Below are positions 1 to 26,569 of a DNA stretch of 26,569 bases, one piece after another. Positions within the stretch are counted from its first letter, which is position 1. The number at the start of each line of letters is the position of its first letter. This stretch comes from Planctomycetaceae bacterium (GTDB taxonomy: Bacteria; Planctomycetota; Planctomycetia; Planctomycetales; Planctomycetaceae): contig DATKBI010000089.1 of the NCBI GenBank assembly GCA_035514115.1, forward strand, positions 1 to 26,569, read 5' to 3'. The notes below the pieces were generated by a model. That model had not been told where the DNA came from, did not search any database, and saw nothing but the letters and a program-made list of their open reading frames with translations. The translations under genes and the position numbers were made by a program.

Positions 1-765
1 TTCCTGAAGCACTCCGTCGCGCCTGAAGGCATCTCGGCGGGAGTCGAAAACGTGGACTGCTTCGAGCTGGATTCGCCCGAAAAACCGCTCGCGAAACCGC
101 CGGAAGTAAGGACCCGACGTGAAGCTTCGCGGAGTGATAAAAACCAGTTCGCCGCCCGGCGCGAGGAGCGAGGCCGAAACGGCCATGAACAGCGCGTAGA
201 TGTTTGGCTGACCATGCACGACATGATCGGCCGCCCTGGCACGCGGATCCGACTTCGGGAGTTTGAAATACGGCGGGTTTCCGATGACAACATCGTACTC
301 GGCCCGCTCCTGCCCGTTGCCGAAGAGCGACTCGCTTCGGCGAAGCTGTGGCGCATGCTCGAGGATGAAGTCCTCCGAGAGTGCGCGATGCTTCACGGCG
401 AGCCCGCGTCGCCGCAGTTGCGTCTCCAGGTGGCCCAACACCTGCTTGAGGATCGGAAGCAGTCTGGGATCACACTCGTACGCGTCGATCACGATGCGCC
501 GCGGCGGCGGAGTGCGTCGCGAGAGCCCTTCCGCCACGGCACATGCCAGCACACCAGTTCCAGCCCCGGGATCGAGAATCCGAACCTCCTCCGCGTCGCA
601 GTCCACGAGCGAAGCCATGAACTCGGCAACTGCGACGGGCGTCAGGAACTGGCCGTACCGCTTTTTGTGAGTGGCCGAGGTTCCCAGCGCGTACGCTCGC
701 CCTGCGCGGTCCGCGAAGACCGTGGGACGCTCGTCGGGAATGGGTCTGAATGAGTCGGAGAGCAT
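1..765 (-). CDS. N6-adenine DNA methyltransferase of the Eco57I/TaqI gamma class, N-terminal part only. The gene continues past the window's 5' edge, so the C-terminus lies outside.
   Basis: I translated the minus strand by hand. It starts with ATG (complement of 763-765) after an in-frame TGA. It carries the SAM-binding motif I ILDPGAGTGVLACAVAEGL and the catalytic motif IV VVIGNPPYFKL in the gamma-class order. The frame stays open to position 1. The plus-strand ORF 52-753 is its antisense shadow. Confidence 0.8.
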   Translation of the reverse strand, partial: MLSDSFRPIPDERPTVFADRAGRAYALGTSATHKKRYGQFLTPVAVAEFMASLVDCDAEEVRILDPGAGTGVLACAVAEGLSRRTPPPRRIVIDAYECDPRLLPILKQVLGHLETQLRRRGLAVKHRALSEDFILEHAPQLRRSESLFGNGQERAEYDVVIGNPPYFKLPKSDPRARAADHVVHGQPNIYALFMAVSASLLAPGGELVFITPRSFTSGPYFRRFRERFFGRIQLEAVHVFDSRRDAFRRDGVLQE

Positions 766-1049
766 CGGCGAGTGCACGTCGGCAGGTTTGCGCGCCACAT
801 ACGGTTTTCAACGCGGGCTTATTCTGATGTATACGTCTTTGCTTGACAAGCGACCGCGCGTGAATCCACGCAGCCGGCCGGATGGCCGCGGCCGACTGGC
901 GGGGAGTTGAGTGGTCCGGCGACGATTCCTGGCTGTCATCGTGTTCGTAATGGCCGGGGGCCCTGCCGGTGTCTTGTCGCACGACGGGGCTTACCGTACA
1001 TTTTGGAACGCCCCACACACGACCGACCACCCAGGACCGACCACTCACC

Positions 1050-1517
1050 ATGCCCACCGAACGCACGCTGATCCTCATCAAGCCCGACGCCGTCCAGCGC
1101 CGCCTCGCCGGCCGGATTCTGACCCGCCTCGAGGAGCGCGGGCTGAAGATCGTCGGCCTGAAGATGCTCCAGATCACGCGGGACCTGTCGCGGCACCACT
1201 ACGCCGAGCACGTCAACAAGCCGTTCTATCCGCTGCTCGAATCGTTCATCACCTCCGGTCCCGTCGTGGCTCTGGTCGCTGAAGGCCCGCAGGCCGTGTC
1301 CGTCGTCCGCGCCATGCTGGGTCCGACCAACGGCCGCGATGCCGCGCCCGGCACGATCCGCGGCGACTTTGGCCTGAGCCGGCAGATGAACCTGGTCCAC
1401 GGCAGCGACAGCCCCGCCGCCGCCGCCCGCGAGATTGAGATCTATTTCCGCCCCGAGGAGCTGCTCGACTACGACACAACCCTCGGCCACTGGGTCTGCG
1501 CCGACGACGAGCGCTGA
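1050..1517 (+). CDS. ndk: nucleoside diphosphate kinase
   Basis: The translation MPTERTLILIKPDAVQRRLAGRILTRLEERGLKIVGLKM...NLVHGSDSPAAAAREIEIYF carries the canonical Ndk motifs, including the active-site NxxHGSD. It is about 155 aa. The ORF-track entry 969-1517 has a spurious N-terminal extension. Confidence 0.95.
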   Translation: MPTERTLILIKPDAVQRRLAGRILTRLEERGLKIVGLKMLQITRDLSRHHYAEHVNKPFYPLLESFITSGPVVALVAEGPQAVSVVRAMLGPTNGRDAAPGTIRGDFGLSRQMNLVHGSDSPAAAAREIEIYFRPEELLDYDTTLGHWVCADDER

Positions 1518-1622
1518 GAGGTCGTGAAGGAAAGGGGACAGGCACGCTCGCGGAAGCTGTTTCGCCGGCATTTCGAACATGGGCCGCGAGCCAGTCCCCT
1601 TTCCTTCACACGCGCTGAGAGG
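1511..1622. mobile_element. MITE-like element with perfect 16-bp terminal inverted repeats (1524-1539 and 1594-1609) flanked by an 11-bp direct repeat
   Basis: The two arms, GTGAAGGAAAGGGGAC and GTCCCCTTTCCTTCAC, are exact reverse complements separated by 54 nt. An inner second stem pairs CGCTCGCGG with CCGCGAGC. The element is flanked by direct copies of GCGCTGAGAGG at 1511-1521 and 1612-1622. The first copy contains the ndk TGA stop and the second supplies the GAGAGG ribosome-binding site of nqrA. Confidence 0.5.
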
Positions 1623-1629
1623 TTGTGGC

Positions 1630-2976
1630 ATGATCAGAATCAGACGGGGCGTCGACATCCCGCTCGCGGGAGAGCCCGTCCAGGCAATTTCCAGCGCACC
1701 GGCCGTCCGCACCGTCGGGCTGGTCGGTGACGATTACGTCGGCGTCAAGCCCGCCCTGGCCGTCCGCGAAGGCGAAGACGTCGCCCTCGGACAGGTGCTG
1801 TTCACCGACCGCAGGAATCCCGGCGTGCAGTTCACGTCGCCGGGCTGCGGCACCGTCGCGGCGATCAATCGCGGGGCCAAACGCGCGTTCCAGTCGATCG
1901 TCATCGCGCTCGACGGCGACGAAGAGCAGACGTTTCAGTCGTATTTCGACGCCGACCTGACGACGCTCACCCGCGAGCAGGTCCGCCGCAGCCTGCTCGA
2001 ATCAGGACTGTGGACGGCCCTCCGCACGCGGCCCTACAGCAGAATTCCGTCCCCCGAGACGGCCCCGCATTCGATCTTCGTCACCGCGATCGACACGAAT
2101 CCGCACGCGGCCCGCCCCGAGGTCGCCATCGCCGAGCACGAGCTGCCCTTCATCTACGGGCTGAACGTCCTGCGGCATCTCTCAGACGGCAAGCTCTACG
2201 TCTGCAAGCGGCCCGGCGCGCCCGTTCCCGGACGCGAGCTGAAGTTCACGACGTTCGTCGAGTTCGCCGGCCCCCATCCCGCCGGCCTGCCTGGCACGCA
2301 CATCCACGTCCTCGATCCCGTCGGGCCGCACAAGACGGTCTGGCACATCTCGTGGGCGGACGTCATCGCCATCGGCCGGCTGTTCACCTCCGGCCGTCTG
2401 CCGGTCGAGCGCGTCGTCTCGCTCGCCGGGCCCGCCGTCAGGAATCCGCGGCTCGTGAGGACCCGCCTGGGTGTGAACGTCATCGAGCTGATGGCGGGTG
2501 AAACCGCCCCGGGAGACCATCGCCTGATCTCCGGCTCCGTGCTCAGCGGCCGGGCGGCGGTCGAGCCGTTCCAGTTCCTGGGCCGCTACCACGCGCAGGT
2601 CTCCGCCCTGCGTGAAGGCCGCGAGCGCGTCTTCCTGGGCTGGCAGACACTCGGCTTCCGCAAGTTCTCGGTGAAGAAGGTCTACGCCTCGGCGTTCTTC
2701 GGCGCCGGCCATCCGCTGGAGTTCACCACCTCGCTCGAAGGCAGCAAGCGGCCGATGGTTCCCGTCGGCACCTACGAGACCGTCATGCCGCTGGACATCC
2801 AGCCCACGTACCTGCTCCGCTCGCTGATCGTCGGCGACACCGAACAGGCCCAGGCCCTCGGCTGCCTCGAGCTCGACGAAGACGACCTCGCCCTGTGCAC
2901 CTTCGTGTGCCCCGGCAAATACGAATACGGCCCGCTCCTGCGGCAGACGCTCAATCGAATCGAACGCGAAGGTTGA
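1630..2976 (+). CDS. nqrA: Na+-translocating NADH:quinone oxidoreductase subunit A, stand-alone
   Basis: The N-terminus [18 protein letters not shown] is typical of NqrA, and the 448-aa length matches. The start is the ATG at 1630, 7 nt after a GAGAGG ribosome-binding site. No nqrB-F genes follow; the next gene is convergent. Confidence 0.85.
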
Positions 2977-3013
2977 CGTCCCGGAGGAGACCTCTCGCTC
3001 TGGAATCGTGCCC

Positions 3014-4270
3014 CTATCCGCCGCCGTCCAGCGCCACCACCCGCGACCCCGGATAGTAGTACCGCAGAATGTCCGCTGCCGTTCGTCCCGCCGAGGCCAG
3101 CCCGCGCGCGCCCCACTGGCACAAGCCCACCCCGTGGCCGTGGCCGCGGCCGTGGAACGTGACCTCGGCGGGGCCCGGCTCGAGGGCGAACCGTGGACTG
3201 GGCAGCGACGCCCCCACGAGCCGGCTGCGGAGCGTGGCCGCGGCGATGCGGTGCTCGCGGCGGCCGTCGCTGACCAGCAGCTCGACCGTCCCGTCCGGGC
3301 GGTCCCGCGCGGCGGCCGATCGCAACGAGTCGAACGCCAGCCCCTCGCCCGCCAGCAGCTCGAGCAGCTTCGCCTCAAACTGCGACCGCGGAACGGTCCG
3401 CGTCCAGCGATACAGCGGCGCCTCGCGGCAGAACGCGCACGGCACGCTCGCCAGTTCCGTCGCGTCGGCGAACACCGCCCGTCCTGCGACCGTCCGCCCG
3501 CCGCAGACGGCGGAGTAATACGTGCAGAACAACCGGCCGCCGCGCGTCGAAACCATGCCCGCCGTGTCGGCGGCGATCTCGCGGCTGGCGGCGCTTTCGC
3601 CGGCCAGCCGCCGGCCGTCGCCGCTGCGATATTGAAATCCCAGGTACCGCTGGCTGCGCGTGCTGGCGAATACGTCGAACAGGGGATGCCGCCGCTCCCG
3701 CTGCCACAACGCATACGTCCGCGCCACGATCGCCTGCGCCCGGCGGGCCTCGTCGGGGAACGCCGCCGGCATCTCGCTGTCGATCACCGACGCGACGTAT
3801 TCCTCCAGCGGCAATACGTTCACGGCCAGCAGCCGGCCGCCCGGCTGGCGGAACAGCCGCAGGCGGCCGCGGTACTGGTGCCCGGCGGCCCAAACCGCCG
3901 GCGAGCGGTCGGGGACGATCTCGACCCGCGAGACGGCCAGCGTCTGCCGGCCGATCTGAAGCCCGTCGGCCGTGGCCGTGACGATCGTTTCGGGCAGCCG
4001 CGCGCCGCGCGCCAGATCCTGCGCGACTCCCACGGGCTGGACGCGATAGCCGCCGTCGACGGCGATTTCGATCCGCTCGACCGGCTCGTCGGTCAGGCAC
4101 ACGCGGATGTCGGGAGAAAAACGGGGCCGGACTGGCTGCGGCAGGCTGAGCGGCGGCCCCCCGAGGCGCGGCGGCTGCGGCCCCGCGGTCTGCGGCGAGA
4201 CGTCGAGACAGACCGCCGCCGCGATCAGAGCGGCGAGCAGCCCGATGCAGACGGCGATCCCTCGCGGCAT
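3014..4270 (-). CDS. SpoIID/LytB-domain protein (amidase enhancer-like), secreted
   Basis: It has an N-terminal signal peptide MPRGIAVCIGLLAALIAAAVC. The SpoIID core LPLEEYVASVIDSEMPAAFPDEARRAQAIVARTYAL is present, along with the conserved C-terminal GHGHGVGLCQWGA. The ribosome-binding site is GGAAGGA. Confidence 0.85.
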   Translation of the reverse strand: MPRGIAVCIGLLAALIAAAVCLDVSPQTAGPQPPRLGGPPLSLPQPVRPRFSPDIRVCLTDEPVERIEIAVDGGYRVQPVGVAQDLARGARLPETIVTATADGLQIGRQTLAVSRVEIVPDRSPAVWAAGHQYRGRLRLFRQPGGRLLAVNVLPLEEYVASVIDSEMPAAFPDEARRAQAIVARTYALWQRERRHPLFDVFASTRSQRYLGFQYRSGDGRRLAGESAASREIAADTAGMVSTRGGRLFCTYYSAVCGGRTVAGRAVFADATELASVPCAFCREAPLYRWTRTVPRSQFEAKLLELLAGEGLAFDSLRSAAARDRPDGTVELLVSDGRREHRIAAATLRSRLVGASLPSPRFALEPGPAEVTFHGRGHGHGVGLCQWGARGLASAGRTAADILRYYYPGSRVVALDGGG

Positions 4271-4382
4271 CGGCGATCCTTCCGTCGTTGTGAAAGAATG
4301 GGGACTGGCTCGCGGCCCCTACGCCGACTGCCCGCGAAATCAAACTCTGCGAGCGTGCCTGTCCGCATTCTTCCGCAACCGG

Positions 4383-5714
4383 TCAATCGTTCCGCAGCTT
4401 CAGGTTCATCTCACCCAGCCGTGTGCGGATTTCGTTGAGCGAGGTCACGCCGAAGTTTCGAGTGCCCAACAGCTCGTCGGGGGTCTTCTGGACCAGCTCG
4501 CCGACCGTCGTGAGGCCCAGCCGGGTCATGCACTTCCGCGCCCGGACCGAGAGGTTCAGATCGTTGACCGACCTGGTCAACACGGCCTGCTCCTGCGGCG
4601 AGAGGTCGCGCTCGAAGTACGCCGGCAGCGGCCGCGGTTTTCCCAGGTTCTGACCGATCTGCAAGTCGTGCTCGGCCATCAGGTCGCGGACTTCCTTGAG
4701 CGACGTCTCGCCGAAGTTCTTGCCGTTGAGCAATTCCTGCTCGCCGATCCGCGTCAGGTCGCCGAGCGTGTGGATGTTCATTCCCTGCAGGCAGTTGCGG
4801 CTGCGGACCGTCAGCTCGAAATCAGTGATCGGGCGGCTGAGCAGTTGCTCGAGCCGCGCCTGCCGGCGGGCTGACTCGTCGTCGTAGTACATGTCGCCGG
4901 CCGCCTCGATGTCCCGCAGGTACAGCCGCGCCCGGGCGTGCGTCGGGTCGTGCTCGAGGATCTTGCGGAAACAGTAGGCGGACGCCGCGTAGTTCTCCTG
5001 GTCTTCGTAGAGCAGCCCCAGGTTGAGCAGCGACCCCAGATACAACGGCGGGCGGGCCAGCGACCTCTCGTACAGCCGGATCGCAATCTCGTCGTTGCCC
5101 CGCAGCGCGTTCTCGGCGGCCAGCCGGAACAGCGCGCGCGAGTGGCGGGGATCCATGTCGACGGCCCGCTCGAAATACTCGATGGCACCGAACGCATCGC
5201 CCCGGTCGGCCAGGATGCAGCCCATCTGGTACGAATACTCGGCCCGGCTGGCGGCCTGGCGCGAGACGCTTCGCAGCACCTGCTCGGCCTCGTCGATTCG
5301 GCCCTGCGCCCGGATGGCGCCCGCGCGGCGAAGGGCGCACTCGACCGGATCGTAGCCGTACCCGGCCGCGTCGGCGAACTGCCCCTCGGCCTCGTCGTGG
5401 CGCTCCAGGGCCGTCAGCACCAGCCCGTGGTAGAAACACGCCGGACCGTTCTCGTTGGTGACCCACGACAGGTACTCGTCGGCCCGCCGGTGCTGGCCCA
5501 GCAGGTAGCAGGCGATGCCCGCGCGGGTCAGCAACTCCGGCGACGGCCGGTCGGTCGAGGCGATTTCGTCTTCGAGAGCCCGCAACTCCTGCCGGGCCTC
5601 GGAAAGCTGGGGACCGGAGAGAAGCCGGGTCAGCCGCTGGACGTCGCCCGCGGCGAGGGCGGGGTCTTCCCTCAGCAGTTCCCGCACGTTCGACGGTTCG
5701 GTCGCGGTGGCCAT
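4383..5714 (-). CDS. TPR-repeat protein with two C-terminal RNA polymerase alpha-subunit CTD-like helix-hairpin-helix domains
   Basis: The N-terminal half has TPR-like repeats. The C-terminus holds two copies of an alpha-CTD signature: ITDFELTVRSRNCLQGMNIHTLGDLTRIGEQELLNGKNFGETSLKEV and NDLNLSVRARKCMTRLGLTTVGELVQKTPDELLGTRNFGVTSLNEI. Compare E. coli RpoA DLELTVRSANCLK...NLGKKSLTEI. I trimmed the start to the ATG at 5714 (MATATEPSNV), which has an AGGAG site 7 nt upstream. The ORF-track version 4383-6149 has an implausible Arg/Gly-rich extension. Confidence 0.8.
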   Translation of the reverse strand: MATATEPSNVRELLREDPALAAGDVQRLTRLLSGPQLSEARQELRALEDEIASTDRPSPELLTRAGIACYLLGQHRRADEYLSWVTNENGPACFYHGLVLTALERHDEAEGQFADAAGYGYDPVECALRRAGAIRAQGRIDEAEQVLRSVSRQAASRAEYSYQMGCILADRGDAFGAIEYFERAVDMDPRHSRALFRLAAENALRGNDEIAIRLYERSLARPPLYLGSLLNLGLLYEDQENYAASAYCFRKILEHDPTHARARLYLRDIEAAGDMYYDDESARRQARLEQLLSRPITDFELTVRSRNCLQGMNIHTLGDLTRIGEQELLNGKNFGETSLKEVRDLMAEHDLQIGQNLGKPRPLPAYFERDLSPQEQAVLTRSVNDLNLSVRARKCMTRLGLTTVGELVQKTPDELLGTRNFGVTSLNEIRTRLGEMNLKLRND

Positions 5715-5763
5715 GCGCGCTCCTGGAAGAATGGAACCGGGCCTGGGGAGACAGGGGGCTTGA

Positions 5764-5791
5764 AGTATAGTCAGTCGGCCGGCTTCTGCAA
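5764..5791 (-). promoter_or_regulatory. sigma70-like promoter, TTGCAG-16-TATACT on the minus strand, upstream of the TPR/alpha-CTD gene
   Basis: Reverse-complementing 5764-5791 gives TTGCAG, a 16-nt spacer and TATACT. It lies about 50 nt upstream of the ATG at 5714. Confidence 0.3.
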
Positions 5792-5797
5792 ACGATC

Positions 5798-7081
5798 CTA
5801 CTGCCCCAGCAGGTTGGCCAGCGGCCGCAACGACCGGAAGTGCTCGCAGATGATCTTCGCAATCCCCAGCACGGGCACGGCAATCAGCACGCCGCCAATG
5901 CCCCACATCCACCCCCACACGACCAGCGACAGAAACACCAGGACCGGGCTCAGGCTCATCGAACGCCCGAGCAGCATCGGAGTAATCAGATTGCCCTCGA
6001 TCGAGTTGATGACGAAATACGACAGCGGCGCCAGCGCCGCGTACGCCACCGAGTCGAACTGAATCAGGGCGGCGACGCCCACGGCGATGGCCCCCACCAG
6101 CGCGCCCAGGTAGGGGACAAAGTTGAGCGCCGCCGCCATCACGCCCCACAACAGCGGGTTGGGCAGCCCGAGCAGCCCCATCACCGAGCCGATCACGATC
6201 CCCAGACAGGCGTTGATGACTGTGATCGTGCCCAGGTATCGCGAAATGCCCTGCTCGATGTTCCGCACCAGTTCGACGATGCCACGCTTGTCGCGGAACG
6301 TGGGCCGGAGTTGGAGGATCTTGTTGAGGAAGGAATCCCCCAAAGCCAGCAGCAGGTACAACAGGACCACGACGATCACCACCCCCGCCGAGACCTCTCC
6401 CGTCGAAGTCAGCACGGTCTGCGTCAGGCTCGGTTGCCTGAACTCCACGACCTGGACCTCAGGCTCAGGATCGGCCTCGACCTCGGGCGACGTGGCTGAG
6501 CCGCCGGCTCCGGCCGCGGGCGCCGGGGCGGCGATTTGCTGGACTTGCTTCGAGGCCCGCTCGATGTTGCGGATCCGCTGGAACACGTACCAGAACTTGA
6601 CTTCGACCTGTCTGAGGTTGTCCGGGATCTCTTCGAACCAAGTCGTGGCCGGGCTGGCCAGCACGTAGATCCCCGTGCCGGCCGTCACCAGCAGGCCAGA
6701 CACAACCACCGCGGCCCCGGCCAGCGCCGGCACGCGCCGCCGCTGCATCCACCGCACCATCGGCCGAAACAGGAAATACAGGATGCAGGACAGAATGATC
6801 GGAAACAGCAGCGATCGGCCGAGGTAGACAGTGTAGATGACCGCCAGCGTCGCCAGAATCGTGAGCGCGACGGGGCGATGCCGGGGACCGTAGACCGCCG
6901 GCCGCCGCTTCGGCCACGGCTCAAAATCCGGAGGGCTCGGCGCGTCCCGTCCGTTCCCCGCCTCTGCCGGCAATGCGACGGCCGGCGCGCTCGGCGGCGG
7001 CGCCGGCGGAGCCGCTCCGCTGCCACTGTCACCGCTCGCTGGCTCGGAGCGTCGAACTGAAGGCTGCGTACGAGCGGGCAT
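5798..7081 (-). CDS. AI-2E family transporter (PerM/YhhT/TqsA-like permease)
   Basis: It is a multi-TM protein with the pattern LNFVPYLGALVGAIAVGVAALIQF...SPVLVFLSLVVWGWMWGIGGVLIAVPV characteristic of the AI-2E/UPF0118 family. A Pro/Ala-rich N-terminal extension precedes the first TM. Confidence 0.85.
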   Translation of the reverse strand: MPARTQPSVRRSEPASGDSGSGAAPPAPPPSAPAVALPAEAGNGRDAPSPPDFEPWPKRRPAVYGPRHRPVALTILATLAVIYTVYLGRSLLFPIILSCILYFLFRPMVRWMQRRRVPALAGAAVVVSGLLVTAGTGIYVLASPATTWFEEIPDNLRQVEVKFWYVFQRIRNIERASKQVQQIAAPAPAAGAGGSATSPEVEADPEPEVQVVEFRQPSLTQTVLTSTGEVSAGVVIVVVLLYLLLALGDSFLNKILQLRPTFRDKRGIVELVRNIEQGISRYLGTITVINACLGIVIGSVMGLLGLPNPLLWGVMAAALNFVPYLGALVGAIAVGVAALIQFDSVAYAALAPLSYFVINSIEGNLITPMLLGRSMSLSPVLVFLSLVVWGWMWGIGGVLIAVPVLGIAKIICEHFRSLRPLANLLGQ

Positions 7082-7096
7082 GGCGGCTGATCGTTC

Positions 7097-7276
7097 TTAC
7101 CACGGCTTGAGCTTCCAGCCCAGCACGAAACCGATGCCGAAACACCACAAGGCGGCCACCTCGGGCTTTTGGCGGGCATAGTCCTTCACGTACGTAATGA
7201 GATCCTGGGCCGGCCGGCGGACCTGCCGGTCCGCCTCGTTGGTCGAGCTGCTGCGGGTCTTCTGGGCCGTCGCCAT
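7097..7276 (-). CDS. small membrane-anchored protein (59 aa) with a DUF883/ElaB-like C-terminal tail
   Basis: My own translation is MATAQKTRSSSTNEADRQVRRPAQDLITYVKDYARQKPEVAALWCFGIGFVLGWKLKPW. A GAGGAG site sits 9 nt upstream. It is not in the ORF track because it falls under the length cut-off. Confidence 0.45.
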   Translation of the reverse strand: MATAQKTRSSSTNEADRQVRRPAQDLITYVKDYARQKPEVAALWCFGIGFVLGWKLKPW

Positions 7277-7419
7277 TCGACTGGTCTCCTCGGAAAAGCG
7301 GCGGTCGTGCCGCGGACAGGCTCAGGAGCGGGGACTGGCCTCCGTGCCACTCCATGTTGCGTCTCCACCGGTCCGCCCGGCAGAAGGCCAGTCCCCGCCC
7401 CTGGCGAAGGTCGCTGAAA

Positions 7420-7869
7420 TTACACGCGCTCCCGTGTGCGGCGGCTGCCGCTGCGGAGCACACTCTTGATCCACGTCAGGTTCTGTGAAAACTCGTCCCG
7501 TGAGCGCTCGAAGACGGCAAACGTCGTGCGGATTGTCCGCCAGGCGAACCACCCCAGCACGCCGCTGACCGCAACCCCGATCGCCGCGGCGATCAGCAGC
7601 GACGCCCACAGGGGCAGTCCCGTCAAGGCGATGAGCCAGGCCAGACCCAGCAACAGGACGGGAAAGCTGGACAGCAGGAGGACCACCCCGACGACGCCCA
7701 GCACGAGCGGCCGCAGAGCCCTGTTCCGCGCTTCGCGCAGGTCCACGAGCAACAGCCGGCCCTGCAATTCGCCCAGAGTCAGAACGTCGTGCGCGAAGTC
7801 CCCCACGTTCAGCCGCAGCGCCGTGCCGGCCTTTTGTCCGCGCCCGTTTACCGTCGCTTGATCAGCCAT
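7420..7869 (-). CDS. phage-holin-family / YqjE-like (DUF1469) inner-membrane protein
   Basis: It has two hydrophobic helices (VLGVVGVVLLLSSFPVLLLGLAWLIALTG and LIAAAIGVAVSGVLGWFAW). It follows a DUF883 gene in the same order as E. coli yqjD-yqjE. A GGGAG ribosome-binding site is present. Confidence 0.65.
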   Translation of the reverse strand: MADQATVNGRGQKAGTALRLNVGDFAHDVLTLGELQGRLLLVDLREARNRALRPLVLGVVGVVLLLSSFPVLLLGLAWLIALTGLPLWASLLIAAAIGVAVSGVLGWFAWRTIRTTFAVFERSRDEFSQNLTWIKSVLRSGSRRTRERV

Positions 7870-8057
7870 CCAATCGTCACTCCCACGGCCAGGCCGATGC
7901 CGAGCGTCCAGGTCGGATGATCGGCGAGTTGCTTCTCAAGCCAGTTCGTCCACCCGCCGCCCCGGTTGTCTTCGGAGCGTTGCGTGCGGCCCGTCAGGCT
8001 GGTGGCCTGGCGCGTGCCGGTGGACCACAAGTCCTTGATCCGGTTCGTCAGTTTCAT
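7848..8057 (-). CDS. DUF883 (YqjD/ElaB/YgaM-like) small membrane-anchored stress protein
   Basis: The 69-aa protein has a C-terminal tail-anchor motif HPTWTLGIGLAVGVTIGWLIKRR typical of DUF883. It overlaps the downstream YqjE-like gene by 22 nt. Confidence 0.7.
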   Translation of the reverse strand: MKLTNRIKDLWSTGTRQATSLTGRTQRSEDNRGGGWTNWLEKQLADHPTWTLGIGLAVGVTIGWLIKRR

Positions 8058-8500
8058 GAGTACCGTCTCGCCCCCGCTGGTGTTTCGGCCTGCGGCCGGC
8101 CGTTCTGCTCCGGGTGGGCCGTAAAGTACGCTGCCACCTGCTGTCCGATCGCGGTTAATGCGCCGCGAATGACCATGCTGGACAGGAAGGTGAAGAGGGT
8201 GCCCGCCATCCCCTTTTTCGGCTCGGCTTCGGCCTTCGGTTTCACGACCAGCCGGTCCTGACGGGCCAGCCTGGCCAGTGTCGACGCGTCGGGACTGATC
8301 ACCTCCAGCCGCCGGGGCACCACGAGAAAACCCAGCGCCGCGGCGACCGCCAGGGACGCCCAGGGATAAGATCCCACGTAGTACCGCCAGTCCGTGACGG
8401 TCCGGGCGTTCTGAGCGATCTGCTCGGCCTCCTCGCCCAGACTGACGCGGACCTGCGCCATCTGGCGACGAAGCTGTTCGGCCTGATCGGTGTCTGTCAT
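8054..8500 (-). CDS. DUF3618-like membrane protein
   Basis: I trimmed the start to the ATG at 8500 (MTDTDQAEQLRRQMAQVRVSLGEEAEQIAQNARTV...). An N-terminal helical segment is followed by the TM helix YPWASLAVAAALGFLVV, which is the DUF3618 pattern. Confidence 0.55.
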   Translation of the reverse strand: MTDTDQAEQLRRQMAQVRVSLGEEAEQIAQNARTVTDWRYYVGSYPWASLAVAAALGFLVVPRRLEVISPDASTLARLARQDRLVVKPKAEAEPKKGMAGTLFTFLSSMVIRGALTAIGQQVAAYFTAHPEQNGRPQAETPAGARRYS

Positions 8501-8607
8501 GGTTTCCGGCTCGTCTGTGGTCGCTCCGACGGAGATCGCGACCGCCGCGTCCCGGGGGGCAAGTCCCGGCACGTGCACGCCGCCTCAGCCTGGCCTCCGC
8601 GACGCGG

Positions 8608-8919
8608 CTAGGACTTCAGGCGGGCCGGCAAAACGCCCTGCACCGCCTCCAGCACCTTGTCGCGAAGCCGCTCGGCCGTATCGACGCCCTGCTCGTACCA
8701 TCGCGTGCGGGCCGGCTGCGGCTCGGCAAGCAGCCAGCCGACCACCGCGCCGATTCCCAGCCCGACAAGGAATGCCGTTCCAAGCGTGGCCGCCGGCCGC
8801 TCCTCGACGGTGCCGCGAAACTGGTCGTAGCACCGGGCCATCAGGCCGCCTTCGTCTTCCATCGCTGCACCGAGCCGGTCGCCGTCCGGAACGCGTGTGC
8901 GAGTGCCCTCGTCGATCAT
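8608..8919 (-). CDS. hypothetical small membrane protein
   Basis: It is 103 aa with a central TM helix TLGTAFLVGLGIGAVVGWLLA. A strong AAGGAG site lies 7 nt upstream of the ATG. Confidence 0.55.
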   Translation of the reverse strand: MIDEGTRTRVPDGDRLGAAMEDEGGLMARCYDQFRGTVEERPAATLGTAFLVGLGIGAVVGWLLAEPQPARTRWYEQGVDTAERLRDKVLEAVQGVLPARLKS

Positions 8920-9006
8920 GGTTCTGCTCCTTAAGGCATGTGTTGCGCCGGTCGAATCGTCGCCCGCGGGCCGACGTGGACGCCGCGGGTCTGCCGCCCC
9001 GACTGC

Positions 9007-9426
9007 TCAGCTCCGACGCACGAGCATCCCGACCACCACGCCGGTAATCAGGCCCACTCCAAACGCGACCCCGACCGACTCGGCGGGATGGCGCCGCACC
9101 ACGTCTTCCGCCTGAACGTAGCCCTCGCGGACGCTCTCGGCCGCATGGGCGTACTGCTCGCGAGCCACGCTCGAGGCCCGCTGAACGTACTCGCGGGCAT
9201 TCTCGGCGACACGCTCCGCCGCCGACGCCGCCGTGGCCAGGAGATCTTCGAGCTCGTCTTCGATGTGCTCGCGCGAGGCGCCGGTCTTCTGTTGAATCAG
9301 GCCGATCAACTGGTCGGTATCGCCTTCGGCCTGCGACAGCTCATTGTCGGTCAACAGGCCCCAGCGCTCCTTGATCTTGCCTTTGAGTTCGTTCCATCTG
9401 CCTTCCAGAATCTGCCGATTGACCAT
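9007..9426 (-). CDS. CsbD-like general stress protein fused to a DUF883/ElaB-like C-terminal membrane anchor
   Basis: I trimmed the start to the ATG at 9426, which has a GGAGAGG site. The N-terminus MVNRQILEGRWNELKGKIKERWGLLTDNELSQAEGDTDQLIGLIQQKTG is a CsbD signature. The C-terminus HPAESVGVAFGVGLITGVVVGMLVRRS is a DUF883 tail. Confidence 0.75.
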   Translation of the reverse strand: MVNRQILEGRWNELKGKIKERWGLLTDNELSQAEGDTDQLIGLIQQKTGASREHIEDELEDLLATAASAAERVAENAREYVQRASSVAREQYAHAAESVREGYVQAEDVVRRHPAESVGVAFGVGLITGVVVGMLVRRS

Positions 9427-9730
9427 GTCTCCGCCTCTCCTTTCGAGTTTCGCCGCGAGGGTGTCACACGCCTCCGGCCGCGCTGGAGCGGCCCGGAGGT
9501 GCTGGGTTACGGTTCGCAAATGCCGCGCCGCTGCCCGCGACCGCCAGAAATACAGCCAAAGCCACGCGGTTTGCCTGCGGTGGTCCCTGCAAATCTCCCT
9601 GGCAGGCCGTGACGGCCTTCGCCGCAGCTCACAAGCGGTTGGTCGCGTCGAATCCAATTTGCGTTTCGTTGGACCAGCGCAATCTCCCTGCCCCGCGCCA
9701 ACGGCCTGTTTGGAGTCCTGCCGAGACGCT

Positions 9731-9746
9731 TGGCACAGACTGTGCT
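9731..9746 (+). promoter_or_regulatory. candidate sigma54 (-24/-12) promoter, TGGCAC-N5-GTGCT
   Basis: The sequence TGGCACAGACTGTGCT has the GG and GC dinucleotides at consensus spacing (compare TGGCACG-N4-TTGCW). It sits about 62 nt upstream of the DUF3309 start. Confidence 0.3.
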
Positions 9747-9807
9747 CCCCGCCACAGCGGACACACTGCCCGCCGTTCAGAAAAACTGACATCCCAGGGA
9801 GACACCG

Positions 9808-9963
9808 ATGCTCGAAATCCTGCTGCTGGTGGTACTGGTGCTGTTGCTGCTCGGCGCCCTTCCGACGTGGGGCTACAGTCGAAGCTGGGGGTACGGACCC
9901 AGCGGACTTCTAGGCCTGATTCTGGTCGTGGTCCTCGTTCTGGTGCTGATCCGCGCGATCTGA
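9808..9963 (+). CDS. DUF3309 family small membrane protein
   Basis: My own translation is MLEILLLVVLVLLLLGALPTWGYSRSWGYGPSGLLGLILVVVLVLVLIRAI, which matches the DUF3309 pattern GALP.WpySR.WGYgPsGglG. A GGGAGA ribosome-binding site is present. Confidence 0.7.
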   Translation: MLEILLLVVLVLLLLGALPTWGYSRSWGYGPSGLLGLILVVVLVLVLIRAI

Positions 9964-10088
9964 TCCCGGCCGCGAGCCGAAACCATAGGCAATTCGCGGC
10001 GGGGAGAGTCGGAAGATCCCTGACGTCGGTTTGCCCCCCTGACCGGAGGCACGGCGATCGGGCGGGACGTCGCAGGGGAGCGCTGGCA

Positions 10089-10592
10089 ATGGACTACTAC
10101 ATCCTCGCGCGGAAAGGTGGATTGGCCTGTGAGACGGTCACGTTCCTGGCCGGCCAGGGATTCGACGAGCGGACGGCCGCCGTCTTCACGTCACGCGATC
10201 GGGCGCAGCGGTTTGCCGCAGGCTGGTCGGAGACCGACGAGGTGTGCCGGCTCAACGAGATCGATCTGGCCGGCTGGCTGATCGACCTTTACCGTCGCGG
10301 CGTGCAGCGGGTTGCGGTCGATCCCGAGCGAGACCCCGCCCGGTCCGGTTCGCGGCCGACGCACTCGCTGTGTTTGCTGCTGGCCGATCTCGCCGGCAGC
10401 CTGAATGACCGGCTCCGGGGCGCGACGGCCGCGGCCCCGCGGGGGCCGGACCGGATCGTGCTTTACCGTTGCGCCCAGTGCGGAACCGTTCGGCGGCAAT
10501 TGGCCCACCAGCGTTCGCCGGTCTGCTGCGGCGCCGAAATGCAGAGATCCCCGAGGCTCGTCAGGACTCACGGTGAAGGGAAACGCGGTTGA
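10089..10592 (+). CDS. hypothetical protein with a C-terminal Cys-rich, zinc-ribbon-like motif
   Basis: It starts at MDYYILARKGG after a GGGGAG site. The C-terminal motif is CAQCG...CCGAEM. The upstream part of the track ORF 9609-10592 is low-complexity and overlaps the DUF3309 gene. Confidence 0.5.
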   Translation: MDYYILARKGGLACETVTFLAGQGFDERTAAVFTSRDRAQRFAAGWSETDEVCRLNEIDLAGWLIDLYRRGVQRVAVDPERDPARSGSRPTHSLCLLLADLAGSLNDRLRGATAAAPRGPDRIVLYRCAQCGTVRRQLAHQRSPVCCGAEMQRSPRLVRTHGEGKRG

Positions 10593-10623
10593 CCTCTCGG
10601 GGGGCATGACGAAAAGATACGAA

Positions 10624-10649
10624 TAAGCGCAGGTCATAAGCGCAGGTCA
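10624..10649. repeat. tandem direct repeat 2 x TAAGCGCAGGTCA in the histidine kinase upstream region
   Basis: Two exact 13-nt units sit head to tail. Each contains an AGGTCA hexamer, 13 nt centre to centre. Confidence 0.6.
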
Positions 10650-10718
10650 CCGGCTGGGCACCGCAGCCGCCCGGTTCATGGCCACCCCATCCGCCGCTGC
10701 GCGGGCACGTGCCGCGAT

Positions 10719-13538
10719 ATGAGAGCATTTCCGCCAGCCCTCCCCGGATTCACGCTCGCCGATGATGCGGAGTGTGTCCTCGACTCGGTCCGGGATGCGC
10801 TGCTCGTGCTCGACCGCGAGCTGCGGATCGTCTGGGCCAACCGCTCCTTCTACCGCACGTTTCCGACCACGCCCGAACAGACGCTCGGGCAGTACCTGTA
10901 CGAATTCCGCGACGGCGAATGGAACATTCCCCGGCTGCGGACGCTGCTGGAGAACGTGCTTCCTCGCGACGCGGAGTTCGAGGACTTCGAAGTCGACCAG
11001 AACTTCCGCGACGTCGGCAGCCGCACGATGCTCTTGAACGCCCGCTGCCTGCGAGCCGCGGCCGCCGCCTGCCCCGCCGGCCCGGCGCCCGACTGCCAGT
11101 TCGTGCTGCTGGTCATCAACGACATCAGCGAGCGCCGTCGCAGCGAGGTGCAGAAGGCCCGGCTGGCGGCGCTCGTGGAGAGTTCGCCCGACGCGATCAT
11201 CATCCAGACGCTGGCCGGCACGATCACCGACTGGAATTCCGGCGCCGAGCGGGCCTACGGCTACACGGCCAACGAGGCGGTCGGGCAGCACATCTCGCTG
11301 ATCATGCCCGACGGACGCGAGGCCGAGTGCGCCGACATCCGCGCGCGGCTCGCCCAGGGCGAGCGGCTGGAGCAGTTCGAGACCGTCCGCGTCCGCAAGG
11401 ACGGCCGCCACGTGCACGCCTCGCTGACGATCTCGCCCATCCGCAATTCGCTGGCCGAGATCACGCGGATTGCCACGATTGAACGGGACGTCACCCGCCG
11501 CATCCAGATCGAAGACGAGCTCCGCGTCGCCATGGAGCGCGCCGAAGCCGGGAGCCGCGCGCAGGCCGAGTTCCTGACCAACGTCAGCCACGAGCTCCGC
11601 ACGCCGATGAACGCCATCATCGGGATGACCGACCTGGCCCTCGACGAGGATCTGTCCGCCGAAGTCCGCGACTATCTGGAAACGGCCCGCGGCTCGGCCG
11701 AGGTGCTCCTGGAGCTGCTCAACGAGGTGCTCGACTTTTCCAAGCTCGAGTCGGGCGAGTTCGAGCTGGATGCCGAGCTGTTCAGCCTCAGCGAGCTGCT
11801 CGAAGCCACCCTCAAGGCCCTGGCCCTCAAGGCCTACGAGAAGGGCCTGGAGCTGGCCTGCGACCTGGCCCCGGGCATTCCCGACCGGCTGATCGGCGAC
11901 CCCTTGCGGCTGCGGCAGATCGTGACCAACCTGGCCGGCAACGCGATCAAGTTCACGCACCAGGGCGAGATTCTCATCAGCGTCGAGCCGATGGCCCTGC
12001 TCGAGGAGGAGATTCGCCTCAAGTTCTCCGTCCGCGACAGCGGGATCGGCATTCCCAAGGAGGACCAGCAGCGCGTGTTCCAGCCGTTCACGCAGGTCGA
12101 CTCCTCGATCACGCGGAACTACTCCGGGACCGGACTGGGACTGGCGATCTCGACGCAGCTCATCAACCGCATGGGCGGGCGGATCTGGCTCGACAGCGAA
12201 GTCGGCCAGGGCAGCACGTTCCACTTCACGGCCCAGTTCGGGTTGACCGCCGACGCCCCGCAGTCCGACGCGGCGCTCGCCGCGGAGCACGTCGAGGACC
12301 TCCGCGGGCTGCCGGTCCTGGTCGTGGACGACAACGAGACCAGCCGCCGCATCGTCGAACGCTGCCTGAGCAACTGGTCGATGGAGCCGGTCGCCGTCGC
12401 CGATGGCCGGACCGCGCTGGAAGCCATGCGCGACGCGGCCCGCAGCGGCCGCCGCTTTCCGCTGGTCATTCTCGACGCCTTGATGCCCGAGATGGACGGC
12501 TTTATGCTCGCCGACCAGATCCGCCAGGATCCGGCGCTCGCCGAAGCCACGATCCTCATGCTCTCCTCGGCCGATCGCCAGGCCTTCCGCGAGCGCTGCC
12601 GGGACCTGCCGATCCGGGCCTTTCTCGAAAAACCCGTCACGCAGTCGGACCTGCTCGACTCGATCGTGACCGCGCTGGGGGGGGCCCTGCCAGAGGAGCC
12701 GCGGCGCGAGAGCGACCGCGACGAGTTTCCGCGCGGGGAGCCGCTGTCACTGCTGGTCGTCGAAGACACGCCCGCCAACCAGAAGGTCGTCGTGCGGATG
12801 CTCGAGCGCCGCGGCCATGCCGTGCAGGTCGCCCACAACGGACGCGAGGCGATCGACCTGCTCTCGCAGTGCGAGTTCGACCTGGTGCTGATGGACGTCC
12901 AGATGCCCATCATGGACGGCTTCCAGGCGACGGCGGCCATCCGCGCGATGCGCGACGAGCAGTTCCGAAACGTCCCGATCGTTGCCATGACCGCCCACGC
13001 CATGAAGGGCGACCGCGAACGCTGCCTGGCCGCCGGCATGGACGCCTACATCGCCAAGCCGATCAACGCCCGGCGGCTGATCCGGATCGTCGAACGGCTC
13101 GCCGCCGGCAGCCGCTTCACTCTGGCCGCGGCCGGCGATTCGATGACCTGGGATTCCGAGACGCCGCTCCCTCTGAACTCTCGCCCGCCCGGCGAGGCCC
13201 CGCCCATCGACGTGGCGAAGGCCCTGAAGCGGCTCGATGGCGACCGGAATCTGCTGACGGACATGGCCGGGTTCTTCAACGAAGATGCCCCGGAGCTGCT
13301 GCGGAAGATCGAACTCTCTCTGGAGCGGGGCGACGCGCAGTGCGTGCAGCGCTCGGCCCACAGCCTCAAGGGCCTCGCCGCCAACTTCAACGCCGACCGG
13401 GCCGTCGCCGCCGCCTTCGACCTCGAACAGCTCGGCGAATCCGGCGACCTGTCGCACGCCGTCGTGATGTACCGCCGTCTGCGCCGCGAGGTGCAGCGCG
13501 TGATCGGCGCGCTGGAGCAGCTCGTCGCGCAGCCCTGA
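10719..13538 (+). CDS. PAS-domain hybrid sensor histidine kinase with two receiver domains and a C-terminal Hpt domain
   Basis: It has two PAS/PAC regions. HisKA is FLTNVSHELRTPMNAIIGMTDL. HATPase_c shows LRQIVTNLAGNAIKFT, DSGIGI and GTGLGLAIS. REC1 is LVVDDNETSRR...ILDALMPEMDG. REC2 is LLVVEDTPANQ...DLVLMDVQMPIMDG...AKPI. Hpt is HSLKGLAANFNA. Confidence 0.9.
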   Translation: MRAFPPALPGFTLADDAECVLDSVRDALLVLDRELRIVWANRSFYRTFPTTPEQTLGQYLYEFRDGEWNIPRLRTLLENVLPRDAEFEDFEVDQNFRDVGSRTMLLNARCLRAAAAACPAGPAPDCQFVLLVINDISERRRSEVQKARLAALVESSPDAIIIQTLAGTITDWNSGAERAYGYTANEAVGQHISLIMPDGREAECADIRARLAQGERLEQFETVRVRKDGRHVHASLTISPIRNSLAEITRIATIERDVTRRIQIEDELRVAMERAEAGSRAQAEFLTNVSHELRTPMNAIIGMTDLALDEDLSAEVRDYLETARGSAEVLLELLNEVLDFSKLESGEFELDAELFSLSELLEATLKALALKAYEKGLELACDLAPGIPDRLIGDPLRLRQIVTNLAGNAIKFTHQGEILISVEPMALLEEEIRLKFSVRDSGIGIPKEDQQRVFQPFTQVDSSITRNYSGTGLGLAISTQLINRMGGRIWLDSEVGQGSTFHFTAQFGLTADAPQSDAALAAEHVEDLRGLPVLVVDDNETSRRIVERCLSNWSMEPVAVADGRTALEAMRDAARSGRRFPLVILDALMPEMDGFMLADQIRQDPALAEATILMLSSADRQAFRERCRDLPIRAFLEKPVTQSDLLDSIVTALGGALPEEPRRESDRDEFPRGEPLSLLVVEDTPANQKVVVRMLERRGHAVQVAHNGREAIDLLSQCEFDLVLMDVQMPIMDGFQATAAIRAMRDEQFRNVPIVAMTAHAMKGDRERCLAAGMDAYIAKPINARRLIRIVERLAAGSRFTLAAAGDSMTWDSETPLPLNSRPPGEAPPIDVAKALKRLDGDRNLLTDMAGFFNEDAPELLRKIELSLERGDAQCVQRSAHSLKGLAANFNADRAVAAAFDLEQLGESGDLSHAVVMYRRLRREVQRVIGALEQLVAQP

Positions 13539-13570
13539 ACCCTCGTAGGCTGGGCGGTGCCCACCACCCT

Positions 13571-14344
13571 TCACCGCGATCCGTCCTCCCGAATCCGCAC
13601 GTTCCTGAAGTGCACCTCGTGCCCTTCCGACTGAAAGCCGACGTGGCCCTGCCTGAGTTCACACGGCAGCGTCCCGGCGATCTTCACGCCGTTCAGGAAC
13701 GTCGCCAGCGCCCCGCCCCGCGAGACGATCCTGATCTCGTTCCACTCGCCGACCGGCCGGCGGGCGAGCTGCCGCATCGGCTCGTCGTCCCGGATCACGG
13801 CGACCTTCAGATCGGGCGCGTTGGATTTGATCCCGGCCATCTCATCGTGCCGGCCCTGCACTTCCGGAGACCGCGGCCAGATGCGGTGCTCGTCGGGCAC
13901 GTACACCAGGACGCCGGTGTTCCGCCCATCGAGCTCGGCCTCTTCGGTCACGGCCTCAGGCCGGACGAAGCGATACTCGAACACCAGCGTGAAGTCGCCA
14001 TACCGCCGCTTCGTGAACAGGTATCCCCGCGGGCTCCCGGTCGTGGTGAACATCCCCGGCTGCCCGCTGGACCAGGAGTCGATCGCCTCCTGGGGAAACG
14101 CGGCACAGTCAGCCAGCCGGACCGGCCGGAATCCAGCCTCGCCCGCGGCCGCCCCCGCGGCCGCCGACTCCGCGTCGCCTCGCCCGGCGTCCGCCCGTCC
14201 GTTCGCGTCGGGGCGTGCCGCGTCGGGGCGTGGCGCGCTCGAAGGCCGTTCGGCCGTTCCACACCCGGCCATGACAGCGGCCAGCGCCAGGCTCAAGGCC
14301 GCTCGCCGGGACCGCACGCGAGACAATGTGCCACTTGTTCCCAT
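13571..14344 (-). CDS. DUF1080 (3-keto-disaccharide hydrolase-like, LamG-fold) secreted lipoprotein
   Basis: It has an RR-containing signal with a lipobox LALAAVMAGC. The C-terminal motif is GHVGFQSEGHEVHFRNVRIRE. An alternative GTG start lies two codons upstream, at 14350. Confidence 0.75.
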   Translation of the reverse strand: MGTSGTLSRVRSRRAALSLALAAVMAGCGTAERPSSAPRPDAARPDANGRADAGRGDAESAAAGAAAGEAGFRPVRLADCAAFPQEAIDSWSSGQPGMFTTTGSPRGYLFTKRRYGDFTLVFEYRFVRPEAVTEEAELDGRNTGVLVYVPDEHRIWPRSPEVQGRHDEMAGIKSNAPDLKVAVIRDDEPMRQLARRPVGEWNEIRIVSRGGALATFLNGVKIAGTLPCELRQGHVGFQSEGHEVHFRNVRIREDGSR

Positions 14345-14369
14345 CACCACGACCAGTCCGATGAGCCAG

Positions 14370-14442
<73 letters not shown>

Positions 14443-14550
14443 GAAAACGCCGTGTCTTGAGCCCGGTCCCGCCAGTCTACCTGATCGAAGTCCCCCCGGA
14501 AACCGTCGATCATCACCAGCAGTCCCGAGCGTCAACTCGCCGAATCGGCC

Positions 14551-14556
14551 TATAAT
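14551..14556 (+). promoter_or_regulatory. perfect TATAAT -10 hexamer upstream of proC
   Basis: TATAAT lies about 60 nt upstream of the proC ATG, which is conspicuous in 70% GC DNA. I found no convincing -35. Confidence 0.25.
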
Positions 14557-14615
14557 GACGGGGCCACCGCGCCCGTTCGTAGTTGCATTCTGACGAATCC
14601 CGCTGGAGCCAGCCA

Positions 14616-15446
14616 ATGGCCAACGAACACGCCAACCGTCCACGCGTCGGTTTCATCGGCGCCGGCCGCATGGCGACGGCGCTCGCCCGCGGACTGGTGA
14701 CGTCCGGTTTCGCCGGCGCTGATTCGATCGTCGCCTGTGACGTCGATCCCGACGCCCGGCGGCGGTTCGCCGACGGCACGGGCGCCGAATCCGTCGCGTC
14801 CCCCGACGACGTCTGGAGCCGCTCCGACGTGGTCATTCTCGCCGTCAAGCCGCAGCAGATGCGCGACGTGCTCGCCGACGCAAAGCCGCACCACGCGCCG
14901 CGGCACCTGGTCGTGTCGATCGCCGCTGGAGTCCCGCTGGAAGCGATGACGGCGGCGCTCGGACCGGATGCGCGGCTGGTGCGGGTGATGCCGAATACGC
15001 CGTGCCTCGTCGGCGCCGGGGCCGCGGCGTTCGCCCTGGGCGGATCGGCCACGGCGGACGACGGCGAACTCGTCGCGCGGCTGTTCTCCACGGTGGGGAT
15101 CGCCGTCCCGTTGCCCGAAAAGCTCCTCGACGCCGTCACCGGCCTCTCGGGCAGCGGCCCGGCGTTCGTCTACGAGATGATCGAAGCCCTGAGCGACGGC
15201 GGCGTGCGCGTCGGCCTGCCCCGTGACGTGGCCGTCCAGCTCGCGGCCCAGACGGTCCTCGGTGCGGCCCGGATGGTGCTCGAGACCGGCGAACACCCCG
15301 CGGTGCTCAAAGACGCAGTTGCCAGCCCCGCCGGCACGACGATCGCCGGCCTCCACGTCCTGGAACAGGGCGGCCTGCGGGGCCTGCTGATGAACGCCGT
15401 CCTGGCGGCTACGGAACGCTCGGCAGAACTCGGCCGGTCTTCATAA
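14616..15446 (+). CDS. proC: pyrroline-5-carboxylate reductase
   Basis: The Rossmann N-terminus is RVGFIGAGRMATALARGL. The ProC core shows VKPQQMRDVL, RVMPNTPCLVGAGA, SGSGPAFV and SPAGTTIAGL. Confidence 0.9.
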   Translation: MANEHANRPRVGFIGAGRMATALARGLVTSGFAGADSIVACDVDPDARRRFADGTGAESVASPDDVWSRSDVVILAVKPQQMRDVLADAKPHHAPRHLVVSIAAGVPLEAMTAALGPDARLVRVMPNTPCLVGAGAAAFALGGSATADDGELVARLFSTVGIAVPLPEKLLDAVTGLSGSGPAFVYEMIEALSDGGVRVGLPRDVAVQLAAQTVLGAARMVLETGEHPAVLKDAVASPAGTTIAGLHVLEQGGLRGLLMNAVLAATERSAELGRSS

Positions 15447-15553
15447 TCGGATCTTTCGTCACGCGACGTTTGACTGCCGGTGGGCATGACCTACGCTTGC
15501 GCACAAAAACCCCGTCACGCGGGCCGTGATTTCGGGACTGGAGCCCAGAGTGC

Positions 15554-17680
15554 ATGGTGAGTGAACAATCGCTGCTCGAGCAGATCGCCCCGCCCGATCG
15601 CGTCAAGTCCCGCAGCCACCCGACGAACTCGTCGCGGCTGCTCCAGGGCCTGATGTCGCTGTCGCGGCGCGCTGAAGCGGCCAACGACCGCGACAGCGAG
15701 GGTCCGCACTCCCTCGCCGGTGCGATCTCGCGCAGCGTGCTCCGCAGCCTGCTCGCGGCGCTTCAATTCCGCGACGTCAGCACCGTCGAACACGCCCGCC
15801 GCACGGCCCTGCTGGCCAGCGGCGTCGCCCAGCGGCTCCGCTGGGACCACCGCGAGATCAAACGGCTCGAAGCGGCGGCGCTCCTGCACGACATCGGCAA
15901 GATCGGCGTCCCTGACAATATCCTCTTCAAGCCCGGCCCGCTCAGCACCGACGAGGCCGAGTTGATGGCCCTCCACCACCACACGGGCATCGACGTGCTC
16001 CAGGCCTGCCACGTCGATTCCGAAGTCCTGGAGATCATCCACCAGGCGCACCGCTTCTATGACGGCGTCGGCGACGTGTTCCGCGGCACCGGCCAGAGCG
16101 TCCACCTCGGCGCCCGCATCCTGGCCGTGGCCGACGCCTACGACTCGCTCAGCAACGACCAGGTCTATCGCCGCGCCAAGTCGCACCGCCAGGTCATGGA
16201 GATCCTCACCGAGGCCTCCGGAACGCGCTTCGACGGCAACGTCGTGGCCACCCTGGGCCGCTGGCTGGAAATCGAGGGCCTGCCCCACGGTCCGGGCGGT
16301 CACGAGCCGGAGGCGTACATCGGGCCGGACGACGCCGCCGAAGCCGGACAGCTCTGCCATATCTTTTCCTACCTGTACGTTCTCGAAAGCCTCTACGACG
16401 GCTTCTACCTGGTCGACAGCGACCTGCGGTTCATCGTCTGGAACCAGTCGGTCGAGTCGCTCCTGGGCCGGCCCGCGTCGGACATGCGGGGACAGGCCTG
16501 GACGAGCCGGCTGCTGGGGCTGGCCGACCGCAACGACCGCCAGCTCCCCGACGACCGTTGCCCGCTCAAGCGGGTGATCGCCGACGGCCGGCCGACCACG
16601 TCCATCCTCAAGCTCCAGCACGCCGACGGCCACTGGGTCGAGGTCGAGGCGCAGTCGATGCCGCTGCTGGACGGCGACGGCCGCTTGCAGGGCGTGGCCG
16701 AGATTCTTCGCGACGTCAACCGCACGACCCGCCGGCCCCACGAGTTCCGCGAGCTGAAGCTCGCGGCGACCCGCGACGCCCTGACGATGCTCGCCAATCG
16801 CGGCGAGCTGGAGACGCAGCTCGCCGCCCTCGTGAACGAAGCCGCCCGGCGGACCGACGCCGAGCCGTTCAGCGTAATCTTCGCCGATCTCGACTTCTTC
16901 AAGACCATCAACGACAGCTACGGACACACGACGGGCGACCGCGTGCTGGTCGAAGCCGCCCGGCTGTTTCAGAAGGAGACGTACTCCGGCGAGCTGGTCT
17001 GCCGCTACGGCGGCGAAGAGTTCGTGATCCTCTGCCCGACCACCCGGCTCGAAGACGCGCAGCGCCGGGCCGAGCGGCTGCGGGTCGTGCTGTCCCGCTC
17101 GTCGCTGGGCGGGCTGAAGGACTTCAAGGTCACCGCGTCGTTCGGCGTGGCGGAGATCGAGCCCGGAGACTCCGTCGAGAGCGTTCTCCGCCGGGCGGAC
17201 AAGGCGCTGTACATGGCCAAGCAGAACGGACGCAACCGCACGTGCACGCTGACGACGGCGGACGTCGCCGCGGGAAAAGCCGATGAGGCCCCCGGCGACG
17301 AGAACCCGAACCCCTTCGAGTTCCACGCCACGCTGCGCGTCTGCCTCGCGGCCGACATGATCGTGTACAAGCTGGGCGGCTTTGTCAGCGATCAGAAGGC
17401 GCGCCTGGTCTCGGTCACGCCGACGCGGGCCATCGTCCGCGTGGGCAGCGCCGGCCTGCTGCCGTTCTGGGGCGCGGCCGCCGAACGCCAGCCCGTCGAA
17501 GTCACGATGACCTTCGACCAGCACGAAGCCCCCACCTCTCCCGGACGCGCCGTCGTCTCCAACACCGTCAAAATGAACGTCCGCGTCCGCCCCCGCGGCT
17601 GGGTCCGAAAGCCCGACGTGTTCGGCGCCCGCGCCCGGCACGTCGTCAAGGAGCTCCGGTCGTACTTCGTGGCCGACTGA
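15554..17680 (+). CDS. multidomain c-di-GMP signalling protein with an HD domain, a PAS domain, a GGDEF (GGEEF) diguanylate cyclase and an unknown C-terminal domain
   Basis: The HD motif is AALLHDIGKIGVPD, with no GYP. The PAS motif is FYLVDSDLRFIVWNQSVESLLG. The GGDEF region shows FADLDFFKTINDSYGHTTGD and the active site RYGGEEF. The last roughly 130 aa match nothing I recognise. Confidence 0.88.
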   Translation: MVSEQSLLEQIAPPDRVKSRSHPTNSSRLLQGLMSLSRRAEAANDRDSEGPHSLAGAISRSVLRSLLAALQFRDVSTVEHARRTALLASGVAQRLRWDHREIKRLEAAALLHDIGKIGVPDNILFKPGPLSTDEAELMALHHHTGIDVLQACHVDSEVLEIIHQAHRFYDGVGDVFRGTGQSVHLGARILAVADAYDSLSNDQVYRRAKSHRQVMEILTEASGTRFDGNVVATLGRWLEIEGLPHGPGGHEPEAYIGPDDAAEAGQLCHIFSYLYVLESLYDGFYLVDSDLRFIVWNQSVESLLGRPASDMRGQAWTSRLLGLADRNDRQLPDDRCPLKRVIADGRPTTSILKLQHADGHWVEVEAQSMPLLDGDGRLQGVAEILRDVNRTTRRPHEFRELKLAATRDALTMLANRGELETQLAALVNEAARRTDAEPFSVIFADLDFFKTINDSYGHTTGDRVLVEAARLFQKETYSGELVCRYGGEEFVILCPTTRLEDAQRRAERLRVVLSRSSLGGLKDFKVTASFGVAEIEPGDSVESVLRRADKALYMAKQNGRNRTCTLTTADVAAGKADEAPGDENPNPFEFHATLRVCLAADMIVYKLGGFVSDQKARLVSVTPTRAIVRVGSAGLLPFWGAAAERQPVEVTMTFDQHEAPTSPGRAVVSNTVKMNVRVRPRGWVRKPDVFGARARHVVKELRSYFVAD

Positions 17681-17686
17681 CCTCCG

Positions 17687-17714
17687 TTGACTCGTCCCGC
17701 CCGCCTGCTAGAAT
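17687..17714 (+). promoter_or_regulatory. sigma70-type promoter TTGACT-16-TAGAAT for tRNA-Pro
   Basis: The -35 TTGACT is at 17687-17692 and the -10 TAGAAT at 17709-17714 with a 16-nt spacer. The predicted transcription start lies a few nt before the tRNA 5' end at 17727. Confidence 0.5.
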
Positions 17715-17726
17715 GCAGCGCAACAT

Positions 17727-17800
<74 letters not shown>

Positions 17801-17813
17801 CTTGAAATCAAGA

Positions 17814-17855
17814 ACAGCTCGCTGCATTCATTTGCAGCGAGCTGTTTCTCGTTTT
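17814..17855 (+). terminator. Rho-independent terminator after tRNA-Pro
   Basis: A perfect 13-bp stem (ACAGCTCGCTGCA paired with TGCAGCGAGCTGT) encloses the loop TTCATT. It is followed by TTCTCGTTTT. Confidence 0.7.
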
Positions 17856-17908
17856 CGGACAATAGTTGACAACGGAAGACGGGCATCTGGAAATCCGGTT
17901 CAAACGCC

Positions 17909-18709
17909 TTGCCTGAGCAATACCACCTCAACCTTCCTGCCGATGTCGTCGCTTGGTTCGACGGCGAACTCTGGAAGGAATGTTCGGAGACGGGCTTCGG
18001 CCAGCCCATGGAACCGGCACAGCTGCTTGACTCCAACTCGTCAGCGCTCTGGGGCGGGCAGATGCTCCCTGACACCCTTCCCATCTTGGACAATGGCTGC
18101 GGTGACGCACTCTGTCTTCGCTTCAATTCGAATGGGACCGTGTCCGAAGTCGTTCGTTGGCTCCACGAGGGAGGAGACTGGACACCGTTTGGGACGAGCC
18201 TGTGCGAGGCGCTGCTGTTAGACGCCGCGATAACCCTGATGGAAGAACCGCCGGGCGGCATGGAAGATCGAGTGGAGGACATCGGATACGCCGATTGGGC
18301 GCTCAAGTGGTTGGAAGGCGTAAGTCAACAGTCGAGCATCCGACAGACCCTCAGCAAGGAGCACGCACTTCCAGTCATGGGGCTCCTGGAGGCCAATGTT
18401 GCGGAAGCTGCTGTGCGCCGCATGCTTTGCCAACACTGTTGCACAAGCGGGCTGCAAAGGTTTTGCCACGCGTCCGGCGGCAACCTGCTGGCCACGAAAC
18501 TCGGCGTCCCATGGCCGGTTTTCTCGCAGTGGTTGTTCGATACGGCGCTGATTCCCAAAGAAATGGAAACAAAACTTGCGAAGGCGACAGGGATGTCCTT
18601 TGACGATCTATCGCGGCAGGACTGGGGCGGCGCGGTGGCTCAGGCTGAAAGAGTCGCTGCCTTGCGGACTGACCTGAGTTGGCCGTTCGCCGTGTTAGCA
18701 GCCCGTTGA
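17909..18709 (+). CDS. SUKH-1 (SMI1/KNR4) family protein of the polymorphic-toxin immunity type, with no toxin gene beside it
   Basis: The segment LPILDNGCGDALCLRFNSNGTVSEVVRWLHEGGDW matches the SMI1/KNR4 core pattern G.G..LCLd...g.V..WdHE. It sits in a lower-GC (about 57%) islet directly after tRNA-Pro. The start is uncertain: the track uses TTG at 17909 and the first ATG is at 18008. Confidence 0.5.
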   Translation: MPEQYHLNLPADVVAWFDGELWKECSETGFGQPMEPAQLLDSNSSALWGGQMLPDTLPILDNGCGDALCLRFNSNGTVSEVVRWLHEGGDWTPFGTSLCEALLLDAAITLMEEPPGGMEDRVEDIGYADWALKWLEGVSQQSSIRQTLSKEHALPVMGLLEANVAEAAVRRMLCQHCCTSGLQRFCHASGGNLLATKLGVPWPVFSQWLFDTALIPKEMETKLAKATGMSFDDLSRQDWGGAVAQAERVAALRTDLSWPFAVLAAR

Positions 18710-18789
18710 ATTATTCCCTTGACAGTGATGCTATCATGCCTGCCTGAGTCGCGCGAGTGCACGTGTCGGCACGGAGGCAAGACAGTCCC

Positions 18790-18921
18790 ATGGCCATGGG
18801 CAAGCGGAAACAGCGGCAGGAGTGCCTGTTTATCGGGGCGGACGACCTGCCGCGGTCGAGCGGGCATCCGTTTTACGAGAAGCTCAAGGCCACCTCGACA
18901 ACGCGCTTGCTCACCAGTTAA
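18790..18921 (+). pseudogene. remnant of an IS5/IS1182-family transposase N-terminal (DUF772-like) region, truncated after about 43 codons
   Basis: My translation is MAMGKRKQRQECLFIGADDLPRSSGHPFYEKLKATSTTRLLTS followed by a stop. The motif LF...DDLP...HPFY.KL resembles the conserved N-terminal motif of IS5-family transposases (LF..eLvP.dHplr.I). No DDE domain follows. Confidence 0.35.
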
Positions 18922-19044
18922 GAACACGCTGTCTACGGTGTCAAGCCCCCTGACGCGGCCGTGCCGTTGATCCCGGAGACCCGGCCGGCCACAATCGAGA
19001 AGCCCTGCGGAATCCACCAGCGAAACGCATGGCGCCGCCTCGCA

Positions 19045-21201
19045 ATGAGATCTCCGATGCACCGCGCGATCCTCGCTCTGCTGGTCCTGAACGCGGCCGC
19101 GTTCTCGTGTCCCGGCACGCCGCCGGACACGAAACGCCGCCCGGTCGCCGACGTCTACCATGGCGTCCGCGTCGTCGACGACTACCGCTGGCTCGAAGAC
19201 GGCAGCGATCCCGCGGTCAAGGCCTGGAGCGACGCCCAGAATGCCCGCGCCCGCGCGTTCCTCGACGGCCGGCCCCGCATCGAGGCCGTCCGCGCGCGCG
19301 TCGCCGGGATCATGTCGGCCCCCGCCGTGCACTACGGCAGCCTGGCGTACCGCGGCGGAATGCTGTTCGCAATCAAGCACGCGCCGCCGAAGCAGCAGCC
19401 ATTCCTCGTCATCGTCGATCCGCGCGACGAAACCGCACCCGACCGCGTGCTGCTCGACCCGGCCGTGCTCGATCCCCAAGGCGGCACGGCGATCGACTGG
19501 TTCGTCCCCTCGCACGACGGGCGCCATGTCGCCGTCTCACTGTCGCACGGCGGCACCGAAGCCGGCGACGTCCACATCTACGAGACGGCCAGCGGCCGGG
19601 AGGTGTTCGAGGTCATTCCGCGGGTGAACGGCGGCACGGCCGGCGGCGACCTCGCCTGGCTCCCCGACGGCTCGGGCTTCTTCTACACGCGCTATCCTCG
19701 CGGCGATGAGCGGCCGCCGGCCGACCGCGACTTCTACCAGCAGCTCTACTTTCACAGGCTGGGCACCCCGACGGACGAGGACCGCTACGAACTGGGCCGC
19801 GATTTCCCCCGCATCGCCGAGATTCAGCTCGAACTCGACGAGGACTCCGGCCGGCTGCTGGCGACCGTGCAGAACGGCGACGGCGGCGAGTTCGCCCACT
19901 ACCTGCGCGCGCCCGCGGGCGGATGGCGGCAGTTCAGCGAGTTCGCCGACAAAACGGTCCTGGCCACCTTCGGTCCCGCGGGGCACCTGTTCGTCGTCTC
20001 GCGGCAGGACGCCCCACGCGGCCGGATCCTGCGGGTGCCGATCGACACGCTGGACGTGGCCCGCGCCCGGACGATCGTGCCCGAGGGCGACGACGCGATC
20101 ATCGCGGACTTCTGGGGTCCCCCGAGCGTGCTGGCAACCGACAGCCGCCTGTACGTCCTGTATCAGCTCGGCGGCCCGTCCGAAGTCCGTGTCTTCGACC
20201 ACGAAGGACGGCCGCAGCCCGGGCCGCGCCAGCCCGAGGTCTCGTCGGCCGGCAGCCTGACGCGGCTCACGAGTGACGAGATCCTGTTCGAGGCCGAGTC
20301 GTACCTCGACCCGCCGGCGTTCTTCCGGTTTGATCCCGCCAGCGGAACAACCCGGAAAACCGCCCTGGCCACCGATTCGCCGGTCCGCTTCGACGACGCC
20401 GAGGTCGTCCGCGAGTTCGCAACCTCCGCGGACGGTACCCGCGTCCCGGTTAACATCATCCGGCGGCGGGGGCGGCGGACGGCCAACGGCGATGGCCCCC
20501 AGCCCTGCCTCGTCACCGGCTACGGCGGCTACGGCGTGAGCAATGAGCCGCGGTTCCGCGCCACCACCCGCATCCTGCTCGACCAGGGCATGATCTACGC
20601 CGTCGCCAACATCCGCGGCGGCGGCGAATACGGCGAAGACTGGCACCGGCAGGGGAACCTGACGAACAAGCAGAATGTGTTCGACGATTTCGCCGCCGTG
20701 CTGCGGCACCTGATCGACCGCGGCGACACGGCTCCCTCGAAGCTGGCGATCATCGGCGGCAGCAACGGCGGCCTGCTGATGGGCGCCACGCTCACGCAGC
20801 ACCCCGAGCTCGTGCGGTGCGTGGTCTCGTACGTCGGCATCTACGACATGCTGCGCGTCGAGCTCTCACCCAACGGCGAGTTCAACATCACCGAGTTCGG
20901 CACCGTCAAGGACCCCGATCACTTCCAGGCGCTAAACGCCTACTCGCCCTACCACAACGTCGCGGACGGCACGAAGTACCCCGCCGTGCTGTTCCTCACC
21001 GGCGAGAACGACCCGCGCGTCGATCCCATGCAGTCGCGGAAGATGGCCGCCCGCCTCCAGGCCGCCACGGCCTCATCCCATCCGATTCTGCTGCGGACCA
21101 GCTCCAGCACCGGTCACGGAGGCGACACGCCGCTGGCCGAGCGCATCGCGGAGACCACGGACGCGTACGTGTTCCTGTTCGACCAGCTCCGTCTCAAGTA
21201 G
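19045..21201 (+). CDS. prolyl oligopeptidase (S9A family serine peptidase), secreted
   Basis: It has a signal peptide MRSPMHRAILALLVLNAAAFSC. The N-terminal beta-propeller region shows YHGVRVVDDYRWLED. The catalytic nucleophile motif is GGSNGGLLMGA, and the peptidase_S9 C-terminus has the Asp/His residues. Confidence 0.9.
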   Translation: MRSPMHRAILALLVLNAAAFSCPGTPPDTKRRPVADVYHGVRVVDDYRWLEDGSDPAVKAWSDAQNARARAFLDGRPRIEAVRARVAGIMSAPAVHYGSLAYRGGMLFAIKHAPPKQQPFLVIVDPRDETAPDRVLLDPAVLDPQGGTAIDWFVPSHDGRHVAVSLSHGGTEAGDVHIYETASGREVFEVIPRVNGGTAGGDLAWLPDGSGFFYTRYPRGDERPPADRDFYQQLYFHRLGTPTDEDRYELGRDFPRIAEIQLELDEDSGRLLATVQNGDGGEFAHYLRAPAGGWRQFSEFADKTVLATFGPAGHLFVVSRQDAPRGRILRVPIDTLDVARARTIVPEGDDAIIADFWGPPSVLATDSRLYVLYQLGGPSEVRVFDHEGRPQPGPRQPEVSSAGSLTRLTSDEILFEAESYLDPPAFFRFDPASGTTRKTALATDSPVRFDDAEVVREFATSADGTRVPVNIIRRRGRRTANGDGPQPCLVTGYGGYGVSNEPRFRATTRILLDQGMIYAVANIRGGGEYGEDWHRQGNLTNKQNVFDDFAAVLRHLIDRGDTAPSKLAIIGGSNGGLLMGATLTQHPELVRCVVSYVGIYDMLRVELSPNGEFNITEFGTVKDPDHFQALNAYSPYHNVADGTKYPAVLFLTGENDPRVDPMQSRKMAARLQAATASSHPILLRTSSSTGHGGDTPLAERIAETTDAYVFLFDQLRLK

Positions 21202-21408
21202 CTCCGGTCCTACAGCGAACGCCTCGACGATAACCCGTCCCCCCGCAGATTCCACGCCCCACAGCCTTTTCGCCACCGCCCGCCCCTGCCAGAATAAACG
21301 GCACGACCCGCCGGATTCCCGTGATCCGCTGGCCGTCCCGTCGCGTTCTCCCGTGGCGCAGCGCATTCGCGCAGCATATTTGCCACGTGTCGCCGGAGTG
21401 AAACGTCC

Positions 21409-22080
21409 ATGCAGGAGTTCATTGACGCCTGTTTCAGGGGACCGACGCTGCCGGCGAGCATCCTGCTGATCGTCGCCTGCGTGTACTGGGTGTTCGCGCT
21501 GCTCGGGGCCCTGGACCTCGATCTGTTCGACCTCGATCTGGACGTGGACGTCGATGCGGACGCGCCCGGCCATTCGCCGGCCGACATCGGCTTCGTCGCC
21601 CTGCGGTTCCTGAACCTGGGGCGGGTGCCGCTGATGATCTGGGCGAGCGTGTTTGCCCTGGCGTTCTGGTCGGCTTCGATGCTGATTGACGCGACTCGCA
21701 CCTACGCGGGCGGCGGCGAGATCGCGCTGGCGATCGCCCGCAACCTTGGACTGGCCCTCGTGGCGGCCAAGCTGCTGACGCAGCCGCTGCGGGGCAAGTT
21801 CGACGTCCACGAGCCGAACCCCGCCGAGGACTTGATCGGACGGACGTGTGTGATTACCACCACCGAGGCGACGGACCGCTTCGGCTGGGCGCAACTCGAA
21901 ACCGGCGCCTCGCCGCTGGCCCTCAGCGTGCGGGCGACCGACGGAAACCTGTCGAAAGGCGACGTGGCCGAGATCTGCGGCTACGACGCCGAACAACGAA
22001 TCTACCTGGTGAAGGCCGCCGGAAACGTCGAAGCCCGAATGACGAACGAAGCCCGAATCCCGAATGACGAAGGGCGCTGA
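21409..22080 (+). CDS. YqiJ-family (DUF1449, NfeD-like) inner-membrane protein, the usual partner of flotillin
   Basis: A TM helix is followed by an acidic DLDLFDLDLDVDVDAD linker, a second TM pair and a C-terminal NfeD-like beta region. It lies immediately upstream of a flotillin gene, as in E. coli yqiJK. Confidence 0.7.
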   Translation: MQEFIDACFRGPTLPASILLIVACVYWVFALLGALDLDLFDLDLDVDVDADAPGHSPADIGFVALRFLNLGRVPLMIWASVFALAFWSASMLIDATRTYAGGGEIALAIARNLGLALVAAKLLTQPLRGKFDVHEPNPAEDLIGRTCVITTTEATDRFGWAQLETGASPLALSVRATDGNLSKGDVAEICGYDAEQRIYLVKAAGNVEARMTNEARIPNDEGR

Positions 22081-22177
22081 GCCGCCCGGCTCGCGCCACC
22101 CGACCCCGACCCCGACCCCGGCCGCACCTTCGGGCTTCGGACTTCGTCATTCTTTCGTCATTCGAGCTTCGTCATTC
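22037..22177. repeat. array of the 10-mer GAATGACGAA (2 forward copies) and its complement TTCGTCATTC (3 copies), flanking a (CCCGAC)3 tract
   Basis: The forward copies are at 22037-22046 and 22062-22071, inside the 3' end of the yqiJ-like gene. The reverse copies are at 22143-22152, 22154-22163 and 22168-22177. (CCCGAC)3 is at about 22099-22118. Together they form a long imperfect inverted repeat just upstream of the flotillin ribosome-binding site. Confidence 0.6.
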
Positions 22178-22206
22178 GTTATTGACGAGTGTGAAAGGAA
22201 CCTCCG

Positions 22207-24246
22207 ATGCTGCTCGCTGCTGACATCCTGGGCGTCGCCGTGCCGACGTTCGTCGCCATCATCGTGGGCGTCGTGCTCGTCCTGCTGGTGATCGCCTCCT
22301 CGTTCTCCAAGTTCTACCGCAAGGTCGGCCCCGAGGAGGCGATGGTCGTCACCGGCGTCGGCGGCCTGAAGGTCGGCACCGGCACGGGCATCTGGGTGAT
22401 CCCCGTCTTCCAGCGCTTCGAGCAGATGGACCTCTCGGTCAAGCGGATCGAGATCGCCCGCCGCGGCGAAGCCGGCCTGATCTGCAAGGACAACATCCGC
22501 GCCGACATCGAGGTCGCGTTCTTCGTCCGCGTCAACAACACCAAGGAGGATATTCTCCAGGTCGCCCAGTCGCTCGGCTGCCGCCGGGCCTCCGACCCGC
22601 AGGCCCTGAACGAGCTGTTCAACGCCAAGTTCTCCGAGGCCTTGAAGACCGTCGGCAAGCACTTCGACTTCACCGAGCTGTACAACCAGCGCGAGCAGTT
22701 CAAGGAGCAGATCCTCAAAGTCATCGGCACGGACCTCAACGGCTACAAGCTCGACGACTGCGCGATCGACTATCTCGAGCAGACGCCGATCGAGAAGCTC
22801 AACCCGATGAACATCCTCGACGCCGAGGGCATCAAGAAAATCACCGAGCTGACGTCGCGCGAGAAAGTCCAGGAAAACCATTTCACCCGCGAACGCGAGA
22901 AAACCATCAAGAAGCAGGACGTCGAGGCCGCCGAGACGATTTTCGAACTCGAAAAGCAGCGCGTCGAGGCCGAGCAGAAACAGCTTCGCGAGATCGCCGC
23001 CATCACCTCCCGCGAACAGGCCGAGGCGGCGAAGGTCCAGGAAGAAGAGCGGCTCCGCTCCGAGCGGGCGCGGATCATCACCGAAGAGGAAGTCGCCGTC
23101 GCCGAAGAGAACAAGCTGCGTCAGGTCATCGTCGCGCGCAAGAGCAAAGAGCGCACCGACGCGGTCGAATCCGAGCGCGTTGAAAAGGACCGTCTGCTCG
23201 AAGTCACCGAACGCGAGCGCGTCTTCGGCCTCGCGCAGATTGAAAAGGACAAGGCCATCGAACTCCAGCGCCGCGATATCCAGGAGGTGATTCGCGAACG
23301 CGTGATTGTCGAGCGCGCCGTGGTCGAGGAACAGGAGCGGATCAAAGACACTCACGAGTTCGCCGCCGCCGATCGGCTGAAACAGGTGACCGTCACCAGG
23401 GCCGAGATGTCGGCGCAGGAATCGCTGGTCAAGGAGGTCAAGGCCGCCGAAGCGTCGCGTCAGGCCGCCGACCTGCTGGCCCAGCAGGTCGTGATCGAGG
23501 CCGAAGCGCAGCGGTCGGCCGCCGAGAAGCAGACGATCTCCAAGAAGATGCTGGCCGAGGCGCATCAGGCGGAATCGGCCGCGCCGGGTCTGGCCGAGGC
23601 GCAGGTCCTGGCGGCGCGGGCCGACGCGGTCGAGAAGCACGGCACCGCCGAGGCCGAGGTCATGCGGCTGAAGTTCACGGCGGAGGCCACCGGCATCGAG
23701 GCCAAGGCCGAGGCGATGAAGCTGTTCGACGGCGTGGGCCGCGAGCACGAGGAGTTCAAGCTGCGGCTCAACAAGGACAAGGACATCGAGATCGCGGCCA
23801 TCGAGGCGCAGCGGAACATCGCCCGCGACCAGTCGGAGATCGTCTCGGCCGCGCTCCAGAGCGCGCGGATCGATATCGTGGGCGGCGAGACGGCGTTCTT
23901 CGACAAGATCGTGGATTCGATCAAAGGCGGGAAGGCCGTGGACCGGTTCGTGCAGAGCAGCCAGGTCCTCTCGGACGTCAAGGAGACGTTCTTCGACGGC
24001 AACGGCGACCCGGACTACTTCCGCAAGCAGCTCAAGCGGTTCGTGTCGCACTTCGGGATGAATTTCGAGGACATCAAGGACCTGTCGGTCTCGGCGCTGA
24101 TCGGCCGGATGATCCTGGAGTCGTCGAGCGAGGAGACGACCAGTGACCTCACGCGGATCCTGCGGATGGTCAAGGGCGCGGGCGTGGCCGACAAGCGCGT
24201 GGCGTCGCTGGGGCTGGGGCTGGCGGAGACGGCGGACAAGAACTGA
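22207..24246 (+). CDS. flotillin-family SPFH/band-7 protein (YqiK-like)
   Basis: The N-terminal TM is VPTFVAIIVGVVLVLLVIA. The SPFH domain shows EAMVVTGVGGLKV...SVKRIEIARRGEAGLICKDNIRADIEVAFFVRV. It has a long Glu/Arg/Ala-rich coiled-coil flotillin region. It is 679 aa. Confidence 0.9.
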   Translation: MLLAADILGVAVPTFVAIIVGVVLVLLVIASSFSKFYRKVGPEEAMVVTGVGGLKVGTGTGIWVIPVFQRFEQMDLSVKRIEIARRGEAGLICKDNIRADIEVAFFVRVNNTKEDILQVAQSLGCRRASDPQALNELFNAKFSEALKTVGKHFDFTELYNQREQFKEQILKVIGTDLNGYKLDDCAIDYLEQTPIEKLNPMNILDAEGIKKITELTSREKVQENHFTREREKTIKKQDVEAAETIFELEKQRVEAEQKQLREIAAITSREQAEAAKVQEEERLRSERARIITEEEVAVAEENKLRQVIVARKSKERTDAVESERVEKDRLLEVTERERVFGLAQIEKDKAIELQRRDIQEVIRERVIVERAVVEEQERIKDTHEFAAADRLKQVTVTRAEMSAQESLVKEVKAAEASRQAADLLAQQVVIEAEAQRSAAEKQTISKKMLAEAHQAESAAPGLAEAQVLAARADAVEKHGTAEAEVMRLKFTAEATGIEAKAEAMKLFDGVGREHEEFKLRLNKDKDIEIAAIEAQRNIARDQSEIVSAALQSARIDIVGGETAFFDKIVDSIKGGKAVDRFVQSSQVLSDVKETFFDGNGDPDYFRKQLKRFVSHFGMNFEDIKDLSVSALIGRMILESSSEETTSDLTRILRMVKGAGVADKRVASLGLGLAETADKN

Positions 24247-24259
24247 TCGTGTCGGAACA

Positions 24260-26569
24260 TGGCTCAGGCAGCAAACAGCACCGGCCCGCAGGACCAGGCC
24301 GCGCCGTCCGAGCCGGCGCTCGACAGCGGGACGTATGAGATCATCCGCAACCGCCTGCGGGGGCATGCGGCCGAGCTGCGCGAGCGGCTCGCGCAACTCA
24401 ACGCGGCCCGCAAGGATGTGTTCGGGTCGATCGATACGGCGCTGATCGCGACCGAGCGCGTCACCACGGCGCATAACTGCGTGCCGCGGGACATGCTGGC
24501 CGTCGGGAACCGGTTCCTGTTCGGCTACAACGTCCACTTCGGCCTGAAGACCGAGCGGGACCTGGCGGACGTGTTTTCGGTGTACGAGTTCCGCGAGAAC
24601 TCGTTTCATGAACTGCCGCTGGACCTGATCCGCGACGCGGCGTTCGAGAAGCACTTCCAGGACGTGTACCGGTACTACAAGGACGCCGTGTTCGCGAAGT
24701 TTTTCGCGCGCGGGCCGCACCTGTACATCGTCTTCCGCGTCGGCAAGACGCCGGCCGACATCAAGACGTTCAAATGGCTCGTCGAAGGCGACGGGCTGCG
24801 GTATCTCGACAACCGCAGCGATCACGAGGTGCGGTATCCGCCGCAGCACGAGTTCGAGTGGACGCGCACGCACCGCGACATGCACTACGCGGGGCCGCAC
24901 CCGCACGTCTCGATCGAGGACCGGCTGTTCGTCGAGACCGTGGGCGGCGACCTGACGATCAAGGTCGAGAACAACACCGACTCGGGCGAGGGCATCTACG
25001 CCGAGCCGGTGGACGACCCGGACCAGACGCTGGATGACGCCGAGATCTATTATGCGTCCGTCGGGAACATCATCCTGCTCAAGGTGCGGCCCTACCAGGA
25101 GCAGCGGTTCCGGTACTTCGTCTACAACGAAAAGATCCGGCGGGCGGTGCGGCTGGATGCGATCGAGCACGCCTGCGTGCTGCTGCCGGGAGACCACGGG
25201 CTGATCTTCTCCAACGGCTATTACCTGCAGACCGGCGAGCACAAGACGTTCGAGAGCGGCCTGACGGACATGCAGTTCTCGCGGCGGATCGCCGCGCCGA
25301 ACGGAGAGGACTACCTGTACGTCTTTTATCACCGCGCGTCGGGCGTCTCTACGCTGCTGGGTTACAACGTCATCGCGCAGCGGGTCGAAACGCCGGTCAT
25401 TTGCCACGGCTTCACGCTGTTCAAAGGCGGCGAGCTGATCCTGTTCAAGGCGCAGCCGGAGCCGCAGAGGCACCACGCGATCCAGATCTGGCAGACGCCC
25501 TACGTCGGCGAAGACTACGTCCCGCACGTCACGAGCGACAGCTATCTGTTCAAGGTCGGCAACCGCGACATCGTGCGGGCGATGGCCGAGTGCCACGAAG
25601 TGCTGGCGCTGATCGACAAGGACGACACGTACTCGGGCCTGTACGTGGACCTGGTCAAGGCGGCCGGCGACATCATCGACAGCTACTTCTGGATCGACCG
25701 GCCGGAAGCGTTCCGGATCCAGGAGCCGCTGGCGCAGATCCGGGACGCGGCGGCGGCGGCGATCAATGAGTTCGAGAAGGTCGTCCGCGTCCGCGAGAAC
25801 ACGGCGGCCGAGACGCGGCGCGTGACGGGCGAGGCGCGGAGCCTCCTGGCGGGCGCCGGACGCAAGCGGTACGAGGTGATTGGCGATTTTGTGGCGTCGC
25901 TGGCCGACCTGCGGCGGGTGCGGGGCGAGGTCATCGCGCTTAAGGACCTGCGGTACGTGGACCGCGGGCTGGTGGAGCGGGTCGAGGGCGAGGTCGCGGA
26001 GGCCTCCGAGCGGCTGGCGAAGCGGGCGGTCGAGTTTCTGCTGCGGCCGGATGCGCTCTGGCCGTATATCGAGCAGGTGCGGGCCGAGCAGGCGAAGATC
26101 GGCGGTCTTCAAAAGGTCACCGATGCCCGCCAGCTCGAAGAGGCGATCGCCGCCAGCGCCGCCGAACTGGAGATGCTCGTCGAGATTGTCTCGAACCTGG
26201 CGATCGACGACGCCACGCAGCGGACGGTGATCATCGACAGCATCTCGGCGATCTTCACGGACATCAACCAGGCGCGGGCGGCGCTCCGGCGGAAGACGAA
26301 GGAGCTGGCGTCGGTCGAAGGCGTGGCCGAGTTCGGCTCGCAGTTGAAGCTCTTGAACCAGAGCGTCGTCAACTCTCTGGACGTGTGCGACACGCCGGAG
26401 AAGTGCGAGGAGTTCCTGACGCGGGTGATGATCCAGCTCGAGGAGCTGGAGGGCCGGTTCGCCGAGTTCGACGAGTTCGTCGTGCAGCTCACCGAAAAGC
26501 GGGAGGAGGTCTACAACGCCTTCGACTCGAAGAAGCTGGCGCTGATCGAGGCGCGGAACAAGCGGGCCG
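24260..26569 (+). CDS. large conserved hypothetical protein (more than 770 aa visible, C-terminus outside the window), co-operonic with flotillin
   Basis: The ATG sits 13 nt after the flotillin stop. The frame stays open for 770 codons to the window end with coding-like high-GC third positions. The N-terminal roughly 450 aa are beta-rich (YLYVFYHRASGVSTLLGYNVIAQRVETPVICHGFTLFKGGELILFKAQPEP), followed by a helical, coiled-coil-like region. There is no Walker A motif in the visible part. It is absent from the ORF track only because no stop falls in the window. Confidence 0.7.

Follow-up and report, generated by a model that had tools for sequence, protein, structure and literature searches.

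A mismatched palindrome between ndk and nqrA in a Planctomycetaceae genome is probably a REP/REPIN-like passenger element of a RAYT-type transposase

In a Planctomycetaceae bacterium, the stop codon of the gene for nucleoside diphosphate kinase (ndk) and the ribosome-binding site of an nqrA-like gene are separated by a long inverted repeat, which is itself bracketed by a direct repeat. This arrangement raises the question of whether the junction carries a mobile element, and of what kind, or a structure that belongs to the locus. A preliminary description of the window (the whole stretch of 26,569 nucleotides analyzed here) had read it as a MITE-like insertion with an 11-bp target-site duplication. 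In our analysis, positions 1524-1609 are probably a non-autonomous REP/REPIN-like palindromic element of a RAYT-type partner, rather than either a MITE of the classical kind or a regulatory structure specific to this locus. The features to which we refer are as follows.

1050-1517, plus strand: ndk (Pfam NDK, E = 3e-54), with its TGA at 1515-1517, 6 nt 5′ of the hairpin
1511-1522, plus strand: 12-nt direct repeat, left copy (GCGCTGAGAGGT); both the stop codon of ndk and CTGAGAG, the heptamer of the family, lie within it
1524-1539, plus strand: left outer arm, GTGAAGGAAAGGGGAC, subfamily-specific and perfectly complementary to 1594-1609
1534-1547, plus strand: left core half-site (W1), GGGGACAGGCACGC, matching the published GGGGWSAS motif (PMC3733652)
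1548-1585, plus strand: central variable region (inner stem and loop), subfamily-specific
1586-1599, plus strand: right core half-site, GCGAGCCAGTCCCC, the reverse complement of W2, GGGGACTGGCTCGC; its pairing with W1 leaves two A.A mismatches
1594-1609, plus strand: right outer arm, GTCCCCTTTCCTTCAC, the exact reverse complement of the left arm
1612-1623, plus strand: 12-nt direct repeat, right copy (GCGCTGAGAGGT), providing the Shine-Dalgarno sequence GAGAGG (1617-1622) at a distance of 7 nt from the ATG of nqrA
1630-2976, plus strand: nqrA-like gene with all three NqrA domains, stand-alone and followed by a convergent spoIID
4290-4376, minus strand: second copy of the same subfamily, ~80% identical, its arms carrying 2 mismatches and 1 G.U
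7323-7403, no strand assigned: third hairpin of related design, GCGGGGACTGGCCT...AGGCCAGTCCCCGC, with a perfect stem and a different inner core

The perfect 16-nt inverted repeat with an inner second stem, as originally described, is indeed present at 1524-1539/1594-1609. Its anatomy is that of a dimer of inverted 14-nt half-sites, GGGGACAGGCACGC and GGGGACTGGCTCGC, which, when the nucleic acid is single-stranded, form a helix of 6 bp, A.A, 3 bp, A.A, and 3 bp, lengthened outward by an A-rich/T-rich arm specific for the subfamily and inward by a variable stem-loop, whose stem consists of GGC/GCC plus CGC/GCG or, in an alternative register, of TCGCGG/CCGCGA. Folding agreed with the strong hairpin that had been anticipated: 131 nt of RNA reach -61.4 kcal/mol (z = -3.5), and the two strands as single-stranded DNA reach -29.8 and -31.3 kcal/mol (z = -5.6 and -5.9). 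The 16-mer arm has three matches in the window when up to 3 mismatches are allowed, compared to 0.24 expected, and the family is represented by 2-3 copies in these 26.5 kb. The second copy (4290-4376) is placed between the TGA (4383-4385) of a TPR/RpoA-CTD gene and the Shine-Dalgarno sequence and ATG (4268-4270) of spoIID, and its orientation with respect to the genes on either side matches that of copy 1; it is the older copy. No RAYT gene was found within the 26.5-kb window, and an exact-protein look-up for the window NqrA returned no identical protein on record.

The 14-nt cores GGGGACAGGCACGC and GCGAGCCAGTCCCC recur in many Planctomycetota MAGs, with at least 4-7 loci per MAG and at least 27 true copies among the matches listed, all of these in Planctomycetota MAGs. 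They are also found in ~70 metagenome contigs, and an unbiased palindromic pattern retrieved 104 metagenome stretches; a viral contig scan found no family copies. The search for other copies, proposed in the preliminary description, thus supports its view of a dispersed non-autonomous element, with further copies found not only in the window but also in metagenomes and numerous Planctomycetota genomes, and not the conserved, locus-specific hairpin that had been named as the opposite outcome. Counted with a search pattern that left the mismatch positions free, 68 of 76 A/T-type cores carry the two A.A mismatches and 8 are perfectly complementary. RNAalifold recovers the core helix, and outer-stem positions 1 and 6-9 are paired in 63-78% of copies (39-53% after shuffling) and show 5-6 types of base pair apiece, which points to selection on the hairpin structure. 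The inner core is the most conserved part (family consensus AAAA-N-GGGGAC...GTCCCC-N-TTTT), and the outer arms are genome-specific and covary. Identity of the variable part is 0.75-0.88 within a genome vs. 0.62 between genomes, which defines genome-specific subfamilies. Among 55 copies with both neighbors resolved by heuristic gene calls, the context is tandem for 30, convergent for 19, and divergent for 6; 49 of the 55 have a gene 3′ end directed at them on one or both sides, and a stop codon is often located no more than ~20 nt from the core. Such placement is REP-like.

Transposase genes of the RAYT-like Y1/HUH (IS200-like) type are also bracketed by these half-sites, which there form the terminal structures. 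The exact 14-nt core brackets a transposase gene at three independent loci (L099, L180, and L181), all outside the window. In L099, a Y1_Tnp ORF (34.4 bits in Pfam, against a cutoff of 23) has a complete hairpin on each side, and its sole and best NCBIfam match is REP_Tyr_transpos (NF047646; E = 6e-16), at 58.6 bits, below the curated cutoff of 80. The transposases of L180 and L181 (71 and 66% identical, respectively) have exact half-sites on both sides in an inverted arrangement, and more distant homologs at L081, L167/168, L172, L173, and L174 (50-60% identical, one weaker) have hairpins of the (G)GGGAC[AT]G type on their flanks, such that all eight distinct Y1 loci examined are flanked by the same hairpin design. 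All seven proteins tested passed Y1_Tnp, with no other Pfam domain at E ≤ 0.1, and the transposases share a conserved C-terminal extension of ~80 aa. A PDB search with a single transposase sequence gave no match, whereas a search with the transposase profile matched ISDra2 TnpA, E. coli TnpA_REP (4ER8), and IS608 TnpA; the HUH motif and the catalytic Tyr are invariant when aligned to 4ER8 and 2XM3. Planctomycetota, in which genetic tools are few and intergenic DNA is poorly annotated, gain an easily searchable repeat family, GGGGACAGGCACGC...GCGAGCCAGTCCCC, together with a candidate mobilizing enzyme.

Among known systems, the closest is TIRtron/TIRYT. Inverted repeats of the form GGGGWSAS flank TIRYT genes and are numerous in R. 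baltica, Planctomycetes being already noted as rich in both genes and repeats (Di Nocera et al., 2013; PMC3733652), and TIRYT has been assigned to TnpA_REP subclass 2.1 (PMC6006769). The left half-site GGGGACAG fits this motif, i.e., GGGG[AT][CG]A[CG], and as in TIRtrons, the repeats bracket RAYT-like Y1 genes and the dispersed copies are inverted dimers. On the other hand, a full-text search of the searchable literature for the core sequences returned no paper, and we found no report there of a 14-nt core with the two conserved A.A mismatches, of a family this widespread among Planctomycetota and metagenomes, of outer arms that covary, or of the flanking CT-words. Quentin et al. (2018) reported no REP-like sequences near subclass 2.1 genes (PMC6006769), and the C-terminal HTH of that subclass (Bac_DnaA_C, HTH_23, or HTH_28) is not detected by Pfam in the seven proteins here.

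A wider resemblance is to the REP/BIME/REPIN sequences and RAYTs of Escherichia, Pseudomonas, and Stenotrophomonas. E. coli TnpA_REP requires a single-stranded DNA hairpin with a stem mismatch, needed for both binding and cleavage, and cuts C|T on either side of it (PMC3333891); a conserved stem mismatch is likewise present in our family. REPs are also short multi-copy intergenic palindromes situated mostly at gene 3′ ends, their families are genome-specific, and the same sequence flanks a domesticated Y1/HUH gene (REPtron). Unlike the GTAG- or CGTC-tagged REPs (Di Nocera superfamilies), the present elements have no GTAG or CGTC tag, and they form one long stem of ~85-95 nt from two non-palindromic half-sites instead of two small REP hairpins; the associated transposase, moreover, scores below the NCBIfam RAYT cutoff. 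Some copies also carry long flank duplications, which to our knowledge have not been described for REPs. With IS200/IS605 elements (IS608, ISDra2), the family shares the enzyme fold and catalytic motifs, imperfect hairpins recognized as single-stranded DNA, and short words at the hairpin foot that define cleavage and target sites. Those elements, however, are autonomous, have different left and right ends, and insert without any duplication on the 3′ side of a tetra- or pentanucleotide, whereas the dispersed unit here is a gene-free, near-symmetric hairpin.

The 11-nt repeat GCGCTGAGAGG at 1511-1521 and 1612-1622 is present as first described, although its true length is 12 nt (GCGCTGAGAGGT), and identity reaches 15/16 over 1511-1526 vs. 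1612-1627. It was also correctly noted that the upstream copy holds the ndk TGA and that the downstream copy provides GAGAGG 7 nt before the ATG at 1630. The exact 12-mer occurs at two sites only in 26.5 kb, both at the hairpin, and the heptamer CTGAGAG occurs three times in the window vs. 3.9 expected, two of these being the hairpin-flanking pair. Across the family, direct repeats of at least 8 nt accompany 8 of 114 copies vs. 0.43% in re-paired controls. Repeats of at least 7 nt were seen in 4 of 12 copies with well-preserved arms (10 or more perfect pairs) vs. 4 of 108 others, a contrast that at this threshold is only suggestive, and over all copies the length of the perfect arm is weakly correlated with that of the direct repeat (Spearman 0.12, p = 0.18). 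Where a duplication is seen, its length ranges from 7 to ~20 nt, and in most family copies none is detectable. Of the MITE with a target-site duplication, what stands is therefore a mobile element with a flank duplication beyond chance; the partner is Y1/HUH and not DDE, and the duplication has no fixed length.

Since the CTGAGAG core is found beside the arms at unrelated loci, representing independent insertions, the flank repeat is a family-specific site with this recurring core and not a random target. The orientation of CTGAGAG relative to core polarity is variable (6 of 8 copies one way, the window copy being in the minority), which counts against a strictly strand-specific mechanism. GTAG/CTAC was found in 3-7 of 84 flanks vs. 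4.3 expected, with GCTA, CTAA, and CTAG enriched instead, and the flank words of other subfamilies are GCTAAC/GCTAGC. As we know of no target-site duplications from HUH/Y1 transposition, the perfect 12-nt repeat is significant and yet not accounted for under that model. One tentative idea, which we regard as possible though doubtful, is that RAYT-linked Planctomycetota hairpins generate target duplications of variable length (7 to ~20 nt), centered on a C-T-(stop-like) word, such as CTGAGAG, that coincides with stop/Shine-Dalgarno junctions. If true, this would imply a so far undescribed insertion chemistry or repair pathway for HUH/Y1 elements, and an element that slips between translationally coupled genes with the stop and the ribosome-binding site both spared. 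Variable flank duplications and recurring CT-words are not predicted by current HUH models, and could reveal how REP-like sequences spread.

Other origins have to be weighed against a RAYT-type passenger. A classical MITE would be a deletion derivative of a DDE insertion sequence, moved by cut-and-paste via its terminal inverted repeats and leaving a fixed duplication of 11-12 bp, and the perfect inverted and direct repeats of copy 1 fit this well, as they do the small, intergenic, co-transcribed, RNA hairpin-forming elements with terminal inverted repeats and a flanking direct repeat known as Correia/NEMIS of Neisseria, enterobacterial ERIC, and RUP. A DDE element would also readily explain a flank word in both orientations relative to an asymmetric core. 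IS5-type elements target YTAR, which the flank words CTAA/CTAG resemble, and an IS4/IS5-type DDE transposase adjoins one copy, in L063. As a candidate IS5-type parent, the L063 element was rejected, the apparent IS end GAGAGTCTATCCGGAAAC being unlike the arms, and no DDE transposase bounded by the arms was found among the fetched loci. Moreover, known MITEs have fixed short duplications (e.g., TA) and DDE-type parents or TIR-defined ends, whereas here the duplication varies or is absent, and the inner core is conserved while the outer ends change from genome to genome and do so in a covarying manner, the opposite of what is expected of transposase-bound MITE ends. With the hairpin design bracketing every Y1 locus, a MITE origin appears unlikely. 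It is quite unlikely, too, that the hairpins are host-selected bidirectional terminators or mRNA-stabilizing stem-loops, alike by convergence or constraint and not mobile. Their consensus does provide a G+C-rich stem followed by a T-run (T4 after GTCCCC) on both strands, and the bias toward gene 3′ ends, the proximity of stop codons, and the excess of convergent over divergent contexts would suit such a role. Nevertheless, it leaves unexplained a 14-nt core that is identical across genomes with two specific A.A mismatches, and the genome-specific subfamilies, the transposase association, and the flank duplications all indicate mobility. A terminator scan called neither window copy, copy 1 failing the canonical intrinsic-terminator pattern with an interrupted T-run, and copy 1 lies in a co-directional gene pair in which full termination would silence nqrA. 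Terminator or stabilizer activity may instead have been gained secondarily, by exaptation.

A structured RNA gene or cis-regulatory motif (an sRNA or a protein-binding leader) acting in one orientation would account for a stable fold with covarying stems, for the conserved and asymmetric core, and for the sense orientation of both window copies relative to their flanking genes. Yet across the family, when the core is read relative to the gene that ends toward the hairpin, its polarity is sense in 25 cases vs. antisense in 39; L110 and L123, of the window's own subfamily, are antisense, and both strands fold equally well. The lack of an orientation bias argues against the motif, and strand-specific RNA function was rejected on the polarity statistics. 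Rfam gave no relevant family for the window, with two tRNAs only at the gathering threshold and, at a permissive E-value, chance-level miRNA matches at 1400-1750, and such a motif is very improbable. The least plausible candidate, to which we give almost no weight, is an integron attC-like site, i.e., an imperfect palindrome right after a cassette stop codon. Conserved unpaired bases in a palindrome that directly follows stop codons recall attC, and some flanks (GCCTAAC, GTTAGGC) resemble RYYYAAC/GTTRRRY. Most right flanks, however, are GCTA and not GTT, the partner gene encodes a Y1 transposase and not an IntI integrase, and the reading was rejected because of how the copies are arranged and where conservation lies: they are dispersed over many contigs on both strands and not in same-orientation arrays of short cassettes, and the conserved part is central, whereas attC sites conserve the terminal R/L boxes.

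For the preferred reading, a REP/REPIN-like passenger, a plausible scenario is that a Y1/HUH enzyme encoded elsewhere in the genome would recognize the hairpin with its mismatches in single-stranded DNA, in the way that E. coli TnpA_REP recognizes its REP, and would cut at a short C-T-initiated word at the hairpin foot (CTGAGAG here; GCTAAC/GCTAGC elsewhere), leading copies to spread within the genome. The family would then offer a natural test of RAYT-type recognition, the two invariant A.A mismatches being testable determinants comparable to the REP bulge needed by E. coli TnpA_REP. Copy 1 looks like a recent insertion into a TGA-GAGAGG stop/Shine-Dalgarno junction, as judged from its perfect arms and perfect 12-nt flank duplication, and the duplication would have left neither ndk without its stop nor nqrA without its ribosome-binding site. 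We infer that it is a recent passenger and not an evolved regulator of nqrA. An ndk-nqrA transcript would nonetheless carry a very stable hairpin 6 nt past the ndk stop, which by analogy could shield upstream mRNA from 3′ exonucleases, attenuate read-through in part, or interfere with translation termination at the ndk stop; REPs within ~15 nt of a stop codon reportedly cause ribosome stalling, as Liang et al. are said to have found in 2015.

The pre-insertion allele would read ...GACGAGCGCTGAGAGGTTGTGGCATG..., with a single 12-mer and without the hairpin. The proposed inspection of the orthologous junction for such an empty site was unsuccessful, ndk lying upstream of nqrA in none of five NqrA-relative loci (proteins 67-82% identical). 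In four of them (L163, L164, L165, and L166; 67-69% identical) nqrA heads nqrABCDEF behind other genes, and the closest relative (L161; 82%) has nqrA on its own, preceded by a non-homologous stretch that has no such hairpin; in this comparison, the ndk-nqrA adjacency appears not to be conserved. For copy 2, the gene pair is kept in L182, identified through a SpoIID relative, with a 67-nt spacer without the core or a significant fold. This spacer was considered as a clean empty site and rejected, as its 3′ part resembles the right arm and it reads as a decayed site.

The hairpin lying between ndk and nqrA is a repeat and not a locus-specific structure, namely a GGGGWSAS-type (TIRtron) hairpin, REP/REPIN-like and associated with RAYT genes, and the window copy looks like a recent insertion. 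The inverted repeat and inner stem of the preliminary description are present in the sequence, arm GTGAAGGAAAGGGGAC (1524-1539) being the perfect complement of 1594-1609, with a second stem nested within these outer arms. The direct repeat noted around it, GCGCTGAGAGG at 1511-1521 and 1612-1622, has 12 exact nucleotides instead of 11 (GCGCTGAGAGGT), and over its full extent 15 of 16 positions match; the 12-mer occurs in the window only at these two flanks, which also supply two of the three occurrences of the heptamer CTGAGAG in 26.5 kb. As had been described, the left repeat includes the TGA stop of a genuine ndk, and the right one carries GAGAGG 7 nt upstream of the ATG of a protein that has all three NqrA domains. 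The region folds as RNA at -61.4 kcal/mol (z = -3.5), and as single-stranded DNA the values for its two strands are -29.8 and -31.3 kcal/mol (z of about -5.6 to -5.9). At 1605-1634 a sigma-70-like hexamer pair (TTCACA, 18 nt, CATGAT, with TG) covers part of the right arm and extends as far as the nqrA ATG; probably fortuitous, it lies too near the start codon to be able to drive nqrA translation.

Features of the window
1050-1517, plus strand, ndk
1524-1609, hairpin, copy 1
1630-2976, plus strand, nqrA
4290-4376, minus strand, hairpin, copy 2
7323-7403, third hairpin, of related design
14370-14442, minus strand, tRNA gene (Rfam, gathering threshold)
17727-17800, plus strand, tRNA gene (Rfam, gathering threshold)
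22024-22180, long intergenic hairpin, unrelated

Copy 2, on the opposite strand 2.7 kb from copy 1 and about 80% identical to it, has the TGA of a TPR/RpoA-CTD gene on one side and the SD and ATG of spoIID on the other, so that the layout stop-hairpin-SD-ATG is common to both copies. The two inverted copies bracket exactly the nqrA-spoIID segment (1609-4290). The stem of the third hairpin (GCGGGGACTGGCCT...AGGCCAGTCCCCGC) is 14 bp long and perfect (-60.9 kcal/mol over 126 nt); this hairpin starts with GGGGAC[AT]GG as in the family, its inner core being different, and its neighbours are a small minus-strand ORF and the gene at 7420-7869, whose 3' end faces it. In the unrelated hairpin (-87 kcal/mol over 201 nt, z = -5.3), CGAATGACGAA / TTCGTCATTCG repeat units enclose a G+C-rich centre that contains CCCCGA repeats; it is flanked by one ORF with its end near 22080 and another with its start at 22207, and is possibly another repeat family. 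At the gathering threshold Rfam matches nothing in the window but the two tRNA genes; no Rfam family matches the hairpin, and the core sequences had no match in the searchable literature.

The further copies whose search had been proposed were found in the window, in Planctomycetota MAGs and in metagenomes. The core common to copies 1 and 2, when searched for in one genome per species, matched at least 56 stretches; among those listed, 27 have the full anatomy, all of them in Planctomycetota MAGs with at least 4-7 separate loci per MAG, and the remaining listed matches belong to other phyla, are without arms and lie inside coding DNA. Viral contigs scanned with the family pattern gave no matches. 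The variable parts of the copies are 0.75-0.88 identical within a genome vs. 0.62 between genomes, the pattern expected of elements amplifying within genomes.

The core arms, GGGGAC-A-GGC-A-CGC and GCG-A-GCC-A-GTCCCC, form a helix of 6 + 3 + 3 bp with two A.A mismatches between the segments. Since a first pattern had fixed the mismatch positions, metagenomes were scanned using a self-complementary pattern in which none of the four was specified, and 68 of the 108 sites carry the A,A/A,A core (contig strands 33 vs. 35), with perfectly complementary A/T cores at just 8 and the perfect GGGGACAGGCGCGC palindrome of a sister family at 20. The family helix extends inward beyond the core, and outside it positions 2-5 are conserved as a run of A on the left side and of T on the right; outer positions 1 and 6-9 vary among subfamilies with complementarity kept, being paired in 63-78% of copies (shuffles 39-53%), and each of these positions shows 5-6 pair types. 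The sister family, with a perfectly complementary core (GGGGACAGGCGCGC...GCGCGCCTGTCCCC) and arms of the GAGAAAG/CTTTCTC type, was seen at about 20 sites in all, among them L064, L065, L072, L074, L081 and L086 (L-numbers denote loci of other DNA, from MAGs and metagenome contigs). The metagenome hairpins L057 (5853-5906) and L100 (10284-10336) are evidently orthologs, their flanks being nearly identical; the left half-sites, the perfectly palindromic GGGGACTGGCTCGC in L057 and the A.A-mismatched GGGGACAGGCACGC in L100, differ from each other at the two mismatch positions and nowhere else, a 1-nt loop difference being additional, and the two types seem to interconvert as a unit.

A candidate partner is found at L099, where a 208-aa ORF flanked by two complete hairpins matches Pfam Y1_Tnp (34.4 bits, cutoff 23); its sole NCBIfam match is REP-associated tyrosine transposase (E = 6e-16, under the curated cutoff). 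Homologs at L180 (71%) and L181 (66%) are each bracketed by exact 14-nt half-sites in inverted arrangement, more distant ones, one from a Planctomycetes MAG, have flanking hairpins of the same design (e.g., GATATAGGGACAGGCAC..., AAAATAGGGACAGCTACC..., GAACGGGGACTGG..., GAATACGGGGACAG...), and a RAYT-like ORF belonging to the sister AG/CT family adjoins its hairpin in L081 (phmmer E = 1.3e-24). All seven proteins tested passed Y1_Tnp, and a profile from 20 homologs matches ISDra2 TnpA, E. coli TnpA_REP (4ER8) and IS608 TnpA, with the HUH histidines and catalytic tyrosine aligned and invariant. RAYT-like "TIRYT" genes with flanking inverted repeats that share GGGGWSAS, a motif which the present half-site GGGGACAG fits, are known, many of them in R. 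baltica (Di Nocera et al., PMC3733652), and have been placed in TnpA_REP subclass 2.1 (Quentin et al., PMC6006769). The E. coli enzyme acts on single-stranded hairpins, cuts at C|T on either side of them and requires a stem mismatch, perfect-palindrome mutants being neither bound nor cut (Ton-Hoang et al., PMC3333891), and by analogy this would give a mechanistic reason why the A.A mismatches are invariant.

The locus had been proposed to hold a MITE with a target-site duplication. The mobile, non-autonomous element stands, given a multi-copy family whose half-sites also bracket Y1 transposase genes; the MITE/TSD mechanism is not established, the flank word being non-random and the partner Y1/HUH. 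Duplication itself is significant, since flank direct repeats of at least 8 nt occur in 8 of 114 copies vs. 0.43% of randomly re-paired flanks (clearest in the window, 12 nt; L033, 10 nt; L098, about 16/20 nt; L058, 9 nt; L077/L146, 13 nt). Repeats of at least 7 nt are found in 4 of 12 copies with at least 10 perfect outer-arm pairs vs. 4 of 108 others, and thus at least some insertions come with a duplication, which probably then decays; in copy 2, with its imperfect arms, about 8 of 13 flank positions still match. A random target is contradicted by the recurrence of CTGAGAG or its complement CTCTCAG beside the arms at L110, L123, L002, L070, L073 and L094, among genes unrelated to those of the window and to each other; at L110, as in the window, the left word provides the TGA of the upstream gene and the right one the SD ahead of the next ATG. 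Other subfamilies have GCTAAC/GCTAGC in its place, with GCTA in 13 and 17 of 84 flanks vs. 3.4 expected and CTAG 13-fold enriched on the right flank; the classical GTAG tag showed no enrichment in the flanks. These words all begin with C-T followed by a stop-like triplet, and a possible tie to C|T cleavage is no more than a lead. We know of no HUH/Y1 enzyme that duplicates its target, which makes the perfect 12-nt repeat the unexplained piece, and a Y1/HUH partner together with significant, variable-length duplications centred on a specific stop/SD-like word is the most interesting residue of the analysis.

The window nqrA is a stand-alone gene followed by convergent spoIID, likewise in an 82% relative (L161), where the DNA upstream of nqrA is non-homologous and has no hairpin; at L163-L166 (proteins 67-69% identical) nqrA opens a complete nqrABCDEF operon preceded by unrelated genes, and an empty ndk-nqrA site was found in none of these five loci. 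For copy 2, the TPR-spoIID pair is preserved at L182 (66% SpoIID identity), where the 67-nt spacer is without the core and does not fold significantly (z = +0.86); similarity of its 3' part to the right arm plus SD suggests an old, partly deleted insertion.

By heuristic GC3-based gene calls, which reproduce the genes of the window, the 55 copies with both neighbours resolved lie between tandem (30), convergent (19) or divergent (6) genes, often with a stop codon no more than about 20 nt from the core. By the same calls, the core is sense to the gene that has its 3' end towards the hairpin in 25 cases and antisense to it in 39, and within the window's subfamily L110 and L123 are antisense and the window copies sense; such mixed polarity argues against a strand-specific RNA role of the asymmetric core. 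An intrinsic-terminator scan did not call the window copies, the family consensus has a T-run after a G+C-rich stem on both strands, and a regulatory consequence for nqrA is not established.

At some loci, tandem partial duplications of half-sites or arms form small arrays adjoining a complete hairpin (e.g., repeated GCGAGCCAGTCCCC, AAAAAGCGGCGC or CAGTCCCCGTTTTTCGCT units), as at L115/L140 7313-7386, L118 19-89, L135 1355-1422, L148, L157 1972-2060, L133 1-40 and L136 1926-1960. In MAG CAVQSF (L004, L011, L017, L020, L038 and L046, with L011 and L046 identical over the compared region) the repeat reaches at least 45 nt past the hairpin on each side (CGCTCCGATTTTCGGC...GCACACTGCCAGACGAAAGGGGG and ...GTCTGGCTTCGTGAA.AATCCGGGCTAGC), and hence the mobile or duplicated unit there is larger than the hairpin. 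Complete hairpin pairs at L150 (1372-1425, 3777-3830) and L067 (117-172, 1616-1672) bracket 1.4-2.4 kb segments of ordinary-looking genes with no Y1 transposase, and at L150 the similarity of the flanks extends well past the hairpins. REPs are known to be targeted by insertion sequences, and at L063 an IS4/IS5-family DDE transposase gene (1-870, minus strand; DUF4096 + DDE_Tnp_1) has its start some 100 nt away from a hairpin (977-1043) that belongs to the window's subfamily and whose flank word is abutted by the apparent IS end GAGAGTCTATCCGGAAAC; this IS may have targeted the hairpin.

Follow-up and report, generated by a model that had tools for sequence, protein, structure and literature searches.

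A truncated SUKH-family gene and a transposase remnant beside tRNA-Pro in a planctomycete: probable scar of a recent horizontal transfer

Gene content and composition of the locus

The locus lies on a contig of 26,569 bases from a metagenome-assembled genome (MAG) of a Planctomycetaceae bacterium (NCBI record), which was analyzed over its whole length and is here called the window. The genes in the window encode NqrA, SpoIID, an AI-2E transporter, a hybrid kinase, ProC, a GGDEF protein, a peptidase, a YqiJ-like protein, an SPFH protein, and a DUF3686 protein. Between the tRNA-Pro gene that follows the GGDEF gene and the peptidase gene, a short stretch of atypical composition is found at positions 17802 to 18960 (1,159 bases), termed the islet. 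The locus comprises the following features:

15554-17680, + strand: HD-GYP/PAS/GGDEF signaling gene, native left flank (Pfam; GC3 0.92)
17687-17714, + strand: promoter-like site before the tRNA, TTGACT-16-TAGAAT (consensus scan only)
17727-17801, + strand: tRNA-Pro, anticodon CGG (ARAGORN; Rfam tRNA, 66.7 bits)
17812-17857, + strand: terminator-like hairpin (14 to 15 bp, perfect over 14 bp) and T-run after the tRNA
17909-18709, + strand: truncated SUKH-family ORF, 266 aa, TTG start (homologues ~420 aa)
17910-18699, + strand: imported segment, 86 to 90% DNA identity to full-length genes in loci L002, L001, and L087 (blastn, codon alignment)
18700-18789, + strand: 90 unmatched bases between gene breakpoint and transposase start, from their position presumably the left end and leader of an insertion sequence (IS)
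18790-18921, + strand: stub ORF of 43 codons, ATG at 18790
18790-18888, + strand: remnant of an IS1182/IS5-type transposase gene, codons 1 to 33 (tblastn)
18889-18921, + strand: tail of the stub ORF from read-through, with 10 unrelated codons and the stop; similarity stops after 'EKL'
18922-19044, no strand: spacer before the likely peptidase start, with rising GC and no match to any of the fetched loci
19045-21201, + strand: prolyl oligopeptidase (S9), native right flank (Pfam, composition; GC3 0.90)

Composition was measured directly along the window. The islet has a GC content of 0.590 versus 0.673 for the whole window, which is the minimum among all sliding stretches of equal length and about 3.9 standard deviations below the value of non-overlapping stretches of that length (0.676 ± 0.022). 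Its tetranucleotide deviation (0.49; runner-up, 0.43) is the window maximum, and the islet is thus extreme in both of the measures that the original prediction had proposed for examination. GC values over 300 bp range from 0.557 to 0.62 across the islet and recover at about 19000. The predicted fall in GC after the tRNA and its subsequent recovery are real, but the predicted level of 55 to 58% describes the trough, while the mean is 59.0%. At the codon level, GC3 of the SUKH-family ORF is 0.69 versus 0.90 to 0.92 in both flanking genes.

Directly upstream of the SUKH-family ORF are the tRNA-Pro gene and the GGDEF/HD-GYP gene, and Pfam searches identified no Rhs, toxin, or integrase gene among the window genes. 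The expectation that no toxin gene precedes the ORF was therefore borne out, both for its immediate surroundings and for the window as a whole. The likely start methionine of the prolyl oligopeptidase, at 19045, is followed by a signal-peptide-like stretch. An Rfam scan of the islet returned the tRNA only, and searches of plasmid and phage DNA with the islet gave no match.

A gene fragment and a transposase stump

The product of 17909-18709 is annotated by NCBI as 'SMI1/KNR4 family protein'. Its homologues are planctomycete proteins of about 420 aa (413 to 449 aa in the aligned set), in which a helical middle part joins a SUKH domain at the N terminus to a TPR domain at the C terminus. All 16 aligned members match the Pfam model SMI1_KNR4 weakly, and TPR models match their C-terminal part; a distant member (L101, 916-3147) reaches 46.2 bits for SMI1_KNR4. 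The confident AlphaFold model of the full-length member P0003 (pLDDT 87, pTM 0.88) displays an alpha/beta N-domain (residues 1 to 120), which is followed by a helical middle and, from about residue 245 onward, a C-domain that resembles TPR. Fold comparison identified the SUKH alpha/beta fold in the N-domain, with its helices, four-stranded sheet, and C-terminal helix; the helical middle has a weak Cro/PbsX-like (HTH) resemblance. Against PDB, SUKH is seen by fold comparison only; a profile of the N-domain had no SUKH match among PDB sequences. PADLOC gave no match for the family.

Of a gene of about 421 codons, the ORF in the window covers the part up to roughly codon 270, except for a few codons at the very start, and both of its breakpoints can be read directly from the alignments. 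On the 3' side, DNA identity with L002, L001, and L087 stops abruptly after ...GTGTTAG (18699/18700), i.e., at about codon 270 of the family protein and codon 264 of the window ORF, and the stop codon is provided by unrelated sequence 9 nt past this breakpoint. Accordingly, the window protein ends with 'WPFAVLAAR*', whereas all others go on with 'WPFAVLGWAAERQGD...' for about 155 more residues. The missing part comprises the whole TPR domain and amounts to 37% of the protein. On the 5' side, L001, L002, and L087 share an upstream region and an ATG start ('MSNWSSRLS'), both of which are absent in the window. Here, homology to the family begins at about 17893-17910, and the gene lies 108 bp downstream of tRNA-Pro(CGG). 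The sole start of the ORF is a TTG located 52 bp after the terminator-like hairpin, and a consensus scan found no promoter-like site between the two.

Judged by these alignments, the SUKH gene in the window is a fragment and not an intact orphan. The predicted orphan SUKH gene is thus real, and its family has the SUKH fold, but it lacks the family start together with the sequence before it and ends ~155 residues early. Likewise, the 266-aa ORF does match SMI1_KNR4 in Pfam (residues 46 to 98, E = 9e-5), but its 23.5 bits stay below the curated gathering cut-off of 25.4 bits.

The retained 260 codons contain no internal stops or frameshifts and preserve 28 of 28 family-invariant residues. Window-specific changes affect 7 codons non-synonymously and 11 synonymously (ratio, 0.64), similar to intact relatives, and pairwise dN/dS (0.31 to 0.50) is the same as among full-length copies. 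This lack of decay fits a recent truncation or continued use; with 260 codons of this kind, the fragment could still be expressed and useful.

Downstream of the gene fragment, the stub ORF starts 90 bases past the breakpoint on the same strand. Residues 1 to 33 of its product align from residue 1 of annotated transposases of 451 to 454 aa (tblastn against plasmids), which carry DUF772 (residues 57 to 130) and DDE_Tnp_1. In the reverse search with these transposases, 18790-18891 is the sole match in the window, via transposase residues 1 to 34 (E = 2e-6 to 4e-5). An exhaustive profile search retrieved 2,085 proteins with the motif at their N terminus, and DUF772 follows immediately in six of the ten longest. 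For the relatives, the best NCBIfam model is IS1182, followed by IS5, both below their curated cut-offs. A word-index protein search with the stub gave only two matches, i.e., the stub itself and a 60-aa TARA fragment. The stub thus shares its N-terminal sequence, including the motif M-x-x-G...Q...PRS-GH-FY--L, with bona fide transposases of IS1182/IS5-type elements (DUF772 plus DDE_Tnp_1); unlike these, it is limited to 33 codons and has no DUF772, no DDE domain, and no recognizable terminal repeat.

The notion of a 43-codon N terminus of an IS5-type transposase consequently holds with regard to its type (IS5/IS1182), but only the first 33 codons show similarity. DUF772 and DDE_Tnp_1, which had been suggested as a test of this assignment, are present in full-length relatives, while the stub itself matches no Pfam or NCBIfam model and lacks both DUF772 and the DDE catalytic domain. 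The 90 bases at 18700-18789 have no similarity to any fetched locus. Around 18700-18960, no convincing repeat that could be a terminal inverted repeat or a target-site duplication was found, the upstream region cannot be aligned with that of the TARA contig (L006), and the right end of the IS is deleted.

Close relatives and the tRNA-Pro neighborhood

The segment 17910-18698 is 88.7% identical to L002 (contig GC, 0.618) and 86% identical to L001, a Gemmataceae MAG (GC, 0.571). For L087 (contig GC, 0.624), the codon alignment with the fragment gives 90% identity. The rest of the window has no match at these three loci except for the tRNA (83%). On their contigs, the GC content of the gene is near that of its surroundings, whereas in the window it is 8 to 10 points too low. 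GC3 of the fragment (0.692) equals that of the full-length copies, i.e., there is no drift toward host composition. Together, these comparisons indicate a recent horizontal transfer between deeply separated lineages. Even the closest sampled copy is at a dS of ~0.21, so the true donor is unsampled. That the islet is foreign and was acquired horizontally, as had been proposed, is well supported by the 86 to 90% DNA identity to genes on contigs of 57 to 62% GC. A native conserved gene was also considered and is ruled out by the GC3 of 0.69 versus 0.90 together with this identity.

For the host side, relatives of the flanking genes were compared. Three loci (L088, L089, and L090) encode GGDEF proteins 80 to 81% identical to that of the window, and their proC plus GGDEF DNA is 78 to 80% identical. 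In all three, synteny ends exactly at the GGDEF stop codon; two different arrangements are found beyond this point, and no tRNA-Pro is present there. A scan of GTDB representatives for the peptidase gave identities of at most 65%, no synteny, and no tRNA. The locus is a rearrangement point.

The tRNA-Pro gene of the window and the tRNA-Pro(CGG) of L002 share 83% identity and are the same over their last 31 bases. Also in L002, the tRNA-Pro(CGG) precedes a member of the family, a full-length gene that follows after 425 bp. About 100 bp before this gene, a copy of the tRNA 3' core with 15 of 16 matching positions was found (0 expected by chance). In L001, which has no tRNA within 10 kb, the homologous position holds a relic with 14 of 16 matches. 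The spacing between tRNA or relic and the gene is alike in the window, L002, and L001 (about 100 to 120 bp). The 3' flank of tRNA-Pro(CGG) is therefore a recurrent address in the closest lineage of the gene, which is compatible with a tRNA-targeting element or with recombination through the conserved tRNA end.

The original prediction went further and suggested integration at the tRNA gene. Of the features of tRNA-integrated islands, the window has an atypical composition beginning 3' of a tRNA gene; it lacks an integrase, and the 3' end of the tRNA is not directly repeated at a far border. Patterns of 22 and 16 nt from this end, searched across the whole window with up to three mismatches, occur only in the tRNA itself, and the partial repeat anticipated near 18930-18960 is found neither there nor elsewhere in the window. 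The locus is similar to tRNA-linked genomic islands in that a segment of foreign composition starts 3' of a tRNA gene. It differs from them in having no integrase, no duplicated tRNA end, and a size of only 1.2 kb, and as relatives of the window have no tRNA at the locus, insertion at the site is not demonstrated.

A specific mechanism for the arrival of the gene would be an integrative element targeting tRNA-Pro, with the gene as tRNA-proximal cargo inserted site-specifically into the 3' end of tRNA-Pro(CGG) and with later deletion of the integrase and the far att repeat. This would be one route within the transfer scenario favored below and not an exclusive alternative. It would account for the position of the L002 gene past its tRNA-Pro(CGG) with the copy of the tRNA 3' core near the gene, for the relic that L001 keeps at the homologous position without a tRNA, and for the similar spacing in the window and these copies. 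However, besides the missing integrase and att repeat, the spacer at 17802-17909 has no homology to the sequence that precedes the gene in L001 and L002, none of the 33 further family loci described below has a tRNA in its flanks, and L087, the closest copy, has none either. We therefore consider this mechanism tentative and rather doubtful.

Rhs context of the family and probable fate of the islet

A metagenome scan with the family alignment yielded 33 more loci, whose neighboring ORFs were clustered and scanned with Pfam. In L096 and L097, the family gene is located on the same strand a few dozen bases after a gene for an RHS-repeat protein; the encoded family proteins are 40 to 43% identical to the window protein. 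In L097, the gene for the 418-aa family protein starts 16 nt after the Rhs gene, and the Rhs protein ends with a DPSGL motif followed by a C-terminal domain of ~200 aa. The C-terminal domain common to the Rhs proteins of L096 and L097 carries the signature 'YHHLVE(Q/K)GG...N...N..PTP..H'. An orphan, gene-less fragment of the same domain lies directly before the family gene in L103. In L099, the family gene is part of an array behind a 1,487-aa Rhs protein with 14 RHS repeats, and orphan Rhs C-terminal pieces are present downstream in L097 and L099. Pfam searches with the Rhs C-terminal toxin domains gave no match.

This position after Rhs toxins, i.e., on the same strand and directly 3' of the toxin gene, is the classical place of an Rhs immunity gene; it is occupied by the family in L096, L097, L103, and the L099 array and is not seen in the window. 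An immunity-type reading of the family, as originally assumed for SUKH proteins, is supported because distant members directly follow Rhs toxin genes. Members of the close subclade (L001, L002, L087, and L091) are already 'orphans', since no Rhs gene is adjacent to them.

To our knowledge, interbacterial antagonism in the planctomycete phylum appears to have been little studied. In agreement with the immunity-type reading, SUKH genes beside HNH-type toxins were already noted in planctomycetes in 2011 (Zhang, Iyer, and Aravind; PMC3113570). Like known SUKH immunity proteins (SMI1/KNR4, PF09346), such as RhsPI of the RhsP-WHH pair (PDB 8bd1), members of the present family are encoded directly behind Rhs C-terminal toxin domains. 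SUKH immunity proteins of solved structure consist of one domain of ~130 to 160 aa, whereas those of the present family reach ~420 aa and include a helical, weakly HTH-like middle as well as a TPR domain; the window copy further differs from them in being truncated, without a toxin partner, and below the Pfam cut-off. The ~420-aa SUKH-TPR family is uncatalogued, and the C-terminal domain of its Rhs partner is unclassified.

Taken together, the islet is probably the decayed scar of a recent horizontal transfer and not a working cassette. In the order of events that we infer, a ~420-aa family gene would have arrived in the high-GC planctomycete from a lower-GC, presumably Gemmataceae-like lineage. 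An IS1182/IS5-type insertion sequence may then have inserted near codon 270 of the gene (18699/18700), and a later deletion would have removed all but ~190 bp of the IS plus the last ~155 codons of the gene. The native ATG and the sequence before it are lost as well, and what is left is a 266-codon frame (SUKH domain and middle part) without a native promoter beside a 33-codon transposase stump. The same-strand position of the stub, 90 bases past the breakpoint, is as expected for insertion of an IS into the gene and later deletion. Some observations sit less easily with this scar: no element borders are definable, as the window contains no integrase, tRNA-end repeat, or IS inverted repeat; the retained 260 codons show no decay; the relatives offer no empty site; and the contig comes from a metagenome-assembled genome.

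The last of these points raises an entirely different explanation, namely that a low-GC piece from a co-occurring Gemmataceae-like organism was misjoined by the metagenome assembler at the IS remnant and near the tRNA. Such a chimera would agree with the MAG origin of the contig, with the composition and DNA identity of the islet, which match another lineage, with the repeat-type sequence (IS end) at one border, and with the 31 terminal tRNA bases identical in L002. It would require two independent false joins within 1.2 kb, however, and the left one (~17893-17910) lies 100 bases past the tRNA, where no known repeat is present. Moreover, when sequences are joined through a shared repeat, this repeat is usually carried over in full, whereas only ~190 bases of the IS are present, and both flanks are host-like and colinear. 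We therefore regard an assembly artifact as highly improbable.

If the sequence is genuine, the 266-aa protein could still be a functional orphan immunity protein, which keeps the toxin-binding SUKH domain, is expressed (e.g., via read-through from the tRNA or an unrecognized promoter), and protects against Rhs toxins of Gemmataceae-like neighbors. The intact SUKH domain with every family-invariant residue, the open frame with non-synonymous changes about as frequent relative to synonymous ones as in intact copies, and the Rhs immunity position of the family elsewhere would be in line with this. In addition, protection against non-self effectors is documented for orphan immunity genes of other bacteria (PMC10539506 and PMC10470768). 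On the other hand, the protein has lost more than a third of its length, including the TPR domain, which every full-length member retains. It is also without the native start and the sequence preceding it, leaving a TTG behind a strong hairpin with no promoter-like site between, and a recent truncation explains the lack of decay equally well. A working SUKH-only immunity protein is hence unlikely, and we favor a remnant that was broken recently and is probably inert: most likely, the fragment has no function, and it would otherwise retain residual immunity at best.

Orphan immunity genes and acquired interbacterial defense clusters (PMC10539506, PMC10470768, and PMC12247911) resemble the islet in combining an immunity-type gene without cognate toxin, foreign composition, and nearby mobile-element debris. 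The genes described there are intact, have been shown by experiment to protect, and often stand in arrays on recombinase-bearing mobile elements, whereas the islet holds a single broken copy known from sequence.

Decayed transfer scars of Rhs-immunity-type genes are of a kind already well known. The islet may nevertheless serve as a clean, small example of how an imported immunity-type gene decays through cross-order transfer, IS disruption, and deletion. It also corrects an annotation, as the NCBI 'SMI1/KNR4 family protein' is a fragment that is easily mistaken for an intact orphan immunity gene. One might even speculate that the ~420-aa proteins combining SUKH, helical/HTH-like, and TPR parts represent a separate class, with three domains, among the Rhs immunity proteins of Planctomycetota, which moves between orders as small cassettes settling 3' of tRNA-Pro(CGG), and that the SUKH-only remnant in the window is expressed and protective against 'YHH'-type Rhs toxins of Gemmataceae neighbors; we consider this combination distinctly improbable. 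Neither the decay example nor the SUKH-TPR family alters any general picture. The more valuable by-product is the SUKH-TPR family located after Rhs toxins in soil planctomycetes, which represents a testable candidate toxin-immunity pair.

The end of synteny downstream of the GGDEF gene

Comparison of the window with three contigs of the host's relatives (L088, L089 and L090; roughly 80% DNA identity) revealed that synteny ends exactly at the stop codon of the GGDEF gene and that the window differs from 17681 onwards. Past this stop codon, the relatives have either LUD_dom, response regulator and purA genes or a GDPD gene, and the tRNA-Pro is absent there in all three. The site that holds the tRNA, the low-GC islet and the peptidase block in the window is a rearrangement hot spot.

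The ORF at 18790-18921 in the islet is annotated at NCBI, from its third codon, as the 41-aa "hypothetical protein VML55_02760" and is a transposase stump. The best 150 of the 2085 matches to the transposase N-terminal profile (library entries P0147-P0294) are all short, with 43 to 317 aa, and nearly all align at their own residues 1 to 45. Stumps of this kind, or fragments cut off at contig ends, may account for many of these short matches.

Surroundings of full-length SUKH-TPR genes

In two contigs with a full-length gene of the SUKH-TPR family, to which the truncated islet ORF belongs, the 3' core of tRNA-Pro recurs in degenerate form about 100 bp 5' of that gene:

L002, 9882-9897: core copy, 15/16 positions
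L001, 9884-9899: core copy, 14/16 positions

An intact tRNA-Pro is located 326 bp upstream of the copy in L002. Between the two lies a small ORF (9737-9913), which by eye seems to be part of a protein of the "four-helix-bundle / 23S rRNA intervening sequence" type.

Rhs toxin domains and a possible tandem SUKH protein

Three further family loci share an Rhs C-terminal toxin domain, roughly 200 aa long and marked by the signature YHHLVE(Q/K)GG...N...N..PTP..H; in every case the SUKH-TPR gene comes next after it:

L096, 3-1466: Rhs C-terminal toxin domain
L097, 4590-5957: Rhs C-terminal toxin domain
L103, about 3440-3800: Rhs C-terminal toxin domain

A Pfam scan of these domains gave no family match; the motif, as the sole basis for a guess, suggests that they may be HNH-like nucleases.

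Two other loci encode a 744-aa protein with two SUKH-like segments, SUKH_5 (residues 89-122) and SMI1_KNR4 (residues 333-429, 46.2 bits), which may represent a tandem or fusion form of immunity protein:

L101, 916-3147: 744-aa ORF
L102, 4308-6539: 744-aa ORF

The window to the right of the islet

Consecutive genes for YqiJ-like, SPFH/Band-7 and DUF3686 ATPase plus DUF7902 proteins occupy 21409-26568 (+ strand). The second lowest GC content of the window (0.596) was observed at 22500-23000; the GC3 of the gene there is nevertheless 0.91. A short palindromic intergenic element at 22119-22183 recurs in L088 (4620-4749), 83-84% alike and in both orientations, in a different gene context.

Follow-up and report, generated by a model that had tools for sequence, protein, structure and literature searches.

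A planctomycete copy of a widespread bacterial three-gene module: a YqiJ-like protein, a flotillin and a giant propeller-plus-AAA+ ATPase

The function of bacterial flotillins, and the regulation of flotillin assemblies, are still debated. SPFH assemblies are known to pair with AAA+ machines, as in HflK/C-FtsH and prohibitin-m-AAA. The closest described relatives of the locus reported here are operons catalogued by Ravi et al. 2024 (mSystems; PMC11237479, section 19, Table S3), in which YqiJ/YuaF is followed by a Band-7+coiled-coil+flotillin protein and then by a beta-propeller+coiled-coil+AAA-ATPase. These operons, which occur with and without CesT/Tir-PspA, were placed among PspA-linked envelope-stress operons; a membrane-stress role for the module was inferred there by comparative genomics, and the abbreviated operons were suggested to work with PspA encoded elsewhere (PMC11237479). 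According to a 2025 review (PMC7619361), no Vps4-like ATPase regulating PspA (ESCRT-III) assembly is known and bacteria appear to lack one. In B. subtilis the SPFH protein YdjI connects PspA to the membrane (PMC8581546).

The window analysed here, a 26,569-nucleotide stretch of a Planctomycetaceae bacterium that makes up a whole contig, contains a further, ordinary copy of this widespread module: three co-directional genes encoding a YqiJ-like protein, a flotillin scaffold and a giant propeller-plus-AAA+ ATPase (Table 1). The identities of the parts and the functional linkage of the three genes are close to certain. The first-pass annotation had regarded the arrangement as undescribed; the architecture string in Table S3 of Ravi et al. 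matches it. The annotation's gene order, shared strand and 126-nt gap between ORF 1 and ORF 2 stand, while its start for ORF 3 at 24260, with a 13-nt gap, has to be moved. Reading from 24260 meets stops throughout the frame; the gene starts at ATG 24259, in the same frame as the flotillin, and the stretch after the flotillin stop offers no other in-frame start ahead of it. The resulting 12-nt gap leaves no space for a promoter between flotillin and ATPase. A scan for sigma-70-like promoters found none and terminator-like matches were at background level, results that are uninformative for a planctomycete. A palindrome lies at 22024-22176. ORF 3 remains open for 770 codons, to 26568, and is cut at the contig end; the contig is no longer than the window, and the missing part of the gene cannot come from flanking sequence. 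An identical database protein (P0001), on a contig of 26569 nt, is likewise labelled 'partial'.

Table 1. Features of the three-gene locus, in window coordinates.
Feature	Coordinates	Strand	Basis
YqiJ/YuaF-type (NfeD-like) inner-membrane protein (ORF 1), 223 aa	21409..22080	+	Pfam YqiJ_N; orthologues at same position in 57/65 loci
YqiJ_N membrane region, aa 18-93	21460..21687	+	Pfam
Putative NfeD-like OB-fold partner-binding domain, aa ~143-202	21835..22014	+	Weak profile match to YuaF 2k14; tentative
YqiK-type flotillin (SPFH) scaffold protein (ORF 2), 679 aa	22207..24246	+	Pfam Band_7; BLASTP vs E. coli YqiK
SPFH/Band_7 domain, aa 39-243	22321..22935	+	Pfam
5' 43% of giant DUF3686-DUF7902-AAA+ ATPase gene (ORF 3), 770 codons	24259..26569	+	Pfam DUF3686, DUF7902; orthologues
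Beta-propeller, aa 61-412, ~28 strands, probably seven blades	24439..25494	+	AlphaFold, Foldseek
Helical-bundle / coiled-coil arm, aa 429-770	25543..26568	+	AlphaFold, Pfam
DUF7902, aa 598-682, inside helical arm	26050-26304	+	Pfam

The first two genes resemble the yqiJ-yqiK pair, as the first-pass annotation had proposed. The ORF 1 translation has three hydrophobic segments (3-TM) and a C-terminal beta domain, and matches Pfam YqiJ_N above the cut-off (E 6.4e-6; 26.8 bits against a cut-off of 23), as do 16 of its 27 orthologues. Pfam NfeD (PF01957) finds no match in the protein itself and matches a single one of the 27 orthologues. The best PDB match of the orthologue profile is the NfeD domain of B. 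subtilis YuaF (2k14), a weak one covering positions 143-202 (E 0.043). The ORF 2 protein is built from an N-terminal TM segment, a Band_7 domain (E 7e-10), a long coiled coil rich in E and A, and a conserved C-terminal region (aa ~515-679) that exceeds its E. coli YqiK counterpart by ~90 aa. Its homology to YqiK runs through the coiled coil (30% identity over 515 aa, E 4e-49, BLASTP), and conservation extends over the entire length of the protein in 66 orthologues. With the NCBIfam FloT equivalog model it scores 32.5 bits, below the cut-off of 700, so that by sequence it is classed as a member of the flotillin family and not as a FloT equivalog. A search of PDB sequences with the flotillin yielded no solved relative.

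ORF 3 had been described as resembling no family. It is in fact covered by two Pfam families, DUF3686 (PF12458; E 2.5e-194, aa 39-477, full profile 1-448) and DUF7902 (PF25472; E 1.1e-26), which are joined in complete relatives by an AAA domain; the family comprises 1071 clusters at 50% identity and carries the NCBI product name "DNA repair ATPase". NCBIfam contains no model matching either ORF 3 or ORF 1. The database protein matches listed for ORF 3 are fragments only, of no more than 1341 aa, and full lengths were taken from genome loci and a representative library: complete orthologues measure 1620-1906 aa and have one AAA+ module near residue 1290. The orthologues are 52-72% identical across phyla, rising to ~80% at most in the ATPase module. 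One further protein (P0246) from a search for gene fusions bears an NfeD1b_N domain fused ahead of DUF3686; as a single unverified case it is given no weight as a sign of interaction.

The division of the visible protein into a beta-rich N-terminal and a helical C-terminal half, noted from the letters alone, is borne out by the AlphaFold model of the 770 residues (pLDDT 87.5, ~90 in the propeller region), which is beta-rich at residues 61-412 and all-helical at 429-769. Every Foldseek match to the N-terminal model is a propeller (WD40, CyRPA and the prolyl oligopeptidase propeller among them), although TM-scores are low and the propeller matches generic because the query is multi-domain. The most conserved motif of the propeller is GGDLTIKVEDNT. 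No solved relative of the propeller or arm region was found among PDB sequences.

The 770 visible residues contain no P-loop, as had been noted, but for the protein as a whole that statement is an artefact of truncation: the AAA+ module lies near residue 1290, past the contig end at codon 770, and the Walker A motif SPPGYGKTT is present in all 68 full-length relatives. The module of the window's own protein is thus read from its orthologues. In the 68 representatives, whose N-terminal parts share only 28-58% identity, Walker A, Walker B (hhhDDIQH), sensor-1 (MAGNPYTE) and a PDMLANRA motif are essentially invariant. The DD of Walker B, where DE is usual, may mean that hydrolysis is slow or serves regulation. 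The modelled module has a MoxR-like AAA+ fold, with a beta-hairpin between helix 3 and strand 4, and on this model the ATPase most resembles CbbQ and NorQ, both of MoxR type. Membership of the classical AAA clade (Cdc48/Vps4/FtsH) was considered and rejected, the module neither being structurally closest to that clade nor lacking a pre-sensor-1 hairpin.

Conservation of the neighbourhood is strong. Among the 65 loci with at least 3.2 kb of upstream DNA, from Planctomycetota, Bacteroidota, Verrucomicrobiota, Desulfobacterota, Omnitrophota and Sumerlaeia, flotillin lies just upstream of the ATPase gene, in the same order and on the same strand, in 61, and the complete triad is present in 57. In six distant loci at 33-41% identity (Pseudomonas pQBR103, Streptomyces, Nonomuraea, Deinococcus, Proteus and Vibrio) flotillin is upstream every time. 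The linkage thereby spans about nine phyla, and intact triads are also carried on megaplasmids; median intergenic gaps are 6 nt and 134 nt. Such recurrence, in related and distant loci alike, means that the adjacency is not chance, and it shows the three genes to form a functionally linked unit, as had been suggested earlier. The ATPase can also be encoded separately, since four of the 65 loci have no flotillin within 10 kb. Clustering of 83 loci gave no conserved neighbour besides flotillin and YqiJ, apart from PspA, CesT and HTH-S24 in Bacteroidota, and no conserved fourth gene was found downstream.

CesT/Tir(YjfI)-PspA genes adjoin the triad in 16-18 loci of Bacteroidota as well as on pQBR103; the Bacteroidota loci concerned also carry a divergent HTH+S24 repressor. 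PspA was not found in the triad loci of Planctomycetota, Verrucomicrobiota, Streptomyces or Deinococcus. The annotated ORFs of the window likewise include no PspA, CesT or obvious stress regulator, and the window triad is the 'abbreviated' form lacking CesT/Tir-PspA. Upstream of it are a prolyl oligopeptidase, an HD-PAS-GGDEF protein and ProC; with NqrA and a histidine kinase also in the window, its neighbours there are of a housekeeping or signalling kind.

Taken together, we favour an explanation in which the ATPase docks on and remodels the flotillin/YqiJ assembly, to which we give a probability of about 0.5. Flotillin, held by its N-terminal TM segment, would oligomerise with YqiJ into an SPFH dome or scaffold at the cytoplasmic face of the inner membrane. 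The cytoplasmic ATPase, ~1750 aa in which a propeller and a long helical arm precede one MoxR-like AAA+ ring module, would join this assembly through propeller and arm. Like CbbQ, NorQ and midasin, machines of the MoxR clade, it might spend ATP on remodelling a folded assembly and not on threading a polypeptide; its task in an envelope-stress response would be to open up, take apart or reset the complex of flotillin and YqiJ and, in operons that also encode PspA, the polymers of that protein. Speaking for this explanation are the conserved linkage, the joining of the triad to CesT/Tir-PspA in some lineages, the invariant catalytic motifs and the known SPFH-AAA+ pairs; speaking against it are the four loci with no flotillin nearby, the lack of PspA, CesT or an obvious stress regulator among the window's annotated ORFs, the missing VWA partner and the DD of Walker B. 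The parts of the explanation differ in strength. A membrane or envelope-stress role for the triad is reasonably likely: the first-pass annotation had ventured membrane stress or remodelling, which is still the best current guess and agrees with the prediction of Ravi et al. 2024, and its picture of the large protein as a soluble, uncharacterised partner of the flotillin/YqiJ pair also holds. That the flotillin assembly is the direct target of the ATPase is less likely than not, and a giant MoxR-like ATPase serving as dedicated ATP-driven remodeller of bacterial flotillin domes, plus PspA polymers where co-encoded, is to be regarded as tentative and on the unlikely side.

The same neighbourhood evidence would also suit a flotillin/YqiJ assembly that is only a platform, with damaged membrane proteins corralled in its microdomain; by analogy with HflK/C-FtsH, the ATPase would then extract, unfold or chaperone these proteins and leave the scaffold itself alone. 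SPFH cages around AAA+ proteases are established, a beta-propeller is a plausible substrate-binding module, and S. aureus flotillin microdomains stabilise unfolded proteins (PMC11222466). We consider such client processing unlikely: the AAA module is nearer to MoxR/CbbQ/NorQ than to unfoldases, the conserved block that follows Walker A shows no aromatic-hydrophobic-Gly pore loop, and neither a protease domain nor a protease gene is conserved in the neighbourhood.

Regulation of PspA, with the ATPase a bacterial functional analogue of Vps4 and the flotillin/YqiJ platform locating PspA polymers for disassembly or recycling, draws on the CesT/Tir-PspA genes immediately upstream of the triad in the Bacteroidota loci and on pQBR103, and on the remark in a 2025 review that bacteria have no known Vps4-like regulator of PspA (PMC7619361). 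In operons without pspA, such as that in the window, the ATPase would have to act on PspA encoded elsewhere, as Ravi et al. suggested for the abbreviated forms (PMC11237479). Yet PspA is outside the conserved core, the invariant partner being flotillin, and the ATPase falls outside the Vps4/classical clade; this reading seems to us improbable.

A defence role was also among the earlier suggestions; membrane scaffold and large NTPase would in that case sense infection, as an anti-phage or abortive-infection module. Defence systems often include large NTPases whose sensor domains are propellers or coiled coils, megaplasmids carry some copies of the triad, and PADLOC returned one faint coiled-coil match, to LmuB (E 0.018). 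Against this, no PADLOC model matches meaningfully, a tblastn search of 50,697 phage records gave no match, no effector domain (nuclease, TIR, pore-forming) is conserved nearby, and the window neighbours are the housekeeping and signalling genes listed above, with the triad sharing the composition of the rest of the contig. The very high conservation of the orthologues is unlike that of fast-evolving defence genes, and the suggestion is very improbable. Action as a DNA repair ATPase is scarcely credible, deriving as it does from inherited names (Pfam DUF3686 'ATPase involved in DNA repair' and the NCBI product name) and weak RuvB_N Pfam matches confined to the P-loop region, whereas no DNA-binding or nuclease domain is detected, the conserved partners are two membrane proteins, no paper was found that backs the name, and the nearest structural matches of the ATPase are the chaperone-like MoxR ATPases and neither RuvB nor SMC.

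With the arrangement published and the family present in Pfam and NCBI annotation, the window adds one truncated orthologue to what was already known. New here are the extent of the linkage, the MoxR-like and not classical character of the ATPase, and the finding that its 'DNA repair' name is without any basis; literature searches for DUF3686/PF12458, for 'DNA repair ATPase' with flotillin and for YqiK+YqiJ+ATPase turned up no paper and no experiment on any member. An ATPase found nearly always directly downstream of flotillin, across about nine phyla and with invariant catalytic motifs, offers a concrete experimental handle on flotillin function. If remodelling of the flotillin/YqiJ assembly by the ATPase is correct, the ATPase would be the first machine known to spend energy on controlling a flotillin microdomain in bacteria, comparable in function to Vps4 or to the FtsH-type scaffold partners.

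Compared with the operons of Ravi et al. 2024 (PMC11237479), exemplified by the Dokdonia donghaensis ANH61663.1 neighbourhood, the locus has the same three architectures in the same order. The Bacteroidota loci collected here repeat the full published layout of HTH+S24 regulator, CesT/Tir, PspA, YqiJ, flotillin and ATPase, whereas the window has neither CesT/Tir-PspA nor the HTH-S24 regulator; the paper assigns the ATPase no clade, while here it appears MoxR-like. E. coli yqiJ-yqiK and B. subtilis yuaF-floT share with the locus an NfeD-like membrane protein upstream of flotillin, but in E. coli K-12 yqiK is followed by sibD/ibsD and not by an ATPase gene, and the window flotillin, with its extended conserved C-terminus, is ~125 aa longer in total than E. 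coli YqiK.

MoxR ATPases are proteins of ~270-500 aa that are normally paired with a VWA/MIDAS partner. In contrast to the family members CbbQ, NorQ and RavA, the module described here is embedded, around residue 1290, in a giant protein that also has a propeller and helical arms, its sequence identity to them is 11-13%, its Walker B has DD, and no VWA/MIDAS partner gene is conserved among the 83 clustered loci or annotated as VWA in the five neighbourhoods inspected. With Vps4/ESCRT-III the system could share the role of recycling a membrane-bound polymer at the expense of ATP; the ESCRT-III homologue PspA is co-encoded in some lineages. The ATPase here nevertheless belongs to another AAA+ clade and has no MIT domain, and PspA is not in the conserved core. 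FtsH is a classical-clade, membrane-anchored AAA+ protease within a periplasmic cage, whereas the present ATPase is predicted to be soluble, of ~1750 aa, MoxR-like and free of a protease domain. The two are analogous, not homologous, and the theme common to HflK/C-FtsH, prohibitin-m-AAA and the triad is an SPFH-family scaffold coupled to an AAA+ machine at the membrane.

The three genes at the 3' end of the window, encoding a YqiJ-like protein (ORF 1), a flotillin (ORF 2) and the 5' part of a giant ATPase (ORF 3), belong to a triad whose linkage is tight and spans phyla. A neighbourhood scan with one genome per species gave at least 583 matching stretches, from which 80 loci were kept, and two more were looked up directly. 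Searching with the three window proteins (tblastn) and clustering all ORFs against one another showed triad order and strand to be kept almost everywhere among the loci compared. In the 65 loci with at least 3.2 kb of upstream sequence, which come from Planctomycetota, Bacteroidota, Verrucomicrobiota, Desulfobacterota, Omnitrophota and Sumerlaeia, flotillin lies upstream of the ATPase gene in 61, and flotillin and YqiJ-like genes are both there in 57; in three exceptions inspected, the upstream genes are truly unrelated and oppositely oriented. Flotillin is also directly upstream in all six of the far more distant copies (33-41% identity; Pseudomonas fluorescens pQBR103, Streptomyces, Nonomuraea, Deinococcus, Proteus and Vibrio). 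The first-pass annotation was right in seeing a linked flotillin partner. ORF clustering across the loci gave no conserved gene downstream of the ATPase.

Features of the window, triad genes first
Feature	Position	Strand	Length
ORF 1, YqiJ-like	21409-22080	+	223 aa
ORF 2, flotillin	22207-24246	+	679 aa
ORF 3, ATPase, 5' part	ATG 24259 to contig end, still open	+	770 codons
Imperfect palindrome	22024-22176		~150 nt
Antisense ORF	22147-26112	-	1321 aa
HD (HD_5) + PAS + GGDEF protein	15554-17680	+
Hybrid histidine kinase	10719-13538
Holin-X / Phage_holin_3_6 family protein	7420-7869	-
AI-2E family transporter	5798-7081
TPR + RNA polymerase alpha-CTD protein	4383-6149	-	588 aa

The first two genes are, as first annotated, a yqiJ-yqiK pair separated by 126 nt. 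ORF 1, with three hydrophobic segments and then a beta-rich tail, scores above Pfam's gathering cut-off for YqiJ_N, which 16 of 27 orthologues also pass; the best PDB match of the orthologue profile, a weak one (E 0.043), is the NfeD domain of Bacillus subtilis YuaF (2k14). ORF 2 contains a Band_7/SPFH domain (Pfam) and is 30% identical to Escherichia coli YqiK over 515 residues (E 4e-49). The three ORFs are co-directional as described, the start of the third requiring correction by one nucleotide: position 24260 opens a stop-filled frame, and the true ATG lies 12 nt past the flotillin stop, in the flotillin frame.

The palindrome covers ~20 codons at the 3' end of the YqiJ-like gene, together with most of the gap after it; it has GAATGACGAA / TTCGTCATTC motifs around a central CCCGAC repeat and folds at -77.6 kcal/mol (z -5.35). 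Five copies of its motif occur there, and practically none in the rest of the window. Since ORF 1 orthologues do not have the C-terminal tail that it encodes and their median gap is 6 nt, it looks like a REP/MITE-like insertion; it may attenuate or stabilise the transcript. The long antisense ORF spans the flotillin and ATPase genes, and similar ORFs cluster across 78 loci; no family evidence was found for it, and its most likely origin is GC-rich codon usage on the strand opposite, in a conserved gene (window GC ~62-74% in 1-kb windows).

Genes for a prolyl oligopeptidase, the HD-PAS-GGDEF protein (likely a cyclic-di-GMP signalling enzyme), ProC and the hybrid histidine kinase (two receiver stretches and an Hpt domain) precede the triad. 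Further upstream, the protein with TPR repeats and two C-terminal RNA polymerase alpha-subunit C-terminal domains (E 7.6e-41) has an unusual architecture, and the small holin-family protein (E 7e-16) adjoins the transporter gene, no further phage genes being seen.

Although ORF 3 had been thought to resemble no nameable family, its match to Pfam DUF3686 covers the whole profile (E 2.5e-194), and DUF7902 is matched too (E 1.1e-26). Among 1.84 billion cluster representatives, searched exhaustively, 1071 clusters reach E <= 1e-3 and 362 reach E <= 1e-30; members of full length have ~1600-1930 residues. The window is an entire contig of 26,569 nt, and the identical database protein, P0001, is partial as well. 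As the 65 complete orthologues in the genome loci are 1620-1906 aa long and 770 codons are visible, the window carries ~43% of the gene. Pfam places a single AAA module at ~residues 1280-1420 of complete orthologues, beyond the contig end; the P-loop reported as absent is thus missing from the visible residues and present in the family. The confident AlphaFold model of the visible part (mean pLDDT 87.5) has an N-terminal helix (23-55), ~28 strands within 61-412 and helical bundles at 429-769, which bears out the beta-rich and then coiled-coil halves described earlier. Foldseek against the PDB returned beta-propellers only (WD40 proteins, CyRPA, the prolyl oligopeptidase propeller); the PDB holds no sequence-related solved structure for this part.

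Several genomes, two of them complete or near-complete, have ATPase genes that are short (~750-935 aa) or divided between two ORFs that abut or overlap (e.g. 1292+484 aa, 1245+436 aa; loci L001 10001-15333 and L002 10001-14997, also L036, L071 and L074), which may reflect frameshift, pseudogenisation or assembly error. One relative, P0246 in the representative library, has NfeD1b_N (aa 74-215) ahead of DUF3686 (aa 498-970), and could be a fusion physically tying NfeD-type proteins to the ATPase or a gene-calling artefact.

The ATPase motifs are intact in orthologues and vary hardly at all across 68 full-length representatives whose N-terminal part is just 28-58% identical to that of the window. 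Their order, SPPGYGKTT ... YLDDIQH ... MAGNPYTESGEKFQIPDMLANRAD, corresponds to a MoxR-like layout. A MoxR-like fold is likewise predicted by the model of an orthologous C-terminal fragment (P0139, pLDDT 76), in which a beta-hairpin sits between helix 3 and strand 4; similarity to p97 is limited to ~40 residues around Walker A. Walker B reads hhhDDIQH in essentially all 68 (~aa 1345-1351 of orthologue L004), with Asp-Asp in place of Asp-Glu, and hydrolysis may consequently be slow or regulated.

With the identity of the triad's parts established, we infer that flotillin and YqiJ would form an SPFH dome or scaffold at the inner face of the membrane; human flotillin is reported to form a 44-mer dome (PMC13000311). 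With its propeller and arm the ATPase would dock on the flotillin/YqiJ scaffold and, by analogy with other MoxR-clade machines, would remodel a folded assembly, the proposed target being this complex itself. Alternatively, it might extract clients in the manner of HflK/C-FtsH. Vps4-like action on PspA is another reading; a 2025 review (PMC7619361) gives a Vps4-like ATPase regulating PspA assembly as not known in bacteria. The triad is associated with PspA in some lineages: in 16-18 Bacteroidota loci CesT/Tir and PspA genes stand ahead of it together with a divergent HTH_3+Peptidase_S24 regulator (e.g. L002 3110-5332), and in pQBR103 it comes after a YjfI-PspA-glutathionylspermidine synthase cluster. 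Such regulators are LexA-like and self-cleaving. The Bacteroidota arrangement suggests stress-inducible control in that phylum, and the membrane-stress role first suggested is plausible. No CesT/Tir, PspA or HTH+S24 regulator occurs upstream of the triad in the window. The defence role also floated for the large protein fares poorly, with no meaningful PADLOC match, no match in phage genomes, housekeeping neighbours in the window, composition native to the contig and very high conservation. DNA repair has as its sole basis an inherited database name, the NCBI label 'DNA repair ATPase' on relatives.

What the window carries is a truncated orthologue from a module that is known but experimentally untouched; our literature search turned up no experimental work on the ATPase. 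This window adds modestly, and the whole module is a good experimental target. Contrary to the first-pass view, the arrangement was already described: Ravi et al. 2024 (PMC11237479; preprint 2020) report CesT/Tir-PspA operons that include a YqiJ/YuaF 3-TM protein, and more widely distributed abbreviated operons of flotillin, YqiJ/YuaF and sometimes the ATPase. The Dokdonia donghaensis row of their Table S3 carries the same architecture string as our Bacteroidota loci. In E. coli K-12, yqiJ-yqiK is followed by sibD/ibsD and no ATPase gene, whereas in the window the ATPase gene comes after flotillin.

Follow-up and report, generated by a model that had tools for sequence, protein, structure and literature searches.

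A palindromic repeat between the yqiJ-like and flotillin genes of a planctomycete, probably one copy of a dispersed element family

A dense array of short repeats lies at the junction between a yqiJ-like gene and a flotillin gene in a Planctomycetaceae contig, and it raises the question of whether the array is a switch built for flotillin or a sequence with a different origin. An earlier note on this DNA had considered an attenuator or a thermo- or ligand-sensing hairpin, an array of binding sites for a regulator, and a phase-variable tract. The analysis reported here covers the whole stretch of 26,569 nucleotides, hereafter called the window (26.5 kb), and the features to which the argument refers are as follows.

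21409..22080, + strand: gene for a YqiJ_N-family (NfeD-like) membrane protein (Pfam PF21001)
22024..22180, no strand assigned: whole palindromic repeat element of ~155 nt, consisting of a left heptamer arm, a unique core and a right heptamer arm
22024..22073, no strand assigned: left arm, with degenerate NNNCGAA heptamers (GCCCGAA, TGACGAA, TCCCGAA) that include the two copies of GAATGACGAA
22074..22098, + strand: central GC-rich stem-loop GCGCUGAGCC-GCCC-GGCUCGCGC (-15.7 kcal/mol), holding the yqiJ stop TGA at 22078-22080
22099..22120, + strand: (CCCGAC)3.7 tract of the core, rich in C and poor in G when read on the mRNA strand
22127..22180, no strand assigned: right arm, with degenerate TTCGNNN heptamers that include the three copies of TTCGTCATTC
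22193..22201, + strand: Shine-Dalgarno (SD) region of flotillin, GAAAGGAAC, which the palindrome does not include
22207..24246, + strand: flotillin/SPFH (Band_7, YqiK-like) gene (Pfam PF01145), the homologs of which are named flotillin or YqiK
24259..26568, + strand: DUF3686/DUF7902 ATPase gene, third in the conserved operon and starting 12 nt past the flotillin stop

All the 10-mers, spacers and the hexamer tract described in the earlier note are present where it placed them, and they lie far above chance. The sequence GAATGACGAA occurs twice in the window (22037-22046 and 22062-22071) and TTCGTCATTC three times (22143-22152, 22154-22163 and 22168-22177, with spacers T and GAGC), so that the units follow the order RRFFF. 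With these five exact copies, the 10-mer reaches six occurrences when up to one mismatch is allowed, versus a mean of 1.26 in dinucleotide shuffles, none of which (0/100) attained six. The CCCGAC tract is the sole perfect threefold tandem of a 5- to 9-mer in the window, with 0.005 expected. The larger structure had been seen only partly: the 10-mers and the CCCGAC tract are pieces of a single imperfect palindrome of ~155 nt, the arms of which (22024-22073 and 22127-22176, 50 nt, 76% complementary) constitute the strongest inverted repeat of the window. A 7-nt periodicity runs through both arms (TRF period 7), and four strict threefold heptamer arrays were found versus 0.2 expected in 600 kb, those of the left arm lying at 22026-22046 and 22051-22071. 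The two arms draw on the same heptamer vocabulary in a different order and are not mirror images of each other. Neither end of the element carries GTAG or CTAC, and the minus strand of the CCCGAC tract carries a G-quadruplex motif, of which the window has just one other.

The proposal that the region folds into a long, bulged hairpin is borne out by the predicted RNA structure of 22020-22215 (-82.3 kcal/mol, z = -4.8); the element on its own folds at -73.4 kcal/mol on the + strand and at -89.4 kcal/mol on the - strand. Rfam searches (the region at E<=10, the whole window and 15 family loci) returned only chance matches or tRNAs, and the element had no BLAST match among annotated plasmids. An integron attC site was considered and rejected, because RYYYAAC/GTTRRRY cores are absent and the neighbors are genes of a conserved operon rather than cassettes. 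A short overlapping ORF (22064-22291), taken up as a possible leader peptide, is merely the repeat in another frame.

The yqiJ-like ORF has its tail encoded by the left arm, and its residues ~206-223 (NVEARMTNEARIPNDEGR, 22024-22077; ~18 codons) are derived from the element; YqiJ orthologs extend for 3-12 residues past the conserved Y-x-V motif, versus 20 in the window. In L120, the closest relative (85% identity in flotillin), TGA-C-ATG forms the junction, with the yqiJ stop 1 nt from the flotillin ATG and no element, while the gap is 4 nt in L122, from which the element is absent too. It is equally missing from more than 70 other orthologous yqiJ-flotillin junctions, among which a long strong palindrome is found at the junction of L121 only, with unrelated sequence. 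The gaps estimated for ~75 further loci are mostly between about -37 and +43 nt, with ten at 54-106 nt, and the largest in the comparison is the untranslated spacer of 126 nt in the window. With respect to L120, the window has ~155 nt extra, which equals the length of the palindrome, and the element displaces the flotillin start about 150 nt downstream. Cutting out 22024-22176 (153 nt, in frame) yields ...YLVKAAGRY-stop, then 21 nt with the SD and the ATG, a predicted junction that resembles those of the orthologs. The boundaries of the element were set by coding alignments, the global DNA alignment to L120 being misaligned past the junction, and they are uncertain by about one heptamer; no direct repeat that could represent a target-site duplication is evident between 22015-22023 and 22177-22190. 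The contig is not chimeric at the element, because yqiJ-flotillin synteny is kept across the junction in all relatives, and the operon order with the DUF3686/DUF7902 ATPase gene in third position is the same in L121 and L122. The core was also considered as an ancestral Pro-rich tail of YqiJ, in view of the L120 protein ending in QPAQPPSEA, and this idea was discarded because PTPTPTPAAPS of the window lies in a different frame and is unconserved in other orthologs. With two inverted arms of 50 nt, a length of ~155 nt and an empty orthologous site in relatives, the window element has the size (50-500 bp) and the terminal inverted repeats by which MITEs are recognized.

A scan of genome contigs, seeded on the exact motif, found it at more than 119 loci among the matches listed, and the palindromic copies among these matches belong overwhelmingly to Planctomycetota or Verrucomicrobiota. 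The same architecture occurs also in IMG/VR contigs, and the neighbors are unrelated genes. The family takes the form 5'-(NNNCGAA)n, often TGACGAA, followed by a variable core and (TTCGNNN)n-3'. Among the loci examined, 82 elements, including that of the window, have all TGACGAA units 5' of all TTCGTCA units, with a median span of ~100 nt, a median core of 39 nt and a median fold z of -5; in viral contigs, which provide an unbiased test of arm order, GAATGACGAA...TTCGTCATTC is seen in 16 contigs and the reverse in 2. Two copies in L013 share 193 nt at 92% identity within unique flanks, and those in L045 have 135 nt in common at 90%; several contigs bear multiple copies, and other genomes have 2-3 copies per 5-12 kb. 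The window arms match arms from other genomes over up to 40 nt at 95% (L116), and nothing comparable to the core (22072-22130) is present in the other loci compared. The CCCGAC tract is not a family trait.

The position of these elements with respect to genes is also distinctive. Of the 32 elements with called flanking genes, 24 lie between tandem genes, 8 between convergent genes and none between divergent genes, versus a background of 283/81/77 (Fisher p = 0.003), statistics that rest on a crude GC3-based gene caller. The adjacent stop codon is at a median of 4.5 nt from the element, and ORFs often enter the left arm, as they do in the window, where the element sits between tandem genes and its left arm overlaps the yqiJ stop region, consistent with the gene-3'-end habit of the family. 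In the motif positions of the 8-kb loci, no ORF with arrays on both sides was conspicuous. A description of the family was not found in literature searches for the heptamer and 10-mer, for palindromic or MITE repeats of Planctomycetes and for terminators of Planctomycetes and Verrucomicrobia; such a heptamer-arm family is not covered in a survey of REP sequences (PMC3733652), nor in a survey of prokaryotic satellites (PMC6749651). The literature matches to the 10-mer looked like unrelated sequences, for example primers.

On the basis of the anatomy of the element, its absence from orthologous junctions and the family with its genomic habits, we consider it likely that the region is one copy of a dispersed, REP/MITE-like palindromic repeat family, mainly of Planctomycetota and Verrucomicrobiota, which forms an intercistronic RNA hairpin. 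A copy of ~153-155 nt would have inserted in the last codons of the yqiJ-like gene, swapping its natural end for an 18-codon tail of the element and creating the 126-nt untranslated spacer. The operon transcript would then present a long imperfect hairpin between the two cistrons that is expected to break the translational coupling of yqiJ with flotillin and to exert, at most, some generic modulation, for example as a target of double-stranded RNase, as a barrier for 3'-end stability or as a partial or Rho-assisted stop. Processing, stability or polarity of the mRNA may be modestly influenced by the element. Transcription of the ATPase gene, third in the operon, must cross the element, and a strong terminator is ruled out unless the element brings a promoter as well, since both flotillin and the DUF3686 ATPase gene follow it within one tight operon. 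One copy of a scattered element that landed between normally abutting genes would not be a switch built for flotillin. Counting against the dispersed reading are the single copy in the 26.5-kb window, in which even looser twofold heptamer patterns detected no others, the failure to find a target-site duplication, a transposase domain or a RAYT gene among the called genes of the window, and the unique core flanked by arms that are only 76% complementary and not mirror images.

A possible, if rather improbable, alternative is that the hairpin is a selected RNA element of gene 3' ends and intercistronic spaces, working as a bidirectional terminator or attenuator, or as a barrier to RNase III or 3'-exonuclease, and retained to set the yqiJ:flotillin expression ratio. 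The avoidance of divergent, promoter-only spacers and the adjoining stop codons would fit this possibility, as would the A-rich arm placed 5' and the U-rich arm placed 3' on both strands like in bidirectional terminators (the 16:2 ratio above), the three TGACGAA units that provide a TGA stop in all three frames in either direction, and the rut-like character of the C-rich, G-poor tract in the untranslated spacer. Moreover, related palindromes are present at other junctions of the same operon in other lineages (L121 at 9889-9959 and 12119-12187, L134 at 3185-3330), a recurrence that could indicate selection for an intercistronic hairpin rather than tolerance. However, T after the outermost stem is not enriched across the family (fraction 0.22 vs 0.20 background), and no terminator-like site was found on the + strand of the locus (21000-22600). 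A strong stop would also silence flotillin and the DUF3686 gene, and the promoter scan found no promoter-like site on the + strand near the element; most orthologs, besides, do well with abutting genes, and the window copy is degenerate, as its arm complementarity indicates.

It is unlikely that the palindrome arose locally, with heptamer arrays expanding in place through replication slippage and acquiring their complementarity when hairpin or template-switch repair acted around a GC-rich hairpin already present at the end of the gene. Such an origin would account for a core that is private to this locus and for arms that share a vocabulary but differ in order and match imperfectly, and it finds parallels in (TTCGTCA)n arrays that are purely tandem and reach 17 units and in the many unrelated short-repeat palindromes of the L121 spacers. 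It is opposed by the identical TGACGAA/TTCGTCA heptamer in two phyla and dozens of genomes, by discrete units of 135-193 nt, cores included, that are common to sites with unrelated flanks, and by the correspondence between the ~155 nt extra and the palindrome, the removal of which restores a normal junction.

A cis-regulatory RNA dedicated to flotillin, whether attenuator, thermometer or riboswitch, that would mask or free the ribosome-binding site is disfavored by our results and appears very improbable. The fold directly upstream of the flotillin start is stable and statistically unusual, UUCUUUC in the right arm could pair with GAAAGGA, and the predicted mean unpaired probability of the SD drops from 0.67 to 0.42 when a ribosome is taken to occupy the left arm; yet the SD lies beyond the stem, and this probability is the same whether the element is present (0.67) or deleted (0.64). 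The folding check suggested in the earlier note thus returns the stable stem that was anticipated but not the sequestration of the flotillin SD, and occlusion of the start is not sustained. Thermosensing fails on the stability of the stem, about -73 kcal/mol, which is far too high for a thermometer or for melting under physiological conditions. Since the closest relative and more than 70 orthologous junctions lack the element, it is not a conserved leader or attenuator; the same element also flanks unrelated genes, and it has no match in Rfam. Scarcely credible, finally, is a DNA-level device in which the TTCGTCATTC direct repeats (11- and 14-nt spacing) would be an array of regulator sites, or (CCCGAC)n a phase-variable locus, for although the three exact 10-mers are at roughly helical-turn spacing and the hexamer tandem is non-random, many PVC genomes have the same arrays next to unrelated genes, in every case forming the halves of a palindrome, which speaks against an operator specific to flotillin, the promoter scan gave no site in the vicinity, no adjoining regulator gene was found by domain search of the called genes, and the CCCGAC tract, without family-wide occurrence, has only 3.7 units of 6 nt, unable to shift the frame, within an untranslated hairpin core. 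On the favored reading, the element is neither a sensor nor a regulator-site array, and it is unlikely to be a phase-variation locus.

Recognition of the region as a probable dispersed insertion removes a tempting but mistaken annotation, the hairpin being neither a riboswitch nor an operator of flotillin, and shows that the predicted YqiJ-like protein ends in ~18 residues that are repeat-derived and do not belong to its protein family. Elements of this type seem to pepper the genomes of Planctomycetota and Verrucomicrobiota at gene ends; they will produce spurious ORFs and ORF extensions, they break assemblies (arrays are found at the ends of several contigs) and they may shape operon expression in phyla whose terminators and mRNA processing signals are almost unstudied. 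With its defined sequence grammar and polarity rule, the family lends itself to a census and to tests by 3'-end mapping in culturable strains. More tentatively, and with doubt outweighing confidence, NNNCGAA/TTCGNNN palindromes might constitute an undescribed superfamily of Planctomycetota, Verrucomicrobiota and their phages, in which the polarity of the arms is fixed and insertion is strictly confined by preference to the few nucleotides separating a stop from the next gene, and which would be either a new type of mobile element or a terminator or processing signal proper to these organisms. In the first case, it could be a new non-autonomous mobile element targeting gene ends; in the second, it could be a bidirectional terminator or intercistronic processing signal, the TGACGAA arrays of which also give three-frame stops from either side.

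Among known systems, intrinsic bidirectional terminators resemble the window family in having, whichever strand is read, A-rich sequence 5' of a GC-rich hairpin and T-rich sequence 3' of it, and in lying right after stop codons while being absent from divergent spacers. Unlike such terminators, the window element has no U-tract past its stem and is followed by operon genes that need read-through, and the stems of the family are far longer than the canonical 5-14 bp. The Correia/NEMIS elements of Neisseria and the ERIC elements are MITEs of ~100-150 nt that end in inverted repeats and become part of mRNAs by co-transcription, and the hairpins of Neisseria Correia/NEMIS are RNase III substrates that alter mRNA stability. 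These elements share with that of the window the location next to or between genes, the presence or absence among relatives and the long hairpins in transcripts, whereas their sequence is unrelated and their terminal repeats are fixed, in contrast with the heptamer arrays of variable number that form the ends of the window family; no target-site duplication was found at the window copy, and no parent IS is known.

Rickettsia palindromic elements (RPE), cited as CGTC-1/-4 repeats in the REP survey (PMC3733652), offer the parallel of palindromic repeats that can enter coding sequence and be translated, as are here the last ~18 yqiJ codons. However, RPE are in frame within genes and the downstream protein is kept, whereas the window element replaces the gene end and carries a stop; sequence family and hosts are also unrelated. 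A further comparison may be drawn with the REP/REPIN/BIME sequences of Proteobacteria, which are associated with RAYT and, according to the same survey (PMC3733652), are likewise short interspersed palindromes, often of two inverted halves that build a larger hairpin, and are extragenic, near gene 3' ends, rare between divergent genes and multi-copy. REPs are defined there by an unpaired GTAG (or CGTC) tetranucleotide heading a palindrome of 20-40 bp, and the roles proposed for them include mRNA stabilization, termination and supercoiling. Unlike REPs, the window family lacks the GTAG/CGTC head and has no known link with RAYT; its arms are degenerate heptamer arrays of 20-70 nt, versus the single stem of 8-13 bp of REP, its core varies from 10 to 180 nt and its main hosts are Planctomycetota and Verrucomicrobiota.

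The 10-mer repeats between the yqiJ-like and flotillin genes stand out most clearly within a larger palindromic object, hereafter called the element, an imperfect palindrome of about 155 nt at 22024-22180. Its parts and the host operon are arranged as follows.

21409-22080, ORF for a YqiJ_N-family (NfeD-like) membrane protein
22024-22073, left arm of GCCCGAA, TGACGAA and TCCCGAA heptamers (NNNCGAA)
22037-22046 and 22062-22071, two copies of GAATGACGAA in the left arm
22078-22080, TGA stop of the yqiJ-like ORF, inside a 10-bp GC-rich stem-loop between the arms
22099-22120, CCCGAC tract (3.7 units) in the core
22127-22176, right arm of TTCGGGC, TTCGGAC, TTCGTCA and TTCGAGC heptamers (TTCGNNN)
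22143-22152, 22154-22163 and 22168-22177, three copies of TTCGTCATTC, the complement of GAATGACGAA, separated by T (1 nt) and GAGC (4 nt)
22207-24246, SPFH/flotillin (YqiK-like) ORF
24259-26568, DUF3686/DUF7902 ATPase ORF, starting 12 nt past the flotillin stop

No inverted repeat in the whole 26.5-kb window is stronger than the one made by the arms (50 nt each, 76% complementary), both of which have a 7-nt period. The repeats described in the earlier note lie where it placed them and exceed expectation, since the 10-mer has six matches at up to one mismatch vs. 1.26 in dinucleotide shuffles, and the CCCGAC tract is the sole perfect threefold 5-9-mer tandem in the window (0.005 expected). The window contains only two canonical G-quadruplex motifs, one in this tract (22099-22119) and one at 13184-13205, both on the minus strand, the template for + strand genes.

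Domain and Rfam searches of the window found no transposase, regulator or known RNA near the element, the only Rfam matches being two tRNAs; neither the element nor 15 other loci of its family have an Rfam family. Elsewhere in the window, an inverted repeat of another sequence family (7323-7403; 19-nt arms, 95% complementary, CAGGAGCGGGGACTGGCCT / AGGCCAGTCCCCGCCCCTG) is terminator-like and follows closely on the stop of a holin-X-like gene, 7420-7869(-). The ORF 4383-6149(-) is an unusual fusion in which TPR repeats are joined to two stretches of PF03118, the RNA polymerase alpha C-terminal domain; as called, it begins inside the AI-2E transporter gene 5798-7081(-), so its true start is probably further downstream. 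The 926 nt without a called gene at 9793-10718, between divergent genes for a CsbD-domain protein and a hybrid histidine kinase, have the lowest fold energy per nucleotide among all window spacers (-0.47) and no Rfam match, and a partial Eco57I-like / N6 DNA methylase gene, 2-798(-), is cut by the left contig end.

The element is one member of a dispersed family of palindromic repeats and has inserted into the 3' end of yqiJ, a gene of a tightly packed operon. This operon is common to Planctomycetaceae relatives and comprises NfeD-like yqiJ, flotillin and an AAA-type ATPase of about 1800 aa with DUF3686/DUF7902 (in the Pfam text, 'ATPase involved in DNA repair'); relatives L121 and L122 share the gene order. 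The flotillin protein of the window is 100% identical to an NCBI entry from a Planctomycetaceae MAG. L120, whose flotillin is 85% identical, is the closest relative found; there the yqiJ stop runs straight into the flotillin start as TGA-C-ATG, leaving no spacer. The gap is 4 nt in L122 and, by estimate, mostly about -37 to +43 nt in some 75 further orthologous metagenome loci, ten of which have 54-106 nt; the 126 nt of the window are the largest among the compared loci. From the last alignable yqiJ codon to the flotillin ATG, the window is about 155 nt longer than L120. Its YqiJ-like protein has 20 residues beyond the conserved Y-x-V motif (KAAGNVEARMTNEARIPNDEGR) vs. 3-12 in orthologs, and from N206 on it is the left arm translated in frame. 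When 22024-22176 (153 nt, divisible by three) is removed in silico, ...YLVKAAGRY-TGA remains, followed by 21 nt with a Shine-Dalgarno (SD) site and ATG, a junction of the kind found in relatives, which can serve only as supporting evidence since a stop so early is expected by chance in about one of seven cases. Synteny across the junction shows in addition that the contig was not misassembled at the repeat.

A search for two copies of TTCGTCATTC within 12 nt, using one genome per species, retrieved at least 119 stretches. Among the matches listed, many are plain (TTCGTCA)n arrays, and more than half of the loci have the window architecture, namely TGACGAA-type heptamers (R), a core and TTCGTCA-type heptamers (F). 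By record title, and again among the matches listed, the palindromic form comes overwhelmingly from Planctomycetota (Gemmataceae, Pirellulales, Planctomycetaceae, Tepidisphaerales and Phycisphaerae) or Verrucomicrobiota (Prosthecobacter, Chthoniobacterales, Pedosphaera, Udaeobacter, Brevifollis and Opitutaceae), with a few MAGs labelled otherwise. The retrieved loci contain 82 elements in which every R precedes every F (medians: span about 100 nt, core 39 nt, fold z -5), for which the window copy is typical yet rather degenerate. Arm order is not a search artefact, since 16 IMG/VR contigs have GAATGACGAA-N10-40-TTCGTCATTC, against 2 with the opposite order. Copies of the family are discrete units: locus L013 has two, 860 nt apart, sharing 193 nt at 92% identity between unrelated flanks, L045 has two with 135 nt in common at 90%, and some contigs have three in 5-12 kb. 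Among IMG/VR contigs classed as viral, L214, L206 and L209-L212 have 2-3 heptamer-arm palindromes per 4-14 kb locus (three in 5 kb in L214, two in L209-L212), often placed so that the SD/ATG of a gene follows within a few nucleotides. Tandems of 9-17 (TTCGTCA) units without an opposing arm are found at L035:4-122, L098:5801-5898, L003:2151-2251 and L089:540-605; some of these pure arrays coincide with assembly breaks at the ends of contigs, and some come from MAGs labelled Chloroflexota or Bacteroidota.

Family members also occupy a characteristic genomic position, with numbers that are approximate because they depend on a crude GC3/GC1/GC2 gene caller, which gives a sensible map of the window. 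The 32 palindromic elements with both neighbours called lie in 24 tandem, 8 convergent and no divergent gaps, vs. 283, 81 and 77 for other gaps of the same loci (Fisher p = 0.003; length-weighted binomial p = 0.0004). The element edge is a median of 4.5 nt from the adjacent stop codon, and, as in the window, ORFs often reach into the left arm by a few codons. REP-type elements and terminators are known to have such a placement (PMC3733652).

In 600 kb of flotillin loci, a sample not selected by motif, strict threefold NNNCGAA arrays, expected 0.2 times, occur in three places only. Besides the window, these are a palindrome in L122 and, of ATCCGAA flavour, the palindromes that closely follow the flotillin stop in L134 and L168. 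CGAA-type heptamer palindromes of ATCCGAA or ACGAAT flavour directly follow the flotillin stop, before the DUF3686 gene, at L134:3185-3330, L168:5081-5108 and L121:12119-12187. L121, a relative with a 5.2-Mb contig, has a different, near-perfect palindrome with 25-nt arms (AGCCCGAAGCGCAAGCGAGGGA...TCCCTCGTTTGCGCTTCGGGCT) at its yqiJ|flotillin junction (9889-9959), as if a hairpin had been gained there independently. Such recurrence of palindromes at the junctions of this operon in other lineages lends some weight to the main rival explanation, a selected role for an intercistronic hairpin, which we consider unlikely. Local origin of the palindrome by slippage and template switching would fit arms that are not mirror images and a core unique to the window copy, with no counterpart among the compared loci, and appears distinctly improbable; the window arms match those of other genomes (e.g., 40 nt at 95% in L116).

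Of the regulatory interpretation in the earlier note, the long hairpin stands and the rest is unsupported. The region 22020-22215 folds as RNA at -82.3 kcal/mol (z = -4.8), the element alone at -73.4 and its minus-strand transcript at -89.4. The flotillin SD (22193-22201), supposedly occluded, lies outside the palindrome; its predicted mean unpaired probability is 0.67 in full transcript context, 0.64 with the element removed and 0.42 with the left arm forced open to mimic a translating ribosome, values that indicate no switch. Thermosensing fails because a stem of -73 kcal/mol cannot be a thermometer, and phase variation through CCCGAC gains no support from a tract private to the window copy, with 3.7 units in an untranslated core where a frame shift is impossible. 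The element is not a canonical terminator or promoter: scanning found no site of either kind on the + strand near it, and no T-run follows the outer stem family-wide (T 0.22 vs. 0.20). Nor can it be an efficient terminator, since flotillin and the ATPase gene rely on read-through.

Long mRNA hairpins such as REP sequences in operons, Correia elements and phage intercistronic stems are the basis for the RNA-level effects considered here. By analogy, the inserted repeat would give the operon transcript an imperfect stem of about 50 bp between the yqiJ and flotillin cistrons, whose translational coupling would be lost. The stem may plausibly be cleaved by a double-strand-specific RNase or hold up 3' exonucleases, and the 126-nt untranslated C-rich spacer might allow some Rho-dependent polarity. 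A modest constitutive effect, or near-neutrality, is most likely.

The locus itself is an ordinary repeat insertion, and the family is moderately interesting. Apparently it is an uncatalogued variant of interspersed palindromic repeats; literature searches found no description of it, an absence that is no proof of there being none. Neither a RAYT gene nor a target-site duplication or parent IS was found for the window element, which, lacking a GTAG/CGTC head, falls outside the REP definition. It resembles REP/REPIN/BIME elements and co-transcribed MITEs in distribution and probably in way of working, and its partial translation recalls the Rickettsia palindromic elements. Distinctive of the family are the variable-number degenerate heptamer arms, their fixed polarity and the variable core, with Planctomycetota and Verrucomicrobiota at the centre of its host range.
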